From: a virus
Lineage: Duplodnaviria; Heunggongvirae; Uroviricota; Caudoviricetes
Reading direction: 5' to 3' (one strand)
Virus record (IMG/VR): IMGVR_UViG_2703718829_000008
Location: 1 to 43,438 of that record
DNA: 43,438 nt
Part shown: positions 1 to 43,438 of the stretch, piece by piece
How the letters are laid out: the number at the start of each line of letters is the position of its first letter
Numbering within the stretch: the stretch's first letter is position 1
Translations under genes and position numbers: made by a program
The notes under the pieces: generated by a model
What the model was told of the DNA's origin: nothing
Database searches by the model: none
Seen by the model: only the letters and a program-made list of their open reading frames with translations

Positions 1-1083
1 ATGTCGTCTAATAATCGACTCCATTATCTTGATGGTATTCGTGGCTGGGCCGCAACTATTGTTGTCTTCGGGCACACCATGGGGGGCGTGATTGCAATTG
101 ACGCACCTAATTTTGTAAATCATCAATGGATGAGCTTTTTTACAAATGCTCATCTTGCTGTTTTGGTATTTTTTGTTTTATCAGGCTACGTCCTGAGCGT
201 TAGCCAAATCTACTCATCAAAACGTAATACTGCGGTATCCACCGTTGCAAGATTATTCAGATTGGCTCTTCCGATTCTGTTCGTAAGCCTTGTCGCATAT
301 ATCATGATGAGGTTAAACCTATTTTTCAATGTTCAAGCCGCTACTAATGACATATCGAAATCGTGGTTAGGGACATTTTTCAGGTTTGAGCCGTCACTAC
401 CTGGTGTATTTTCCTTTTCATTTTTCGATGTATTTTTCGCTTATGATACTCCGACATCATACAACTCTTCATTATGGACCATGCCTATAGAAATGGCTGG
501 GTCAATTCTAATTTATTCATACATAGCTATATTCAGAACTGAAAAATTCAACTGGATAATTTCTTCCATTTTAATAGTTTATTTCTATTTTTATAGCCCA
601 TTCATGTTCTGCTTTATGGTTGGGTATGTTCTGGCTGAACTGAAAAAAATTAACAACCTATACCTGAGTGGTAGAAATGAAATACCGTTGATATTTATTT
701 TCTTTGCCATGATCTATCTGGATACATACCATAGGCCGGTTGATGAGATTATTCAGGCGCTTGAGGCGGTAGTATTTGTTGTTGTAATATCTTACAGCAA
801 AACTTTATCATCGCTGTTCTCATCAAGAGCATCAAGATTTATGGGCAGGATTTCGTTTTCTCTATATCTAGTTCAGATACTGGTTATTTGCTCATGGTCT
901 TCGTACATGAAGATTTTACTATCAAACTCTGGTATTAATATAAATATTGCAGCCTCAATAAACCTCATATCATCCATGGCTTTGTGCATATTAACAGCAA
1001 GAGCCATGACTCCTATTGATGAATTTAGTGTTAAACACTCCAAAACCATTGCTTTTAAATTATTAAATTTATGCTCTAGGTAA
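1..1083 (+). CDS. Acyltransferase family 3 integral membrane protein (O-antigen acetylase-like lysogenic-conversion candidate)
   Basis: 360 aa, multi-pass hydrophobic, N-terminal 'LHYLDGIRGWAATIVVFGH' typical of acyltransferase_3; AT-rich; convergent with the tail fibre gene. Confidence 0.7.
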   Translation: MSSNNRLHYLDGIRGWAATIVVFGHTMGGVIAIDAPNFVNHQWMSFFTNAHLAVLVFFVLSGYVLSVSQIYSSKRNTAVSTVARLFRLALPILFVSLVAYIMMRLNLFFNVQAATNDISKSWLGTFFRFEPSLPGVFSFSFFDVFFAYDTPTSYNSSLWTMPIEMAGSILIYSYIAIFRTEKFNWIISSILIVYFYFYSPFMFCFMVGYVLAELKKINNLYLSGRNEIPLIFIFFAMIYLDTYHRPVDEIIQALEAVVFVVVISYSKTLSSLFSSRASRFMGRISFSLYLVQILVICSWSSYMKILLSNSGININIAASINLISSMALCILTARAMTPIDEFSVKHSKTIAFKLLNLCSR

Positions 1084-1696
1084 CCAAGTCGTCAAAATGC
1101 ACTTTAAGCCCCATAAGGGGCTTTCCATTCGCTCAGGTCTATCGAATCCACCATCCTGGCATACTAAAATGTTAATCGATATGCCATCAATCACTTCTTT
1201 CTCTTCATCCATTTCTGCCACGTAAATTGCGGCAATCGTATGGACGCTTTTCCTCAATTGGTTCATTATTTTTCCGATATGTCACACCCCATATTTAGAT
1301 TTCAACGTTATTAGATCACTCGCAAACTGTTCCTTCAGCATTGGATATTTAGCTTGCTAATGCTGCATGATTGCTTCCATCAGTTAAAGATGCAGAACTA
1401 AAAGCTAACGTAAGAAATGAAACATTCTCTTGATATGCTTTACTTAAGCTTTCCAGCTCTTTTTTGTATAGATAAGCATTTATTGTTGATTCTGAAATAA
1501 TTTTATACTCCAGCTACTGACAGAATTTACTATTTGATGAATTGTGTTTATCTCCTAATGAGTGCTTAACATTTTAATTCATTACAATTTCCTTATATTC
1601 AAGGTATTTTTCAAGATCTTGCTCACAACGGAATATTGATACTAATTGACTTTCATCATTAGTTGAAAGTTGGATGTATAGATTCATCAATAGTCC

Positions 1697-2851
1697 TTAA
1701 ATAGTATACCCACTTACACCAACAGTTAAGCTAGATACTGATGATGTTGTCCAAGTGAATGTATAATAAATTGTTTGAGGGTTCTGGATTAGAAGCTCAT
1801 AGTAAAAATCGACGCCAGTAGATCTACTTAAACCAGCATATGCCTGGAAATACCCTACATCCTGGGTATCAGAAGCAATTGAAGCAGCTGCATAACCATC
1901 ACCTTCCCCTGTGTTACAAAACACATAACCAGTACAGGTTGCTGCGTTTTTCGGGATCGCGTTTGTAAGAGAAATTGGAGTATACCCACCTGGGTTGCTA
2001 CTGGTTGACAGTACATCAACTCGCTGGGTAGCGAACTTTCTCCCTCTTTGGTACCCAATTTTTAACAGCGCCCCAGATGTTGTTCCCCACACCGATACCA
2101 AAGCGCTCGCCGTATATCCTGCTGGCATGTTTGCACCACCATATACCGTGGGAGCAATAATAGAAGTGACGTCCTGAGCAAGTAATGCCGAGGTATCTGT
2201 CGTCGGGTTATAAATCAGGTAAATTGCAACCCAACCACTGGCTGGCGCACTACCAGTATCCATGCCACCCGCCCCAGTCGTGGTGAGATTGATGGTTTTG
2301 TTGACCGAGCTTAAACGGTACTGCTTACCAGATAATGACTCACCAACAATGACTTGATCAGCAGTGAACGTTGCTGATGCCGACGCTATTGCCACGCTCA
2401 TTTTCTGGTTAACAGCCTGACCAACCACGCCGGTGAATGATTCTCGCATCTTGAGGTAATCACTTAGCGGCGACCACCCAGCTGAAGAAGTATTAGGGTC
2501 GTTTGTGTTGTTGTTGATAGTGCTGATATAAATCGTTGCGCCGTCATCACTGATGAGAACAGCTCCAAGAGGATACCCTCCAACCGCCGTTGAAAAATCT
2601 GAGTCAAAAGCATTAAGAGCGCCTGCGCTAGACCATCTGCAAAGGGAAGACAACTCATACAAGATTTGATTCATGTCCTGCCCTTTGGGAGGAAGGCCCC
2701 CGGCAGATTTCAAAATCATTGTTATTGGTGGGAATCCTAAATCGTAGGATGCTGTATTATCTCCAGCTGGAGTTGTCGGCAGAAGATCCTCTCTTTGACC
2801 ATTTACTCCAAAAGGTTTTGGTTGTTTTTTGGGTGAGTCAGAGCGATTCAT
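1697..2851 (-). CDS. Tail fibre protein
   Basis: 384 aa; N-terminal conserved tail-fibre motif (GGLPPKGQDMNQIL...), Gly/Ser/Thr-rich distal part; last gene of the tail module. Confidence 0.6.
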   Translation of the reverse strand: MNRSDSPKKQPKPFGVNGQREDLLPTTPAGDNTASYDLGFPPITMILKSAGGLPPKGQDMNQILYELSSLCRWSSAGALNAFDSDFSTAVGGYPLGAVLISDDGATIYISTINNNTNDPNTSSAGWSPLSDYLKMRESFTGVVGQAVNQKMSVAIASASATFTADQVIVGESLSGKQYRLSSVNKTINLTTTGAGGMDTGSAPASGWVAIYLIYNPTTDTSALLAQDVTSIIAPTVYGGANMPAGYTASALVSVWGTTSGALLKIGYQRGRKFATQRVDVLSTSSNPGGYTPISLTNAIPKNAATCTGYVFCNTGEGDGYAAASIASDTQDVGYFQAYAGLSRSTGVDFYYELLIQNPQTIYYTFTWTTSSVSSLTVGVSGYTI

Positions 2852-2853
2852 AC

Positions 2854-3492
2854 TTAATTCCTATAAAATGTGCCATCATTAAACGGGTAGGCGTCAGATG
2901 AAAAACCGAAATAAGGACTAATAATTTTTCGAATATTTACCTGAACACCACTAGGAACTGGCATTACTTCATAATTTGTGAGAATAGATTCCTCGTATGG
3001 TGCAAGTTCAAACTCGAATGTTATTCCAATGGTCATATCTCGATAATTCACACAGTATGCCCTTCCTCTTTGAAAAAATAATATCTTTAAAAACTTGTTG
3101 ATTTCTGGAATCGTAGCAATACTTATGTTCGTAAACGCTTTGCAAAATATGAGTGTTCTGTAAGCCTCGTCACTCAATCTAACATTTGTTGTCTCCTGTG
3201 CTCCTCCAAAAAAAGGAGAGTTGTTGAACGGAGCGGGGTAATTTGGTTCTGCATTATCAGCTTCACTGAATCCGAAGGAATTGGTCTCTATAGGTGAGTT
3301 AATATAGCGACTTATCCCTACTATTTTCCCCCACATATCCAGGCCGAATGTATCACAGGTAGTCAAATCCCATACTTTTTTAATAAACTCATCAGTGAAA
3401 TCATCAAGGCTAATTGCCTGATTAAAGGTATCAATGATGGATAGTAATTTTTTGCTTGCAGAGTACTGGGTAAGAATTGTGTCCTCCCACAT
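2854..3492 (-). CDS. Tail/baseplate-associated protein
   Basis: 212 aa ORF tightly packed between tail fibre and baseplate J-like gene. Confidence 0.35.
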   Translation of the reverse strand: MWEDTILTQYSASKKLLSIIDTFNQAISLDDFTDEFIKKVWDLTTCDTFGLDMWGKIVGISRYINSPIETNSFGFSEADNAEPNYPAPFNNSPFFGGAQETTNVRLSDEAYRTLIFCKAFTNISIATIPEINKFLKILFFQRGRAYCVNYRDMTIGITFEFELAPYEESILTNYEVMPVPSGVQVNIRKIISPYFGFSSDAYPFNDGTFYRN

Positions 3493-3502
3493 ACATTTCC
3501 CC

Positions 3503-4732
3503 CTACGATAATGTAACAGTGATATCTGATTCCTGAATGGTTGGAACCTGGTCTATGCCCATAGTCACAGCCGGTCCGTATAGTGAACCATCGAGAGAAA
3601 CTTCAAGAGACAAAATTCCAACTGTATCAGGAGATATTGAAATAACAGGGGCATAGTATTTACCAGCATTTATCGTCGAACCAATTCGTGCCTTTCCAAT
3701 ACCCTCATATCCTCCATTGAACACAGTGACAATCATTTCCTTTACTTGTTTAGTAATATCACTTGGGGGATTTAGTGAAGCATCGACATTTACCTTAAAG
3801 TAAACCCGCGTAGGTGATGCCTTTTGCCATTGCATTACATAAGATGGATATGGCGGCATGTAATTAACGTTATCGTAAACAGTGAACGTTGTATTACCAT
3901 TCATATTGGCCCCGGGGTTATAAGTATTGAATATTGACTCAGCAACATCCGTATCAGCCCCGCCATAAACACAAATATAAACAGAATGCGCAAGAATCGG
4001 GAAATTCGTTGTTCCTTTATTTACTGTTTCTGCAGTTCTGTTTGACCATACGTAAGCATCAAGCACACCATCAGTCGCAAGTAACGCGGCTAATGTAGAT
4101 GCGTCCTGATTTCGACTGTTTCTGGCAACTGATTGTCTCCGGCGAGTTTCAAAGGCGATCCGTGATTCAACATCAACACCAACGACTCCAGGGCTAGTAT
4201 TATTTACAGCATCCCACCCGGAAACGGCTCGATAAATCTGGTTCAGTGAACCTGCGGCACACGGAATCGGCCCGGTTGTTGTGTTGACAAACTGCACATC
4301 AACAGAGCCTGATGAGGGTATTACAGCATTATCAATTGACTGATATATATACCCGCTCGTATCCACAGCGGTACTCCCTGCTGGTATTGTTGTTCCAACC
4401 TGACCAATGCATGTTGCTGTAACAACTGTCCCCTGAGCAGCGATCCGCTCCATAAAGTAAATCCGACCAATCCCGTCCTGGAATCTGCCGGTTGAAAAGT
4501 CAGGGTTAATTTGATTAAACAAACAAAGAAGCTTGTCGTATTCCTGAGCGATAATTTCAGTGTCAGACTGGGCGATCTGCCCTTGCGGTGAACTCAGTGA
4601 CTGACTTGCGCCACCGCCAAGGGCCGTTGACATGTCTGTAAGTCTTCCCGCCAATACATCTGCTATATCGGGGACTGAAAGACCGTTTTCAGTGATGGTT
4701 ACATCAGGAACAGCCGTATTTAATGTCGTCAT
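3503..4732 (-). CDS. Baseplate J-like protein
   Basis: 409 aa, position and size typical of baseplate J; 4-nt overlap with upstream gene. Confidence 0.45.
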   Translation of the reverse strand: MTTLNTAVPDVTITENGLSVPDIADVLAGRLTDMSTALGGGASQSLSSPQGQIAQSDTEIIAQEYDKLLCLFNQINPDFSTGRFQDGIGRIYFMERIAAQGTVVTATCIGQVGTTIPAGSTAVDTSGYIYQSIDNAVIPSSGSVDVQFVNTTTGPIPCAAGSLNQIYRAVSGWDAVNNTSPGVVGVDVESRIAFETRRRQSVARNSRNQDASTLAALLATDGVLDAYVWSNRTAETVNKGTTNFPILAHSVYICVYGGADTDVAESIFNTYNPGANMNGNTTFTVYDNVNYMPPYPSYVMQWQKASPTRVYFKVNVDASLNPPSDITKQVKEMIVTVFNGGYEGIGKARIGSTINAGKYYAPVISISPDTVGILSLEVSLDGSLYGPAVTMGIDQVPTIQESDITVTLS

Positions 4733-5088
4733 AAGGTGGCCTGTGCAATATTACCATTGATATCTGTAACGCGGATTGTCCCGCGAGTTGTGCGTGTATT
4801 CTTGTCAAAGAAAACTGACGCCAGAGCATCCTCAACAACGGGTAATTTGAGTGCTTCAGCCTGCATTTTCTGAGCAATAAAACCAGGAGATGGTCGCCTG
4901 CCAAGAACTTCTGCCTTCCATGGGATCCCAAGTGTATTGTCGTAATAACACTCTCCTGAAAACACCAGGCATGCACTGGCGACATCCTGAGCAACAGAAT
5001 ATGATTCTTCTGCGATCGCCAGATTGCCATTTCCGTCAAGCGTCAAGTCCCACGTAGAAGTGTCCAGCTGCATAGTTCTGTATGTCAT
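4729..5088 (-). CDS. Baseplate W/gp25-like protein
   Basis: 119 aa, synteny between spike-like and J-like genes. Confidence 0.35.
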   Translation of the reverse strand: MTYRTMQLDTSTWDLTLDGNGNLAIAEESYSVAQDVASACLVFSGECYYDNTLGIPWKAEVLGRRPSPGFIAQKMQAEALKLPVVEDALASVFFDKNTRTTRGTIRVTDINGNIAQATL

Positions 5089-5777
5089 GTCGGTTTATCC
5101 GTTGCATTGGAATTTATTGTTGACCCACCACTTTGTATTCCTGAAACAGAATGTTTGTGATTGTTATAGTTGTCCCTTAAATTTTTAACAGTAGATGACT
5201 GTGAACTTGCGTTATCCTGAATATCACCGCTAACTTTAAGTAAAGGAGTATTCATGTTGACTCCATCAGGAGCATCAATATTTAACGATGAACATTTAAT
5301 ATTTAGTGGGTTAGGCGTGGTTATGTTTATTGCACCATCAGCAAATTCAATGAATTGAGTAGGTGCAATATTTAATACCCCACCAAGATAAATTGCATCA
5401 GATTTACTGTGTCGCCTTTTGCTTCCAGGTACTGATTCTTTACGATTTTTTCTTACCAGTGATGTGTCTTTGTCGCATATCGCAATCAGACCAATATCAC
5501 CCGCCACAGGGTCCATAATTACAGCGCTGTTTCCTCTCTGCAACCGCCATACGGGAAGATCATATAAAACCGAGTTAGAAATCATTTTTCCTGTACGGTC
5601 TGTTCTGGTTAGTAAAGGAAGAGCGTCAACAACTAAATCCGGTGCTTTCCCCCTGACTTCCTGAACTCTCGCTAACTCAATGAAGAAATATCCAGACATC
5701 ATCATCTCAAAAATATATTCCTGAGATTGAGCCTCACTTACCTGAGCAGGCGTTGGAGTAAATAGTTGCTTATCCAT
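5085..5777 (-). CDS. Baseplate spike (gpV-like) protein
   Basis: Start chosen at internal Met (MDKQLFTP) giving an 8-nt overlap with the upstream gene; the track ORF extends to 5870. Confidence 0.35.
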   Translation of the reverse strand: MDKQLFTPTPAQVSEAQSQEYIFEMMMSGYFFIELARVQEVRGKAPDLVVDALPLLTRTDRTGKMISNSVLYDLPVWRLQRGNSAVIMDPVAGDIGLIAICDKDTSLVRKNRKESVPGSKRRHSKSDAIYLGGVLNIAPTQFIEFADGAINITTPNPLNIKCSSLNIDAPDGVNMNTPLLKVSGDIQDNASSQSSTVKNLRDNYNNHKHSVSGIQSGGSTINSNATDKPT

Positions 5778-6759
5778 TATTCTGTTGCGCCTCTGCTCTT
5801 TGTTCCGCTGTTCTGGCGGCAATACATATTGAGTGCCATGAACCATTTGGCATCCATGATGATAACTCATGCCGAACGGAGGTTAACTTATACCTTCCGC
5901 TTGCATGTGGTAGTTCTGTTTTGATATCCACATATCTTCCAATGCAAAGGAGAGATGAATATTGCGTCTGAAACATCAGTCCCCCATTTGAAAATACAGG
6001 ATATCCAACAAGTCCGTATTCTCTGGATATAAACGGAATTACATCGTCTCTGTTTTTTTCTGAAGGCCAGAACTCTACTTTTGTCGGTGGCGTAGCTGAC
6101 ATCGCCAGTCCATAATCTGAACAGACCCTATAAAGTTGCTCAAAAACACTTCCTTCAAAATGCGGACTTCCTGATGTTGTCATCCCTTTTACATTATTAA
6201 ACACAGCTTCATAACCTGCACTTGCACAAATGGATGAGATGACATCTTCAACACTTTGCGCCCCCTGCGCTGTAAACGGGCTTGCTGGCATGTTCTGTAA
6301 ATCAACATTAGAAGAGGCTGTTATCATCAGACTGCTTTCAGGAGCAGAATTCATGTTTGCTATTGATGAAAGCATCGTGCCGGAGAAAACAAGAGAATCA
6401 TCAGCAAATACCTCAACATTTAACTTCTGACCTTCCCCAACAATACCATCAGCCTTCCCTGATATATCAGCAAGTCTTTCGATTCCTAACCCGTAAAGAG
6501 ATATATCAGCCTGAGCACCTCCCCGACCGGTAACAAAGTTCAGGGATACTGTTGACTTAACATTTCTGATGGAGATTTTATTGTTTCCATTTTTATCAAA
6601 TGCTGATGATTCATTCGTGAAGTCAAACCGAAGACTGTGATTTTTATACAAGCTCGTTTTCCTCGATGTAATACAGCAAGTAACGGCTACCCAAGCCTTC
6701 CCATCGCGGGTCCGATTCCCCATCATTATCAATGAAAATAAGGTCTCCCTTAAATCCAA
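5770..6759 (-). CDS. Baseplate/tail protein (start uncertain; possible TTG start near 6651)
   Basis: 329-aa track ORF overlaps the upstream 100-aa ORF by 116 nt, so the true start is probably internal. Confidence 0.3.
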   Translation of the reverse strand: MDLRETLFSLIMMGNRTRDGKAWVAVTCCITSRKTSLYKNHSLRFDFTNESSAFDKNGNNKISIRNVKSTVSLNFVTGRGGAQADISLYGLGIERLADISGKADGIVGEGQKLNVEVFADDSLVFSGTMLSSIANMNSAPESSLMITASSNVDLQNMPASPFTAQGAQSVEDVISSICASAGYEAVFNNVKGMTTSGSPHFEGSVFEQLYRVCSDYGLAMSATPPTKVEFWPSEKNRDDVIPFISREYGLVGYPVFSNGGLMFQTQYSSLLCIGRYVDIKTELPHASGRYKLTSVRHELSSWMPNGSWHSICIAARTAEQRAEAQQNNG

Positions 6760-6946
6760 GGTAGGAATATCTTACCATCTTATTCCCATGCAGACATGGA
6801 ACGCCCTGCATAATTGGGACTTCATTAACAGTTAAATCCATGTACATAAAACTCTGTCGCTGAACAAGTTTTATATTACATTGCTGACCAGCCAGACTTA
6901 CCGAAATGGACTGAGATTTGCTGGGAAGAACAGATACTGTAATCAT
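6644..6946 (-). CDS. Small tail protein
   Basis: 100 aa ORF, 4-nt overlap with upstream gene. Confidence 0.3.
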   Translation of the reverse strand: MITVSVLPSKSQSISVSLAGQQCNIKLVQRQSFMYMDLTVNEVPIMQGVPCLHGNKMVRYSYLGFKGDLIFIDNDGESDPRWEGLGSRYLLYYIEENELV

Positions 6947-7758
6947 GTACTCGCCTTAACTATATTTTTTGCAATATCTGCCGCTTTTTTTGTTGCGCTG
7001 TTTGTGACTTCGAGTATTGGTTTGGATACCGTATCAAGAGCACTCTGAAATTCAGTCTTGATTGTGCCGGAGATTTTTCCAGTGATTTCGCCAACAGATG
7101 ACTTCAGTGATGACCATGATTTACTTAGCTCATCGACAGTAGATTCCCTGGCTCCGCCATTGGTTATTTGCGGATCAACTCCTACATCTCCCTGTGACTT
7201 ATTGTTATCCGTTGGCTTCTGTTCTGACTGAGGTCCAGAGAGGATAACCTCCATTTGCTGAATGACCTCCTGAAAATCAAGATAAACCGTCAGAAGAGTC
7301 ACCCCCTTTTGAGAGTTAACTTCGTAATAGTGGTCAACAAGGTCGAAACTCTCCAGAGTTTCCTTTGGCGTTTCAATATCGTATGTTTTTGCAGAGGACA
7401 GCATCGTTTTGATTGTGTTCAGCGTGCTGTTCTGGCTTGTGAATGTGAGATCGAAAATATTCGGGATGTTGCCGGAAAAACCAGTAAGACCATTTACGAT
7501 GATTGCGCATCTTACCCGGGCGGGTTCTTTAACTTTGTTGATGGACTGGTATTTCCCTTTCTCCACCGGAGCGTTTGTTATTTGCGCCCTTCCGCTTGGC
7601 TGTACGGATGCCATACCACTGAACTCAAGAGCAACCTCGCCAGTTTCCCTGTCACGAATCACATACTGAGGATGCAGAACGCTGTCGATGATCGAAAGCG
7701 GAGAGCCACCACCGATAGCATTGAATATGTCTGCTGTGTTTAAATCGATTATGCCCAT
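6943..7758 (-). CDS. Tail protein, first gene of the baseplate block
   Basis: 271 aa; ATG at 7758 immediately downstream of the bidirectional terminator. Confidence 0.3.
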   Translation of the reverse strand: MGIIDLNTADIFNAIGGGSPLSIIDSVLHPQYVIRDRETGEVALEFSGMASVQPSGRAQITNAPVEKGKYQSINKVKEPARVRCAIIVNGLTGFSGNIPNIFDLTFTSQNSTLNTIKTMLSSAKTYDIETPKETLESFDLVDHYYEVNSQKGVTLLTVYLDFQEVIQQMEVILSGPQSEQKPTDNNKSQGDVGVDPQITNGGARESTVDELSKSWSSLKSSVGEITGKISGTIKTEFQSALDTVSKPILEVTNSATKKAADIAKNIVKAST

Positions 7759-7770
7759 CTACTCTCCATT

Positions 7771-7805
7771 AAACAAAAACCCAGCCGAAGCTGGGTTGTT
7801 TTTTA
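7771..7805. terminator. Bidirectional rho-independent terminator
   Basis: Stem CCCAGC/GCTGGG with CGAA loop, flanked by A-tract (7771-7779) and T-tract (7796-7804). Confidence 0.55.
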
Positions 7806-7818
7806 TAAAAAGATTTAA

Positions 7819-8631
7819 TTAGGCTGCGGTAGAAACATTAACTAGATTTCTCAATACTTCAACTCCTTTTGAGTTGTAGCGGAATGCTTCCACCTGTTTG
7901 CTGGAATGCGCCGATTTATCCAGGAAGAACTTCCCGTACTGCTCAGTTTTGAGGTTGTTTGCGTTAGCAATGCGACCAATCTTGTTGGCCGTTACTCCAA
8001 GCTGCTCTGCAACCTCCCCTGCTGAGTAGTAATGCTCTTCTATTGCCGGAAGGGGTATTGCATTAAAACCAACGATCGGGTTGATTATGCTTGCGGCCGC
8101 AGTCTGCTTTGCTTCCGGCGCAAGATTTGGCATCAAATCGAACAGATTGGTAACAGCTTCAACCGTCATTTTCAATGTTCGCGCTTGACGATACTCAACA
8201 AGTCCACTCGCTGATTTACCGCTTTTAATGTGCGCTTCTTGCATACTTTCAAGTTGGTCTACCAGTGAGCGGCGAACGGCTTTTGACTCGCGAGCGGCAA
8301 CTCGAAGGGCTTGCTTAATTGACATAACAACTTTTTCAGAACTTGTCTTGTTTGATTTTTGAACTACGAAAATTTCGTAGTGCTCACCTTCAAGTTCATC
8401 CTTAATGCGTGCAATAAAGTCGTTATTGCGGACTTCTTTTTCCCCGCACTGTCTACGAGCATGATTGACCATCTCTAACAGGTACTGGCTATCAATGGGT
8501 TTATCCGTGACAACGGATCCGATGTTTGCTACATTCTTAAAAGTCATTAGGCATTCCTTATGTGGTAGTAAGGGTGTGACATAGGCCGCCAGCAGCACAC
8601 TGGCGGTTTTTTTCACCGCCAGATGCGTCAT
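7819..8631 (-). CDS. Putative regulatory/antirepressor-associated protein
   Basis: 270 aa; start overlaps ant-like stop (TAATG); C-terminal HTH-like segment. Confidence 0.35.
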   Translation of the reverse strand: MTHLAVKKTASVLLAAYVTPLLPHKECLMTFKNVANIGSVVTDKPIDSQYLLEMVNHARRQCGEKEVRNNDFIARIKDELEGEHYEIFVVQKSNKTSSEKVVMSIKQALRVAARESKAVRRSLVDQLESMQEAHIKSGKSASGLVEYRQARTLKMTVEAVTNLFDLMPNLAPEAKQTAAASIINPIVGFNAIPLPAIEEHYYSAGEVAEQLGVTANKIGRIANANNLKTEQYGKFFLDKSAHSSKQVEAFRYNSKGVEVLRNLVNVSTAA

Positions 8632-9554
8632 TAATACAGATGAACAGAAGGCGGCAATTCTTTATTCTTAAGCCTTATCCATGCGGAAAGATTTGTTGGT
8701 CCGTCTGGCTCATTGATATCAACATCTCGTGTGTGGTTGATTAAAACGTCTCTCGCCGTTCCGATAACATACGAGAACTCATGGCCGTAGTCGTAGCACC
8801 TGCCAGAATAGTTTGATTGAATGTGCTTTAGCGCCGGATACAGTTCGCGGAATAATGCCTGTGAGCGGTTGGCATAATCCCATAACCATACAAGGCTGTT
8901 TGCTTCTTTTGCAGAAAGCTCGTTGGTTTTCTTCTCTTGTTTGCCGATGAACTCACCTTCAAGTGGAACTCGAGCTGCAAGTGACAGTGCTTCGGCAAAC
9001 TGCTCCTCACTGATTTCTTTGTATGAACACCCAAAATGAGATTTCAGTGACGACCACATGGTGATCATCGCCTTAGCCTGTTTTTCTTTTGGCAGAGACT
9101 GACCTCGACTCATGACGAGTTGTTTAATGGCTTCCTGCTGTTCAGTGGTGATTTTCCCCGGCAACGCCTTTTTAGCTTTGCGTGGATTAACCACATGGCC
9201 TTTAGTCCAGTACTCGTAGAGCACATCGTCACACTCTTCCTGATACTGGATTACCTTGTCGCGGATTTCAGGACGGACTTTGTTAGGACTGATGCTGTTC
9301 AACCAAGCTGCCAATTTTCGTAAAGCCATACAAATCATGGCTTGCACCCCACCGGCAGAAGGTATGGTGATTTCCACCATACCCTTCGAGAAGCGTTGAG
9401 AAATCTTCTTATGTTGAGATTTCCAATCTAGCCCCATTCCCTCAACGATAGGTTTCATTGGGGTGTACGGTTCGCCGTTGTGATTGACAACATAAAGCTC
9501 TGCGCCGTGGAATGGTACATTGATAGTTGATACCGCTGTTGCTATACTTTTCAT
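8631..9554 (-). CDS. Antirepressor-like protein (AntA-type N-terminal domain)
   Basis: 307 aa; lies downstream of an Arc-like gene and divergent from an Mnt-like gene, as in P22 immI. Confidence 0.55.
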   Translation of the reverse strand: MKSIATAVSTINVPFHGAELYVVNHNGEPYTPMKPIVEGMGLDWKSQHKKISQRFSKGMVEITIPSAGGVQAMICMALRKLAAWLNSISPNKVRPEIRDKVIQYQEECDDVLYEYWTKGHVVNPRKAKKALPGKITTEQQEAIKQLVMSRGQSLPKEKQAKAMITMWSSLKSHFGCSYKEISEEQFAEALSLAARVPLEGEFIGKQEKKTNELSAKEANSLVWLWDYANRSQALFRELYPALKHIQSNYSGRCYDYGHEFSYVIGTARDVLINHTRDVDINEPDGPTNLSAWIRLKNKELPPSVHLY

Positions 9555-9620
9555 GTCAGTTTTTCCTCAATACTTACTGGCGATTTAAGCCCTAGATACT
9601 CGCAATATCTGGGGCTTTAC

Positions 9621-9767
9621 TCATTCTGGACAAACAATCCCGTCCTTAGCTACCGACTCCTTAAGCCTCCTCAACACCTCATTGCTGAATGACCGATCAT
9701 CCTTTTTCGCTGACTGCTCCAAAGCTTTTTCGAGCCATTCTGGCATCCTTAACGTTTTTACTTTCAT
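9621..9767 (-). CDS. Arc-like ribbon-helix-helix repressor (48 aa, below track cutoff)
   Basis: Hand translation MKVKTLRMPEWLEKALEQSAKKDDRSFSNEVLRRLKESVAKDGIVCPE; SD AGGAGC 4 nt upstream of ATG. Confidence 0.5.
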   Translation of the reverse strand: MKVKTLRMPEWLEKALEQSAKKDDRSFSNEVLRRLKESVAKDGIVCPE

Positions 9768-9780
9768 TTTCGCTCCTTTG

Positions 9781-9836
9781 GTATGCGGTACGCATACATA
9801 GTATGTAGGTACGCATTGATAGTCAATAGATACCTA
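9781..9836. promoter_or_regulatory. Divergent promoter/operator region between arc-like and mnt-like genes
   Basis: Three palindromes: GTATGC-n5-GCATAC (9781-9797), TACATA-G-TATGTA (9795-9807), ATTGA-TAG-TCAAT (9815-9827). Confidence 0.4.
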
Positions 9837-9872
9837 CATATCCTGTGGTAAAAAATTATTCAGGATACGCTG

Positions 9873-10115
9873 ATGTCTGAACGCAGGTACAAGAACCCAC
9901 AAGTTAATCTTCGACTTCCTGTGGAGATAAAGGATCGCCTAACCGCGTTAGCTGAGGCGAATGGCAGATCTTTAAATGCAGAAATGGTTGCAGCTCTAAG
10001 TGCGTGGGCAGAAGAAAATAAACATGTTCACTCACTTAGCCTTTCTTCCTTAACCGAAAGATTAATAGCTCTTGAGAGAGAGGTTGCAGCCCTTAAAGAA
10101 GCAAACATCAAGTAA
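9873..10115 (+). CDS. Mnt/Arc-family ribbon-helix-helix repressor
   Basis: 80 aa; 'LTALAEANGRSLNAEMV' resembles P22 Mnt 'AEANGRSMNSEL'; divergent from arc/ant. Confidence 0.6.
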   Translation: MSERRYKNPQVNLRLPVEIKDRLTALAEANGRSLNAEMVAALSAWAEENKHVHSLSLSSLTERLIALEREVAALKEANIK

Positions 10116-10138
10116 GAAGACGATATTACGAGGTTGCT

Positions 10139-10606
10139 ATGGCATGTCTTAGCAAGGAAGAAAATGAAATCATCAATGTAGAATTTAAAAAAGCATCAGC
10201 AGATGAGTTGCTGATAATCAAGAAATTAATTATCGATGTTAAGAACCATAAAGGGCTATACCAAGATGTCGTAAAGAATGGCGCAGACCTCTACAGTTCA
10301 AAACTTGACATCATGAGAGAAACCGGCTTAGAGGAGATGACCTCCGGTATTCTTGCGAGAACGCTTTGGGGTATCACGCGACCAGAAAAAGAGAACACAA
10401 GACACCTAAGGGTCGGGATTAATGAAGCTGAGTGGTGCTTTGTGGAATGCATATGTAGACACCCCGCTCACCGCCTTCTTCATGGAAAGAAATACGCCAT
10501 CCGCAAAGGAATGAAGATTGGTTTTTTCAAACACATCCACCCTGGACAACTTGTAGGGTGTGGATGTTTATCTAGCCCCATAATTCCAGGATTAAAAAAC
10601 ACTTGA
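10139..10606 (+). CDS. Hypothetical protein co-transcribed with mnt-like repressor
   Basis: 155 aa, AT-rich, SD GAGG upstream, 24 bp after mnt-like stop. Confidence 0.4.
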   Translation: MACLSKEENEIINVEFKKASADELLIIKKLIIDVKNHKGLYQDVVKNGADLYSSKLDIMRETGLEEMTSGILARTLWGITRPEKENTRHLRVGINEAEWCFVECICRHPAHRLLHGKKYAIRKGMKIGFFKHIHPGQLVGCGCLSSPIIPGLKNT

Positions 10607-10965
10607 TAGCGGCCGCAAAGCAGATTGCCACGAAGTTGTTTGCAAAAATACTCCATGACAAGTTAGGACTTGAATAAGTGCTCATGCCGTGCTGATAGCT
10701 CTACTAGCAACTTCATCGCTTCTACCGCGTCTGCCGAGGTTGATTTAGGTGACGCAACAATGGACCTGAGTGTGCTCTATAAACTACACAGGGATAGAGA
10801 ATATGCCAAATTTAGCTTTATCACGGCGGCTAAGTCTGTTTCATCATGGTTTGCGAGTTTGTCTGCTTCTCCTGGGGTATACCCACTCGCAACCAATCGT
10901 GCGTGCATCATCTCTTTGTAAGAGTGTTCAATTGCTTTCATGATAATAACCTATTGGTAATAACT

Positions 10966-10995
10966 TAAAAAAACCCACCTGACGGTGGGTTTTAT
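10966..10995. terminator. Bidirectional rho-independent terminator
   Basis: A7-CCCACC-TGAC-GGTGGG-T tract between convergent genes. Confidence 0.55.
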
Positions 10996-11414
10996 TAGTG
11001 CTTGTATAGGTTGAACTCTCTATCAAGCCATATAACAAAAAATGTCGATCCAAGACGATAACCAACCATGGCTTTCAAATCATCAAATCTAAAAGCCAAG
11101 AAATGATCTACGTCTTCCGTTATATGACTGGGGATACCTGCTTTAATTGCACACCTTGCAATCTTCTCAAATCCAAGCTTATGCCTACCTTGCTGCTTAA
11201 TCTCTGCCCATGTTAGTTGACTTAATCTGTATAATTTATCAGCTAAGCCAGCTTTCTCATCTTTTTGGCATTTCGTTATGCAGTGAGAGCTTTGGATGTA
11301 ACAGAATGAAAATTTCGGTTTCTTTTGATCTGAATTCCCCCCTGACTGCGGCCCTAACTTTAACTTACCTGTAGATTCAGCAGGGGGGATAATCCTTTTA
11401 GATTTTCTTGCCAT
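10995..11414 (-). CDS. Putative toxin partner of Panacea-domain protein
   Basis: Start taken at MARKSKR, 4 nt after upstream stop; basic N-terminal region; C-terminus (VGYRLGSTFFVIWLDREFNLYKH) reminiscent of RelE/YoeB-type strands. Confidence 0.35.
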   Translation of the reverse strand: MARKSKRIIPPAESTGKLKLGPQSGGNSDQKKPKFSFCYIQSSHCITKCQKDEKAGLADKLYRLSQLTWAEIKQQGRHKLGFEKIARCAIKAGIPSHITEDVDHFLAFRFDDLKAMVGYRLGSTFFVIWLDREFNLYKH

Positions 11415-11418
11415 CTCG

Positions 11419-11868
11419 TTAGTTAATCCGAGTTGCAAAGTACTCTGCCATCTCCTTAGAGCTAATTTCAGAACCACCAACACCCTCAATATAGTTTGAT
11501 CTCCATGGTGACTCTTCGTGTGTCATGTTCCTCAGTTTCCAGGCAGAAAATTGCCCAAAAACATCCCAGACTTCTTCTAATAGCTCTAACTGTTCTTCGC
11601 TGAATTTTTCAGCATCAAAAGACTCTGGAGAAGGGATAGCGCCATTACCATATTGTTTATAACGGCGATAAAGCTCAGGAACAACAGGGCCATGCATCCA
11701 GGCTTCCATCTTATTCTGAAAAAGAGGCTCGCCAAGCAACGCCAATGAAAAACCCTGAGCATAGTAAACAAGCTTTTGTAATTTTAAATTAGAGATTGTG
11801 TCACCGCTATCCTCGTCACACCGCGACAGGAAGTAGTCGGCGACATCAAAACAAGTAAGCATGAACAC
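11419..11868 (-). CDS. Panacea-domain (DUF4065, SocA/GepA-like) protein, putative antitoxin
   Basis: 149 aa; 'NLKLQKLVYYAQGFSLALLGEPLF...EAWMHGPVVPELY' matches the DUF4065 pattern as I recall it. Confidence 0.6.
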   Translation of the reverse strand: MFMLTCFDVADYFLSRCDEDSGDTISNLKLQKLVYYAQGFSLALLGEPLFQNKMEAWMHGPVVPELYRRYKQYGNGAIPSPESFDAEKFSEEQLELLEEVWDVFGQFSAWKLRNMTHEESPWRSNYIEGVGGSEISSKEMAEYFATRIN

Positions 11869-12286
11869 ACCTCCATCTTGATAGCCACAGCTAAGTATCC
11901 AACTATGTCAAATGTCATTTAATACTATAACAAAGCTATCAGCAATCCTTCGGAGGCTAACTTACAACCACTTTAGCGACATGTTTAAACCATTACGTTT
12001 CACATTTACTGCATTTTCGCTGAAGTTACCTATAAGGTAATGTCACATTTCCTGCAAGTTTCATGCAATGTTGAAAAGTGAGCTATTCACTTTTCTATGA
12101 CACCAAACACCAAAAATAGCACTTTTTGCTAAATCATTCGTCCAAGTTGTGGATGGTTTGTCGTTGACACGTTTTCACACACCACTCCACCAATAAAGTA
12201 TCATCTGCTATCCTACGCAAAACTAACTGTTGCGTGTTTTTTCTTCATTTAATGGGTAATTGAAATAACCAATACGGATCTCTAAA

Positions 12287-12688
12287 ATGAACATCTTAAA
12301 ATCTACCATCTCAATCCTCTTTCTGCTAAGCCCTTCCGTGTGCTTCTCGTCTGGCGGCCTTACTTCACATCAAGTTTTAGTGGATTGCAACAGAGCTTCA
12401 TCGTCCTTGGTTAGCTCCTATGAAAAGGACGTTCCATTGCAGGAGTCCAAAAGGATGGACCTCATACAGACAATATCCCGCGTATGCCAAGGTGCATACC
12501 AAAACGCTTACGATGGCATGCAGTATGAGGACATTGAAAGAGAGGTTTTATCAAGCGCCAAAAAACAAAAGAAAAATCTTCAAGGAGAAAGCAAAAAAAA
12601 TACCGAGAACAGAACCGGGCTAGTTCTTTCCGCCATTCAGGTAGGGTATTACATATACCATAATGGCGGTCTTGATAATAAAAAATAA
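12287..12688 (+). CDS. Secreted hypothetical protein (signal peptide)
   Basis: 133 aa; hydrophobic N-terminus ISILFLLSPSVCFSSGG; AT-rich; preceded by a 418-bp AT-rich intergenic region. Confidence 0.4.
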   Translation: MNILKSTISILFLLSPSVCFSSGGLTSHQVLVDCNRASSSLVSSYEKDVPLQESKRMDLIQTISRVCQGAYQNAYDGMQYEDIEREVLSSAKKQKKNLQGESKKNTENRTGLVLSAIQVGYYIYHNGGLDNKK

Positions 12689-12708
12689 TCGTCATTATGA
12701 CATGATCG

Positions 12709-14526
12709 TTAAGGTGTTACACCACTAGAAAATGCCGCGTTTGTTGATACCCGGCTAACTTGCTGATTGACACTTCTGGTAAGAGCATCAACTGTTGTCG
12801 GGTTACTGTTAACAACTACCGTGCCAATAGTTGTACTGCTGCTACGGCTGTTGTCAATTTTTGATGTTGTCTGGCTTGGTGTTGAGGCGATGCGTTGCAG
12901 CTGCTGATAGTAAGCCAACGTCTCGTTTTCTTTTGCATTAAGAGCGGCGCGAATCTTTGGCACATATTCTCGCGTCTCTTTCGGTAAGGTGTTCCAGTAT
13001 TTGGATGATGGTGAATCAAACCCGGTACTGGATATATATTTTAACTTTTTGTCTACATTGCCCATCCCCCAGTTGTAAGCCATCAGCGCATGATTAACAT
13101 TGCCTTTATAGTGCTTTAGCAAATCCCTCATGAACCTTTCAGAAGCAGCGCGAGATTTTACCTCATCAAGACGCTCATCAATCCCATCACCGACCTTTAA
13201 CCCGTACGCTATGGCAGTATCCTTCATGAACTGATACGGACCAACAGCACCTTTCGGGCTGTAAAGTTTTTTACCACCACTCGATTCCACCTCACGAATG
13301 GCATCAAGAAGAGAATCCATGCTTACAGGCTTTACTCCGTCAGGGAGAGGGATATCTGGCTGAATGTTATTGCCATAAATCTCATCTCCCCTACGCCCAA
13401 AATCGGTGTCAAACCCCATGCTGCGCATGGTATCTCCAAGTTCACGCTTAGAGTAATCAAAAGATCCTTTAGCTGCACCCTCAATGTTTTCCCTGTCATT
13501 GTAGAGGTACAAACCATATGCTATTAACCCAGCCAACCATGGAGGAAGGGCGCCGCCTGTAAGTTTGCTTCCTACATATGCTGCTGCCAATAGCTTCAGA
13601 GCCTCTTCCGCGCCACCAACTGCCTTTGTGAATTGCTTCGTCATATTCCCGGCGTCATTGAAAAAGCCAATGATGTCGCCATGATGTTTCTCAATCCAGG
13701 AACCAAAAGCCTTCATTCCGTCAATAACGTCAGGAGCGAATGCCACGGCTAAATTTTGCTTTAATCGGGAAAACTCTGAATCAAGTTGCCCAAGAGTGGC
13801 AGCAACCTTCTCCTGCTCTTTTACCTGCTGTGCTGTAATACGGGATTTCTTTGTTTCTGAATCGACAAGCTGCTTAAGTTCCCCTGATTTTATTTTAGCG
13901 GCATCTGTCGGATCGAACCCTGCGGCAGCCATCACCTGCATCAGGTTTTCTTGAGAATGAGTCTTGCCATAGCGAGAAAACTCAGCAAGAGCCTTGTTTG
14001 GGTCGCCGAGCTTATTGATATCTAATCCGGTACGAGCGCCAAGAACCAGCAAATTTTGGGCAGCGCCAGTAAGCCCTCCCATAACAGTTGGATCGGCAAT
14101 ATTTGCCAAAGCCATTCTGGCATTCCCAGAAGATGAAATGAACGAGTCACCGTTAAGACCAGCCTGGCGAAATCCCCGCTGAACACCAAACATCTTATTA
14201 ACATCAGAACCGAAAAACTTGGCCTGTTGACTGGCTCTCACGATTTCGTTGGCAGTAGATGTAAAAAGTTGCTTGATTCCATACAACCCGGCGCCAATTC
14301 CCAAAAATCCAGCGGCTGCGGTTGTCACGTTGCGGAAAGCTGAAACAGCGGTTTTACCGAACCTCTCCGTTTCCTGCCGCTGTTTTTCAAGTTCCTTTAG
14401 CCTTTCCTTCTCAGCCCTGGAAAGATCTTTGTTTAATTTACTAACTTCATCTTTTACTTTCCGTTTTCCATTCAGGAATTCATCGGCCTTAATTGTGACC
14501 TTGTAGGCCAACTCATTGATAATCAT
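12709..14526 (-). CDS. Tail tape measure protein with lytic transglycosylase (SLT) domain
   Basis: 605 aa; coiled-coil N-terminus; 'EVESSGGKKLYSPKGAVGPYQFMKDTAIAYG' SLT-like motif; follows frameshifted chaperone pair. Confidence 0.55.
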   Translation of the reverse strand: MIINELAYKVTIKADEFLNGKRKVKDEVSKLNKDLSRAEKERLKELEKQRQETERFGKTAVSAFRNVTTAAAGFLGIGAGLYGIKQLFTSTANEIVRASQQAKFFGSDVNKMFGVQRGFRQAGLNGDSFISSSGNARMALANIADPTVMGGLTGAAQNLLVLGARTGLDINKLGDPNKALAEFSRYGKTHSQENLMQVMAAAGFDPTDAAKIKSGELKQLVDSETKKSRITAQQVKEQEKVAATLGQLDSEFSRLKQNLAVAFAPDVIDGMKAFGSWIEKHHGDIIGFFNDAGNMTKQFTKAVGGAEEALKLLAAAYVGSKLTGGALPPWLAGLIAYGLYLYNDRENIEGAAKGSFDYSKRELGDTMRSMGFDTDFGRRGDEIYGNNIQPDIPLPDGVKPVSMDSLLDAIREVESSGGKKLYSPKGAVGPYQFMKDTAIAYGLKVGDGIDERLDEVKSRAASERFMRDLLKHYKGNVNHALMAYNWGMGNVDKKLKYISSTGFDSPSSKYWNTLPKETREYVPKIRAALNAKENETLAYYQQLQRIASTPSQTTSKIDNSRSSSTTIGTVVVNSNPTTVDALTRSVNQQVSRVSTNAAFSSGVTP

Positions 14527-14741
14527 CGCTGCTCCTGATGTTTATTCCAGACCCGCTTGTTAAATGATTCCACCGAGATAATTTCCAGAAGGTTATACAT
14601 ATCACGAACAGATAACCGTTCCTGCAAATCGGTATAAGTGGCTTTTCCTGAACAGATAATGGCGTTCATTGATGGTGTGACGTTTACGGGGCTAACGAGT
14701 TTTGCCGGAAGAGTCTCCTCCTCCATGAACGGGTACTTCAC
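14523..14741 (-). CDS. Tail assembly chaperone -1 frame extension (T-like part of G/GT)
   Basis: ORF in -1 frame relative to upstream chaperone, starts GTG; reached from slippery site at 14756-14762. Confidence 0.45.
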   Translation of the reverse strand: MKYPFMEEETLPAKLVSPVNVTPSMNAIICSGKATYTDLQERLSVRDMYNLLEIISVESFNKRVWNKHQEQR

Positions 14742-15145
14742 TCTCCGGCGATCGTTAAAAAATCAAAATTGACTTTAAATACCTTATCCATTACCTGACG
14801 AATGGTTGATACCTCTTCAAAGTCGACAGGCTTCACGGTTCGCACCTGTCTGCTGCCTTCGTGTGTAATCACAATTTGCACAGTTGACATCAGGCGATCA
14901 CGAAGTTTTCTGGCGACTTCCGGCGATGCAGCAGAAATAACATTCAGACCAAGGGTGGCAAGGCCAGCGCACCCCATGGCAATAACATCAGCAGGAATAC
15001 CAGAGAATCCCGATTCCCCCATGGAGCGGAATAAATCCTGTGCCAGTTCGTCGGCATCCCATGCCGACATCTCTGTGATAATGAACTCCTTCCCATTGTC
15101 GCGATTATCGTCTTCCACGATAAAGGGGATTTCTTTACGTGCCAT
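14738..15145 (-). CDS. Tail assembly chaperone (G-like)
   Basis: 135 aa acidic protein between tube and tape measure. Confidence 0.5.
   Translation of the reverse strand: MARKEIPFIVEDDNRDNGKEFIITEMSAWDADELAQDLFRSMGESGFSGIPADVIAMGCAGLATLGLNVISAASPEVARKLRDRLMSTVQIVITHEGSRQVRTVKPVDFEEVSTIRQVMDKVFKVNFDFLTIAGE
14756..14762 (-). promoter_or_regulatory. Candidate programmed -1 ribosomal frameshift site (T_TTT_TTA)
   Basis: Heptamer lies 6 codons before the chaperone stop; -1 reading continues ...FFNDRRRVKYPFMEEE into the downstream ORF. Confidence 0.5.
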
Positions 15146-15579
15146 CAGATAGTGCTCCGTGTTACAGACTCAAAGTGAAATACTGCCGGGCGTGGTTGCA
15201 GTACGCGCCGACCCGGAGGAGTTGGAGTCCATGTATAAAGAACCCCGTTCACAAAATTCCACTTCGCGCCGAGAGCCGGAACTGTAAGCACCGCATTACA
15301 CTGAAACGCTGAAATTGCAGTTCTCTCCGCTGCATACCAGTCATCAATCAGCGAGCCAGCATTGGATGTGGGCATCAGGTTGATGGTGAACTCTGTCGGG
15401 TTAAAGATAAAACCAGCATGGTATTTACCGTCCGCTGACATCATGTCTTCTTTGTTCTGTAGTGCGCCAGTTTCAAACATGTTATCAGCTGCGTAGTCGT
15501 CAACATCAAAACCGCCAGGGTAGTAAGCGGGTACGACGATTCGCAGCTTACTGTTTGCCGAGGTGATATCTATAGGCAT
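15145..15579 (-). CDS. Tail tube protein
   Basis: 144 aa, immediately downstream of sheath-like gene. Confidence 0.4.
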   Translation of the reverse strand: MPIDITSANSKLRIVVPAYYPGGFDVDDYAADNMFETGALQNKEDMMSADGKYHAGFIFNPTEFTINLMPTSNAGSLIDDWYAAERTAISAFQCNAVLTVPALGAKWNFVNGVLYTWTPTPPGRRVLQPRPAVFHFESVTRSTI

Positions 15580-15590
15580 GATTTATTCCC

Positions 15591-17081
15591 TTATAAAATC
15601 GCGGTTGAGGACATTGTGATGGACTGGATTAACTGACCATCGACATAATAAAAAATGACACCTTTCAGATCGCGCTCAATGCGTGCAGAGCCTGACTGTG
15701 TCGGGATGTACAGGAACCAGCCCTGTGAATACAGCGTCGATGAGATATCTTTTCCAACTGTGTTATTCACAATTCTGGTTTGCGCATTATCAAGTTTCAC
15801 GCCACGCTGAATAGCCCCGAAATTGAGAGCCTGTTCAGCAACATCAATAACAGCAGCAGAAACTGCGCCGTATCCTGTCTCATTGAACGGGTAAGACTGG
15901 TTATTGGTGAACAGGTTGGCAAAAGCACTAACCAGATTGGCATTAATCCATACCTGATTAATAAAACTGTCCAGCCATACAAACTTGCCAGTAATGGCGC
16001 CATCAGATGCGTACTGCGCCATTGTTTTGTTCAGGCTGTATGAGCCGTAGAAGTTGTAACCGTTTGACTTCAGTGCCTGAGCGGTCGCCAGATCGCTTAC
16101 GTTGGGTGCTAACCCTGAAAATCCACGGAACTTGAACGAGATACGCCCATTGGTGCGTGCAAAATCCACGGATGCAGCATATGCCAGTGCTGTAACGCTA
16201 TACAGGTATGTTCCGTACACCGGAAAAATGTTCTCGTAGCCATTTGCCACAACCACTTTCTGCACAAAGCAATTGGCATTATTGGCTACCGTTCCTGCTG
16301 AAGTGGTGTCGTGAACAACATATCCAAACCGGTTTTTACTGCTGCTTGCCCATGCGCACAATTCTGTTTTCTGGTCATCGGCCAGTTCGACCAGCGAGTT
16401 AAACAGGATCCAGTTCTGGTTGACGTTGATGATGTTGTTCATCGTGTCTGTCAGAGTTACCGCATCAGAACCCGGTGATACAATCGCTGCGGAATCCTGC
16501 GTCAGTAATAACCCGGCAGCCAGAGCGCCAGCAGAGGCATAAGACACTTCACTCTCTGCGCCAGTAGTGGCAGAGCGAATGATGAATCGGTTAGCGATTG
16601 GCAACCATTCAACCACCACCTTGCTTGCACCAATTCCAACCTGCAACTTGGACGCAATGTCACTAAAACTTGTGGCTGTGGACAAATCAATTGATGTGCT
16701 GGTAGTCGACTCACCGTCAATGGAAAGGGTGATTGTTCCTGCTGGAATCGCTTTCAGTGTTGCCAGGGCAACACCTTTCAGGTTGCCGGACAGAAGATAC
16801 CCAGCCACTGGTGAAGTAACAATACGATACATCAGCAGTTCACCAGGAATAACGGATGAATTTTCGTATCCGTTAAAATACTGTTGTGCTGCGAGGAATT
16901 CTTTCGATTCACTCCCCATCAAAGCTGATACATCAGATGAGGAGTAATAAGATTGTACCGCGCCAACCGGGATAAGCTCGTTATCGGTCAACATCAGGCC
17001 GTTAGCATCAACCGCAGAACCGGCAGGCGTAACGACATTGGGCGTGATATTAAAATCTACAGATAAAGGGATTGTGCTCAT
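15591..17081 (-). CDS. Tail sheath protein
   Basis: 496 aa, size and synteny (sheath-tube-chaperone-tape measure). Confidence 0.45.
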   Translation of the reverse strand: MSTIPLSVDFNITPNVVTPAGSAVDANGLMLTDNELIPVGAVQSYYSSSDVSALMGSESKEFLAAQQYFNGYENSSVIPGELLMYRIVTSPVAGYLLSGNLKGVALATLKAIPAGTITLSIDGESTTSTSIDLSTATSFSDIASKLQVGIGASKVVVEWLPIANRFIIRSATTGAESEVSYASAGALAAGLLLTQDSAAIVSPGSDAVTLTDTMNNIINVNQNWILFNSLVELADDQKTELCAWASSSKNRFGYVVHDTTSAGTVANNANCFVQKVVVANGYENIFPVYGTYLYSVTALAYAASVDFARTNGRISFKFRGFSGLAPNVSDLATAQALKSNGYNFYGSYSLNKTMAQYASDGAITGKFVWLDSFINQVWINANLVSAFANLFTNNQSYPFNETGYGAVSAAVIDVAEQALNFGAIQRGVKLDNAQTRIVNNTVGKDISSTLYSQGWFLYIPTQSGSARIERDLKGVIFYYVDGQLIQSITMSSTAIL

Positions 17082-17593
17082 GGGCGGTTATCCACCTGTT
17101 CAGTTGAAATTTCTGCTTTGTCGAAATAGTCCTGCTGGAACGACACGGTGATGTGTGCTTGCAGGGAAAGAGTTAACGTGTAACGCTCCTGCCACTGACT
17201 CTCGGCGTTGATCATCGGCGCCTGAATGGCAGGAGATGAGTAAAGCGGTGCAAGCCGTGCATCAATAGCCTTGATGATGTCGTAGCCATATCCACTGGTG
17301 AATGTTGTTTCCAGTGCAATAGCTCTATCCCCTGCCCCCTGACCATAGATATCTACCTGAATATCAGCCTGGCGAACTTCCGTATATCCCATGGTGCTTG
17401 TGTCCGGAGAGCCGGTATCTTGTTTAAGCTCTCTCGTAGTGGATAGTCTGGTGAATCGCAAAGGAGTCAGGATACAGAACTGATCTTTGGGCATTGGTAC
17501 ACGGTTAGCCTGAGCCTGCAGGCATTTACCAGCGATAGGTTCTATGTAGCCAGCAAGTACATCGATAATATTATCGACAGTGAAATCATTCAT
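17078..17593 (-). CDS. Tail completion / head-tail joining protein
   Basis: Start at internal Met (ATGA overlap with upstream stop); track ORF extends to 17626. Confidence 0.3.
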   Translation of the reverse strand: MNDFTVDNIIDVLAGYIEPIAGKCLQAQANRVPMPKDQFCILTPLRFTRLSTTRELKQDTGSPDTSTMGYTEVRQADIQVDIYGQGAGDRAIALETTFTSGYGYDIIKAIDARLAPLYSSPAIQAPMINAESQWQERYTLTLSLQAHITVSFQQDYFDKAEISTEQVDNRP

Positions 17594-17967
17594 GGGCTTA
17601 CCTGCAATACAGCAACCAGTCGGCACCAGTCAGGCCACAACTCTATTGGCTCAACAACAAGCCATTGTTCCCCGTTAATCACGAAGATATCTCCGCCCTG
17701 CTCCAGTTCTCGCTGAACACTGAAGTAATTACCATTGACGTAAATCACTTTTGCCAGCCCCTGAATATTCAGTCCATCGACGTGTTGCATGTCGCCGCGA
17801 CTGATTGGCTGTAGTTGAATGGTAACGTTCTGGTCAGGGAGATAAGACGGAATCGGCTTGCGACCGGGGCCGATAGTTTCACCTGCATACTTTTTCAGGA
17901 TTGCCGGGATGTTGGGGTTAATGCTTGTGATCGCGTTATTGGCTATCTGTCGAAGATTCAATTTCAC
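17590..17967 (-). CDS. Head-tail joining protein
   Basis: 125 aa, synteny. Confidence 0.3.
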   Translation of the reverse strand: MKLNLRQIANNAITSINPNIPAILKKYAGETIGPGRKPIPSYLPDQNVTIQLQPISRGDMQHVDGLNIQGLAKVIYVNGNYFSVQRELEQGGDIFVINGEQWLVVEPIELWPDWCRLVAVLQVSP

Positions 17968-18502
17968 CTACCTCATAATCAACAGCCCTTAACATGTCCC
18001 CGGTCCATATGAGAGGCTTGTTGTTGCTCATATCAACATCAACCTTTTTCACCGGACCGAAATAGCCCGGACCACCAAAAACATCTTCTCTGGCCTTCAC
18101 TACATCCCACTTAGTCATTTCCGCCCTGTTATTAGGGAATCTACTTCTTAGAAGTACTGTTACCGGGCTTAATGGCGGCTCTTGAATAGTTCGAATGGAT
18201 TCCTGAATGTCTGCTTTTATGATCTCGCCGATAAGATTCAGAACAGTATCCGTATCTCCGTCATGCGATTTCATGAGCTTTTCGACCTTTTCTGACCACT
18301 CTTCAGATTTAGAAGCTATAGCATTCCTGAAGAATGGCCTTGGCGGACTTCCACTTGCCGGGTTACCAAATTCGTTAGATGCTGCAACCATTGGCATAGA
18401 AGTACCATCCGGATAGGTGGCATCTTCAAGAAACCCGACCTTCAATTGCTTTGAGGACAACTCACTACCAACTGAATCAAGGAACTCCATCACCTTATCC
18501 AT
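17936..18502 (-). CDS. Head-tail joining / neck protein
   Basis: 188 aa, synteny. Confidence 0.3.
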   Translation of the reverse strand: MDKVMEFLDSVGSELSSKQLKVGFLEDATYPDGTSMPMVAASNEFGNPASGSPPRPFFRNAIASKSEEWSEKVEKLMKSHDGDTDTVLNLIGEIIKADIQESIRTIQEPPLSPVTVLLRSRFPNNRAEMTKWDVVKAREDVFGGPGYFGPVKKVDVDMSNNKPLIWTGDMLRAVDYEVGEIESSTDSQ

Positions 18503-18933
18503 CAGTACCTCCGGTAATACCCATACGGGTAATTTGATGGAGAATGCCCGCTTATATACTGGAAGGTGCGAAACGGCGCCGTAGCATTCCAGTAATCAGC
18601 CCCGTACTTTGTTTGCATGTACCATGCTGAATTTGCTGTTCCCCCTGGCATATCGGCATGAACGCTAACTGAACCCTCTGAAGCACTGTCGATTCTTCCA
18701 ACCAATCCGGATGGAGACTGCCCATTCGCTCCTGAATACAAACAGGCGATATGGGCAACCAGCATATTCAGCAGCATTGAGCGTACAGCCAAATCCGACA
18801 CACGACTTGAGTCTGTGTTATCGAGATAAATGGTTGCTTGCGTGAAATACTGCTGAAGAAGTGCGTCGTCGACAGATGATAATTCAGGATAGCGTAGCTT
18901 AAATGCGGAGGGGTCAAATATTACGACGCCCAT
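18502..18933 (-). CDS. Head completion / connector protein
   Basis: 143 aa, synteny. Confidence 0.3.
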
Positions 18934-18945
18934 TTGCTGCTCCCG

Positions 18946-19293
18946 CTATTTTTCGTCAGCCTTTTTTACGCCCGGAGCCGGATTTTCCGGGTCAAGGCCT
19001 TCAAGGCCAGTTTTTGATTCTTTCAGATCTTTACCCTGCGCATTCAGACTGCGAATATCTTTCTGAATGAAGATTGCATTGTTCTGAATATACGCGGCAT
19101 CCTTATAGGTCTCGATGAACTTATCCATGAAGTCTTTCTCGACCATGGTAACTCCGAAAGCCCCCTCAGGAATTGCACCATCAAGACCACGGAGGGCGGT
19201 TGTTGCCGCCCCGTTCAGGATTACTGTTTTGCCATCCAGAGTTACCTGAAGGCCATTTGGCAATTTGCAGCCAACGCTTACCGTTTCTGCCAT
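18946..19293 (-). CDS. Hypothetical head protein
   Basis: 115 aa downstream of major capsid gene. Confidence 0.3.
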   Translation of the reverse strand: MAETVSVGCKLPNGLQVTLDGKTVILNGAATTALRGLDGAIPEGAFGVTMVEKDFMDKFIETYKDAAYIQNNAIFIQKDIRSLNAQGKDLKESKTGLEGLDPENPAPGVKKADEK

Positions 19294-19296
19294 GAA

Positions 19297-20337
19297 TTAA
19301 ACTCCCAACATGCTTGCAAATGCCAGCGGCTGGCGAATGATTGCGCCCCAGGTGCCACCGGTTTTCTTTTGTTTGTACGCGGACAGGTCAACAACAACTG
19401 GATGCGCACGCATTTTTTCGGTAAATGCGCAGTAGCCGGTGTCCTGACCATCCAAATCGTCGGCGATCAGCTGAACCAGTTCGCCGGATTCGGTTTTGTA
19501 CTCGACAGCAGTAACAACGCGCAGGTTCGGGAAGTTTTTCTTCAGCTGATCAGACACGTTGACGTTGTACATGTTGGTCTTGGTCAGATTTGCTTCTGAC
19601 TCTGGACTCATCGCCAGCGTCATCTTGCTGTCTCGCTCAACGTACCCCTTGGTCTGCTTCACTAACTGCATGTAAAGCGCCTGGATATCGTCATACACCG
19701 CCTGACCATCTTTGGTTGCCCAGGTAGTTCCGCTGCCAGTACCCGTTGCGCCCGGGGTGATTGATGCCGGAAGGTTAGGGTCATTCAGAATGCCGTAGTT
19801 CTTCAGGCCAGCAACGCCGAAGAAGTAGGACTTGTTCTGAAACTTATTCAGGGTCAGCGCAGAAGCAGTATTCAGTTGTTGTGCCCATGCAATGCGGCCT
19901 TCACCGTAACGGTCAAGTTCCAGCTCCCCCCACTGAGTAATGGTCTGGTACAGATAGGACTCACGAGCAACCCAGTTGACGTTTGCATTTACCTGCCCAT
20001 TATTGTTGTAGTCACCATAACTGGAAACCTGACCCGTTGATTCCACAACCGGGAATTGTGCGGTCATGGTGGTCCAGTCTCCCTTCTTCGTTTCCCCCAG
20101 AATTTCCACCGCTTTCATCGGAGTGACAAGGATGCGAATCAGTTCCGGGTCAACGTAATTAGTGAAGTACCATGGAATGCCAGAGTTACTGGTTGTTACC
20201 AGTGAAGGCTGAGAGTCCATTGCATAGGAATAGCTATTAGCAACAGCATCCGTCAGATAGGCTTTGGCTTCCGGAAGGATTACACCGTAATCTCGCTCAG
20301 CCATAGCTTTATGTTGTAAAAATTCTGCGTTATTCAT
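19297..20337 (-). CDS. Major capsid protein
   Basis: 346 aa, position after protease/scaffold and small structural protein. Confidence 0.55.
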
Positions 20338-20340
20338 GTA

Positions 20341-20820
20341 TTAGCTCCAGGTGCCCATCTGAATCAATTCGCCAGCCTCGCCAGCACTGCCAACAACAAA
20401 TTTTGTTTCAACGTAATCCGAGATTGACGCCCCGGCATCGCCAGCGGTAATGGTTCCATCTGACAGTTTGGCGAAAATCTTCTGCCCTACGGTTGCCGCA
20501 CCGGCAGTTTTCACCCAGTAGTCGCCAGCAGTCATCAATGTCATCTGAACTCCAGGCTGAATAGTCATAGATGATTCACCAAGCCATGTGGTGACAGACG
20601 CCTGCCCTTCCCGATGAACGAAGCCGGCAGGAGCACCGGTTCCAGTGTTATTGACAACACCATTGCTTACCCATGCAAAGCGACCAACAACAACCCCATT
20701 TGCACCGGCAACAAGAGCGCCCTCACCTGCAAGAAGACTTGCTTTAGGGTTAGCCGAAGCGAAATCCCCTTCAACTCCCGGCGCCTGTTGCTGATTAATT
20801 ACACTTTGAAAGCCACTCAT
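20341..20820 (-). CDS. Small capsid structural/decoration-like protein
   Basis: 159 aa, Gly/Ala-rich, between protease/scaffold and capsid. Confidence 0.3.
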   Translation of the reverse strand: MSGFQSVINQQQAPGVEGDFASANPKASLLAGEGALVAGANGVVVGRFAWVSNGVVNNTGTGAPAGFVHREGQASVTTWLGESSMTIQPGVQMTLMTAGDYWVKTAGAATVGQKIFAKLSDGTITAGDAGASISDYVETKFVVGSAGEAGELIQMGTWS

Positions 20821-20823
20821 TTC

Positions 20824-22050
20824 TTAGCTCCGTTTCAGTTTAGTTGCGCCAGGAAATGCCTTGGCGAAAGAATTGGTTGCAGCAGAATCCATCCCCATAC
20901 CATGAGATGGTTTGCGAACTACCGCTTTCTGGCTGATAGCAAATTCAACCATCGATTTAAGTGCTGAAGGATGAACGCCTTTATGTTCGGCACCGATTGA
21001 ATCAAGAGCAAAGCGATAAATAGACTCTGCGGAATCCATGGCGACCAGACTCACATCACCAACCAAAGCACGAACGCATTCTCGAGCCTCATTGGCTTGA
21101 CGGATACGCCCCATCACATTCTCTTCAGCTTTTCGAATCAATGCGGCATCCATAGCTGCTTTATTCTCATCATCGTCTTCATCCTCGGCAGTCTTTTTAT
21201 CCTTGCCGTCATCATCTTCGTCTTCCGCTTCTTTGCGGTCACGATCGCGGTCCGTTCGCTCACGTTCTTCACGCTCTTTTAGTTCATCCTCTTCACGTTT
21301 CAGACGCTCTGCTTCTGACTCATTATCTCTCTCGGCCTGAGTGGCTTCGTCTTCAACAACCTTTTGCACTTTCTTTTCCACTTCTTCTGGCTTCTCATCA
21401 CTGGCCAGCATCGGCGTGATAACTGCCATTAACTTTTTAGTAAGTTCTGACATTGATTTCATTCCTGTTGGTATTGAATCCCCGACAACAACGTCGGATC
21501 CGGCTCTTCCCTCTGTTACGAGAGCAACGTGGTTCCCGACGATATCGCGCATTACACCATCGTATGGCTGGCCTTCATGCACGCCGGGGGTCATGTCAGC
21601 TACATATCTGTAGGCCGACGAAAGTTCTTTCTTCTCGTCTGTCTCGATTCCAGCGATAGAATCTGCGTCCCATACGACAAGCGAGTTCTTGAGATAAGTC
21701 CCGTCAAACTCAGCATCAGTACCAGTAGAACCAACCACAGCCATCTTCTGAGGGTCTGAAGCAGTAACCGGAATGTGTTCGTTAAGGAGCGGGATGTTGT
21801 TGAATGTAGATGCTGCTTTGGCTAACTCTTTCGGGTCACGAAGCAGGTAGTAAACCTTGTCAGGCTGTAAACCTAGCGATCTGTAATTAGGGATTTCACG
21901 TCCATAATAAGGGCAAACGTTAGCCTTACTGATTGGCGTCACTTCGATATGCAAACGCCCATCCTTATCAAAGGAGCGCACCGTTGCCTTGTCGAATGCC
22001 AATCCGTGATATCCCCATTGCCAGTCGCCTTTAACTTTGCGTAATGGCAT
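20824..22050 (-). CDS. Prohead protease/scaffolding-like protein with acidic low-complexity core
   Basis: 408 aa; central E/D/R/K-rich stretch; position between Mu-F-like gene and capsid. Confidence 0.4.
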
Positions 22051-22184
22051 GCTTTTACCTTTCGGCAGGCAATAAAAAAGCCGCAGTAGCGGCCATTATT
22101 TCCTCTTGGGCATAGCTATTTTCAGTAGTGCAATCATTAAGCAACCAAAAATCAACACTAAGCCCAGAGACCATAAAACCTCAA

Positions 22185-23003
22185 TCATTTTCTATCTATC
22201 CCAGGGATAACAGGAGACCACGTACAACGGCAGTTGATAGCCTCTCCCGGCAGCACCCATTCACCATCGAGATACAGCCCTTTATCGAGGTCGAACTCTT
22301 TACCGTCAGCTTTCACATGGGATGGTCTTGGCTGCTTCCCGGCGTGTGAGTGACGCCAGATTCCTTTGGTGATTCCTAACTTCTTCTGCCGTTCAGACTG
22401 AATTACCGCTGTAGCTTTGTTGTTCTGATCGCGTGCAATCGTCTCAGCGCGTCTGCGTGTAATGCCATATCGCTTAACCAGTTCATCAGTGAGATAGCCA
22501 AGGTCACGACCACGGCTGACAGACTGCATGACTATCGTCTCAACCTGTGTGTGATAGTGTTCAGGTATGGATTTAATCAGGTTGACGTTCTCGTTAACGA
22601 CAGCCTGCATCACGTTCTTAAGCTCGTCATTCATTGTGAACTTAACGGTAAATCCGCCAGCCTTTAACGCTGAGTGTAACGAAACGTCGGTGTTGCGCAG
22701 TGTCTTATCAACAAAGCGATCAGCCAGTTTCTTAGCCAGTTCATTGAATTTATGCTCCCACTGCTTGCCTAGTCTGGACAATCTGCGCTTTAACTCATTC
22801 GCGGGACTGGAATCCATCGCCATGTTGTTTTTGTATGCGCCCTCAAGCCAGTATCGGTATGACTTATCCATCTCCCTAACCAGCTTGAGAAGCTCAGAGC
22901 GATACCACTCATGAACTCCGGCGTTGGCTCTGACTGGACGAAGGATTTTCCGGTTCTTCGAATCCTTCTTCGATGGACTCGTTTTCGTACTCTTCTTCGT
23001 CAT
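22185..23003 (-). CDS. Phage Mu gpF-like head morphogenesis protein
   Basis: 272 aa; C-terminal '[10 protein letters not shown]' and '[17 protein letters not shown]' typical of Mu F-like minor head proteins. Confidence 0.55.
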
Positions 23004-24459
23004 ATTCAGATTCCATCATGTGGTATGGGCTGGCCTTATCCGACTGGCGCATGCTTCTTATTGCATCAAGATCGAACACGCCAGCTTCGGCATAGTTCTT
23101 GTCAGCCTCAGACTGATGTTTCATGATCTCGGCTTTCTCTGCTTCTGTAAGCTCATACAGAGGCAGGAACTCAAAATCAATGTCAGGGTCAATCTCGCCA
23201 AATTCGTTTAACTGGATAACATCCAGTACTGTTTTCAGTGGTACTCTGAACAGATTCTCCTGCATGGCGTGGATTGAGTCATAGAAGACGCGGATTTCTC
23301 CATCAGATGACGCGTTTAGCCCGTTAGGAGTGATGCCAAGGAGCTTAACCAGGGGAATGCTTGATACCGATGCCATTTGTTCCTGTGCTTGAGCCTGAAG
23401 AGCATCGACTCCGGACAGACTTGTCACAAACTGGAAGAATTCTTCCGCATCCTTATCAATAAGGAACATTCCGCGATTGTCGCGAACCTTATTGAAGAGC
23501 TCGGCACGCATAAACAGGTTTGGGTCTGCAATTCCAGACAAGGCATTCTGCATGTTCGTCTTCAGCCCGTAGACCACAAACGAATGAACCAGATCGCTAA
23601 CGCTGTCACGTGTTCTCAGCCAGTTTTGCACATATGGCTCTGCCATCTGACTCAGCGACAAGCCGCCGAAGTTGTACGCCGCTTTGAGAATGTCTGGCAC
23701 CTGGCGAGAAATCATTGTCAACATGCGACTGGCGTGAACCGTGCGCCCCATGACATACCATTCAGATGGATTGAAGAAGTCAGGGCTTAGAGGATTGTCA
23801 GCGTTATACACGCCCGGGTAAGTCCACATAGCCTCGACAACGCGGAAACCATTCAGGCTTCCTTTGGTAATCTTGCGCGGACTGATATCGAGCTTCTTAT
23901 CCAGTTCGTCGGGAACCAGCCAGGCTGAGTTACCGCTTGGCGTCTTCACGTCGATATAAATCTGTCCGCGTCCGAAGTAGCCGTCATGTTCCGCCGCCTC
24001 GCGAAACTTCTCTCGCACTCTGAAACGCTTTAATGCGTCGTCAAGCTGGCGAATCTTATCGGCCTTGTCGTCACCATCGTCTTTACCTACATGCTTCAGC
24101 TCAATCCATTTTCGCGTCATCTCTTCTGCTATCGTGCCAGTAATCTTGCGATACTCCGGCAACTGAGCAAGTTGAGACAGATATGGGTAGCCAGGAAATC
24201 CACCGTAGCCATATGAGGTGATGTTTGCTGAGTTAAGGTAACTGTACGGCGTGGAGTCCATCGCCAGAGCTGACTCCCCAATATGTTCAGGAATAACGCC
24301 TGGCGGGGGTACGTATCTCTCAATTCTACGCAATGCCTCGCCTTCATTTTTAATTCGCTCCTGTTCGTTAATAATCGCAAGAACATTCGCCAGAGACATT
24401 GGCTGTTTCGCCTCTTCTTTCTGAGGCTCAGATTTTTTCTTTCTCAAAAAATTAAACAC
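22909..24459 (-). CDS. Portal protein
   Basis: 516 aa directly downstream of terminase large subunit, acidic C-terminus. Confidence 0.6.
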
Positions 24460-25985
24460 TATGCGAGCCTCAAAAGGTCTTCAGATATACGTAACGGACC
24501 ATTGCCATTTTTCATCTCATCGATGGCATCCATCATCGGATCAAGCTGGTCGTCGTGCGTATTGAAATCAGGATTAATGGCTTCCATCTCAACGAGGAAG
24601 TCGTTGATGAATGGTGCGCTGCTGGGCAACTTGATGTAACCGGACTCGATATAACCCTGTACGTCCATCAGTCGTGTGTACTTATCCTTATCGCGCTGAA
24701 TTGCTTTGATGGGGCATATCGCTTTTTTACGGATGTTCTGTATCAGGCCTGTGCCAGATGACTTGTCCTCTATCGCCATGTGGCGAAGCGGCCCATTCTT
24801 CAGAGTTTTGCACTTTTCCCAGAATGCAACAGCACGGCGTTGTAATTCATCGGCCTCCCATTTACCGCGAATCATATCGATCAGATAGATGTACCCGTCA
24901 GTACCAAGCCCCCAGTGCTCGAATACTGAGAAGTCGTTGACCTCTTTTGTTTTCTGTGCGGTGTCTCCATAGACGGCACGCCATTGCATGGGAGGGAGTA
25001 CCGAATATTCACCAAACCATTCAGACTTAATAAGCCCCCCGCCTTTGGCGGTTGGTCGTTGCTGATAAAGGGCATTCCATACAAGAGAACCGCGCTGTTT
25101 GCACTTCTCTACGAACTCTCTCGGCATGCGCTCAGGAAACAGAATTTCACCGGGATTGCGCAGTCGATACACATTACCGTTGAGTTCATGAATCTCTTCC
25201 TTTTCAGCCTCCATTGGGAAGCTAACTACGCGCCAGCGTTCCCCGCCCTCTTCAGCTAGTTTTAATAACTGTCCGGCGAGATCGTTTTGATGCCAGCGTG
25301 TCAGGATGATGACGATGCCGTTTATCTTCGGGTCAACACGAGTGAAGAATGTCGTGTCATACCAGTCCATCACCGCTTCCTGGTAAGTTGGAGACGATGC
25401 GGTTTTGTAATCTTTCGCGGGGTCATCAATAACCCCAATGTTCATACCCTGACCGGTGATGCCACCGTTAACACCAGCAGAACGATATGAGCCGCCGTGT
25501 AGTTCGCCTTTGGCATCAACTGGTTCCCATAGCTCGGTTTTGTTGATGCCTCCCGCCAAACTGCGTCCTGAAGGTATTTTCACGTCAGGGAAAACATCTG
25601 CGTACTTGTCAGATGTGATAATGCGTTTAACGTCACGGCTCATTCGGTCTGACAGGTCAGAAGAATATGAGCACGAGATAATGTTCCATGATGGATGCTG
25701 TCCTAACACATACGCTGGGAAGCGGCGAGAGCACAACTCACTCTTTCCTGAGCGTGGAGGGGCAAACACCATTAGCCTGGGCATGTTTCCGGCTTTAACT
25801 TCATCCAGAAAGTGATCTAGCTCAGCACAAAGCAGCTCGTTAAACCAACCTGTTTCGTATTGCGGATTAGTGTACAAAGTGAAATCGAGAAGGTTTTTTC
25901 TTGCTGAGCGGATAGCCAGCTCTTTGTGCAACTCATAAATCTGAGCGTTTCGATTCAAGCTGATTGGAGCGCCTGCCATTACCAA
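24459..25985 (-). CDS. terL: Terminase large subunit
   Basis: 508 aa; Walker A-like '[10 protein letters not shown]'; follows small subunit. Confidence 0.75.
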
Positions 25986-26523
25986 GCTCCTTCAGTTTCT
26001 CTTCAAGTAACTCTTCTGACATATCGGCATAACGAACAGGCCCACCATCAGCGCCAGTAATTTCATTTTTGACGTTGTCTTTAAACGCCTGAACAGAAAC
26101 ATGACGCCCAAGCAACTCAAGGTTTTTAACCTTATCAGGCCATTTGATTTTCTTCAGAAGTGCGGCGCTATCTGCGGATACCATCTCCACGACATCCATT
26201 CCTGATAACGTTGTTCGCCATACCTTAGGCCAGTCTTTAATTGGTTTTAGCTCACCGTTTTGCAGGAGAATGTCGAGCACATCCATCTGGTCGATTTCAA
26301 CCAATCTACGAAGAACATAGGCTGCATCTATGCCCGTCTGCTCAACGCGGGCAGCTTTAAGCTCAGCAACGAATTTTTGAACATTAACATTTGCTAATAA
26401 TCGAGATGCCTGCTCATTGGCGGTCTTCTCGCTGTATCCCGCCCTGATAGCTGCCTGTGTGCCGTTCAGATCTTTCAGGTACTCACGGGCAAACAGCTCT
26501 TGTTTGTCGGTGAGCTTTGCCAT
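25933..26523 (-). CDS. terS: Terminase small subunit
   Basis: 196 aa; N-terminal 'LTDKQELFAREYL...NGTQAAIRAGYS' HTH typical of terminase small subunits. Confidence 0.6.
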   Translation of the reverse strand: MAKLTDKQELFAREYLKDLNGTQAAIRAGYSEKTANEQASRLLANVNVQKFVAELKAARVEQTGIDAAYVLRRLVEIDQMDVLDILLQNGELKPIKDWPKVWRTTLSGMDVVEMVSADSAALLKKIKWPDKVKNLELLGRHVSVQAFKDNVKNEITGADGGPVRYADMSEELLEEKLKELGNGRRSNQLESKRSDL

Positions 26524-26752
26524 TATTTGTGCTCCGTTTATCCGTTAAAAGGGATATCAGTTAAGTTATCCCGTGCAGGGTATAAGCCATTGTCGAGACC
26601 ACTCATTGAATGGCCTCTGCAATAACCGATGTCTTTCCATCAGTCCGCCACCACAAAGAATCTTTTTTGCCATAAGGCTGGAGGTTCATCTTTCAGTGGC
26701 TGCCAGTGTTATTTCCCCACTTACTGGCTTGGGTTGTTTCGCGGTGCTGCCG

Positions 26753-27295
26753 TTAATTGGTGAGTCCGGGGATTACGGTTTGCCCGTGCTGTTCAAGGCG
26801 TTCAATTCTAGCCAGCAGCTGTGGCTTCTTAATTTTTCCCCAGCGATTTAGCAGGCGACCTGACATGCTGGCAACATCCTTCTCTTTCATGTACTCCAGC
26901 ATTACGGCATTTCGCTCTTCTTCAAATTGACGATTACCAACCTGAAGCATGGCGTACATCCAGTTGAATGCGTTGATGTAAGCAATTTTGATACGCATTG
27001 CTTCTTTTTTGGTGTAGGACATAACCAAAAGCATCAACCCATCCTTACGTAGCCGATAGAATTTTTGTGGCTTACCATTCTGTAACTCATTGTTTTTATA
27101 GCAAACCTCAAAATTGAGTTTTGTATCAAACTCTTCAGGACAAGCAGCGATAGTTCTTTCTACATCACGCACAACGTTGTCATGTCGCTTACGAAATGCT
27201 TTCGCCACCATAAATGAATCGGTGACAGGGTCATTGTTGGTAATAAAAACCAGTTCTTTGAAATCAATGCCGTCAACGATAGTTGGATAATTCAT
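26753..27295 (-). CDS. Rha-family phage regulatory protein
   Basis: 180 aa; 'KRHDNVVRDVERTI' Rha-like motif; between lysis cassette and terminase. Confidence 0.5.
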   Translation of the reverse strand: MNYPTIVDGIDFKELVFITNNDPVTDSFMVAKAFRKRHDNVVRDVERTIAACPEEFDTKLNFEVCYKNNELQNGKPQKFYRLRKDGLMLLVMSYTKKEAMRIKIAYINAFNWMYAMLQVGNRQFEEERNAVMLEYMKEKDVASMSGRLLNRWGKIKKPQLLARIERLEQHGQTVIPGLTN

Positions 27296-27440
27296 CGATA
27301 ATTACCTTTTAGTGATGAACCTTGTCACACAGGATTCCGGCCCACAGAAAGGCACCGATAACCAAACCGGCATCCTCAAGGGTCATCCTGAAAGGCTCTG
27401 TGTTCATAAGTCGCGCGTGTGAAGCGCATTTACTGAGGAC

Positions 27441-27468
27441 ATAAAAAAGCCCCGCTTCTGCGAGGCAT
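27441..27468 (-). terminator. Rho-independent terminator downstream of lysis cassette
   Basis: On the - strand transcript: GCCUCGC-AGAA-GCGGGGC followed by U6. Confidence 0.45.
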
Positions 27469-27508
27469 TTTCCTGAAAGTCACTTGTTAAATTTCAGTGA
27501 GGTTAAAA

Positions 27509-27958
27509 TTATTTTAAGCACTGAGTCCTGATGTACTCCTGCAGGTAGTTAACCTGCGCGGTTATCCTGTCGATTCCACTTCGGAGACGGTAATAATTGA
27601 GTTCAGCATCTGCTGTAAGTCCTGGGCTTTCTCCATCGCCCATGCCGCTGGCTCCGGTCGTTGACTTTGCACAGGTGGCGGCGACTTGCAGGCGCTTACG
27701 ACCAGCAGAAACATCAGCACGGAGACTTTCGATAGTCGCGTTAGCATCAGCAAGCTCCTTTGTATATCTGGCGTCGAGTTCTGCTACATTGCGTTGACGT
27801 TTCTGCATGTCAGCGATTGTGGATGTGGCCTTATCACGCTGCTTTTTGTAAGTGATGGCGTTATCACGGTAATGATTAACCGCCCATGACAGGCAGACGA
27901 TGATGCAGATAACCAGAGCGGAGATAATCGCGGTTACTCTGCTCATTGTTGCCCCCAC
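27509..27958 (-). CDS. Rz: Rz i-spanin
   Basis: 149 aa; near-identical to lambda Rz N-terminus ([34 protein letters not shown]). Confidence 0.85.
27562..27753 (-). CDS. Rz1: Rz1 o-spanin lipoprotein, embedded in +1 frame of Rz
   Basis: 63 aa; lipobox VSAC, proline-rich ([12 protein letters not shown]); nested within Rz. Confidence 0.7.
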
Positions 27959-28440
27959 AAACAGACTTCACGCTCAATCTCGCGGCGAGTCATCAGCCCT
28001 TTCCATTGCTTACCGCCAGCGTATGTCCAGCGCCGTAGCTGATCACATGCGCCTTTGATATCGCCCTGGTTTATTTTGCGAAGAAGAGTAGATGTTCTGA
28101 AATTGCCAGCGCCCACGTTGTAAACGAACGAGTAAAGAGCGCCGCGCGTTGTTTCCGGTATATTGACTTTGATGTACGGGTTAATTTGTCTGGCGACCGT
28201 GGCAAGGTCTTTATTCAGGAGGGCTTTGCATTCTGCTTCGGTATACGTTTTACCGAGCATAATGTCTTTTCCGGTGTGCCCGTAACATACAGTCCATACA
28301 CCAACGATATCTTTATATGGTATGTAGCTGACGCCTTCCAGACCATCGTTACCACTTGGGCCAGTGATTAACACAGATGCTATAGCAATAGCCCCGCCAC
28401 CAATAGCCGCAGCAACGGCTTTTCGTAATGATGGAGGCAT
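27943..28440 (-). CDS. R: SAR endolysin (lysozyme, P21 R-like)
   Basis: 165 aa; Gly/Ala-rich N-terminal SAR segment; catalytic E-8aa-D-5aa-T lysozyme triad. Confidence 0.85.
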
Positions 28441-28655
28441 TATTCACCTCTCGCAGCCTTTCTTCTGTCTTCTCTGATTTTGAAGTACAGATTTGTCAGA
28501 TAAGTGAGAAAACCCAACACAAGGCTTCCAAGCACTCCAATCGCAGCCCACTGTGATGGACTGACCTGATCCAACCACTGCAAAAACCAGTATCCCGCAC
28601 TACCAGCGGATGTTCCGTAGGCAATGCCAGTTGAGATTTTGTCCATTGATTTCAT
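28440..28655 (-). CDS. S: Class II pinholin (P21 S21-like) with dual-start MKSMDK
   Basis: 71 aa, two TM segments, N-terminus [23 protein letters not shown] matches S21 as I recall it. Confidence 0.85.
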
Positions 28656-28928
28656 AGCAACGCCTCCGCAAGTAACGGATTGCGTAGTTCTTATATTGGG
28701 AAGGGGAAAAAAGAAGGCCGCGGCATAACTGTCACTGATTAATTCAGGATAGTCAGTGGCTACGGCTCAGTTTGGGTTGTGCTGTTGCTGGGCGGCGATG
28801 ACGCCTGTACGCATTTGGTGATCCGGTTCTGCTTCCGGTATTCGCTTAATTCAGCACAACGGAAAGAGCACTCAATGCATTTAAACCAAGCCCCATAAAG
28901 GAGAATGCTCTTACCTGTTGCACAGATA

Positions 28929-28987
28929 TAAAAAATCCCGAAACCGTTATGCAGGCTCTAACTATTACCTGCGAACTGTTTCGGGAT
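28929..28987 (-). terminator. tR'-like terminator of the short pR' (6S-like) transcript
   Basis: Inverted repeat ATCCCGAAAC (28935-28944)/GTTTCGGGAT (28978-28987) with a T-tract on the - strand; matches my recollection of lambda tR'. Confidence 0.55.
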
Positions 28988-29128
28988 TGCATTTTGCAGA
29001 CCTCTCAGCCTGCGATGGTTGGAGTTCCAGACGATACGTCGAAGTGACCAACTAGGCGGAATCGGTAGTAAGCGCCGCCTCTTTTTATCTCACTACCACA
29101 ACGAGCGAATTAACCCATCGTTGGGTCA

Positions 29129-29157
29129 AATTTACCCAACTTTATTCAAAAAGTCAA
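29129..29157 (-). promoter_or_regulatory. Late promoter pR' (with qut region downstream)
   Basis: On the - strand -35 TTGACT, 17-bp spacer, -10 TAAATT; lies just downstream of Q. Confidence 0.6.
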
Positions 29158-29199
29158 TATCATGCCGTTAATATGTTGTCATCCGTGGCAATCATGCGG

Positions 29200-29823
29200 C
29201 TAACGTGTGACCGCATTCAAAATGTTGTCTGCGATTGACTCTTCTTTGTGGCATTGCACCACCAGAGCGTCATACAGCGGCTTAACAGTGCGTGACCAGG
29301 TGGGTTGAGTAAGGTTTGGGATTAGCATCGTTACAGCGCGATATGCGGCGCTTGCTGGCATTCTTGAATAGCCGACACCTTTGCATCTTCCGCACTCTTT
29401 CTCAACAACTCTCCCCCACTGCTCTGTTTTGGCTATATCAACCGCACGGCCTGTACCGTGGCAATCTCTGCATCTTGCGCCCGGCGTCGCGGCACTACGG
29501 CAATAATCCGCATAAGCGAATGTTGCGAGCACTTGCAGTACCTTTGCCTTAGTATTTCCTTCAAGCTTTGCCACACCACGGTATTTCCCCGATACCTTGT
29601 GTGCAAATTGCATCAGATAGTTGATAGCCTTTTGTTTGTCGTTCTGGCTGAGTTCGTGCTTACCACAGAATGCAGCCATTCCGAATCCGGCTTGTGATTG
29701 CGCCATCCCCATAGCAGCCATCACATCAGTACCGGAAAGAGAGTCAGAAGCCGTAGCCCGTGGTGAGTCGCTCATCATCGGGCTTTTTGGCGAATGAAAT
29801 TTAGCTACGCTTTCGAGTCTCAT
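29200..29823 (-). CDS. Q: Late antiterminator Q (lambda Q-like)
   Basis: 207 aa; appears near-identical to lambda Q from memory (MRLESVAKFHSPKSPMMSDSPRATASD...). Confidence 0.9.
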   Translation of the reverse strand: MRLESVAKFHSPKSPMMSDSPRATASDSLSGTDVMAAMGMAQSQAGFGMAAFCGKHELSQNDKQKAINYLMQFAHKVSGKYRGVAKLEGNTKAKVLQVLATFAYADYCRSAATPGARCRDCHGTGRAVDIAKTEQWGRVVEKECGRCKGVGYSRMPASAAYRAVTMLIPNLTQPTWSRTVKPLYDALVVQCHKEESIADNILNAVTR

Positions 29824-30008
29824 CGTCTCCCCCTCTTGCCCTGTTTGACCATCAGGACGCCGTTAACTATTACGTGACGCTCACCTTTGCTGTCTCGGTT
29901 GTACTTGAGCACTGTTCCTCTTGCGCAGGAAAGCATCCTCGCCACTTCGGTCTGATTGCCTCGTGTCTGGATAAGAAGCTCTGGTATCGTTTGAATTGTG
30001 GCGTTCAT
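29820..30008 (-). CDS. ninH: NinH-like protein
   Basis: 62 aa; 'GNQTEVAR...CSRGTV.KY' resembles lambda NinH; directly upstream of Q. Confidence 0.6.
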   Translation of the reverse strand: MNATIQTIPELLIQTRGNQTEVARMLSCARGTVLKYNRDSKGERHVIVNGVLMVKQGKRGRR

Positions 30009-30367
30009 ACGTTCTCCAGTTCGGTGATTTTTATTCCAAGCCGTCCGCCTGGTACTTTCACACCACGAATTACGCGAATGTCATCGAATTGCTCGTCGTC
30101 TTCCGCAAATCCGGCGTGGATAAGGGAATCGAGTAAACCTTTCAGGATGTTATCGAGGTCGCGGCGGCGGGAGTCTGGAACGTCTGCGATGACTTTGATG
30201 CGGAGTCGTGATTTGGTGAAAATGTCTAACTTGAGTTGGCGGATGATTTGCTGAACGTCTTTTCGGTATTTCTGGCCTTTATCGCTGATGTAGTATTGGC
30301 TTCCCCGTCTTCGCCAGTAGGTGTTCACCGACGGCGGGTATGGAAGCACAAACTGATATTCGTTCAT
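30005..30367 (-). CDS. rusA: RusA Holliday-junction resolvase
   Basis: 120 aa; 'LPYPPSVNTYW', conserved D..DNI acidic motifs of RusA family. Confidence 0.8.
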   Translation of the reverse strand: MNEYQFVLPYPPSVNTYWRRRGSQYYISDKGQKYRKDVQQIIRQLKLDIFTKSRLRIKVIADVPDSRRRDLDNILKGLLDSLIHAGFAEDDEQFDDIRVIRGVKVPGGRLGIKITELENV

Positions 30368-30654
30368 GGCTTAATCTTCCCCTCCTTCAGCAGTATCGCC
30401 TGCGTCCTGATCACGCCTTCGAGGTGGTAAAGTCTGGCGTCTTTGTTGTCGAGGTTATGGGTGCGTCGGTCGATTTCATCGTGACACGCGCTACAAGCCC
30501 ATGCGCCGATCAGGTCGTCAGGCTTCATTCCCGTTCCGCAAATTCCAGCCATCCGGTAATGTGCCAGAACTGTAGTTTCAGGATTGCCATTGCATACGCC
30601 GTAAATACGTACCTGGCATTCTCTGCCGCGTGCTTCTTTGCGTAGGTTAGCCAT
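30364..30654 (-). CDS. ybcO: YbcO-like (DUF1364) protein
   Basis: 96 aa; 'RGRECQVRIYGVCNGNPETTVLAH...ACSACHDEIDRRTH' resembles DLP12 YbcO. Confidence 0.6.
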   Translation of the reverse strand: MANLRKEARGRECQVRIYGVCNGNPETTVLAHYRMAGICGTGMKPDDLIGAWACSACHDEIDRRTHNLDNKDARLYHLEGVIRTQAILLKEGKIKP

Positions 30655-30875
30655 TATGGTTCACTCCAGTAATTCTCAATTGCAGCAGCCATTCTCTGCA
30701 TCCACTCAGCCAGCTTTAACGCGGCTTCTCTTTCAGAACCACATTTAGGGAAATCCTTCATTTCCATGCTGGCCTTATATGTTCTGAATGCCAGGTCTCC
30801 GGTAATAATCAGATTCTGAACAAGCACCGAGCGTTTATTCCGGTGTTGAACGTAATAGACAGATTCAGTCCGCAT
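30654..30875 (-). CDS. Hypothetical protein
   Basis: 73 aa ORF, 1-nt overlap with YbcO-like start. Confidence 0.3.
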   Translation of the reverse strand: MRTESVYYVQHRNKRSVLVQNLIITGDLAFRTYKASMEMKDFPKCGSEREAALKLAEWMQRMAAAIENYWSEP

Positions 30876-30907
30876 TTCTTCTCTGTCTTTTTTTGAAGGA
30901 AATAAGC

Positions 30908-31093
30908 TCAGAGAAATCGCTCATCGTCTTCTTCCTCGTACATTGAGCTATTCGGATCGCTCATCAGTTCTGCGCAGCAGTGCTCACACACGTGAACTTC
31001 CAGCACATGCAGCTTCTGACCGCAGTTAGCGCACGTTAAAGCCCGCTCGACGCTTTCTTTCTGGTATTGAAGGGATTGGGATGGACTAAGCAT
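30908..31093 (-). CDS. ninF: NinF-like Cys-rich protein
   Basis: Start at internal Met MLSPSQSLQYQ (lambda NinF-like); track ORF extends to 31150. Confidence 0.6.
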   Translation of the reverse strand: MLSPSQSLQYQKESVERALTCANCGQKLHVLEVHVCEHCCAELMSDPNSSMYEEEDDERFL

Positions 31094-31487
31094 GGCTTTC
31101 ACCATTAAAAAGTCGCTTGTAAGCATCAATGTCTCGTTTTGCTTCACCAAGCTTTCGTCTTAATTCCATGTTTTCTGATTCAAGCTTTTCCATGTCTTGT
31201 TGGTATCGATCGCGGTGTTCTTTCCATGCTTTTCGATACGCCTTCATGTATGTCGTATTGGCCTTTCTCTTTGCCTGACGAACTGCGTGGTGGTTTTTCA
31301 CAAACCAGTCAGGGTCGTTAAATGCTGCTCTGGCGCATGTATACCAATAATTTGTTGCCTCCCTGTTTAGCCAATAAATACTGATAAATGGCAACTGTAT
31401 CGACACCATTTTTCGTTGAGACTCTTTCTCGCCAAACATGTGCCCTTTTTTGATGCTAAGGCCAAATCCAGGTTGAATTAAAAGCAT
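31086..31487 (-). CDS. Hypothetical protein with C-terminal coiled coil
   Basis: Start at internal Met (MLLIQ) just after NinE stop; track ORF extends to 31529. Confidence 0.3.
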   Translation of the reverse strand: MLLIQPGFGLSIKKGHMFGEKESQRKMVSIQLPFISIYWLNREATNYWYTCARAAFNDPDWFVKNHHAVRQAKRKANTTYMKAYRKAWKEHRDRYQQDMEKLESENMELRRKLGEAKRDIDAYKRLFNGESHA

Positions 31488-31489
31488 TG

Positions 31490-31666
31490 TTATTTCCTCG
31501 CACGATGTCTTAGCCACCGGATATCCCACAAGTGAGCCGTGTAATTGAAGGTTTTTACGTCAGATTCTTTTGGGATTGGCTTGCGTTTATTTCTGGAGCG
31601 TTTCGTTGGAAGGTATTTGCAGTTTTCGCAGATGATGTCGGTGATACTTCGTCGCTGTCGTCTCAT
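31490..31666 (-). CDS. ninE: NinE-like protein
   Basis: Start at internal Met [18 protein letters not shown] (lambda NinE-like); ATGA overlap with the Dam-type gene stop. Confidence 0.6.
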
Positions 31667-32190
31667 GCTGCCCTCCTGACGCCATGCCCGATCGCCATCA
31701 ATGCCGCTTTGGATACGGTAGTAAACATCCGTCGAGGACTGATGAACGGTCGCCAAATCAGCAGCATGGAGCCTTTGCTGTTTCCCTTCTTCTCCAGCCC
31801 TGTCGATGGTTCGATAAAATTAATCCGTCCATCAGTGATAATACGAACTTCGTCAACACTCTCCAGAGCCTTGCTGAACCATCCGACTGACATATCCTCT
31901 GGCACAAGCATCACTACCGTCTGTCGCTGTTGTATGCACTGCTCAGCGGCTTTTTCCACCCACGGCCTGATATTGCTGTACGGTGGGTTATTCCAGATTG
32001 CCCCGTGGCTTATCCACTCAGAATTTAGCGCGTCGTCGGCCTCAGTTAACCAGTGAGCGCACAGAGCATTTTTGTCGCTCGCTGCCGAATCCAGCCAGAA
32101 TCCAAACTCAATATCCAGTGCATCAAAAAGCCAAATCGGCGTTTGCCAGCAGTCCTTGTCGTGTGCTGGCGTATTTGATTTGATAGTCAT
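31663..32190 (-). CDS. Phage DNA N6-adenine methyltransferase (Dam family)
   Basis: 'AIWNNPPYS' NPPY catalytic motif; start at internal Met with ATGA overlap to NinB stop. Confidence 0.7.
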
Positions 32191-32627
32191 GCAGCCCGAT
32201 CTCCCCATCTCGCTTTCCACTCCAGAGCCAGTCTCGCTTCGTCTGACCACTTAACGCCACGCTCTGTACCGAATGCCTGTATAAGCTCTAATAGCTCCGC
32301 AAATTCGCCTACACGCATCCTGCTGGTTGACTGGCCTATTACCACAAAGCCATTCCCGGCAAGGTTAGGGACAACGTCCTGCTGCTTTAAGGCTGCGGTA
32401 AACACACACTTCCAGCTTTCTGCATCCAGCCAGCGACCATGCCATTCAACCTGACGCGAGACGTCACCAAGGCAAGCCCAAAGCTTCCGATTTTGGTCTA
32501 AGCTGCGGTTGCGCTCCTGAATGGTTACTACGATTGGTTTGGTTGGGTCTGGAAGGATTTGCTGGATGGCTTGAATGGCGTTCTGCTGATGGATGGGGCT
32601 TCTTAGTTCAAACGTTAGTTTCCTCAT
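32187..32627 (-). CDS. ninB: NinB (Orf-family recombination mediator)
   Basis: 146 aa, near-identical to lambda NinB from memory (...ERNRSLDQNRKLWACLGDVSRQVEWHGRWLDAESWK...). Confidence 0.85.
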   Translation of the reverse strand: MRKLTFELRSPIHQQNAIQAIQQILPDPTKPIVVTIQERNRSLDQNRKLWACLGDVSRQVEWHGRWLDAESWKCVFTAALKQQDVVPNLAGNGFVVIGQSTSRMRVGEFAELLELIQAFGTERGVKWSDEARLALEWKARWGDRAA

Positions 32628-32844
32628 GGGATGAACTCCAGTGTGCGATGTTAAATTCCCATTTAATTACCTTTGCATACCCAATTTTGAACCCATCAAT
32701 ACCTATCCACCGCTTGCCACTCCAATAAGCTGTACCACTTTGCTTGAAATGATGTGGATGCTTAGATTGAGTGGTCACTGTTACAGGTAAATATGGCTTC
32801 GGGTATTCCCCATTCCCTGGATAACCAGATTTAATTCTGCTCAT
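32608..32844 (-). CDS. Hypothetical protein
   Basis: 78 aa ORF between membrane protein gene and ninB. Confidence 0.3.
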   Translation of the reverse strand: MSRIKSGYPGNGEYPKPYLPVTVTTQSKHPHHFKQSGTAYWSGKRWIGIDGFKIGYAKVIKWEFNIAHWSSSHEETNV

Positions 32845-33167
32845 TGATACCCTCTCTCACTTAATCTCCTCCACGCTTCGTTAAACTCATCTCTGGTTGC
32901 GCCGGATTTTCTTTCTTCAAACATCATGCATTCGCTGATGTCTCCCCATGACTTTGGTCGCTTTTCAGCGAACAGATCATCCCATTCAAATACCCAGCGG
33001 CCTGATTTTCGGTAGTGGTAAATGGTCAGCCATGTTGTGCTGTTCGCTGGATACCCATAGAGAATTTCGACTTTTTGATCACGGTCTTTATGCTTTTTCA
33101 GCAGGATAAAGCCAGCAACCAGCGAAGCTCCGGCAAGAATGATGATTGGTATTTGCCAGTCAGCCAC
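32841..33167 (-). CDS. Hypothetical membrane protein
   Basis: 108 aa; N-terminal TM segment IPIIILAGASLVAGFILL. Confidence 0.3.
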   Translation of the reverse strand: MADWQIPIIILAGASLVAGFILLKKHKDRDQKVEILYGYPANSTTWLTIYHYRKSGRWVFEWDDLFAEKRPKSWGDISECMMFEERKSGATRDEFNEAWRRLSERGYQ

Positions 33168-33242
33168 ACTTCCCTCTCCCCCAAATAAAAAGGCCTGCGA
33201 TTACCAGCAGGCCTGTTATTAGCTCAGTGATGTAGATGGTCA

Positions 33243-34694
33243 TCAGAATCCTCCTTTCTTCTTGGATTGCGGTTCCTCGCGTTCACGGCGGCGCATTTCA
33301 GCGGACTGTTGGTCTGTGTCATAAATAGCGCCATTTGCCTGAATGCAATACACCGTGCCGGTATTGCCATGACGATTGAGACGAAGGATTAGTTCGGTTT
33401 CACCAGGTGGAACACTGTCATCAAAAGCACCTTCACGATGGATCCCCACCCAATAATCGCAATCCTGTTCAATCTGCCCTGTATCTCGTGAGTCACTTGG
33501 TAATGGGCGTTTATTGGTTCGGCTTTCCAGTGCGCGGTTAAGCTGTGTCAGAAGCACAACAACGCAATCAAGCTCTTTGGCAAGGTTCTTCAGTCCTTTG
33601 GTGATCATGCCGTAAGCAAGGTCGTTACGATCGGCCTTTTCAGCGGTCATTAGTGTCAGGTAATCGACCAGAATCATGCCAACACATCCTTTTTCTCGCT
33701 TGATTCGACGGCTTTCGCTGACGATTTGAGCCAGAGATAATCCCGGCGTGTCGTCGATGTAAAGCAGGTCGATTTCACTCAAGCGATTGGCTGTTTCGAT
33801 CGCCCTGTTGAAGTCACCATCGTAATCACCCTGATAGCCGTCATCAGCGTCATTTGTCGCCGGAAGGTAAAAAATATTCGGGTTAACACCAGACTTCTGC
33901 CCTACCAGTTTTTCCAGTATCTGGTCACCTGGCATTTCAAGGCTGAACATAAGAGCAGGCTTTTTCTCATGCACTGCGCAGTTGATTGCCATCTGGCTGT
34001 ATAGCGTCGTTTTCCCCATCTTAGGGCGAGCGCCAATGACAAACAAAGAGCCTTTCACCAGACCTTTCGGTGACAGCATCCTGTCCAGCGATGGGATCCC
34101 TGTGCTCATTCCTCGTTGTTCGCCTGACGGGTCAAAACGCTTCTCAAGGTCGCTAACCCAGTCTTCCATGACCTCACCAAATGAGCGAAGTCCGCGACGC
34201 GATCCGGTTTTTGCATGGTCTGTCAGTTGCGTGAAAATCGCCTGAATAGCTTCGTACTTCTGCGTTGCAGTCATTCCGTTGCGGGAATAGAGCAATTCCG
34301 TCGCTTCAGTCATGCGGTTGATGGCGTAGCGTTCCATTGCGGTTTCACGAACCTGCATTGCATAGGCAACGATGTTTGCTGCGCTTGGCGTGTTCTTTGC
34401 GATCTCAGCGATATAAGCAAAACCGCCAACAGACGCCGTTAACGATTTACGCTCCAGTTCATCGAAAAGCGTCAGGCCATCTACTGGCTTTTGCTCCCGG
34501 TGCATTCTGGTTATTTCTTCGAAAAGGATTTTGTGTGGTCGGCTGTAAAATGAATCAGGCTTCAGCATCGCCAGAACTTTCTGGACGCGCTCACTGCTGT
34601 CATCATCCAGAAGCAATCCACCAATCACCGCCTGCTCTGCCTCGATGCTATGGGGCGGCGCATAAAAATTATCGGTCATCGTGTTCACCCTCAC
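33243..34694 (-). CDS. Replicative DNA helicase (DnaB-like)
   Basis: 483 aa; Walker A 'GARPKMGKT'; DnaB N-terminal 'PHSIEAEQAVIGGLL'. Confidence 0.8.
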   Translation of the reverse strand: MRVNTMTDNFYAPPHSIEAEQAVIGGLLLDDDSSERVQKVLAMLKPDSFYSRPHKILFEEITRMHREQKPVDGLTLFDELERKSLTASVGGFAYIAEIAKNTPSAANIVAYAMQVRETAMERYAINRMTEATELLYSRNGMTATQKYEAIQAIFTQLTDHAKTGSRRGLRSFGEVMEDWVSDLEKRFDPSGEQRGMSTGIPSLDRMLSPKGLVKGSLFVIGARPKMGKTTLYSQMAINCAVHEKKPALMFSLEMPGDQILEKLVGQKSGVNPNIFYLPATNDADDGYQGDYDGDFNRAIETANRLSEIDLLYIDDTPGLSLAQIVSESRRIKREKGCVGMILVDYLTLMTAEKADRNDLAYGMITKGLKNLAKELDCVVVLLTQLNRALESRTNKRPLPSDSRDTGQIEQDCDYWVGIHREGAFDDSVPPGETELILRLNRHGNTGTVYCIQANGAIYDTDQQSAEMRRREREEPQSKKKGGF

Positions 34695-35559
34695 GAACTT
34701 TCAGGTAGGTATTATCGTTAAGCAGGAAATCAAATCCCTTTTTGTGCCAGACGGTTCCGCGATGATGGTTTGGGCGCTCCTCGAACATCCATCGGCAATT
34801 TTCTCCTACGTAGCTCAAATAATTTCTCCAGTCCTGCATCGTGAACCCATGCCCGTCAAGCTGGCGGGTTATCACTCCGGCTTTGCGCCAGAACGTTCGG
34901 ATCTGGTTTTTACGCTTGTCATTCAGTGCGCGGATTCTTGGCGCTTCAGGAAGGATTTCGTGGTAAGCATCGACAACATCCTGACAGCTAACGGAAGGTT
35001 TTTTCTTGTCAGACTTTTTGTCTGCTGTGGCACTCTCTAATACGTCAGTATTAGAGATATTATTTATATTATTGTTTATGGACAACCGTTGGACAACCGT
35101 TGGACAATCTCCGCTGAGATCCGCGCCATTACTGGTGTTTGCGTTGGACAACCGTTGGACAACCGTTGGACAATTTTTTGCCTGAAAATCATCATATTTA
35201 ACGATTGTAAACAGGCTAAATCTCTTCCCCATCGAGCAAATATTAAGCATCCCTTTCGACTCAAAAGTCCGTAATAAGCTCCGAACTTTGTTGTCAGGGA
35301 TGAATGTTTCTCTGACCAGAGACGGGCGTCCAGTTATCATCTGACCGCGATCAACAGTTATCGGACCGATATCCGTATTGACGACAGTAGATTCGTGATT
35401 AGCCTTGAGGATTAAGTGAATCCAAAGATGTACTGCCTGAGAGTCCTTATAGAGCCTGCTGTCCATAAACTGGCGGTGTATAGAGACATACCCCATACTG
35501 GATGCCTCCTGATGTTGTACAGGGTTATGCCTGTAATCAGCTAACTTAACGACGCCCAT
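34669..35559 (-). CDS. Replication initiator (lambda O / P22 gp18-like) containing the origin
   Basis: 296 aa; encodes repeated CPTVVQRLS peptides from the iterons; directly upstream of the helicase. Confidence 0.6.
   Translation of the reverse strand: MGVVKLADYRHNPVQHQEASSMGYVSIHRQFMDSRLYKDSQAVHLWIHLILKANHESTVVNTDIGPITVDRGQMITGRPSLVRETFIPDNKVRSLLRTFESKGMLNICSMGKRFSLFTIVKYDDFQAKNCPTVVQRLSNANTSNGADLSGDCPTVVQRLSINNNINNISNTDVLESATADKKSDKKKPSVSCQDVVDAYHEILPEAPRIRALNDKRKNQIRTFWRKAGVITRQLDGHGFTMQDWRNYLSYVGENCRWMFEERPNHHRGTVWHKKGFDFLLNDNTYLKVREGEHDDR
35050..35174. repeat. Replication origin: two clusters of tandem 11-bp iterons (GGACAACCGTT) plus AT-rich segment
   Basis: Iterons at 35080-35108 and 35146-35174; AT-rich 35050-35079 on the O-downstream side, as in lambda ori. 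Confidence 0.6.
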
Positions 35560-35739
35560 GTTTCACTCCTGCTTTGGCTAGTCTGTAAACACCAACAAGG
35601 CGCTCTGCGAACGCCCTGTTATTTGCTGCGGCTACCACTAATCCCTCAGGTGAATCAGGGTGTCGAATCTCTTCTTTTTCCTGGTATTTCTTACGACGTT
35701 TTGTCATAATGACTCCTGTAGATTGATCCAGTAATGACC

Positions 35740-36036
35740 TCAGAACTCTATCTGGATTTGTTCAGAACGCTCGGTTGCCGCCGGGCGTTTTTTCTTTGTG
35801 ATTCCATCAAGCGCATACTTAAAAGCCCTGCTAATCGGACTGATGTCTGATGCCATTCCAAAAGCACACAGGACCGAAGCAATAAATCTCCAGTCCGTTC
35901 TGCTTATCTTCGATTCATGACAGCCAATCATCTTTGCCAGACCGCGCTGGGTAAGCGTTGACAGGTTGATAAGTAAATCTGTTTCTGCGCGATCAACGTC
36001 GCGCTGTGATAGTTTGCTGTAACTTGTTTGTTCCAT
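35740..36036 (-). CDS. cII: CII-like transcriptional activator
   Basis: 98 aa; C-terminus KKKRPAATERSEQIQIEF matches lambda CII; HTH present. Confidence 0.8.
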   Translation of the reverse strand: MEQTSYSKLSQRDVDRAETDLLINLSTLTQRGLAKMIGCHESKISRTDWRFIASVLCAFGMASDISPISRAFKYALDGITKKKRPAATERSEQIQIEF

Positions 36037-36100
36037 TTCTTACTATTTCCATAGGTAAATAATCACTAATACTCATCTTTCGATGAGTGATTAATTAGTT

Positions 36101-36135
36101 ACCGCGTTGTCGGCGGTGCAGATTGATAAAGAGCG
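36101..36135 (-). promoter_or_regulatory. nutR candidate (boxA + boxB hairpin)
   Basis: On the - strand boxA CGCTCTTTATC, then hairpin ACCGC-CGACAAC-GCGGT just downstream of cro. Confidence 0.45.
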
Positions 36136-36142
36136 ATGTTAC

Positions 36143-36370
36143 TTATGCAGCCAGAAGGTTCTTTTTGCTTATTTCAAGCATTTCGCTTGCTTGATATTTG
36201 CCACCAGAAATCTCTTCGATTTTTGATGCGTATTTAGTTTTCCCAAAAAACTCAGTCTTAGGGAGGAAGCCGTTTTTGAGCCACTTATAGACAGCCCTTT
36301 CGCTAACTCCACAAGCCTTCGCAACTTCAGGGATGCCGACACCTTTAATCGGCTCATCAAGATTTTGCAT
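36143..36370 (-). CDS. cro: Cro-like repressor
   Basis: Start at internal Met MQNLDEP with SD AGGA; HTH 'GIPEVAKACGVSERAVYKWLK'; divergent from cI. Confidence 0.6.
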   Translation of the reverse strand: MQNLDEPIKGVGIPEVAKACGVSERAVYKWLKNGFLPKTEFFGKTKYASKIEEISGGKYQASEMLEISKKNLLAA

Positions 36371-36448
36371 AGGAATATCCTTTTTCGTACTTTCAGTACG
36401 CATTATGATTGAACTGAAAGTTTTTGCAAGTGCTTTAGTATCGTACTC
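36371..36448. promoter_or_regulatory. OR operator / PR-PRM divergent promoter region
   Basis: Inverted repeats CGTAC-TTTCA-GTACG (36386-36400) and ACTTTCAGT/ACTGAAAGT; cI ATG has no SD, suggesting leaderless mRNA. Confidence 0.5.
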
Positions 36449-37156
36449 ATGGTTCAGAATGAAAAAGTGCGCAAAGAATTCGCCCAGCGGCTAGCGCAAG
36501 CCTGTAAAGAAGCTGGTCTTGATGAACATGGTAGGGGGATGGCCATAGCCCGTGCCCTTTCTCTTTCGTCCAAAGGCGTTAGCAAATGGTTTAATGCTGA
36601 GTCTTTACCGCGTCAGGAAAAAATGAATGCGCTTGCGAAATTTCTAAACGTTGATGTTGTTTGGCTTCAGCACGGCACTTCGTTAAATGGAGCGAATGAT
36701 GAAGATACTCTTTCATTTGTTGGCAAATTAAAAAAAGGGTTAGTGCGCGTGGTTGGTGAGGCAATTCTTGGTGTTGATGGTGCCATCGAGATGACCGAAG
36801 AGCGCGATGGGTGGCTCAAAATTTATAGCGATGATCCAGATGCCTTTGGTCTTCGTGTGAAAGGAGACAGCATGTGGCCCAGAATAAAATCAGGAGAATA
36901 TGTACTCATTGAGCCTAACACCAAAGTATTCCCGGGTGATGAGGTGTTTGTCAGAACCGTTGAAGGACACAACATGATTAAGGTTCTTGGCTATGACAGA
37001 GATGGAGAATACCAGTTTACAAGCATCAACCAGGACCACAGACCAATAACGTTGCCTTATCATCAAGTAGCAAAGGTGGAGTATGTGGCTGGTATTCTGA
37101 AGCAGTCCCGCCATCTGGATGACATCGAGGCAAGGGAGTGGCTGAGAGATTCCTGA
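36449..37156 (+). CDS. cI: CI-type repressor (HTH + S24 LexA-like autopeptidase domain)
   Basis: 235 aa; N-terminal HTH, C-terminal 'RVKGDSMWPRIKSGEYVLIEP' S24 peptidase motif. Confidence 0.85.
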   Translation: MVQNEKVRKEFAQRLAQACKEAGLDEHGRGMAIARALSLSSKGVSKWFNAESLPRQEKMNALAKFLNVDVVWLQHGTSLNGANDEDTLSFVGKLKKGLVRVVGEAILGVDGAIEMTEERDGWLKIYSDDPDAFGLRVKGDSMWPRIKSGEYVLIEPNTKVFPGDEVFVRTVEGHNMIKVLGYDRDGEYQFTSINQDHRPITLPYHQVAKVEYVAGILKQSRHLDDIEAREWLRDS

Positions 37157-37262
37157 CATCAGAGTCATAGAGTGAGTTTTCTAGTTAGAAATAGTGGTCA
37201 ATGGGTACGCTTAGGTAAACCGTTTAAACATAATAAACAAGCCATATAAGATGAAATAAATC

Positions 37263-37640
37263 ATGAGCGATAAAGAGTTTAAAGTACTTGATTTTGATGA
37301 TTTTGCTCATTATTTGAGCACGTTGAACGGCGAACAAATTTGTCCAATGTGTATGGAAGAATCATGGACGCTTTTCGCCCCAAACAAGCTTCCTCCAGAA
37401 GACGAGGATAGGTATGTAATAAGTTCTATCCCAGGATCACTTATTTCAAGTAAAAAACCTGAAAAATCAAATCTCTTCTTCAGAAGTTACAACAACGATG
37501 TCCTCCTGATGCAATGCAGAAATTGTGGATACATGGCATTTTTTAATTATAAAAAAGTCCAAGAAAACCTTGAATCAGGGGATTATATAAAAAAAGAAGA
37601 TATAGATATGGTGGATGAAAATGACAAATCAGAAGACTGA
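37263..37640 (+). CDS. Hypothetical Zn-ribbon protein in the rexA slot
   Basis: 125 aa; CPMC...CRNC Cys4; acidic C-terminus; AT-rich; same strand as cI. Confidence 0.5.
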   Translation: MSDKEFKVLDFDDFAHYLSTLNGEQICPMCMEESWTLFAPNKLPPEDEDRYVISSIPGSLISSKKPEKSNLFFRSYNNDVLLMQCRNCGYMAFFNYKKVQENLESGDYIKKEDIDMVDENDKSED

Positions 37641-38100
37641 TTTCTTCCGTCCAATGGAGTATGATAATAACTATGAGCAATTTGGTGTTATAGAAGCACA
37701 CAGGAATGGTCGTTCTACTCCGTCATATCAGCCAGGCACCATTGGTAAGGATATCCCGGTTATTATTGCGCATAAGTTAAGCGATCAACCAGCAGGGGGT
37801 GAGCCACAGATGAGCGTAAAATCACTGTCACGTTGGGAGTTTTGGCTAGGGATTTTCACTGCCATTATTGGGATATTTTCCATTGTTGTAGGAGCAACGT
37901 GGACAATTTCTAATAATATCAATGATAAGATTAATGCATCAAGACAAGAGCTAACTGGGAACATCCAATCCAGTCGAGCAGAAATCACGGCAAGAATTGA
38001 CAGGCTCGAAGATAAGATGGAGTCTAATTTCAAAGAAACATCATCGAATCTGTTCAAAATACAGGCAATTCTAGAAGCAAAATCCGACAAAGAAAAATAA
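37615..38100 (+). CDS. Hypothetical single-pass membrane protein with C-terminal coiled coil in the rexB slot
   Basis: 161 aa (alternative ATG at 37621 with SD GGTGGA); TM helix WEFWLGIFTAIIGIFSIVVGATWTI; overlaps upstream gene. Confidence 0.5.
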   Translation: MKMTNQKTDFFRPMEYDNNYEQFGVIEAHRNGRSTPSYQPGTIGKDIPVIIAHKLSDQPAGGEPQMSVKSLSRWEFWLGIFTAIIGIFSIVVGATWTISNNINDKINASRQELTGNIQSSRAEITARIDRLEDKMESNFKETSSNLFKIQAILEAKSDKEK

Positions 38101-38106
38101 GAAAGT

Positions 38107-38131
38107 CCGGCCTCAGCGCCGGGTTTTCTTT
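38107..38131 (+). terminator. Rho-independent terminator of the cI immunity transcript
   Basis: CCGGC-CTCAGC-GCCGG followed by GTTTTCTTT, 6 nt after the stop of the membrane protein gene. Confidence 0.55.
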
Positions 38132-38331
38132 GCCTCACGATCCCCACCCCTAATAACACCTTAAGCAATTGTATTTATTGAAAAATTGATAAATACAACT
38201 TGCTAAACCACGCAATTCTGATCCCTTCCCCATCACCTCCATCCGCAACATTTACAAAAATAAATTTCCTTATATATCAAAATCATATTTCGTAGAGTTA
38301 ATAAATCACAAATAATTCGTACCAATAGTTC

Positions 38332-38360
38332 TTGATAAGATCGAACTATTGGTTCATTAT
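38332..38360 (+). promoter_or_regulatory. Candidate PL promoter with flanking operator-like inverted repeat
   Basis: -35 TTGATA, 17-bp spacer, -10 CATTAT; flanked by ACCAATAGTTC (38321-38331)/GAACTATTGGT (38343-38353); TTCGTA motifs shared with OR. Confidence 0.35.
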
Positions 38361-38407
38361 TATCGCCATCAGCAGGAAGCTGGAAGCCAAACGGAGCAGA
38401 TTGGCAG

Positions 38408-38441
38408 GCTCTTTAACTTCGATGGGGCGCTGACAAAGCGC
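38408..38441 (+). promoter_or_regulatory. nutL candidate (boxA GCTCTTTAA, boxB GCGCU-GACAA-AGCGC)
   Basis: boxA 38408-38416, boxB hairpin 38427-38441 with 5-nt purine-rich loop, about 120 nt upstream of N. Confidence 0.55.
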
Positions 38442-38560
38442 AAACAGATACCAAACGAGATGGGTTTGGCGGTGATGTGAATTGCAGCTGCAACGACAGC
38501 AACCAGAAGACCAGCATCTGGCGCATCACCACCAAAGCCATTTCACATGAGGAAAACATC

Positions 38561-38896
38561 ATGACGGTAATCGTGTACGGAAAATCAACATTTGCAGGAA
38601 ATGCCAAAACTCGCCGTCATGAGCGGCGCAGAAAGCTGGCTATTGAGCGTGATGCTATCTGTAACATCATCGATTCGATCTTCGGCACAGACAGTGAGGA
38701 ACCTGTTCAGGAAGCCCCGAGAAAACGTTTAAGCCTTTCTGAAAAAGCAATATCACTCGGAAGCCTTCGCTGCAAGAAGGCAGAAGAAGTCGAGCGTAAA
38801 CAGAACCGTATTTACTACCGCAAGCCACGCAGCGAAATGGGTGTGACTTGTGTTGGTCGCCAGAAAATGAAATTAGGCAGCAAACCACTTATTTGA
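38561..38896 (+). CDS. N: N-type transcription antiterminator
   Basis: Start at ATG with SD GAGGA; Arg-rich motif KTRRHERRRK; C-terminus 'YYRKPRSEMGVTCVGRQKMKLGSKPLI' resembles lambda N. Confidence 0.75.
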   Translation: MTVIVYGKSTFAGNAKTRRHERRRKLAIERDAICNIIDSIFGTDSEEPVQEAPRKRLSLSEKAISLGSLRCKKAEEVERKQNRIYYRKPRSEMGVTCVGRQKMKLGSKPLI

Positions 38897-38974
38897 GGTG
38901 ATATATGGAAGAAGAATTTGAAGAGTTCGAAGAGCATCCTCAGGATGTGATGGAACAATACCAGGACTATCCGT

Positions 38975-39154
38975 ATGACTACGACTATTGATACAAATCA
39001 ATGGTGTGGACAATTCAAGCGATGCAATGGATGCAAACTGCAATCGGAATGCATGGTTAAGCCTGAAGAAATGCTTCCTGTAATGGAGGATGGGAAATAT
39101 GTCGATAAATGGGCAATACGAACGACGGCAATGATTGCCAGAGAACTTGGTTAA
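38975..39154 (+). CDS. ral: Ral-like restriction alleviation protein (59 aa, below track cutoff)
   Basis: Hand translation MTTTIDTNQWCGQFKRCNGCKLQSECMVKPEEMLPVMEDGKYVDKWAIRTTAMIARELG matches lambda Ral as I recall it. Confidence 0.55.
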   Translation: MTTTIDTNQWCGQFKRCNGCKLQSECMVKPEEMLPVMEDGKYVDKWAIRTTAMIARELG

Positions 39155-39311
39155 CAGAACAACAAAGCTGCCTGATAGTGGCCTTTATTTTTGGCACAAA
39201 CAACAGAATAAACACTGCACTGTGTATTCATTCCAACGAGTGAATACACGGAGCAATGTCGCTCGTAACTAAACAGGAGCCGACTTGTTCTGATTATTGG
39301 AAATCTTCTTT

Positions 39312-39336
39312 GCCCTCCAGTGTGAGGGCCTTTTTA
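39312..39336 (+). terminator. Rho-independent terminator within the PL operon (tL-like)
   Basis: GCCCTC-CAGTGT-GAGGGC followed by CTTTTTAT. Confidence 0.5.
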
Positions 39337-39401
39337 TATGCATATCAATAACGCTTCACTTGAGGCGTTTTCGTTATGCAATCAAACAGAAGGAGCATCC
39401 T

Positions 39402-39572
39402 ATGCAACAGTTCGCTATTGCAGGGGCGGCATCGGTTCGCCCTTTCAACCCGATTTTATCGGTACAGCATTCACGAAAAAATATTTTAACCGGAGCAGAC
39501 TTTAAACAACCAAGAATGAAAAGTTTGCTCGAAAAGCTTTGGGATATTTTGAAACAACAAGGCCGTCCATGA
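39402..39572 (+). CDS. CIII-like protein
   Basis: 56 aa from internal ATG with SD GGAG; 'MQQFAIAG...' and '...LWDILKQQGRP' resemble lambda CIII ends. Confidence 0.45.
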   Translation: MQQFAIAGAASVRPFNPILSVQHSRKNILTGADFKQPRMKSLLEKLWDILKQQGRP

Positions 39573-39727
39573 GTTTTACAGATAACTGGTTAGACGAAGA
39601 ATTCATTCGTCAGATGAAAGAATTAATCGGTAACGAAGGAGATATTCATGTCACTTGCAACCACAGTGAAGGAGAGCAAGTTACAGAGGCGCATGTACAC
39701 GCAGAAAGCTCTCTGGTATCGACATAA
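39569..39727 (+). CDS. Hypothetical small protein
   Basis: 52 aa, ATGA overlap with CIII-like stop. Confidence 0.25.
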   Translation: MSFTDNWLDEEFIRQMKELIGNEGDIHVTCNHSEGEQVTEAHVHAESSLVST

Positions 39728-39798
39728 TGGCGACCGCGAAGGAATGCGGGTATGCCTTAACTTGTCCCGAGTCGAAGTATTAAATCAGCGTTATTTCC

Positions 39799-40434
39799 TT
39801 GGGCCGTGTCCATTCTGAGAACAATCATATGAGCAAAGAATTTTACGCAAGACTGGCAGCTATTCAGGAGAATCTGAACGCGCCAAAGAATCAGTACAAC
39901 TCATTCGGTAAATATAAATACAGAAGCTGCGAAGACATTCTTGAAGGCGTTAAGCCGTTACTGAATGGCCTGTTTTTATCAATCAGCGATGAAGTTGTGT
40001 TGATTGGTGATCGGTATTACGTGAAAGCCACGGCAACTATTACCGATGGCGAAAACAGTCATACGGCAACCGCCCTTGCACGAGAGGAAGAAAGCAAGAA
40101 AGGAATGGATTCTGCACAAGTTACGGGAGCTACAAGCTCTTATGCACGCAAGTATTGCCTCAATGGTTTGTTCGGCATTGATGATGCGAAAGATGCAGAT
40201 ACCGACGAGCATAAACATCAGCAGAACGCAGCAGCAAAGCAATCAAAACTATCACCTACACCTGAACAGGTTCTAAAAGCATTCACTGACGCAGCATTGC
40301 AGAAAAACACCGTGGAAGAGCTTAAACAGGCGTTCGCCAAAGCGTGGAAGATGCTCGAAGGCACACCGGAGCAGCACAAAGCGCAGGACGTTTACAACAT
40401 CAGACGAGACGAATTAGAAGGAGCTGCTGCTTAA
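39799..40434 (+). CDS. erf: Erf-family single-strand annealing recombinase (probable true start at 39829)
   Basis: 'MSKEFYARLAAIQENLNAPKNQYNSFGKYKYRSCEDILEGVKPLL' matches P22 Erf as I recall it. Confidence 0.7.
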   Translation: MGRVHSENNHMSKEFYARLAAIQENLNAPKNQYNSFGKYKYRSCEDILEGVKPLLNGLFLSISDEVVLIGDRYYVKATATITDGENSHTATALAREEESKKGMDSAQVTGATSSYARKYCLNGLFGIDDAKDADTDEHKHQQNAAAKQSKLSPTPEQVLKAFTDAALQKNTVEELKQAFAKAWKMLEGTPEQHKAQDVYNIRRDELEGAAA

Positions 40435-40817
40435 TGGCACATTCGATTACTGTAAGACTAAACAAGCCCGCAAGAGAGTTTCAGGCCGGGGAAAATATCG
40501 GATTCAACATCCGTGCTGGCGTTCAGTATTACGATCGCCAGACAAAAAAGAAAGAATGGACAAACTACAGCGCCGTTGTATTTGCCAAGCCAGGAGCGCA
40601 AGCGGATTACTACCGTAGCGTTCTTGTTGAAGGTGGCATTGTGGAAATTACCGGAGAAAACATCAGGGTTGATGTTTATCAGGGGCAAAATGGTCAATCA
40701 ATTACTCTTGAATTACTGAATGCAAAGATTGGATTTACAGCTTCAGGAAATGGCCCGCAGCAGCAAAGTAGTAACCAGCAGAACACTCCTGTATACGACG
40801 ATTCCATCCCATTCTGA
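40434..40817 (+). CDS. Short SSB-like OB-fold protein with SSB C-terminal tail motif
   Basis: 127 aa; ends ...PVYDDSIPF (compare E. coli SSB ...DFDDDIPF); TAATG overlap with erf stop. Confidence 0.45.
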   Translation: MAHSITVRLNKPAREFQAGENIGFNIRAGVQYYDRQTKKKEWTNYSAVVFAKPGAQADYYRSVLVEGGIVEITGENIRVDVYQGQNGQSITLELLNAKIGFTASGNGPQQQSSNQQNTPVYDDSIPF

Positions 40818-40840
40818 TATAGAAAAATAAGGATTCCATT

Positions 40841-41137
40841 ATGCCAGCGCCTCTGTATGGTGAGGATGACCCACGCCGATGTTCCGGCAATTCCGTATCG
40901 GAGGTGCTGGATAAATTCAGAAAAAACTACGACCGGATAATGTCTCTACCGCAGGAAACGAAAGAGGAAAAGGAATTTCGCCACTGTATATGGCTTGCAG
41001 AGAAAGAAGAACGCGAGCGAATTTACCAGACATCAATCCGACCATTCCGCAAAGCCACATATACCCACTTCCCTGAATATATCGACCCGCGCCTGCGTAA
41101 TTACCGCTCACGCTATGGCGCTATCAGTAATGACTGA
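40841..41137 (+). CDS. Abc2-like (anti-RecBCD) protein
   Basis: 98 aa; position after erf; partial recollection of P22 Abc2 N-terminus. Confidence 0.35.
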   Translation: MPAPLYGEDDPRRCSGNSVSEVLDKFRKNYDRIMSLPQETKEEKEFRHCIWLAEKEERERIYQTSIRPFRKATYTHFPEYIDPRLRNYRSRYGAISND

Positions 41138-41147
41138 GGAATTAACA

Positions 41148-41438
41148 ATGAAAACAATGAAGCTAAACATCGACCTCGGAAAATACGTTATTACCGGAAC
41201 AAAACACGATCTGATTCTTAGCAAAAGAGGAATTGTCAAAGAAGGCGAGAATGCAGGGAAAGAAACACTAAGCCGTATCGGTTATTACAGCAAGTTTGAG
41301 CATCTGGTTAAAGAGTTATGCAACCGTGAAATCCTGTTATCTCAGGCGCAGACGCTACAGGATATTCAGCAACATATCGAGACTTTAGGTGTGTCACTTA
41401 GCATGGCTATTGACCAGTTCGTGGAGAGTAAATCATGA
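41148..41438 (+). CDS. Hypothetical protein
   Basis: 96 aa from ATG with SD GAGGA; track ORF begins upstream at 40995. Confidence 0.3.
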
Positions 41439-41602
41439 GAGGGCTTGCATACAATCCCGGCATTCTTCCGGCAGAAATGATTATTCGCCAACGCGTAAAG
41501 CCAATGCCATCGAGAGAGGAATTGCTTAAGAGAAAGAGTTTCGGTTCTGTTAATGACAACAAATATCTGAATGCGATGTTGCGCAAAGGAGGCAACCGGT
41601 GA
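41435..41602 (+). CDS. Hypothetical small protein (55 aa, below track cutoff)
   Basis: ATGA overlap with upstream stop, SD GGAGAG; hand translation [34 protein letters not shown]... Confidence 0.3.
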
Positions 41603-41732
41603 CTGGACATGCAACGATCCTCGACATGTGCTGTGGCAGCCGCATGTTCTGGTTAGATAAGAATGACGAACGGGCGAGATAAGCGATCGGTTAAGTGCTA
41701 TAGTAATGCGCTTTTGTATTTATGGAGTGAAT

Positions 41733-42431
41733 ATGAAAAATATCCTACTGGCATCATTGTTAGTGGCATCGCCGGGTGCATTTGCAGCCAGCTTTGACTG
41801 CCAAAAGGCTTCGACAGCAATCGAACATAAAATCTGCGATAACGAACGTCTGTCAAAATTAGACGAACAGCTTAGCTCTGCCTATTCTAGTGCCCTCAAA
41901 GAAAACCCAGAGAACGCAGACACCCTAAAAATAGTTCAACGTCAGTGGGTAAATATGCGTGGAAAACTCACTGATAATAAGGCTCTGGAGCTGGCTTATC
42001 TTATCCAAATTAATGGCCTCAAAGGTTTGGGGAGTTCAGTCAGCGTAACAGCGGCCAATGAGATACCCACGTCGACGCAGAAACATTCTGAAGAGCAGGA
42101 AGAAACAAGTAAGGCAGAAGTTAAGTCGGTCAAGAACGGCAATAAGCTAACCTTAGAGTCATTCCGAGCTAAATATGTAGAAGTAGATGGTGAGTATTAC
42201 AGCACGACATCCATTCCTAGAGGCAGTTCGTTCTTGTTCACTTGCGCCAGTCGTATTGCTGATGACCAAGTGAATGTTTGGAAGAAACATGCAGCCAAAG
42301 AGGGCAAAATCGACCTATTCTTTGAGGTTGAGAATCACTTACACACTGCTATGTTGAACGCCAATTTCCAGAAGTTGAATTCAGACCCTGCCAAAAGAGG
42401 TATTTGTAATCTGATTAACGCAGTGCCGTAA
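41733..42431 (+). CDS. Secreted DUF1311 (LprI lysozyme-inhibitor-like) domain protein
   Basis: Signal peptide MKNILLASLLVASPGAFA; 'FDCQKASTAIEHKICDNERLSKLDEQLSSAY' DUF1311-like motif; SD GGAG. Confidence 0.5.
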   Translation: MKNILLASLLVASPGAFAASFDCQKASTAIEHKICDNERLSKLDEQLSSAYSSALKENPENADTLKIVQRQWVNMRGKLTDNKALELAYLIQINGLKGLGSSVSVTAANEIPTSTQKHSEEQEETSKAEVKSVKNGNKLTLESFRAKYVEVDGEYYSTTSIPRGSSFLFTCASRIADDQVNVWKKHAAKEGKIDLFFEVENHLHTAMLNANFQKLNSDPAKRGICNLINAVP

Positions 42432-42637
42432 GTAAATTTAGGGCCACAGTTGTGGCCTTAAATATTTTTTCAGCCTTTTCTTATTTGTAATAAGCAGTAC
42501 TTAGTAGTGCTTATAAAACAGAATAAAAAACATATGACTTTGGCGATTACCCAGTAAAGATATTCGAAATAAATGTAAATATCGGCAATGAATAACAATC
42601 CTCGCACTCGCGGGGATTTCTTTTATATGGGGATAAT

Positions 42638-43438
42638 ATGACCATCCACTTTCACGGCAGCCCAATATGGGGTGATGAGCATGCCCCTACAGATATGCTG
42701 ATTAAAGCCCTTTACCGTGATGGTGGGGCTTTTGTTTCATTTGCCAGACCAGAGCAGATGAAAAAGATTGCCATGTTCCCTTGTGATATACGCCTTGATA
42801 ACGGTGCTTTTAGCGACTGGATGAAAGCATTAAAGAAAGGCACTCCGGTAGACTGGAGTAAGAGACGAGCAAAATTCTACGACTTTGTTGGGAAGTGGTT
42901 CAGCAGAATTGAATGGTTTCTTATACCTGACGTTATCGAAGGGACAGAGGCAGAAAACGACGAGCAGATTGAGTTGGTTCCTGATTGGCTAAAATCAAAA
43001 GCGGTTCCGGTCTGGCATACCGACGAATCAATTGAACGTCTTTTACGCCTTTCTGGCAAATTTGAATGGGTGGCGATTGGATGCTGCGGCCCACACAGGC
43101 ACATACGCTCTAAATGGTGGGAACAGAGAATGGATGAAGTTTTTACTGAGATTTATATCAATCGTAATTTGAAAGTGAAAATTCATGGTCTTCGAATGCT
43201 CGACGTGAGAGTTCTTGGTATGTATCCGTTCGCCAGTGCGGATTCTACTAATGTTGCTGTTAACGTACCGAAGACAGAGAAGCGATTTCCTGAGATTACC
43301 GACAAACTGGCACGTACAGCTGTACTTCGCGCAGCTATTGAAAAGGTGCACCCACCATCGATATCAGCATGGGTAGACAGAAAGATGAGAGAGCCGGCGC
43401 AAGCCGGTTTTTTATTTGAATTCACCGACGCCGCTTAA
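42638..43438 (+). CDS. Hypothetical protein (266 aa) at distal end of the early-left operon
   Basis: Complete ORF ending TAA at window end; Cys/His cluster 'IGCCGPHRH'; no family recognised. Confidence 0.4.
   Translation: MTIHFHGSPIWGDEHAPTDMLIKALYRDGGAFVSFARPEQMKKIAMFPCDIRLDNGAFSDWMKALKKGTPVDWSKRRAKFYDFVGKWFSRIEWFLIPDVIEGTEAENDEQIELVPDWLKSKAVPVWHTDESIERLLRLSGKFEWVAIGCCGPHRHIRSKWWEQRMDEVFTEIYINRNLKVKIHGLRMLDVRVLGMYPFASADSTNVAVNVPKTEKRFPEITDKLARTAVLRAAIEKVHPPSISAWVDRKMREPAQAGFLFEFTDAA

Follow-up and report, generated by a model that had tools for sequence, protein, structure and literature searches.

The Replication Module and Its Genes

The window, by which the whole analysed stretch of 43,438 nucleotides of phage DNA is meant, contains on its minus strand a gene for a replication initiator which harbours a cluster of short repeats within its reading frame. 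The features of the region are collected in Table 1. Upstream of the initiator gene and on the same strand an open reading frame of 53 amino acids (phrog_1331), a cII gene (PF05269), and a cro-like gene are found, and a gene for a cI-type repressor lies divergently on the plus strand. Taken together, the genes for cI, cro, cII, the small open reading frame, the initiator, and the helicase identify the region as a lambdoid phage's early-right operon. The helicase gene follows directly upon the initiator gene with no separate loader gene in the module, and its product is recognised by the Pfam families DnaB (E 3.5e-31) and DnaB_C (E 3e-60). The start of this gene was set by analogy with gene 44 of Sf6, which has 1437 nt and an overlap of 11 nt, while the mechanically determined open reading frame reaches to position 34694. 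The DnaB-like helicase is the presumed partner of the C-terminal domain of the initiator.

Table 1: Features of the putative replication origin and of the two genes surrounding it (positions in the window).
Feature	Position	Strand	Description
DnaB-like replicative helicase gene (P22 gene 12 type)	33243–34679	minus	overlaps the end of the initiator gene
Replication initiator gene	34669–35559	minus	296 amino acids
Perfect palindrome	35034–35057		TCTCTAATAC gtca GTATTAGAGA; 10-bp arms, 4-nt centre (TGAC/gtca)
A+T-rich tract	35058–35078		TATTATTTATATTATTGTTTA; 21 nt, one G, 95% A+T; presumed DNA-unwinding element
Iteron block 2	35079–35108	minus	three 11-bp units, identical to block 1
Inter-block spacer	35109–35144	minus	holds the blocks 66 bp apart
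Iteron block 1 (first in gene direction)	35145–35174	minus	three 11-bp units: TTGTCCAACGG twice and TTGTCCA

Three parts can be distinguished in the initiator protein, an N-terminal domain (amino acids ~23–128), a linker (amino acids 129–188), and a helical C-terminal domain (amino acids 189–293), and it is the linker which is encoded by the DNA of the putative origin with its iterons, A+T tract, and palindrome. An AF2 model, which has a mean pLDDT of 67 and rests on a shallow alignment of sequences that are all at least 71% identical, is confident for amino acids 23–128 and for the helical C-terminal domain and of low confidence for the linker, which with a pLDDT below 50 is predicted to be disordered. 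When this model was submitted to Foldseek, no match at E ≤ 1e-3 was obtained. The protein matches phrog_345, which is labelled 'replication initiation O-like', over residues 1–296 with E 2.6e-84, and PHROG profiles named 'DnaD-like helicase loader' match amino acids ~18–186 with E values from 4e-23 to 1e-9. Pfam yielded no informative family for the initiator, its sole match being DUF7376 below the cut-off of that family, NCBIfam gave no match, and a profile search of PDB sequences retrieved no homologue at E below 0.1. A protein search identified 1606 relatives of the initiator at E ≤ 0.001.

Anatomy of the Repeats

Six TGGACAA cores are found on the plus strand, starting at positions 35079, 35090, 35101, 35145, 35156, and 35167. 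A repeat search joins them to the two identical blocks of 30 nt listed in Table 1, the distance between the blocks being 66 bp (6 × 11) and the spacing of the units being 11, 11, 44, 11, and 11 bp across 35079–35174. As 44 is four times 11, one 11-bp register is common to all six units. Read in the sense of the gene the repeat is TGTCCAACGGT. Tandem Repeats Finder reports two arrays with a period of 11 and 100% matches, one at 35079–35107 with 2.6 copies and one at 35142–35173 with 2.9 copies. The two-unit pattern TGGACAAYNNNTGGACAAY occurs four times in the window, each time at this site, and had no match in 100 dinucleotide-preserving shuffles. The spacer may contain a degenerate fourth unit, AAACACCAGTA. 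An internal dyad symmetry of the units was also considered; the CAAC-G-GTTG motif at the unit junctions of the window is not kept in the phages L and ENT47670, and the units were therefore treated as direct repeats.

With the minus strand gene taken as the reference for direction, the A+T-rich tract follows the repeats on their 3′ side; it encodes the Asn/Ile-rich peptide INNNINNI. Its neighbourhood is the point of lowest GC content in the profile from 34500 to 35700, the value being 0.175 at 35040–35079. The initial annotation of the locus had described the repeats as GGACAACCGTT GGACAACCGTT GGACAAT at 35080–35108 and again at 35146–35174, with 37 bp (35109–35145) between the two, had noted an AT-rich stretch on the gene-downstream side, and had pointed to a peptide, CPTVVQRLS, duplicated in the initiator linker. 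All three observations were recovered: the repeats are present at these positions, the AT-rich stretch is the GC minimum just mentioned with the pure A+T tract inside it, and CPTVVQRLS is encountered at amino acids 130–138 and 152–160 of the protein.

Phages with the Same Origin Type

The initiator gene is 98.8–99% identical at the nucleotide level to the corresponding genes of HK106, mEp234, and Sf6 (gene 43). The database record of Sf6 contains a rep_origin feature which maps exactly to positions 35079–35174 of the window, its upstream part corresponding to iteron block 1 and its downstream part to iteron block 2, and which is labelled 'putative; repeat region reminiscent of the phage lambda origin; similar to phage HK620'. 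In the O gene of VT2-Sakai two 30-bp features are annotated as 'ori iteron 1/2', 66 bp apart, the first of which is equivalent to block 1. A rep_origin feature is also present in the record of phage L. The paper describing the genome of this phage places the likely origin at six 11-bp repeats, TGTCCAACGGA, and contrasts them with the four repeats of ~20 bp of P22 and lambda (PMC8022706). The type of origin found in the window is already known and is annotated as putative in Sf6, L, and VT2-Sakai. In the literature searched neither a binding, footprinting, or origin-function experiment for the allele of the window nor a biochemical study of this origin class was found.

The element of the window recurs as a putative origin in Sf6 (gene 43), HK620, phage L (gene 18), the mEp phages, and HK106. 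All of them share the TGTCCAACGG repeat, the 3 + 3 layout, the A+T tract, the palindrome, and a DnaB-like helicase as partner, and they depart from the window only by point differences between the cores and within the spacer. Compared with the protein of the window the initiator of phage L shows 81% and that of HK022 66% amino acid identity. HK022 and VT2-Sakai belong to the same family and have the same two 30-bp blocks 66 bp apart. Their C-terminal domain, A+T tract, and palindrome are 98–99% identical to the window, whereas the N-terminal domain is only 45% identical and the core is TACCAGCA in place of TGTCCAAC. Since both the N-terminal domain and the core differ, the origin specificity of these two phages would be different from that of the window.

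Comparison with Lambda, P22, and SPP1

In lambda O and P22 gp18, as in the window, the initiator gene itself contains the origin, which separates the parts encoding an N-terminal DNA-binding and a C-terminal partner-binding domain, and the order of the elements along the gene, which is iterons, A+T-rich tract, and palindrome, is common to all three. The likeness does not extend to the N-terminal domain. PF04492 (Phage_rep_O) has no match to the initiator of the window, even when the isolated N-terminal domain is searched at E ≤ 10, whereas with the same library lambda O and P22 gp18 are matched with E 5.7e-36 and 6.9e-38, respectively. BLASTP of the window initiator against lambda O yields nothing better than E 4. 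An alignment of the N-terminal domains of lambda O and P22 gp18 gives 43% identity (E 1e-29). A weak similarity was seen between the C-terminal domains of the window protein and P22 gp18 (25% over 116 amino acids, E 1e-4), which fits with the location of both genes in front of a DnaB-like helicase gene. The repeats are different as well. Lambda and P22 have four iterons of ~19–20 bp spaced by 20, 24, and 23 bp, and those of lambda have internal dyad symmetry, in contrast to the six 11-bp direct repeats of the window which have no conserved dyad symmetry. As far as the DNA-binding part is concerned, these alignments indicate that the element is analogous and not homologous to the origins of lambda and P22.

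The proposal of the initial annotation that these are origin iterons inside an initiator gene agrees with the putative features annotated in Sf6, VT2-Sakai, and L and with the comparative tests described below. Its term 'O-like' for the initiator is appropriate for function and layout and not for the N-terminal domain, which has no similarity to lambda O or P22 gp18. In the same way the wording 'as in lambda ori' is borne out by the order of the elements and has to be corrected with respect to the repeats, which are 11-bp direct repeats and not dyad-symmetric iterons of ~19 bp. The comparison with the origins of P22 gene 18 and lambda O, which had been suggested there, thus leaves an analogy without homology of the N-terminal domains.

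A homologous domain is found in a different phage. The N-terminal domain of the initiator is a winged-helix domain related to gp38, the replisome organizer of the Bacillus phage SPP1: BLASTP aligns amino acids 2–112 of gp38 with amino acids 20–127 of the window protein at 26% identity over 111 amino acids (E 4e-12), and the homologous part is the origin-binding domain. Gp38 is an experimentally established origin binder which attaches to direct repeats belonging to oriL within gene 38, beside an A+T-rich unwinding element, and the SPP1 replication system has been reconstituted in vitro (PMC6316719). SPP1 and the window have in common direct repeats in the initiator's own gene right after the N-terminal domain, an A+T-rich element following these, and a helicase of the DnaB family. 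SPP1 has in addition a separate helicase loader, gp39, and a second origin, oriR, whereas the initiator gene of the window overlaps the helicase gene directly. The repeats of SPP1 differ from those of the window in sequence and number, and no 3 + 3 or 66-bp pattern was seen among them. The C-terminal domain of the SPP1 type is also different, being Phg_2220_C in the SPP1-like phage 049ML001, and neither Phg_2220_C nor DnaB_2 domains were found in a Pfam search of the window initiator.

Distant relatives of the N-terminal domain which have arrays with an 11-bp period just after the domain include orf46 of Staphylococcus phage PVL, Vibrio phage 1.085.O, and an SPP1-like Bacillus phage. The RepA_N-type plasmid initiators of Gram-positive bacteria, such as RepA of the staphylococcal plasmid pSK41 (PDB 4pql, 4pt7, and 4pta), offer an analogy only; the profile search of PDB sequences detected no sequence similarity to them, and their partner proteins and host range differ from those of the window. 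The origin of the window belongs to the L / Sf6 / HK620 / HK022 class and is related to that of SPP1 through gp38, and the proper comparators for it are L, Sf6, HK620, HK022, VT2-Sakai, and SPP1 gp38.

The A+T Tract and the Palindrome across Enterobacterales

Three units, a 33-bp spacer, and three further units, spaced by 11, 11, 44, 11, and 11 bp and followed by A+T tract and palindrome, make up a layout which is kept in nine phages and in prophages, about 40 in number, of different species of Enterobacterales, the prophage loci having been collected by a genome scan with a 7-sequence alignment. Among the phages are L, ENT47670, HK022, VT2-Sakai, two Klebsiella phages, and Erwinia phage 59. 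In the ~40 related loci the A+T tract is in the equivalent position, with a length of 13–27 nt and an A+T content of 73–96%.

The palindrome, which had been missed in the initial annotation, adjoins the far side of the A+T tract. It is present in the equivalent position in nearly all loci, with arms of 9–11 bp and a conserved centre, C-T(A/G)A(C/A)-G. By our own estimate about 0.2% of stretches of 90 nt should contain a perfect palindrome with 9 bp or more. The relatives contain 22 distinct variants of the palindrome, in which 96.4% of the arm-pair cells are Watson-Crick paired, a value inflated by the alignment of the variants on their centres, each centre being taken from the best palindrome in a 90-nt stretch. 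When the 3′ partner was slid by one to three columns as a control, 28–46% of the cells were paired. Double changes were seen at all 10 pairs of the arms and one-sided changes at none, and the covariation score of 0.881, as compared to a mean of 0.205 for shuffles, was reached by none of 500 shuffles. The peptide encoded by the palindrome is not conserved and reads ISNTDVLES in the window and LLPNGSKY in the Chronis type. Folded as single-stranded DNA the region forms a hairpin within a minimum free energy structure of −7.9 kcal/mol, with a z value of −4.5.

Because intermediates with G-T or G-U pairs are lacking, and because the origins of lambda and P22 have a palindrome at the matching position, the comparison of the variants favours a role as an element at the level of DNA, which may be a hairpin, a cruciform, or a dyad site. 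The palindrome might instead have its function outside the origin, as a hairpin in the initiator mRNA or as an intrinsic terminator for antisense transcription on the plus strand. A consensus scan finds it terminator-like on the plus strand, with a stem of 10 pairs followed by TATTATTTAT, and shortly downstream of the rep_origin the record of phage L lists a pair of terminators for the antisense strand, one of which, according to our own mapping, appears to coincide with the equivalent palindrome. Such a role is nevertheless considered unlikely, as only three of the 10 stem pairs are G-C, the G-U intermediates common in RNA helices are missing from all 22 variants, none of them carrying a one-sided change, the position behind the A+T tract mirrors that of the palindromes in the lambda and P22 origins, and Rfam has no match anywhere in the window.

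Iteron Cores, Recognition Helix, and Natural Chimeras

At least eight families of cores could be distinguished in this collection, TGTCCAAC, TGTCCAGC, TGTCCGr, (G/T)TGCCAACA, TTACCAGCA, AATCCAAr, TTCCCAGAAG, and GCCAACGAAA, and further core listings among the families are TGCCAACA, TACCAGCA, AATCCAA, and TCCCAGAAG. The spacing is held, while changes of the core go along with changes in the recognition helix of the N-terminal domain. At residues 93–94 of this helix (K/R)S is found with TGT in front of CCA, KY with (G/T)TG in front of CCA, and QY with TT(A/C) in front of CCAG, and a simple code may exist in which these two residues specify the iteron bases lying 5′ of CCA. As the iterons are physically adjacent to the sequence encoding the helix, the covariation of protein and iteron is confounded by linkage and by shared ancestry. 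The confounding by shared ancestry is partly broken by the N-terminal domain of the Chronis type, which is 64% identical to that of HK022 and 47% identical to that of the window and yet has KS together with a TGTCC core.

Natural chimeras occur as well. ENT47670 represents the converse of HK022 and VT2-Sakai, with an N-terminal domain 79% identical to that of the window and the same core, and a C-terminal domain of 53% identity. In Erwinia phage 59 an N-terminal domain of the window type and 2 × 3 iterons of 11 bp are joined to a C-terminal domain of lambda O (70% identity, E 6e-63), and the initiator gene is followed by a gene for a loader of the lambda P type. When lambda and P22 are included, all four combinations of N-terminal and C-terminal domain types exist. 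These chimeras show that the iterons travel with the N-terminal domain, and the C-terminal domain with the helicase or loader partner.

These observations bear on the question of whether the repeats could be sites for another protein, such as the DnaA of the host or another phage regulator, and not for the initiator in whose gene they reside. By our own comparison TTGTCCAAC agrees with the DnaA box TTATCCACA in six of nine positions, and within the repeats TTGTCC and TGGACA resemble a −35 element of a promoter. Among phages whose hosts are identical or related the cores nevertheless differ, examples being TACCAGCA, TGCCAACA, and AATCCAA, which does not fit a conserved host protein, and the variation of the core sequence between phages led to the rejection of both the DnaA box and the promoter. 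The covariation of the cores with the recognition helix of the initiator, their movement with its N-terminal domain in the chimeras, and the binding of the homologous SPP1 gp38 to repeats in its own gene also stand against another protein, which leaves this explanation quite improbable.

Two more far-reaching proposals, neither of them found described in the literature searched, concern the palindrome and, separately, the recognition helix. The palindrome may be a structure-specific DNA signal, a hairpin or cruciform in which the centre is conserved and the arms vary freely, and could serve to load the phage DnaB-like helicase or for priming where the opened origin ends. Residues 93–94, for their part, may specify in a simple and readable way which bases stand 5′ of CCA. 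These proposals are advanced tentatively and are held to be possible but doubtful.

Selection at the DNA Level

Variation within the allele was studied in the window and 80 loci from IMG/VR, which gave 81 sequences with 70 distinct haplotypes; as the scan yielded only loci 98–99% identical to the window, it informs about polymorphism and not about diversity. In the cores (TGTCCAAC, and TGTCCA in the last unit) two of 46 sites are variable as compared to seven of 16 inter-core sites (Fisher p = 6e-4), and in the A+T tract and palindrome (gene nucleotides 482–526) none of 45 sites as compared to 84 of 846 elsewhere (p = 0.017), both p-values being indicative only since the 81 sequences are related to one another. 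The inter-block spacer with 10 variable sites out of 33 is the most polymorphic part of the gene, the two domains having ~8–10%. A unit of 11 bp does not hold a whole number of codons, so that each of the three cores in a block falls into a different frame, giving Cys-Pro, Val-Val-Gln, and Leu-Ser, and the unit cannot be a protein repeat. Both the polymorphism and the reading frames suggest that the constraint at the repeats acts on the DNA and not on the peptide.

The number of blocks is itself polymorphic. The protein search contained alleles of 274/277, 296/299, and 318 amino acids, i.e., in steps of exactly 22 amino acids or 66 bp, and their DNA has three, six, or nine TGTCCA cores in register, corresponding to one, two, and three blocks. 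Most common is the allele with two blocks, whose clusters comprise 1557 and 669 sequences. An example with one block is the prophage in Shigella flexneri CP000266, which has an insertion of the IS4 family between cro and cII, so that its one-block origin may be unselected. Judged from the existence of one-block alleles in genomes, six units are not obviously required. In the variant P0039, known from a single assembly, the linker is in another reading frame and the DNA repeats are kept.

It has also to be considered whether the repeats are merely a duplicated low-complexity linker, with CPTVVQRLS present twice as a result of slippage or unequal recombination and with no function of the DNA. 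The repeats do encode the linker predicted to be disordered, and the variation of the 22-amino-acid blocks from one to three among natural alleles is what a slippage-prone sequence would show. A mere linker does not account, however, for a period of 11 bp that sets the same hexamer in three reading frames, for amino acids at the unit junctions that vary freely (V/D/A/N) while TGTCCA is fixed, for the lower polymorphism of the cores as compared to the inter-core sites, for a spacing kept across ~40 species despite differing peptides, or for the frame shift of P0039 that leaves the DNA repeats intact, and this explanation is regarded as very improbable. A small CRISPR-like array, for which the repeats, as the initial annotation had cautioned, could be mistaken and which is suggested solely by two repeated blocks with a unique stretch between them, has practically no probability and was rejected on anatomy, as the 11-bp tandem units lie inside a reading frame in two blocks only, without unique spacers of repeat size and with no cas genes among the neighbours. 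CRISPR repeats, by comparison, measure ~23–55 bp, alternate with unique spacers of similar length, are non-coding, and usually have cas genes in their vicinity.

The Predicted Origin

The region 35034–35174 is thus very probably a theta-replication origin and initiator binding array of a lambdoid phage or prophage, with a module of the HK022 / L / Sf6 / HK620 type. In the mechanism which can be envisaged for it, the N-terminal winged-helix domain of the initiator would bind to the six 11-bp direct repeats by way of their TGTCCAAC core, presumably one domain per repeat, the stoichiometry of one monomer per unit being a guess. Since the six repeats share an 11-bp register, the bound proteins would be placed on one face of the helix and could assemble to a nucleoprotein complex resembling the O-some, which in turn would destabilise the adjoining A+T tract of 21 nt. 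The C-terminal domain would then bring in the phage's own DnaB-like helicase, the product of the next gene, and at the border of the unwound stretch the palindrome past the A+T tract would probably act as a hairpin or cruciform of the DNA.

For the annotation of this and related genomes 35034–35174 can be entered as a predicted origin, together with the initiator and helicase genes of Table 1, which marks the replication module and avoids a false call of a repeat region or CRISPR array. The covariation in the palindrome, the correlation with the recognition helix, and the copy number polymorphism of the blocks, which were not found described in the literature searched, are small additions to what had been known. 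The variants of N-terminal domain and iterons, the chimeras of N-terminal and C-terminal domains, and the alleles with one to three blocks would make up a compact system in which to study the evolution of origin specificity, although the gain is incremental. As indicated by the 1606 protein relatives the origin class is widespread, and it also occurs in Stx phages such as VT2-Sakai.

Initiator recognition helix and iterons

The residues at positions 93 and 94 of the initiator, which lie in the recognition helix of the N-terminal domain and are encoded by codons at about 35278-35283 on the minus strand, were found to covary with the iteron bases located 5' of CCA. Lysine or arginine followed by serine goes with TGT|CCA, KY with (G/T)TG|CCA, and QY with TT(A/C)|CCAG, and these two residues may be a determinant of specificity. 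A natural chimera is found in the Erwinia phage vB_EhrS_59, where an N-terminal domain of the window type together with two times three 11-bp iterons is fused to the C-terminal domain of lambda O (70% identity), and the gene which comes after it encodes a loader of the lambda P type. Distant relatives of the N-terminal domain also carry arrays with an 11-bp period within the gene, directly after the sequence encoding this domain and followed by A+T-rich sequence. In-phase 11-bp iterons seem to be a general mode across this domain family.

In natural initiator alleles the number of 66-bp iteron blocks varies from one to three, corresponding to 3, 6 or 9 TGTCCA cores in a single register, the DNA of the block-number alleles being taken from loci L097-L100. 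Alleles of 318 (relatives P0001-P0022), 274 (P0032-P0042) and 277 amino acids (P0098) occur. In Shigella flexneri CP000266, which has a one-block allele, the host prophage carries a gene for an IS4-family transposase inserted between cro and cII. One further relative of 292 amino acids, P0039, known from a single Logan contig, reads the linker in another frame (IVQRLSNGCPTQTPVMARLSAEIVQRLS) and restores the frame afterwards; this points either to a dispensable linker peptide or to an error in the assembly.

Palindrome beside the A+T tract

A palindrome is also present at the equivalent position in the phages L003-L009 and the prophage loci L101-L149. Among 22 distinct variants its pairing is upheld by strictly Watson-Crick compensatory changes, with covariation at all ten pairs and one-sided changes at none of them. 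The centre is conserved as C-T(A/G)A(C/A)-G, and the encoded peptide is not conserved.

Features of the window and of related loci
Feature	Location	Strand	Details
Perfect 10+10 palindrome	window 35034-35057		directly after the origin A+T tract
53-aa ORF	window 35546-35707	-	phrog_1331
Strong intrinsic-terminator-like hairpin	window 35764-35791	+	12 pairs (6 G-C), then T run
Chimeric initiator, vB_EhrS_59	L009 1138-2088		
11-bp-period array, Staphylococcus phage PVL orf46	L093 1827-1929		AACATCAAAAC, about 9 times
11-bp-period array, Vibrio phage 1.085.O	L095 1813-1867		
11-bp-period array, SPP1-like phage and SPP1 gene 38	L094 and L152		

Neighbouring elements and make-up of the window

The small ORF shares 14 nt with the start of the initiator gene. 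Its counterpart is gene 42 of Sf6 and gene 53 of HK97 and, judged by position, apparently also orf48 of P22. Among phages and prophage loci with annotation or gene calls, the pairing of small ORF and initiator recurs in Sf6, ST160, L, VT2-Sakai, both Klebsiella phages, P22 and L097-L100. The hairpin is in antisense orientation at the 3' end of the cII-like gene, where an oop-like antisense RNA would be expected to terminate; it had no match in Rfam.

The element is mosaic in its make-up, and its structural module is little sampled. No record in the phage collection covers more than 13% of the left half (1-25000), the exception to this poor matching being 8640-12226, which shares about 98% identity with the ant/mnt/arc (immI-like) region of phiv205-1 and Emek. 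For the right half, there are matches of 96-97% to the early regions of HK106, mEp506 and HK022.

Follow-up and report, generated by a model that had tools for sequence, protein, structure and literature searches.

A gene pair for a predicted zinc-ribbon protein and a single-pass membrane protein behind prophage repressors: a tentative anti-superinfection module

Cargo of the cI–N interval

Phage lambda encodes an abortive-infection pair, in which RexA is a DNA-binding protein and RexB has four transmembrane (TM) helices. Their genes lie between cI and N. This interval is a mosaic hotspot, occupied by rexAB in lambda and by bstA in the Salmonella prophage BTP1 (Owen et al. 2021, PMC8585504); bstA keeps its position downstream of the repressor in many lambdoid prophages (PMC8585504). 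Is everything that settles in this interval directed against other phages? Phage 434 expresses Hex from its PRM mRNA, and Hex modulates repressor cleavage, not other phages (PMC3564112). Two-gene prophage defences are described for Sbash (gp30/31), CarolAnn (gp43/44) and Butters (gp30/31) (PMC6426596, PMC6426606, PMC7542560). Like the locus treated here, these Mycobacteriophage and Gordonia phage pairs are repressor-adjacent and combine a cytoplasmic with a membrane protein; they are lysogen-expressed and are described as resembling RexAB in logic though not in sequence. Their hosts and proteins are unrelated to ours, the likeness being one of description, and their membrane partners are multi-pass.

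Our locus, the g1–g2 cassette, belongs to a mosaic lambdoid phage and lies in its immunity region, which has partial kinship to mEp506, HK106, HK542 and HK022, and it was analysed within a window of 43,438 nt, the whole stretch of DNA under study. cro (36143–36403, minus strand) runs divergently from cI (36449–37156); cI and all features that follow lie on the plus strand. The CI repressor (235 aa) joins an HTH domain to an S24 peptidase (Pfam HTH_3 1.2e-5 and Peptidase_S24 4.4e-16; phrog_4, repressor, 1.3e-48). Behind a spacer of 106 nt (37157–37262), the left boundary of an exchangeable cassette, come g1 (37263–37640), for an acidic, predicted cytoplasmic split zinc-ribbon protein of 125 aa, and g2 (37621–38100), for a single-pass membrane protein. 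An intrinsic terminator (38099–38131), recognised by RNA fold and conservation, forms the right boundary. Next come about 200 nt that are conserved but non-coding and, outside the cassette, a PL-like promoter (TTGATA-17-CATTAT, 38332–38360) with operator-like inverted repeats on both sides, in a region kept in Stx2a phages, and the N antiterminator gene (38561–38896; Pfam N_peptide, PF25694, 1.9e-26; phrog_271, 2.3e-46), the right flank of the slot. An earlier, sequence-only reading had placed g1 and g2 behind cI, on its strand, and ahead of a terminator, PL and N, and the ORF list, Pfam and the promoter scan bear out this position between cI and PL/N.

How would such a pair be transcribed? 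The cI–g1 spacer holds no terminator-like structure (it folds no better than shuffled sequence, z = −0.07), and a crude scan of 37157–37262 found no sigma-70-like plus-strand promoter, so that read-through from PRM is the simplest expectation and a promoter of the cassette's own would be unnecessary. cI, g1 and g2 are thus probably carried on one PRM transcript. The rho-independent terminator proposed after g2 is well founded in the fold: a hairpin at 38099–38130 with a GC core (38107–38122), made of the stem halves 38107–38111 and 38118–38122 around the loop CTCAGC, is followed by TTTTCTTT, the U-tract spanning 38124–38131, and folds at −16.1 kcal/mol (z = −2.3). An A-tract upstream makes the terminator symmetric, and the scan listed the hairpin on the minus strand. 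Rfam returned zero RNA families across the whole window.

The pair is like RexAB in its slot between cI and PL/N, in its strand, in a presumed co-transcription from PRM, in the terminator at its end and in the order of its genes, that for the cytoplasmic protein first and that for the membrane protein second. It is unlike RexAB in the proteins themselves, for which searches gave neither sequence nor fold similarity to it, and in the overlap and apparent translational coupling of g1 and g2. RexA is also larger than the 125 aa of g1, and g2, with one TM helix, is not a multi-pass (four-TM) channel of the RexB type. BstA, for its part, has no sequence relation to g1 or g2; it is one large cytoplasmic protein, and its self-immunity element is DNA-based. 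We tentatively favour the reading that g1–g2 is a lysogen-expressed anti-superinfection module which follows a RexAB-like logic with unrelated parts. This hypothesis rests on position and architecture, from which an anti-phage activity is predicted.

Is the pair acquired cargo, as its AT-richness had suggested? The compositional difference is real, since the GC content of g1 (0.35) and g2 (0.40) lies below that of cI (0.46), N (0.47) and the whole window (0.455). Moreover, Stx2a-converting phages with cI and N about 94% identical to those of the window carry a different gene pair between the cI stop and the same terminator. In an alignment against one such phage (locus L002), similarity breaks off on the left at the stop codon of cI; the right breakpoint falls inside the terminator hairpin, whose 3' half and U-tract are common to the Stx2a phages with the other cassette. 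The pair is thus exchangeable within the cI–N slot, which supports its acquisition. Like morons in the sense of Hendrix, it is inserted between conserved genes, has a terminator of its own and deviates in base composition. Yet other cargo is found in sister phages that share cI, N and the terminator junction: PDC-S43 (a PADLOC candidate defence, 7e-42) with an NYN-like protein; the toxin–antitoxin genes hicABC in mEp506; a DUF2335 protein; and DUF3024 beside a serine/threonine-kinase pseudogene, presumably of the 933W stk type. This neighbouring cargo is mostly phage-directed. Since the interval also accommodates 434 Hex and hicABC, a position there is suggestive at most.

The two proteins

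What kind of protein does g1 encode? In an alignment of 60 family members, its CPMC (C27/C30) and CRNC (C85/C88) motifs keep all four cysteines without exception, while W35 and G89 are near-invariant. An AF2 model with this alignment as input (pLDDT 82.8, pTM 0.72) has a helix at residues 11–20, strands at 35–38, 79–85 and 91–95 and a second helix at 96–105, so that two knuckles sit on a three-stranded sheet with a helix at each end, followed by a disordered acidic tail (107–125). From the invariant CxxC knuckles on a β-sheet, g1 is predicted to be a Cys4 zinc ribbon and to bind metal; both the split CPMC...CRNC ribbon and the acidic tail had been recognised in the sequence-only reading. The two CxxC knuckles and the three-stranded sheet are features of Cys4 ribbons such as TFIIS/Rpb9, L44e/eL42, the MqsA N-terminal domain and Pfam Zn_ribbon_13, and the wide spacing of the knuckles resembles that of L44e/eL42. 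What might such a ribbon bind? The pI of g1 is 4.5, and acidity is a family trait (median pI 5.0; 53 of 60 members below 6), which favours a protein-binding role and argues against the nucleic-acid sensing that had been implied earlier; sensing of DNA or RNA in the manner of RexA is unlikely. An exhaustive profile search (E <= 0.001) of 1.84 billion representative proteins returned 61 clusters for the family, every one a stand-alone protein of about 80–160 aa. Across PHROGs, Pfam, NCBIfam and PADLOC, the one significant match of g1 is phrog_4293 (6.6e-15), a PHROG to which no function is assigned.

For g2, homologues and gene callers agree on a start at ATG 37621 (MTNQKTD), 5 nt past GGTGGA (37610–37615). 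The protein then has 159 aa, so that the length of about 160 aa given earlier stands and the start is revised; the alternative start in the ORF list (37615–38100) would give 161 aa. A variable N-terminal part of about 70 aa is followed by a TM helix at about residues 74–92 and by a conserved C-terminal part of about 65 aa, predicted to be helical. The TM helix corresponds to the single strong hydrophobic segment of the protein, FWLGIFTAIIGIFSIVVGA, with a mean Kyte-Doolittle value of 2.27, and one TM helix is also what had first been read. Two Lys/Arg residues before this helix and one after it slightly favour a topology with the N-terminus in, which is the probable one. The structural model, of low confidence, consists of one continuous helix (residues 71–158) that begins with the TM segment and takes in the rest of the protein. 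Of the C-terminal coiled coil claimed before, the helix is thus predicted, at that low confidence, and the coiled coil itself is not. A soluble N-terminal domain had been claimed as well. The N-terminal 70 residues are the least conserved part (dN/dS 0.31–0.78, against 0.14–0.21 for the TM and C-terminal parts) and have no structure in the poor model, and a folded domain is therefore unsupported. A match to an unnamed PHROG (phrog_24865, 8.8e-17) covers residues 78–160. The g2 family numbers 25 clusters, from Enterobacterales wherever the source gives an organism, and its members are named hypothetical or not at all, bar one mislabelled entry. No PDB relative of g2 was found by sequence. Kinship of g2 with i-spanins (Rz-like) was considered and rejected: the match to phrog_739 is weak (E = 0.07), the gene lies in the immunity region and not in a lysis cassette, and the protein has an N-terminal extension of 70 residues.

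Are these genes at all? Neither has an annotated function or a database match to speak for it, which would suit chance ORFs or decaying genes without function. Measured against five diverged homologues, however, dN/dS is 0.06–0.42 for g1 and 0.21–0.39 for g2 overall, in both cases well below 1, the four cysteines are invariant over 60 diverged homologues, and overlap, ribosome-binding site (RBS) and synteny are conserved. g1 and g2 are real genes under purifying selection, and their dismissal as chance or decay is effectively refuted.

Comparison with known families places the pair nowhere. Neither protein has a significant match in Pfam, NCBIfam, PADLOC, PDB sequences or fold libraries. At E <= 1, Pfam gave weak zinc-ribbon and coiled-coil matches, with RexA, RexB and SieB (PF14163) absent; PADLOC-DB 2.0 gave no match to g1 or g2 at E <= 10, and over 60 g1 relatives PADLOC yielded weak, scattered, sub-threshold matches to unrelated models. 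The match of g2 to NCBIfam TIGR04402 ('mobilome CxxCx(11)CxxC protein') is insignificant (E = 0.058). The first impression that the proteins resemble neither RexA/RexB nor SieB thus survives a search of Pfam and PADLOC, and the proposed comparison with defence systems and folds pointed to no confident non-defence family either. A literature search, with Brenes & Laub 2025 (Cell Host Microbe 33:1004) outside its scope, turned up no described zinc-ribbon and membrane protein pair behind cI. With no match in the family, defence (PADLOC 2.0) or structure libraries searched, the pair is a novel, unproven candidate.

The two reading frames overlap by 20 nt, out of frame, and an overlap of 14–20 nt with its RBS is kept in six lineages; from this arrangement g2 appears to be translationally coupled to g1. 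We infer that the two proteins contact each other. A fused AF2 model of g1 and g2 (Gly-Ser linker, 12 paired sequences) reached a pLDDT of 45 and a pTM of 0.26, and at such a pLDDT it says nothing about the interface either way.

Could the coupling be that of an antitoxin and its toxin? In an addiction or lysogeny-state module g2 would be a holin-like membrane toxin and g1 a labile antitoxin. As both genes would depend on the promoter of the repressor, g2 would be freed once PRM falls silent upon curing or induction, and the prophage would be stabilised or lysis made faster. The antitoxin-first order, the overlap of 14–20 nt and the succession of a small protein that is acidic and disordered at its tail and a small membrane protein all suit this idea, as do the hicABC genes in the same slot of mEp506. 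Zinc ribbons such as the N-terminal domain of MqsA bind toxins, the fold match of g1 being insignificant (E = 2.4). Against it, neither Pfam nor NCBIfam gives any homology to a toxin or antitoxin family, no autoregulated promoter was detected before g1, and the antitoxin of a membrane toxin is usually an RNA, not a protein. We regard an addiction module as quite unlikely.

Repressor linkage and membrane partners

Where else is the pair found? Genomic context was tallied for 47 loci with a g1-family gene, assembled from g1 homologues, g2 homologues and distant g1 relatives. All but one of them, 46 in number, have a prophage repressor gene with the g1-like gene as its first downstream neighbour in the same orientation; the exception is a decayed remnant in Edwardsiella. 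At L027 a 167-aa HTH protein is encoded upstream, and an extra small gene lies between it and the g1-like gene. The repressors themselves are diverse. They include about 15 CI alleles, with S24 CI proteins of 212–254 aa and many unrelated N-terminal domains, and, in Rac-like Citrobacter prophages, an HTH repressor of 131 aa. The upstream gene is mnt in the P22-like phage N7 and in six P22-like contigs from IMG/VR, and there its stop overlaps the g1 start. The repressor linkage is unusually strict and extends over CI and Mnt, repressors of two kinds that are unrelated to each other. Identical pairs also occur behind different repressor alleles (L013 vs L014, L024 vs L025, L028 vs L029, L021 vs L023), which argues that the two genes are transferred together and apart from the repressor gene. 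Synteny is kept in Escherichia, Citrobacter, Yersinia, Edwardsiella, Providencia, Morganella, Serratia and Pluralibacter.

Such cargo might also serve the host in ways that have nothing to do with phages. A lysogenic conversion that alters host envelope physiology, stress signalling or virulence would fit repressor-linked, presumably lysogen-expressed genes with a membrane component, and bstA, now known for defence, had at first been tied to phenotypes in virulence (PMC8585504). The pair is restricted, however, to prophage immunity regions in every locus examined, with no instance in a chromosomal operon, and the neighbouring cargo of its slot is mostly phage-directed, which makes such a conversion very unlikely.

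The P22-like relatives lead to another question. There the pair lies between mnt and gene 16, which on the P22 map is the slot of orf59a and sieA, adjoining ejection-protein genes. Does g2 act as SieA does? In this case g2 would be present constitutively in the inner membrane and block genome entry there, like P22 SieA, HK97 gp15 or T4 Imm, and g1 would be a factor for its assembly or stability. The most conserved part of g2 (the TM helix and the roughly 65 residues after it) would be periplasmic if the N-terminus is in, and this fits binding to a conserved envelope or injection component. Beyond the shared slot the resemblance to SieA ends. SieA works as one multi-pass membrane protein, expressed from a promoter of its own, and a relationship to g2 was rejected, as hhalign of SieA against the g2 profile gives a probability of 0.6%. 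To our knowledge, exclusion proteins of the SieA, gp15 and Imm kind act alone, and entry exclusion offers no obvious role for a conserved cytoplasmic zinc-ribbon partner.

A further objection comes from the membrane partners themselves, which are of two kinds. The g1-family gene is in every case overlapped at its 3' end by a gene whose product is a small membrane protein with a single TM pass. In close relatives it encodes the arrangement seen here, a variable N-terminal stretch of about 70 aa, then the TM helix and a long helix. In the distant relatives (L026, L027 and L028) a Gly-rich N-terminus leads to a helix with an RVAKLE-like motif, and the TM segment is at or near the C-terminus. Comparison of the two forms by hhalign gave probabilities of 0.7% and 3%, so that common ancestry is unsupported. 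With the helix placed before a C-terminal TM anchor, the distant partners would have almost no periplasmic exposure, which is at odds with binding of an injection component from that side. On balance we hold exclusion of incoming genomes by g2 to be unlikely. A constant small cytoplasmic protein with exchangeable membrane partners can be interpreted as the pattern expected of a regulator or sensor with swappable effectors.

A possible mode of action and the spread of the pair

How might an anti-superinfection module of this kind work? In the mechanism we propose, a mobile two-gene module would ride on the transcript of a repressor, PRM-cI in the window and Pmnt-mnt in the P22-like relatives, and a module on the repressor transcript would be produced in the lysogen. 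g1, an acidic cytoplasmic zinc ribbon that may bind protein, would be held at a fixed ratio to g2 in the inner membrane through translational coupling. In such a division of labour g1 would be the cytoplasmic regulator or sensor and g2 the membrane effector, which could, for example, oligomerise through its long helix and so disturb the membrane.

A bolder version takes the zinc ribbons for a new family of repressor-coupled switches that gate interchangeable single-pass membrane effectors. As both proteins would come from the lysogenic repressor transcript only, the pair would report the regulatory state of the prophage; removal of g1 as an inhibitor, by an incoming phage or by derepression, would then lead to killing or permeabilisation, in what would be a novel mechanism of abortive infection or addiction, common to lambdoid and P22-like phages of Enterobacterales. 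We put this forward as speculation with a rather small chance of being right.

If defence or exclusion is indeed the function, the pair would be a very small new two-protein mechanism, of 284 residues in total and with swappable membrane partners, and tracking the genes behind repressors would be an efficient route of discovery. If it serves prophage stability or lysis control instead, it would provide a new link from repressor state to cell fate.

How widespread is the pair? The DNA of the cassette is present in 0 of 5,426 complete E. coli genomes, which argues that any benefit is not general, and the terminator junction alone matches in 764 E. coli genomes, beside other cargo. Hosts of the family include Escherichia, Citrobacter, Enterobacter, Yersinia, Edwardsiella, Pluralibacter, Serratia, Providencia and Morganella. 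A g1 cluster of 98% identity is represented on 87 contigs, and a search of viral contigs with a 9-sequence alignment gave an identical g1 on an IMG/VR contig.

Alternative cargo between cI and N

What else can occupy the interval between cI and the PL-like promoter and N? In phage mEp506, which taken as a whole is more closely related to the window than any other phage, the slot holds a three-gene module, hicA/hicB/hicC (locus L045, 11530-12660). The Stx2a-converting phage Stx2_EH1965 has a cI and an N nearly identical to those of the window but a different slot cargo (L002, 2269-3615), made up of a 113-aa protein and a 285-aa NYN-like protein, both without annotation in the record, which is itself unannotated. 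The 113-aa protein matches PDC-S43, a candidate system in the defence library PADLOC (7e-42).

Additional small genes beside the pair

In the P22-like phage N7, a third small gene (ORF14; L001, 4922-5242) follows the pair and precedes gene 16, and it is also present in the P22-like IMG/VR contigs L038-L043. Its 106-aa product has a hydrophobic segment at the N-terminal end and no match in Pfam or PADLOC; the gene may have an additional exclusion function. A second small protein is also encoded in the distant relative L027 (127 aa, 2324-2707), here by a gene that separates the HTH repressor gene from the g1-like one. This protein has a CxxC...CxxC motif at its N-terminal end and, after it, two hydrophobic segments, a layout that looks like a zinc ribbon joined to a membrane anchor.

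Repeats and an antisense frame around the cassette

Inverted repeats that resemble operators and follow the pattern GTAC/GAAC-N-GTAC/GTTC (such as cGTACTTTCAGTACg and GAACTATTGGTTC) lie between cro and cI (window 36380-36448) and around the PL-like promoter (38300-38345), which fits putative OR and OL sites of the window's immunity type. Just 3' of the cassette terminator there is a perfect 10-bp inverted repeat, TTGTATTTAT-N10-ATAAATACAA (38169-38198), which might bind a protein or form a second hairpin. Alignment with the window shows that its right arm is lost in the Stx2a phages through a 12-nt deletion and substitutions. A 127-aa open reading frame on the minus strand (37785-38168) runs antisense to g2, the membrane-protein gene of the pair, and across the terminator; it is most likely spurious, because the g2 frame is under strong purifying selection.

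Follow-up and report, generated by a model that had tools for sequence, protein, structure and literature searches.

Results

A small gene between erf and abc2 in a lambdoid early-left operon

The window, by which we mean the whole stretch of viral DNA analysed here (43,438 nucleotides), carries a 127-codon gene between erf, which encodes a single-strand annealing protein, and the anti-RecBCD gene abc2. Upstream of erf, the same strand carries an S24/HTH repressor, a P22-type N antiterminator and, at the positions of cIII and kil, small genes. The region is therefore read as a lambdoid early-left operon in left-to-right orientation. At the nucleotide level it is 95–98% identical to its counterpart in phages vB_EcoP-720R6, HK542, HK446, HK106, HK97, Sf101 and CUS-3 and in Stx-converting phages, and the gene order erf, SSB gene, abc2 is the same in HK97 and HK446. 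The genes and elements referred to below are as follows.

36449..37156, plus strand: S24/HTH repressor, upstream of erf
38477..38896, plus strand: P22-type N antiterminator (PF25694)
39829..40434, plus strand: erf, single-strand annealing protein and proposed partner of the SSB (PF04404, E 5e-44; PHROG 155)
40418..40436, plus strand: translation initiation region of the SSB gene (AAGGAG Shine-Dalgarno and TAATG overlap, read from the sequence)
40434..40817, plus strand: predicted gp40-type (SSB-1b) SSB gene, 127 aa, stop codon included (ORF and translation)
40841..41137, plus strand: anti-RecBCD gene abc2, third in the recombination module (PF11043, E 3e-61; PHROG 656)

The counterpart of HK446 gp33 in this region is a 52-aa ORF at 39569..39727; a 56-aa ORF at 39648..39818 was considered for the same assignment and rejected, as it shows no similarity.

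Translation of the SSB gene starts at an ATG (40434–40436) and stops at a TGA (40815–40817), giving 127 codons and a product that ends in NTPVYDDSIPF. A strong Shine-Dalgarno sequence, AAGGAG, occupies positions 40418–40423, 10 nt 5′ of the ATG. The start codon also overlaps the end of erf in a TAATG at 40432–40436, in which the erf stop codon (TAA, 40432–40434) shares its A with the ATG, an arrangement found in 234 of the 239 loci compared with it. The sequence-only reading from which this analysis began had described a 127-aa ORF ending in PVYDDSIPF and coupled to erf through TAATG, and both descriptions hold.

The product belongs to the HK97 gp40 family

Comparison with HK97 Gp40 (NP_037725) gave 121 identical residues of 127 (95%, E 9e-92), and HK446 gp31 is likewise 95% identical. 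The PHROG 44 profile, annotated as single strand DNA binding protein, matches residues 2–127 with an E value of 7.8e-27. Both full-length similarity and position, between an annealase gene and abc2, place the protein in the HK97 gp40/SSB-1b family. General-purpose SSB models do not recover it, which counts against the SSB assignment. A Pfam search produced no match at E ≤ 1, PF00436 included; the NCBIfam ssb model TIGR00621 scored 14.2 bits (E 0.04) against a cut-off of 53.95 and so fell far short of membership; and a search of PDB sequences with the single protein found no match, while a profile search of PDB sequences reached SSBs only at E ~0.5. The SSB relationship is visible only to PHROGs and to profile and structure methods. 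A PADLOC scan of the protein for defence-system models gave no match at E ≤ 0.01.

The family is large. Our database search returned 318 relatives. Most are unnamed proteins of Enterobacterales, and a more distant set comes from metagenomes; ~330 Vibrio phages have the core in a distant form. At 90% identity or above, the gene is present in 579 of 5,426 complete E. coli genomes, and every record among the E. coli matches listed bears the RefSeq label "hypothetical protein". A survey of Rec modules in 325 lambdoid phages (PMC12315714, Genome Res 2025) reported that the AF3-predicted structure of HK97 gp40 resembles bacterial SSBs, named the protein SSB-1b, and described SSBs of this kind as lacking experimental study. 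The same survey defined an "HK75 functional type" (prototype HK75), found in 27 of its 325 phages, which combines an anti-RecBCD protein, an SSB and an annealase with no nuclease. HK97 Gp40 and HK446/HK75 Gp31 occupy the same erf–abc2 position as the gene described here, and the module is of the HK75 type. The main text of the survey holds no discussion of the gp40 tail. In a 2026 preprint the HK75/HK446 homologue Gp31 is still termed "uncharacterized", and a different gene of the module, Gp33, was sufficient to trigger the OLD defence protein. The SSB prediction for the gp40 family is already published and the gene is widespread and ordinary; because PMC12315714 had made that prediction for HK97 gp40, the finding is less new than it seemed from the sequence alone.

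An OB core with aromatic and basic residues at SSB DNA-binding positions

The 127-aa product divides into three parts.

40434..40748, plus strand: predicted OB-fold core, residues 1–105 (AF2 pLDDT >90, hhalign, conserved residues)
40749..40793, plus strand: predicted Q/N/S-rich disordered linker, residues 106–120 (pLDDT <50 at 107–119; no consensus)
40794..40814, plus strand: acidic C-terminal tip YDDSIPF, residues 121–127 (conserved as [FYW]-D-D-x-[IP]-P-F)

The AF2 model has a mean pLDDT of 84. Residues 1–105, all modelled at a pLDDT above 90, form a beta-barrel of eight strands with one helix, and residues 107–119 are disordered (pLDDT <50). A fold search with this model returned SSB and PriB, with identities of at most 19% in the alignments. 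The predicted structure is an SSB-type OB fold, in agreement with the OB-like core that had been proposed from the sequence, and structure prediction followed by fold search was the check which that proposal had named, with absence of a predicted OB fold as the outcome that would count against it.

We then compared families by hhalign, using an alignment of 63 gp40-type sequences. Against a PF00436-type SSB the probability was 91% (E 1.2e-6); the targets were E. coli SSB and, in a repeat, a phage PF00436-type SSB. Both comparisons place Y32, F50 and Y82 opposite E. coli SSB W40, F60 and W88, and either W42 or Y45, depending on the alignment, opposite W54. By these alignments, which stand in place of a structure of the complex, the residues at all four ssDNA-stacking positions are conserved or aromatic across the gp40 family. 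F16, F24, R27, Y33, Y45 and F50 are invariant in the family, and Y32, K38, K40, W42, K52, Y60 and K78 are at least 90% conserved. The conserved core residues include many aromatic and basic ones, and these fall at what are, by alignment, SSB DNA-binding positions.

The likeness to E. coli SSB and PF00436 proteins, and to the phage "SSB-1" proteins of the ES18/Sf6 type, comprises the predicted OB fold, four predicted stacking aromatics, a disordered linker and an FDDDIPF-like tip. PF00436 SSBs differ in that the Pfam and NCBIfam models built for them fail on gp40-type proteins, in a linker of ~50 residues as opposed to ~15 here, and in having D at position −4 of the tip where S is found here.

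The position of the gene allows one further assignment, as an Abc1-like accessory of the anti-RecBCD function, since P22 abc1 holds the same place between erf and abc2. P22 Abc1 is an unrelated sequence of 94 aa with no IPF tip, however, and homology to it was rejected at an hhalign probability of 0.3%, with no detectable similarity. The fold predicted here is SSB-like, and the HK620 "abc1" gene in the same slot proved to encode an SSB (PMC5928155). An Abc1-like role is therefore very improbable.

The acidic tip is conserved and the HK97 allele is frameshifted

YDDSIPF differs from the enterobacterial-type SSB tip FDDDIPF at two positions, a conservative Y/F change at −7 and S for D at −4. As in the SSB family, the tip follows a linker and ends in an acidic I/P-P-F motif. 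A D-x-IPF ending was found in 62 of the 68 distinct gp40 alleles from IMG/VR loci. When cluster representatives of full length were compared, 81 of 107 ended in xPF, and conservation of P126 in the family is 90% or higher. Tip variants among the relatives include FDDSIPF, WDDEPPF, FEDDIPF and DFDDDIPF, and in some relatives the tip is the same as the canonical one over 11 residues. No consensus emerges for the linker when homologues are compared, and its length ranges from ~14 to ~100 residues. In phage 720R6, three synonymous codon changes leave D-D-S-I-P-F intact. Judged by these patterns the tip is under selection and not a chance resemblance, and the host-SSB-like acidic tip described in the initial reading stands as a feature conserved in most relatives. 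Since the tip is kept in most of them while the linker is not conserved, assignment of the protein as a genuine SSB is well supported. Host SSB bears nearly the same tip, an observation which counts against a need for the phage to encode an SSB of its own.

Two kinds of exception were found. A minority metagenomic lineage is tip-less, with products ending in NFNQPQR, NNNRG or QGGGF, and keeps the OB core. In the HK97 reference allele an additional A (CCAAT for CCAT) 12 nt before the stop codon gives a product that ends in YDDSNPILI, with no IPF tip; the allele described here and nearly all others keep the tip, and HK97 is the sole frameshifted allele among the 68. HK97 lost the tip by a 1-nt insertion, and in the laboratory the phage does not strictly need it to be viable. 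The frameshift may also be the reason that a gp40 tip is absent from discussion in the literature examined. These comparisons make two modest additions to the published prediction: a host-like tip is conserved in the gp40 family, and the HK97 type sequence lacks it owing to a frameshift.

A tip this close to that of the host is also what a decoy or competitor would display. Such a protein would soak up ExoI, RecQ, RecJ, RecO, PriA and the chi subunit of Pol III and blunt host repair and nucleases, with ssDNA binding secondary or absent. The near identity of the last seven residues to the host-type tip, the canonical match over 11 residues in some relatives, a linker of ~15 residues where the PF00436 SSBs compared have ~50, and the neighbourhood of abc2, another host-manipulating gene, all fit this explanation. 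A decoy would have no need of an OB fold, however, and conservation in the family is strongest in the OB core, where the SSB DNA-binding positions hold conserved aromatic and basic residues. Natural tip-less relatives keep that core and still follow an erf gene, and the slot is interchangeable with canonical SSBs, as described below. Because the OB core stays conserved in the natural tip-less relatives, we consider a pure decoy improbable. The initial reading had left the choice between a genuine SSB for Erf-mediated recombination and a decoy. The first is favoured by the SSB-like fold, the aligned stacking aromatics, the filling of the slot by canonical PF00436 SSBs and the retention of the core in tip-less relatives; the second found no specific support.

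The Erf C-terminal domain precedes tip-bearing SSB genes

Erf of this phage is 75% identical to P22 Erf overall, with ~93% identity over the N-terminal 125 residues and ~42% over the last ~60. The divergent part includes one further feature.

40258..40431, plus strand: Erf C-terminal three-helix domain, residues ~144–201, the proposed tip-docking module (AF2 pLDDT 86)

This ~55-aa domain is modelled as a confident three-helix bundle and has a YxIR[KR] motif in which the Arg is invariant; a 52%-identical copy of the domain forms the end of a Leminorella AAA_24 protein (287 aa, Sak4-like). Scanning one genome per species with a 7-sequence alignment of the domain identified 11 loci, in which it is carried by Erf (two subtypes), by a Rad52_Rad22 protein (Sodalis) and by AAA_24 proteins (Leminorella and Pantoea). 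An exhaustive phmmer search of a representative library gave 19 matches, mostly Erf and including one borderline RecT fragment (E 9e-4), and the domain alone retrieved only 11 close fragments from a database of 5.8 billion proteins. Foldseek comparison of the domain model with the PDB gave no match at E <1, and Red-beta was not among the entries listed, in a type of search that has little power with small helical bundles.

In all 11 loci the next gene overlaps the stop codon and encodes an SSB in which an acidic motif, IPF or PPF, is present. The SSB is gp40-type in three loci, a long PF00436-type protein in four and a short PF00436-type protein in four; in the Proteus loci, 15 further residues follow the motif. 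When all loci collected were considered, 109 distinct pairs had a gp40-type SSB with a tip, and in 106 of these the domain was found upstream. The five cases with a domain and a tip-less SSB are evident recent defects: one is the HK97 frameshift, two are truncations and two have a point change in the Pro residue. Three gp40 lineages are naturally tip-less, and in each the upstream protein lacks the domain; two of these proteins are confirmed Erf and the third is a 276-aa protein (locus L271). Two observations count against a docking link. The three remaining tip-bearing gp40-type relatives follow proteins without the Erf C-terminal domain. In P22, where the Erf domain is homologous but has diverged, the next gene encodes Abc1 and there is no phage SSB. 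The SSB/annealase pairs are far from phylogenetically independent, and the association between tip and domain is suggestive only.

The slot after erf accepts more than one kind of SSB. Erf proteins with ~91% N-terminal and 80–84% C-terminal identity to the one described here are followed by canonical SSBs of 153–157 aa in place of gp40. At four such loci (L183, L184, L186 and L189) the stop and start codons overlap by one base and the SSBs end in DFDDDIPF, DFPDDIPF or DDSDIPF, that of L183 reading EPPMDFDDDIPF at its C terminus. PF00436 SSBs and gp40-type proteins are thus interchangeable in the same slot after the same type of Erf. The gp40-type SSBs, for their part, follow Erf in prophages of E. 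coli, Salmonella, Citrobacter, Cronobacter and Serratia, follow shorter Erf proteins in metagenomic phages, and in Leminorella directly follow the Sak4-like AAA_24 annealase, again with a stop/start overlap. Recombination has occurred both at the junction between annealase core and domain and at the junction between domain and SSB, and the order of domain followed by tip-bearing SSB persists. This persistence argues for a functional link, and the sequence patterns suggest that the Erf C-terminal domain docks the SSB tip. A third modest addition is the observation that this C-terminal domain of annealases is portable and accompanies SSB genes whose products bear a tip.

Many phages have an SSB gene that is not part of a recombination module, and the protein could be a general SSB for phage replication or ssDNA protection, supplying rolling-circle replication or shielding DNA from host nucleases and sensors, with no specific link to Erf and with adjacency reflecting operon organisation only. 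The protein has the SSB fold, its host-like tip could recruit PriA and the host replisome, and some relatives have no recognisable annealase upstream. Such a role leaves unaccounted for the stop/start overlap with the annealase gene in nearly all of the 239 loci, the recurrence of the gene directly after three unrelated annealase types, the co-occurrence of SSB tip and annealase C-terminal domain, and the precedent of HK620, in which an annealase is stimulated by the SSB in this slot. We regard it as unlikely, though less so than the decoy.

Discussion

The evidence presented here makes it probable that the 127-aa protein is a genuine, highly divergent phage SSB of the HK97 gp40 family, which forms the SSB part of an Erf–SSB–Abc2 module in a lambdoid P22-like phage and works with Erf through its tip. 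On this model the SSB would be made together with Erf, by means of the overlapping stop and start codons and its own Shine-Dalgarno sequence. The OB core would coat ssDNA exposed by Abc2-modified RecBCD or by replication, while the flexible tail would display YDDSIPF. The tip would then recruit Erf onto the coated DNA, most probably through the Erf C-terminal three-helix domain, allowing annealing to proceed where an SSB would otherwise block it. As YDDSIPF is nearly the same as the host tip, host proteins that recognise the end of host SSB probably bind it too. The gene, its coupling to erf, the fold, the family, the conserved tip and the pattern of gene neighbours are results of the analysis; binding to ssDNA, oligomeric state, contact between tip and Erf and any recruitment of host partners are inferred.

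Three precedents bear on this model. Experiments on HK620 showed that Sak4 requires the last six residues of the SSB HkaK, NDYPPF, to bind DNA coated with that SSB, and that the 10-fold stimulation of recombineering depends on them as well (PMC5928155). HkaK (SSB-2) resembles the protein described here in its annealase–SSB–abc2 slot and its host-like tip. It differs in sequence, homology having been rejected at an hhalign probability of 0.4%, and in its partner, which is Sak4 and not Erf; HK620 Sak4 lacks the C-terminal three-helix domain. By analogy, the HK620 SSB is the best functional model for the action of gp40. In lambda, the C-terminal domain of Red-beta binds the SSB tip (PMC6393309). 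Red-beta and Erf are alike in carrying a small C-terminal domain on an annealase core, three-helix in Red-beta and predicted to be so in Erf, but with the tools used the two domains show no detectable sequence or structural match. Finally, the last 7 residues of SSB determine its compatibility with RecT and Red-beta (bioRxiv 10.1101/2020.04.14.041095). Loading of Erf through the tip is consistent with all three.

More tentatively, and with somewhat less than even confidence, we propose that the three-helix domain is a portable adaptor for the IPF tip of the co-encoded SSB. Domain and tip would form an exchangeable pair that can join any annealase core (Erf, Rad52-like, RecT or Sak4-like) to any SSB core (gp40-type or canonical). 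The gp40-type proteins would then be SSBs in minimal form, under selection to pass ssDNA to the annealase of the phage and not to host RecA and RecFOR, while still able to borrow host proteins that bind the tip. If true, this would explain why lambdoid Rec modules mix and match types of annealase and SSB in an otherwise puzzling way.

Identification of the gene is in itself of little weight, as it names a "hypothetical protein" and agrees with a published prediction based on fold. Of practical value is the point that the HK97 type sequence has a frameshifted tip, so that experiments should use an intact allele such as the one described here. The Erf–gp40 pair, together with the shared annealase C-terminal domain, offers a compact model for how phage annealases are matched to SSBs, a matching that bears on the portability of recombineering systems between bacteria.

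Pairing of the Erf C-terminal domain with SSB genes

Erf ends in a three-helix domain for which there is no Pfam family. Its position in the window and its further copies among the comparison loci are as follows.

Window 40258-40431: Erf C-terminal three-helix domain, residues ~144-201
L088 (Leminorella locus) 3834-3995: Erf-type C-terminal domain
L259, L261, L253 and L255: further copies

The domain is common to ERF, Rad52_Rad22 and AAA_24/Sak4-like annealases, and one RecT fragment gave a weak match to it. At all retrieved loci that carry a close form of the domain, the gene directly after it encodes an SSB with an IPF or PPF tip, the acidic C-terminal end resembling that of host SSB. In P22, by contrast, the copy has diverged and the next gene is Abc1, not an SSB.

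The HK97 allele and unusual SSB tails

Positions 4074-4127 of HK97 (L001, NC_002167) align with window 40770-40817, at the end of the SSB gene (gp40 in HK97). The reference gp40 carries one additional A (CCAAT vs CCAT) 12 nt upstream of the stop codon, and because of it the protein ends in YDDSNPILI and lacks the IPF tip. The IMG/VR loci yielded 68 distinct gp40 sequences, and no other allele in that set is of this kind; the extra A may have arisen by mutation in the laboratory strain or reflect an error in sequencing.

The SSB tip motif is normally read at the C-terminus, so its internal placement in some SSBs of the post-annealase slot is odd. Two forms of internal DDDIPF were found.

L253, L254 and L256 (Proteus prophages), ~2662-3189: 15 residues (APIGLPYP..) after the motif
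P0104 and P0113 (SSBs): NQGGR after the motif

In such tails the terminal carboxylate of the Phe would not be free. A gp40-type SSB of Leminorella (P0094; L088 4001-4417) ends in PPMDFDDDIPF. Canonical PF00436-type SSBs finish with exactly the same 11 residues (compared with L183 2610-3071), an identity that indicates tail exchange between unrelated SSB cores.

Other genes of the early region

Genes between the repressor and N, and in the early-left region, were as follows.

37263-37640, +: 125-aa protein with CxxC...CxxC
37615-38100, +: 161-aa protein with a hydrophobic stretch
39569-39727, +: 52-aa ORF just upstream of erf, 84% identical to HK446 gp33
41148-41438, +: 96-aa protein, after abc2 (DUF5405, E 6e-5; PHROG 154)
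41706-42431, +: 241-aa protein in the early-left 'ea' region, weak LprI match

The first two genes overlap and are flanked by the repressor and N, where other lambdoid phages have rexAB or sieB. Neither product had a match in Pfam or PADLOC; the pair may form a cassette for exclusion or defence. According to a 2026 preprint (10.64898/2026.07.10.737580), HK75 Gp33 is enough to trigger the OLD defence protein of P2. A 56-aa ORF (39648-39818) that overlaps the 52-aa ORF is unrelated to gp33 and is not its counterpart. PHROG 154 is labelled 'replication initiation protein', a name that looks doubtful for a 96-aa product of the early-left operon. The N-terminus of the 241-aa product resembles a signal peptide, and the protein also has a weak match to the LprI lysozyme-inhibitor domain (PF07007, E 1.7e-5); its gene is probably a moron.

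Genome mosaicism

Genes in window 1-25000 lie mostly on the - strand. Compared with 50,697 phage records, this first 25 kb shows almost no nucleotide similarity; the top match, to a Vibrio phage, covers 13% at 70% identity. Similarity to P22-like phages is confined to an ant/mnt/arc immI-like patch (8640-12226). Known lambdoid phages, in contrast, share 95-98% identity with the early region; judged by this difference in nucleotide similarity, the genome is strongly mosaic.

Follow-up and report, generated by a model that had tools for sequence, protein, structure and literature searches.

7-Deazaguanine modification of DNA is an established counter-defence of phages, and it has been studied best in virulent phages whose genomes encode the complete precursor pathway. 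In the census of Hutinet et al. (2019, Nat Commun; PMC6884629), 'dpdA-only' phages form the largest group, and their singleton DpdAs fall into similarity-network clusters of their own, one of Mycobacterium phages and one of gamma-Proteobacteria phages. In Supplementary Data 1 of that study, gp29 of phage HK106 (YP_007151699) appears among the phages with only DpdA, as a 'singleton DpdA'; the RefSeq name of this protein is queuine tRNA-ribosyltransferase. For relatives, a DpdA on its own has been shown to be functional in E. coli: 9g DpdA expressed alone led to 790 dPreQ0 per 10^6 nt in plasmid DNA, and a CAjan ΔqueC mutant, supplied with preQ0 by the host, keeps 3.5 dPreQ0 per 10^3 nt (PMC7544227). 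Salmonella phage 7-11, with a singleton DpdA 58% identical to the protein studied here, has a trace of dADG in its DNA (~0.02% of G). For the bacterial DpdA, D95 was described as general acid/base, F99 as stacking residue, D256 as nucleophile, D130 and H181 as residues for base recognition and G206-G207 as substrate loop; the D95A and D256A variants are inactive, and in TGT/DpdA enzymes the Gly loop after beta6 is in contact with the deazaguanine at its 7-substituent (PMC10164549). Here, we analysed a gene at the end of a 43,438-nt stretch of phage DNA (the window), which shows that the 'dpdA-only' group takes in ordinary lambdoid prophages.

The gene and its operon

The ORF starts with an ATG at 42638 and ends with a TAA at 43436-43438 on the + strand, encoding a product of 266 aa. 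An earlier note on this DNA had described a complete ORF that ends at the window edge, has a reasonable start context and lies in the PL operon. Indeed, the stop codon occupies the final three bases of the window, a GGGGA stretch precedes the ATG by 5 nt, and the genes expected of a PL operon are all located upstream on the same strand, i.e. after the repressor, N and Ral listed below, those for Erf, Abc2, DUF5405, DUF2737 and LprI.

36449..37156, + strand: cI-like repressor (HTH and Peptidase_S24; Pfam PF00717, PF01381), defining the PL side of the immunity region
38477..38896, + strand: N-type transcription antiterminator (Pfam PF25694 N_peptide, E=3.6e-26)
38975..39154, + strand: Ral antirestriction protein (Pfam PF11058, E=1.9e-43), in the same operon as the DpdA-like ORF
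42436..42463, + strand: strong terminator-like hairpin with U-run, closing the LprI-family gene (-17.6 kcal/mol, z -4.8)
42597..42618, + strand: terminator-like hairpin with U-run, 20 nt 5' of the ATG (-13.1 kcal/mol, z -3.5, 0 of 200 shuffles as stable)
42629-42633, + strand: Shine-Dalgarno-like GGGGA, read from the sequence
42638..43438, + strand: putative DNA-guanine transglycosylase-like ORF of the DpdA family (phage singleton clade), 266 aa
43388..43413, + strand: terminator-like hairpin with U-run within the last ~17 codons of the ORF (-17.9 kcal/mol, z -5.8)

For the 266-aa protein, 2,230 homologous protein clusters were found, and comparison of the ORF with orthologs at 76-98% amino acid identity gave dN/dS values of 0.04-0.13, with synonymous sites close to saturation in these same comparisons. 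An alignment of 31 sequences revealed a conserved N-terminus from residue 4 on. The ORF is a real, constrained gene and not a chance frame. It is present in 82 of 5,426 complete E. coli genomes (~1.5%), in all cases on the chromosome, where PGAP labels it 'hypothetical protein', and the DpdA-like family is spread over many bacterial phyla.

A sequence scan detected no promoter-like site between the upstream terminators and the ATG, and expression in the lysogen is therefore not expected. Since hairpins bracket the ORF and the operon encodes the antiterminator N, the gene would be expressed from antiterminated PL transcripts; N would be required for read-through of these hairpins, which would make expression of the ORF N-dependent. 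The hairpin at 42597-42618 sits within the segment common to HK106 (homology from 42591). The one inside the ORF encodes the disordered tail EPAQAGFLF (pLDDT <50 at residues 256-266), and since several homologs have a similar 'AGF' tail, a conserved signal at the RNA or transcription level may have given rise to this C-terminal peptide as a by-product.

Just 5' of the DpdA-like gene lies the gene for a 241-aa LprI (lysozyme inhibitor) domain protein (41706-42431, +; Pfam E=1.7e-5) with a signal-peptide-like N-terminus, which together with its terminator at 42436-42463 looks like a self-contained moron. The AT-rich spacer between this terminator and the DpdA-like gene contains an imperfect 10-bp inverted repeat, AAGCAGTACT-T-AGTAGTGCTT (window ~42492-42512). 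The repeat is located near a mosaic boundary, where homology to phage ev099 and the Stx phages stops near 42629 and homology to HK106 starts at 42591.

In prophages with 98.4-99.9% identity to the tail of the window, the DNA past the window edge holds two small ORFs, xis and int, followed by host DNA only. The preQ0 or queuosine partners that the earlier note had proposed to look for downstream of the window were thus not found there. A circular reading, in which the acyltransferase gene at 1-1083 would be the downstream partner, was rejected on the same grounds, as the near-identical prophages continue into the small ORFs, xis and int. This Acyl_transf_3 acyltransferase (O-antigen acetylase-like, +) starts at base 1 and the DpdA-like gene stops at the last base, which indicates that the window is a prophage region cut at the limits of genes and that xis, int and att are located outside it.

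Several further observations concern the rest of the window. A comparison of the structural half of the prophage (1-20000) with 50,697 phage records gave no close relative; the best match, to a Vibrio phage, has 16% coverage and 70% identity, and the only part matching P22-like phages (~98%) is an ant/mnt/arc immI-like patch at 8640-12226. The element therefore joins a lambdoid early region to an unusual virion module, which includes a DUF2612 protein. A 157-aa ORF between Erf and Abc2 (40344-40817, +) has no Pfam match; the related prophages L010 and L011 carry an SSB gene at that position. Two overlapping ORFs between the cI-like repressor and N (37263-37640 and 37615-38100, +; 125 and 161 aa, the second with a hydrophobic segment) matched neither Pfam nor PADLOC, and they occupy the site of rexAB in lambda. 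They may represent an uncharacterised exclusion pair expressed from the prophage.

Family assignment and predicted active site

Single-sequence searches of Pfam, NCBIfam and PDB returned no match for the query, nor did PADLOC, including its DpdA defence model. In PHROGs, the query matched phrog_887 'queuine tRNA-ribosyltransferase' over residues 1-265 (E=1.2e-102), as did the validated CAjan DpdA (E=8.2e-96), which like the query has no Pfam match. When the profile of the query family was compared with CAjan DpdA, the probability was 94.8%, and it rose only to 96% when the DpdA1 profile was used in hhalign (E=3.7e-9, 150 columns, beta3 to beta8). The CAjan-seeded homolog search yielded only relatives of at least 68% identity, and the DpdA1 profile is therefore shallow. 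The predicted model is a (beta/alpha)8 TIM barrel, which is nearest to TGT/DpdA structures, the best structural match being a DNA-acting DpdA. Foldseek against PDB gave only generic TIM barrels (DHDPS, PdxJ) and did not discriminate, PDB compared with three profiles (query family, DpdA1, merged) gave only chance-level matches (spindle pole body component, Cas10), and Pfam run on all 31 family members at E<=10 gave only stray weak matches, e.g. TatD, with none of the 31 matching PF01702 (Pfam TGT).

Judged from its sequence, the protein belongs to the phage DpdA family and represents the 'dpdA-only' (singleton) form, and at this level we consider membership in the TGT/DpdA superfamily with intact predicted catalytic residues to be demonstrated by the present analysis. 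Despite the RefSeq name, it does not qualify as a tRNA-guanine transglycosylase as defined by Pfam. It is also not part of a bacterial Dpd system, since PADLOC has no match for it and it is surrounded by genes of the phage PL operon, xis and int. We also rejected a role in CBASS similar to that of Cap10, because by sequence the protein is akin to phage DpdA and it has neither a CD-NTase nor a QueC-like partner. The predicted catalytic residues are encoded as follows.

42797-42799, + strand: predicted catalytic codon D54, with F58 downstream
42929-42931, + strand: predicted catalytic codon D98
43016-43018, + strand: predicted catalytic codon H127
43079-43081, + strand: predicted catalytic codon G148
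43079..43102, + strand: G148-C-C-G-P-H-R-H155, putative beta6-alpha6 loop by alignment with GG(M/L)VG of DpdA1 and, through it, with G206-G207 of the bacterial enzyme
43241-43246, + strand: predicted catalytic codons D202-S203, with H183-G-L185 upstream

D54, F58, D98, H127, G148, G151, H183, R186, D189 and D202-S203 are invariant among the 31 sequences of the query family, and D54, A57, F58, G102, P124, H127, G148, H183, P197 and D202-S203 remain invariant in the merged alignment with DpdA1. D54 and F58 (LDNGAF) align with DpdA1 D63 and F67 (LDSGAF), with the same i, i+4 spacing as D95/F99 of the bacterial enzyme, D202-S203 align with DpdA1 D206-S207, H127, the candidate counterpart of H181, with DpdA1 H132 and G148 with the first Gly of the GG pair. 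In the PADLOC model of bacterial DpdA, positions 200-259 are matched by residues 147-209 of CAjan DpdA (E=1.3e-3), which equates CAjan G153-G154 with G206-G207 and CAjan D206 with D256, and which would transitively place G148 and D202 of the query at these same positions. D98 (IPDV), the candidate counterpart of the base-recognition residue D130, is invariant in the query family, yet hhalign and MAFFT place it three residues away from the invariant D105 of DpdA1, with which they pair the non-conserved E101.

The motif EWVAIGCCGPHRH at residues 143-155 (nt 43064-43102) overlaps the putative substrate loop. Among the 31 sequences, only G148 and G151 of this loop are invariant, with variants such as GLCG, GSSG, GMCG and GCMG; the second Gly of the GG loop is replaced by C, L, M or S, and C149, C150, H153 and H155 are all variable. 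Beyond residue 150 the query contains no Cys, and a conserved Cys/His cluster after beta8 is missing. Since the structural Zn site is also missing from the validated CAjan DpdA1, such a site is not defining for phage DpdAs.

Precursor supply and proposed function

A tblastn search with CAjan FolE, QueD, QueE, QueC and YhhQ and two other VUT proteins found nothing in the window. Likewise, none of 155 loci of relatives (80 from IMG/VR and 75 from bacterial genomes) carried preQ0 synthesis genes within 6 kb, and no QueF, DpdC or amidotransferase-like partner was found nearby. The lack of adjoining preQ0 genes assigns the gene to the recognised 'dpdA-only' group and does not exclude it from the DpdA family. 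What recurs next to relatives is a YhhQ/VUT-family gene (PF02592, Vut_1), which ends at or overlaps the start codon of the DpdA-like gene in 21 of the 80 viral loci, namely 20 of the 24 loci L040-L063 (56-87% identity) and L082. In four distant lineages (Bacteroidota, Planctomycetota, Saccharibacteria and Acidimicrobiales), a VUT gene is also located just 3' of the homolog, and distant relatives adjoin VUT in phage Phleasolo or QueD in Caulobacter phage DMCA. YhhQ is the preQ0 transporter of E. coli (PMC5372724).

One homolog with 76% identity (P0006, 42 member sequences) is a natural in-frame fusion of the DpdA-like protein to a Dam-type N6-adenine DNA methylase, with a total of 460 aa; it is preceded by an overlapping Vut_1 gene and resides in P22-like prophages integrated beside fliE. 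DpdA-Dam fusion loci are L007-L009 (6001-7383), L040 and L048, which together with Vut_1 amount to a three-function DNA-modification cassette. Upstream of another exact homolog, a Lar restriction-alleviation gene is found. VUT is absent from every locus of at least 98% identity (HK106 type). A remnant VUT gene upstream in the window was considered and rejected, as none was found and homology to the VUT-bearing cassettes starts exactly at the ATG; the window allele is therefore the bare enzyme module.

Our preferred reading, to which we assign a probability of roughly 0.6, is that the ORF encodes a stand-alone DpdA, which swaps guanine in phage DNA for a 7-deazaguanine, likely preQ0, as a protection against restriction. 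What we infer for the substrate, target motif, modification level and biological pay-off of the product is the following. As the distal gene of the N-antiterminated PL operon, just 5' of xis and int, it would be expressed after infection or induction and be off in the repressed lysogen. A guanine at some sequence motif would be flipped out of the phage's double-stranded DNA, D202 would attack C1' to give an intermediate with enzyme and DNA covalently linked, D54 would act as general acid/base and F58 would stack on the base, roles suggested by the conservation of these residues and by the mechanism of bacterial DpdA. The guanine would then be replaced by a free 7-deazaguanine base, most likely preQ0. 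Since the phage has no preQ0 synthesis genes, this base would have to come from the FolE-QueD-QueE-QueC pathway of E. coli or from uptake via the host YhhQ. The outcome would be progeny DNA with partial 7-deazaguanine and a restriction protection beside Ral, i.e. a second anti-restriction function of the operon.

The reading that survives best next to this one, although we regard it as unlikely, keeps the DNA base exchange and changes the incoming base to preQ1, queuine or a salvaged 7-deazapurine, possibly converted afterwards, e.g. to dADG. It draws on the beta6-alpha6 loop, which reads the 7-substituent in TGT/DpdA enzymes and is G-[CLMS]-x-G here instead of GG(M/L)VG as in DpdA1, on DpdA2 of Vibrio phage VH7D, which inserts host preQ1 in E. 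coli, and on Salmonella phage 7-11, whose virion DNA has dADG rather than dPreQ0 (~50 per 10^6 nt, ~0.02% of G). Moreover, transporters of the YhhQ family carry preQ0, with some homologs shifted towards queuine (PMC5372724, PMC11570991). However, every DpdA1 assayed to date inserts preQ0, no sequence rule is at hand for reading specificity from the loop, and no QueF, DpdC or amidotransferase-like partner lies nearby.

As a more speculative and rather doubtful extension, the lambdoid/enterobacterial singleton clade could form a salvage-dependent DNA-modification module with a non-preQ0 specificity conferred by the altered loop, or an enzyme redirected to non-self DNA. The ancestral form of such a module would be a VUT transporter with DpdA and sometimes Dam, and candidate bases would be preQ1, queuine or another gut-derived 7-deazapurine. 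If this held true, the DNA of temperate coliphages would gain a sparse, environment-dependent and so far undescribed 7-deazaguanine mark.

We consider it improbable that a diverged DpdA-like enzyme acts on non-self DNA alone, by exchange or excision of 7-deazaguanines in superinfecting Queuovirinae genomes or as a host-DNA glycosylase, with a role in exclusion or takeover. TGT-type base exchange is reversible in principle, the gene has host-interaction genes (LprI, Abc2, Ral) as companions in the operon's accessory 'moron' part, and singleton clusters have been flagged as possibly diverged. Against this stand the missing promoter and hence the expected silence in the lysogen, the lack of a PADLOC defence-model match, the recurrent coupling to a precursor importer, which argues for the need of an incoming free base, and the Dam fusion, which points to modification of self DNA.

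A tRNA-guanine transglycosylase analogue, which in line with the RefSeq name would change tRNA modifications of the queuosine family in host or phage, is very unlikely, since that name is an automatic transfer and none of the 31 family members matches Pfam TGT at E<=10. Moreover, the protein has no Zn subdomain, no Cys cluster after beta8 and none of the tRNA-binding parts and extra domains of TGT/ArcTGT, it has 266 aa compared to 370-580 aa in TGTs, and both its best structural match and its closest validated relatives act on DNA.

Finally, the implicit lead of the earlier note, namely an enzyme that depends on a Cys/His-bound metal and belongs to a family not known otherwise, can practically be dismissed, since GCCGPHRH is present but its Cys and His vary among the 31 homologs, which led us to reject a metal site, and fold and profile matches point to the DpdA family. 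Of the cluster which that note pointed out, the motif itself was therefore recovered and its conservation was not. The note had been unable to place the protein in a family, which is now possible through 98.5% amino acid identity to HK106 gp29 and the match to phrog_887; its guess of a nucleotide-modifying enzyme proved right regarding the family (DpdA/TGT superfamily), whereas the motif rationale and the pathway partners fell away. Homology to an Ea-type protein of unrelated function, the counter-case it had raised, did not emerge.

Comparison with known DpdA systems

The closest described system is HK106, whose gp29 shows 98.5% amino acid and 98.6% nucleotide identity to the query, with homology from 47 nt 5' of the ATG. 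As in the window, the HK106 gene is located at the distal PL end, followed by a small ORF, xis and int, and is not accompanied by preQ0 genes; the two differ in the upstream neighbours (DUF4752 and gp30 in HK106, the LprI-family gene in the window) and in their structural genes, which are unrelated. The window gene is essentially the HK106 allele catalogued in 2019, and the literature on HK106 and deazaguanine and on DpdA in temperate phages or lysogens yielded no experimental work on the lambdoid singleton clade. Since HK106 grows on E. coli K-12, for which que and yhhQ mutants exist, the activity of the lone DpdA and its effect on restriction are directly testable.

Gp032 of Salmonella phage 7-11, also a singleton DpdA, shows 58% identity over 89% of the query and comes from the nearest relative with measured DNA modification. 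Like the window, phage 7-11 combines a lone dpdA lacking precursor genes with an enterobacterial host that makes preQ0, but it is a virulent phage of 90 kb, with its dpdA among nucleotide-metabolism and ligase genes and not in a lambdoid PL operon.

The DpdA1 enzymes of CAjan and 9g, which are validated DNA preQ0 transglycosylases, belong to PHROG 887 like the query, at ~18-19% identity. They have the motifs DxGAF, xPxxH, HG(L/F) and DS(S/T) in common with it, and both sides lack the Zn-binding Cys cluster and a Pfam TGT match. In contrast, DpdA1 has ~45 more N-terminal residues and a longer C-terminal region, its substrate loop reads GG(M/L)VG compared to G[CLMS]xG in the query family, and its gene lies within a folE-queD-yhhQ-queC-queE cluster, with 25-32% of G modified, whereas the query gene has no such cluster. 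Even more distant is the bacterial DpdA of Salmonella Montevideo (PDB 7UI4; 15% identity, 413 compared to 266 residues), which has Ins1-3 and a large Ins8 with a structural Zn site and requires the DpdB ATPase, all of which are missing here.

The VUT-DpdA(-Dam) cassettes (P0006 on L007-L009; IMG/VR L040-L063) encode DpdA-like proteins 56-87% identical to that of the window and occupy the same distal-PL position next to int. They differ in carrying the overlapping PF02592 gene and sometimes a fused or adjacent Dam, both of which the window allele lacks. The practical outcome is a corrected annotation together with the finding that a precursor transporter and a Dam methylase accompany close relatives. 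Modestly new compared to the systems described before are only the altered substrate loop and the occurrence of this VUT-DpdA(-Dam) cassette in prophages of the lambdoid type.
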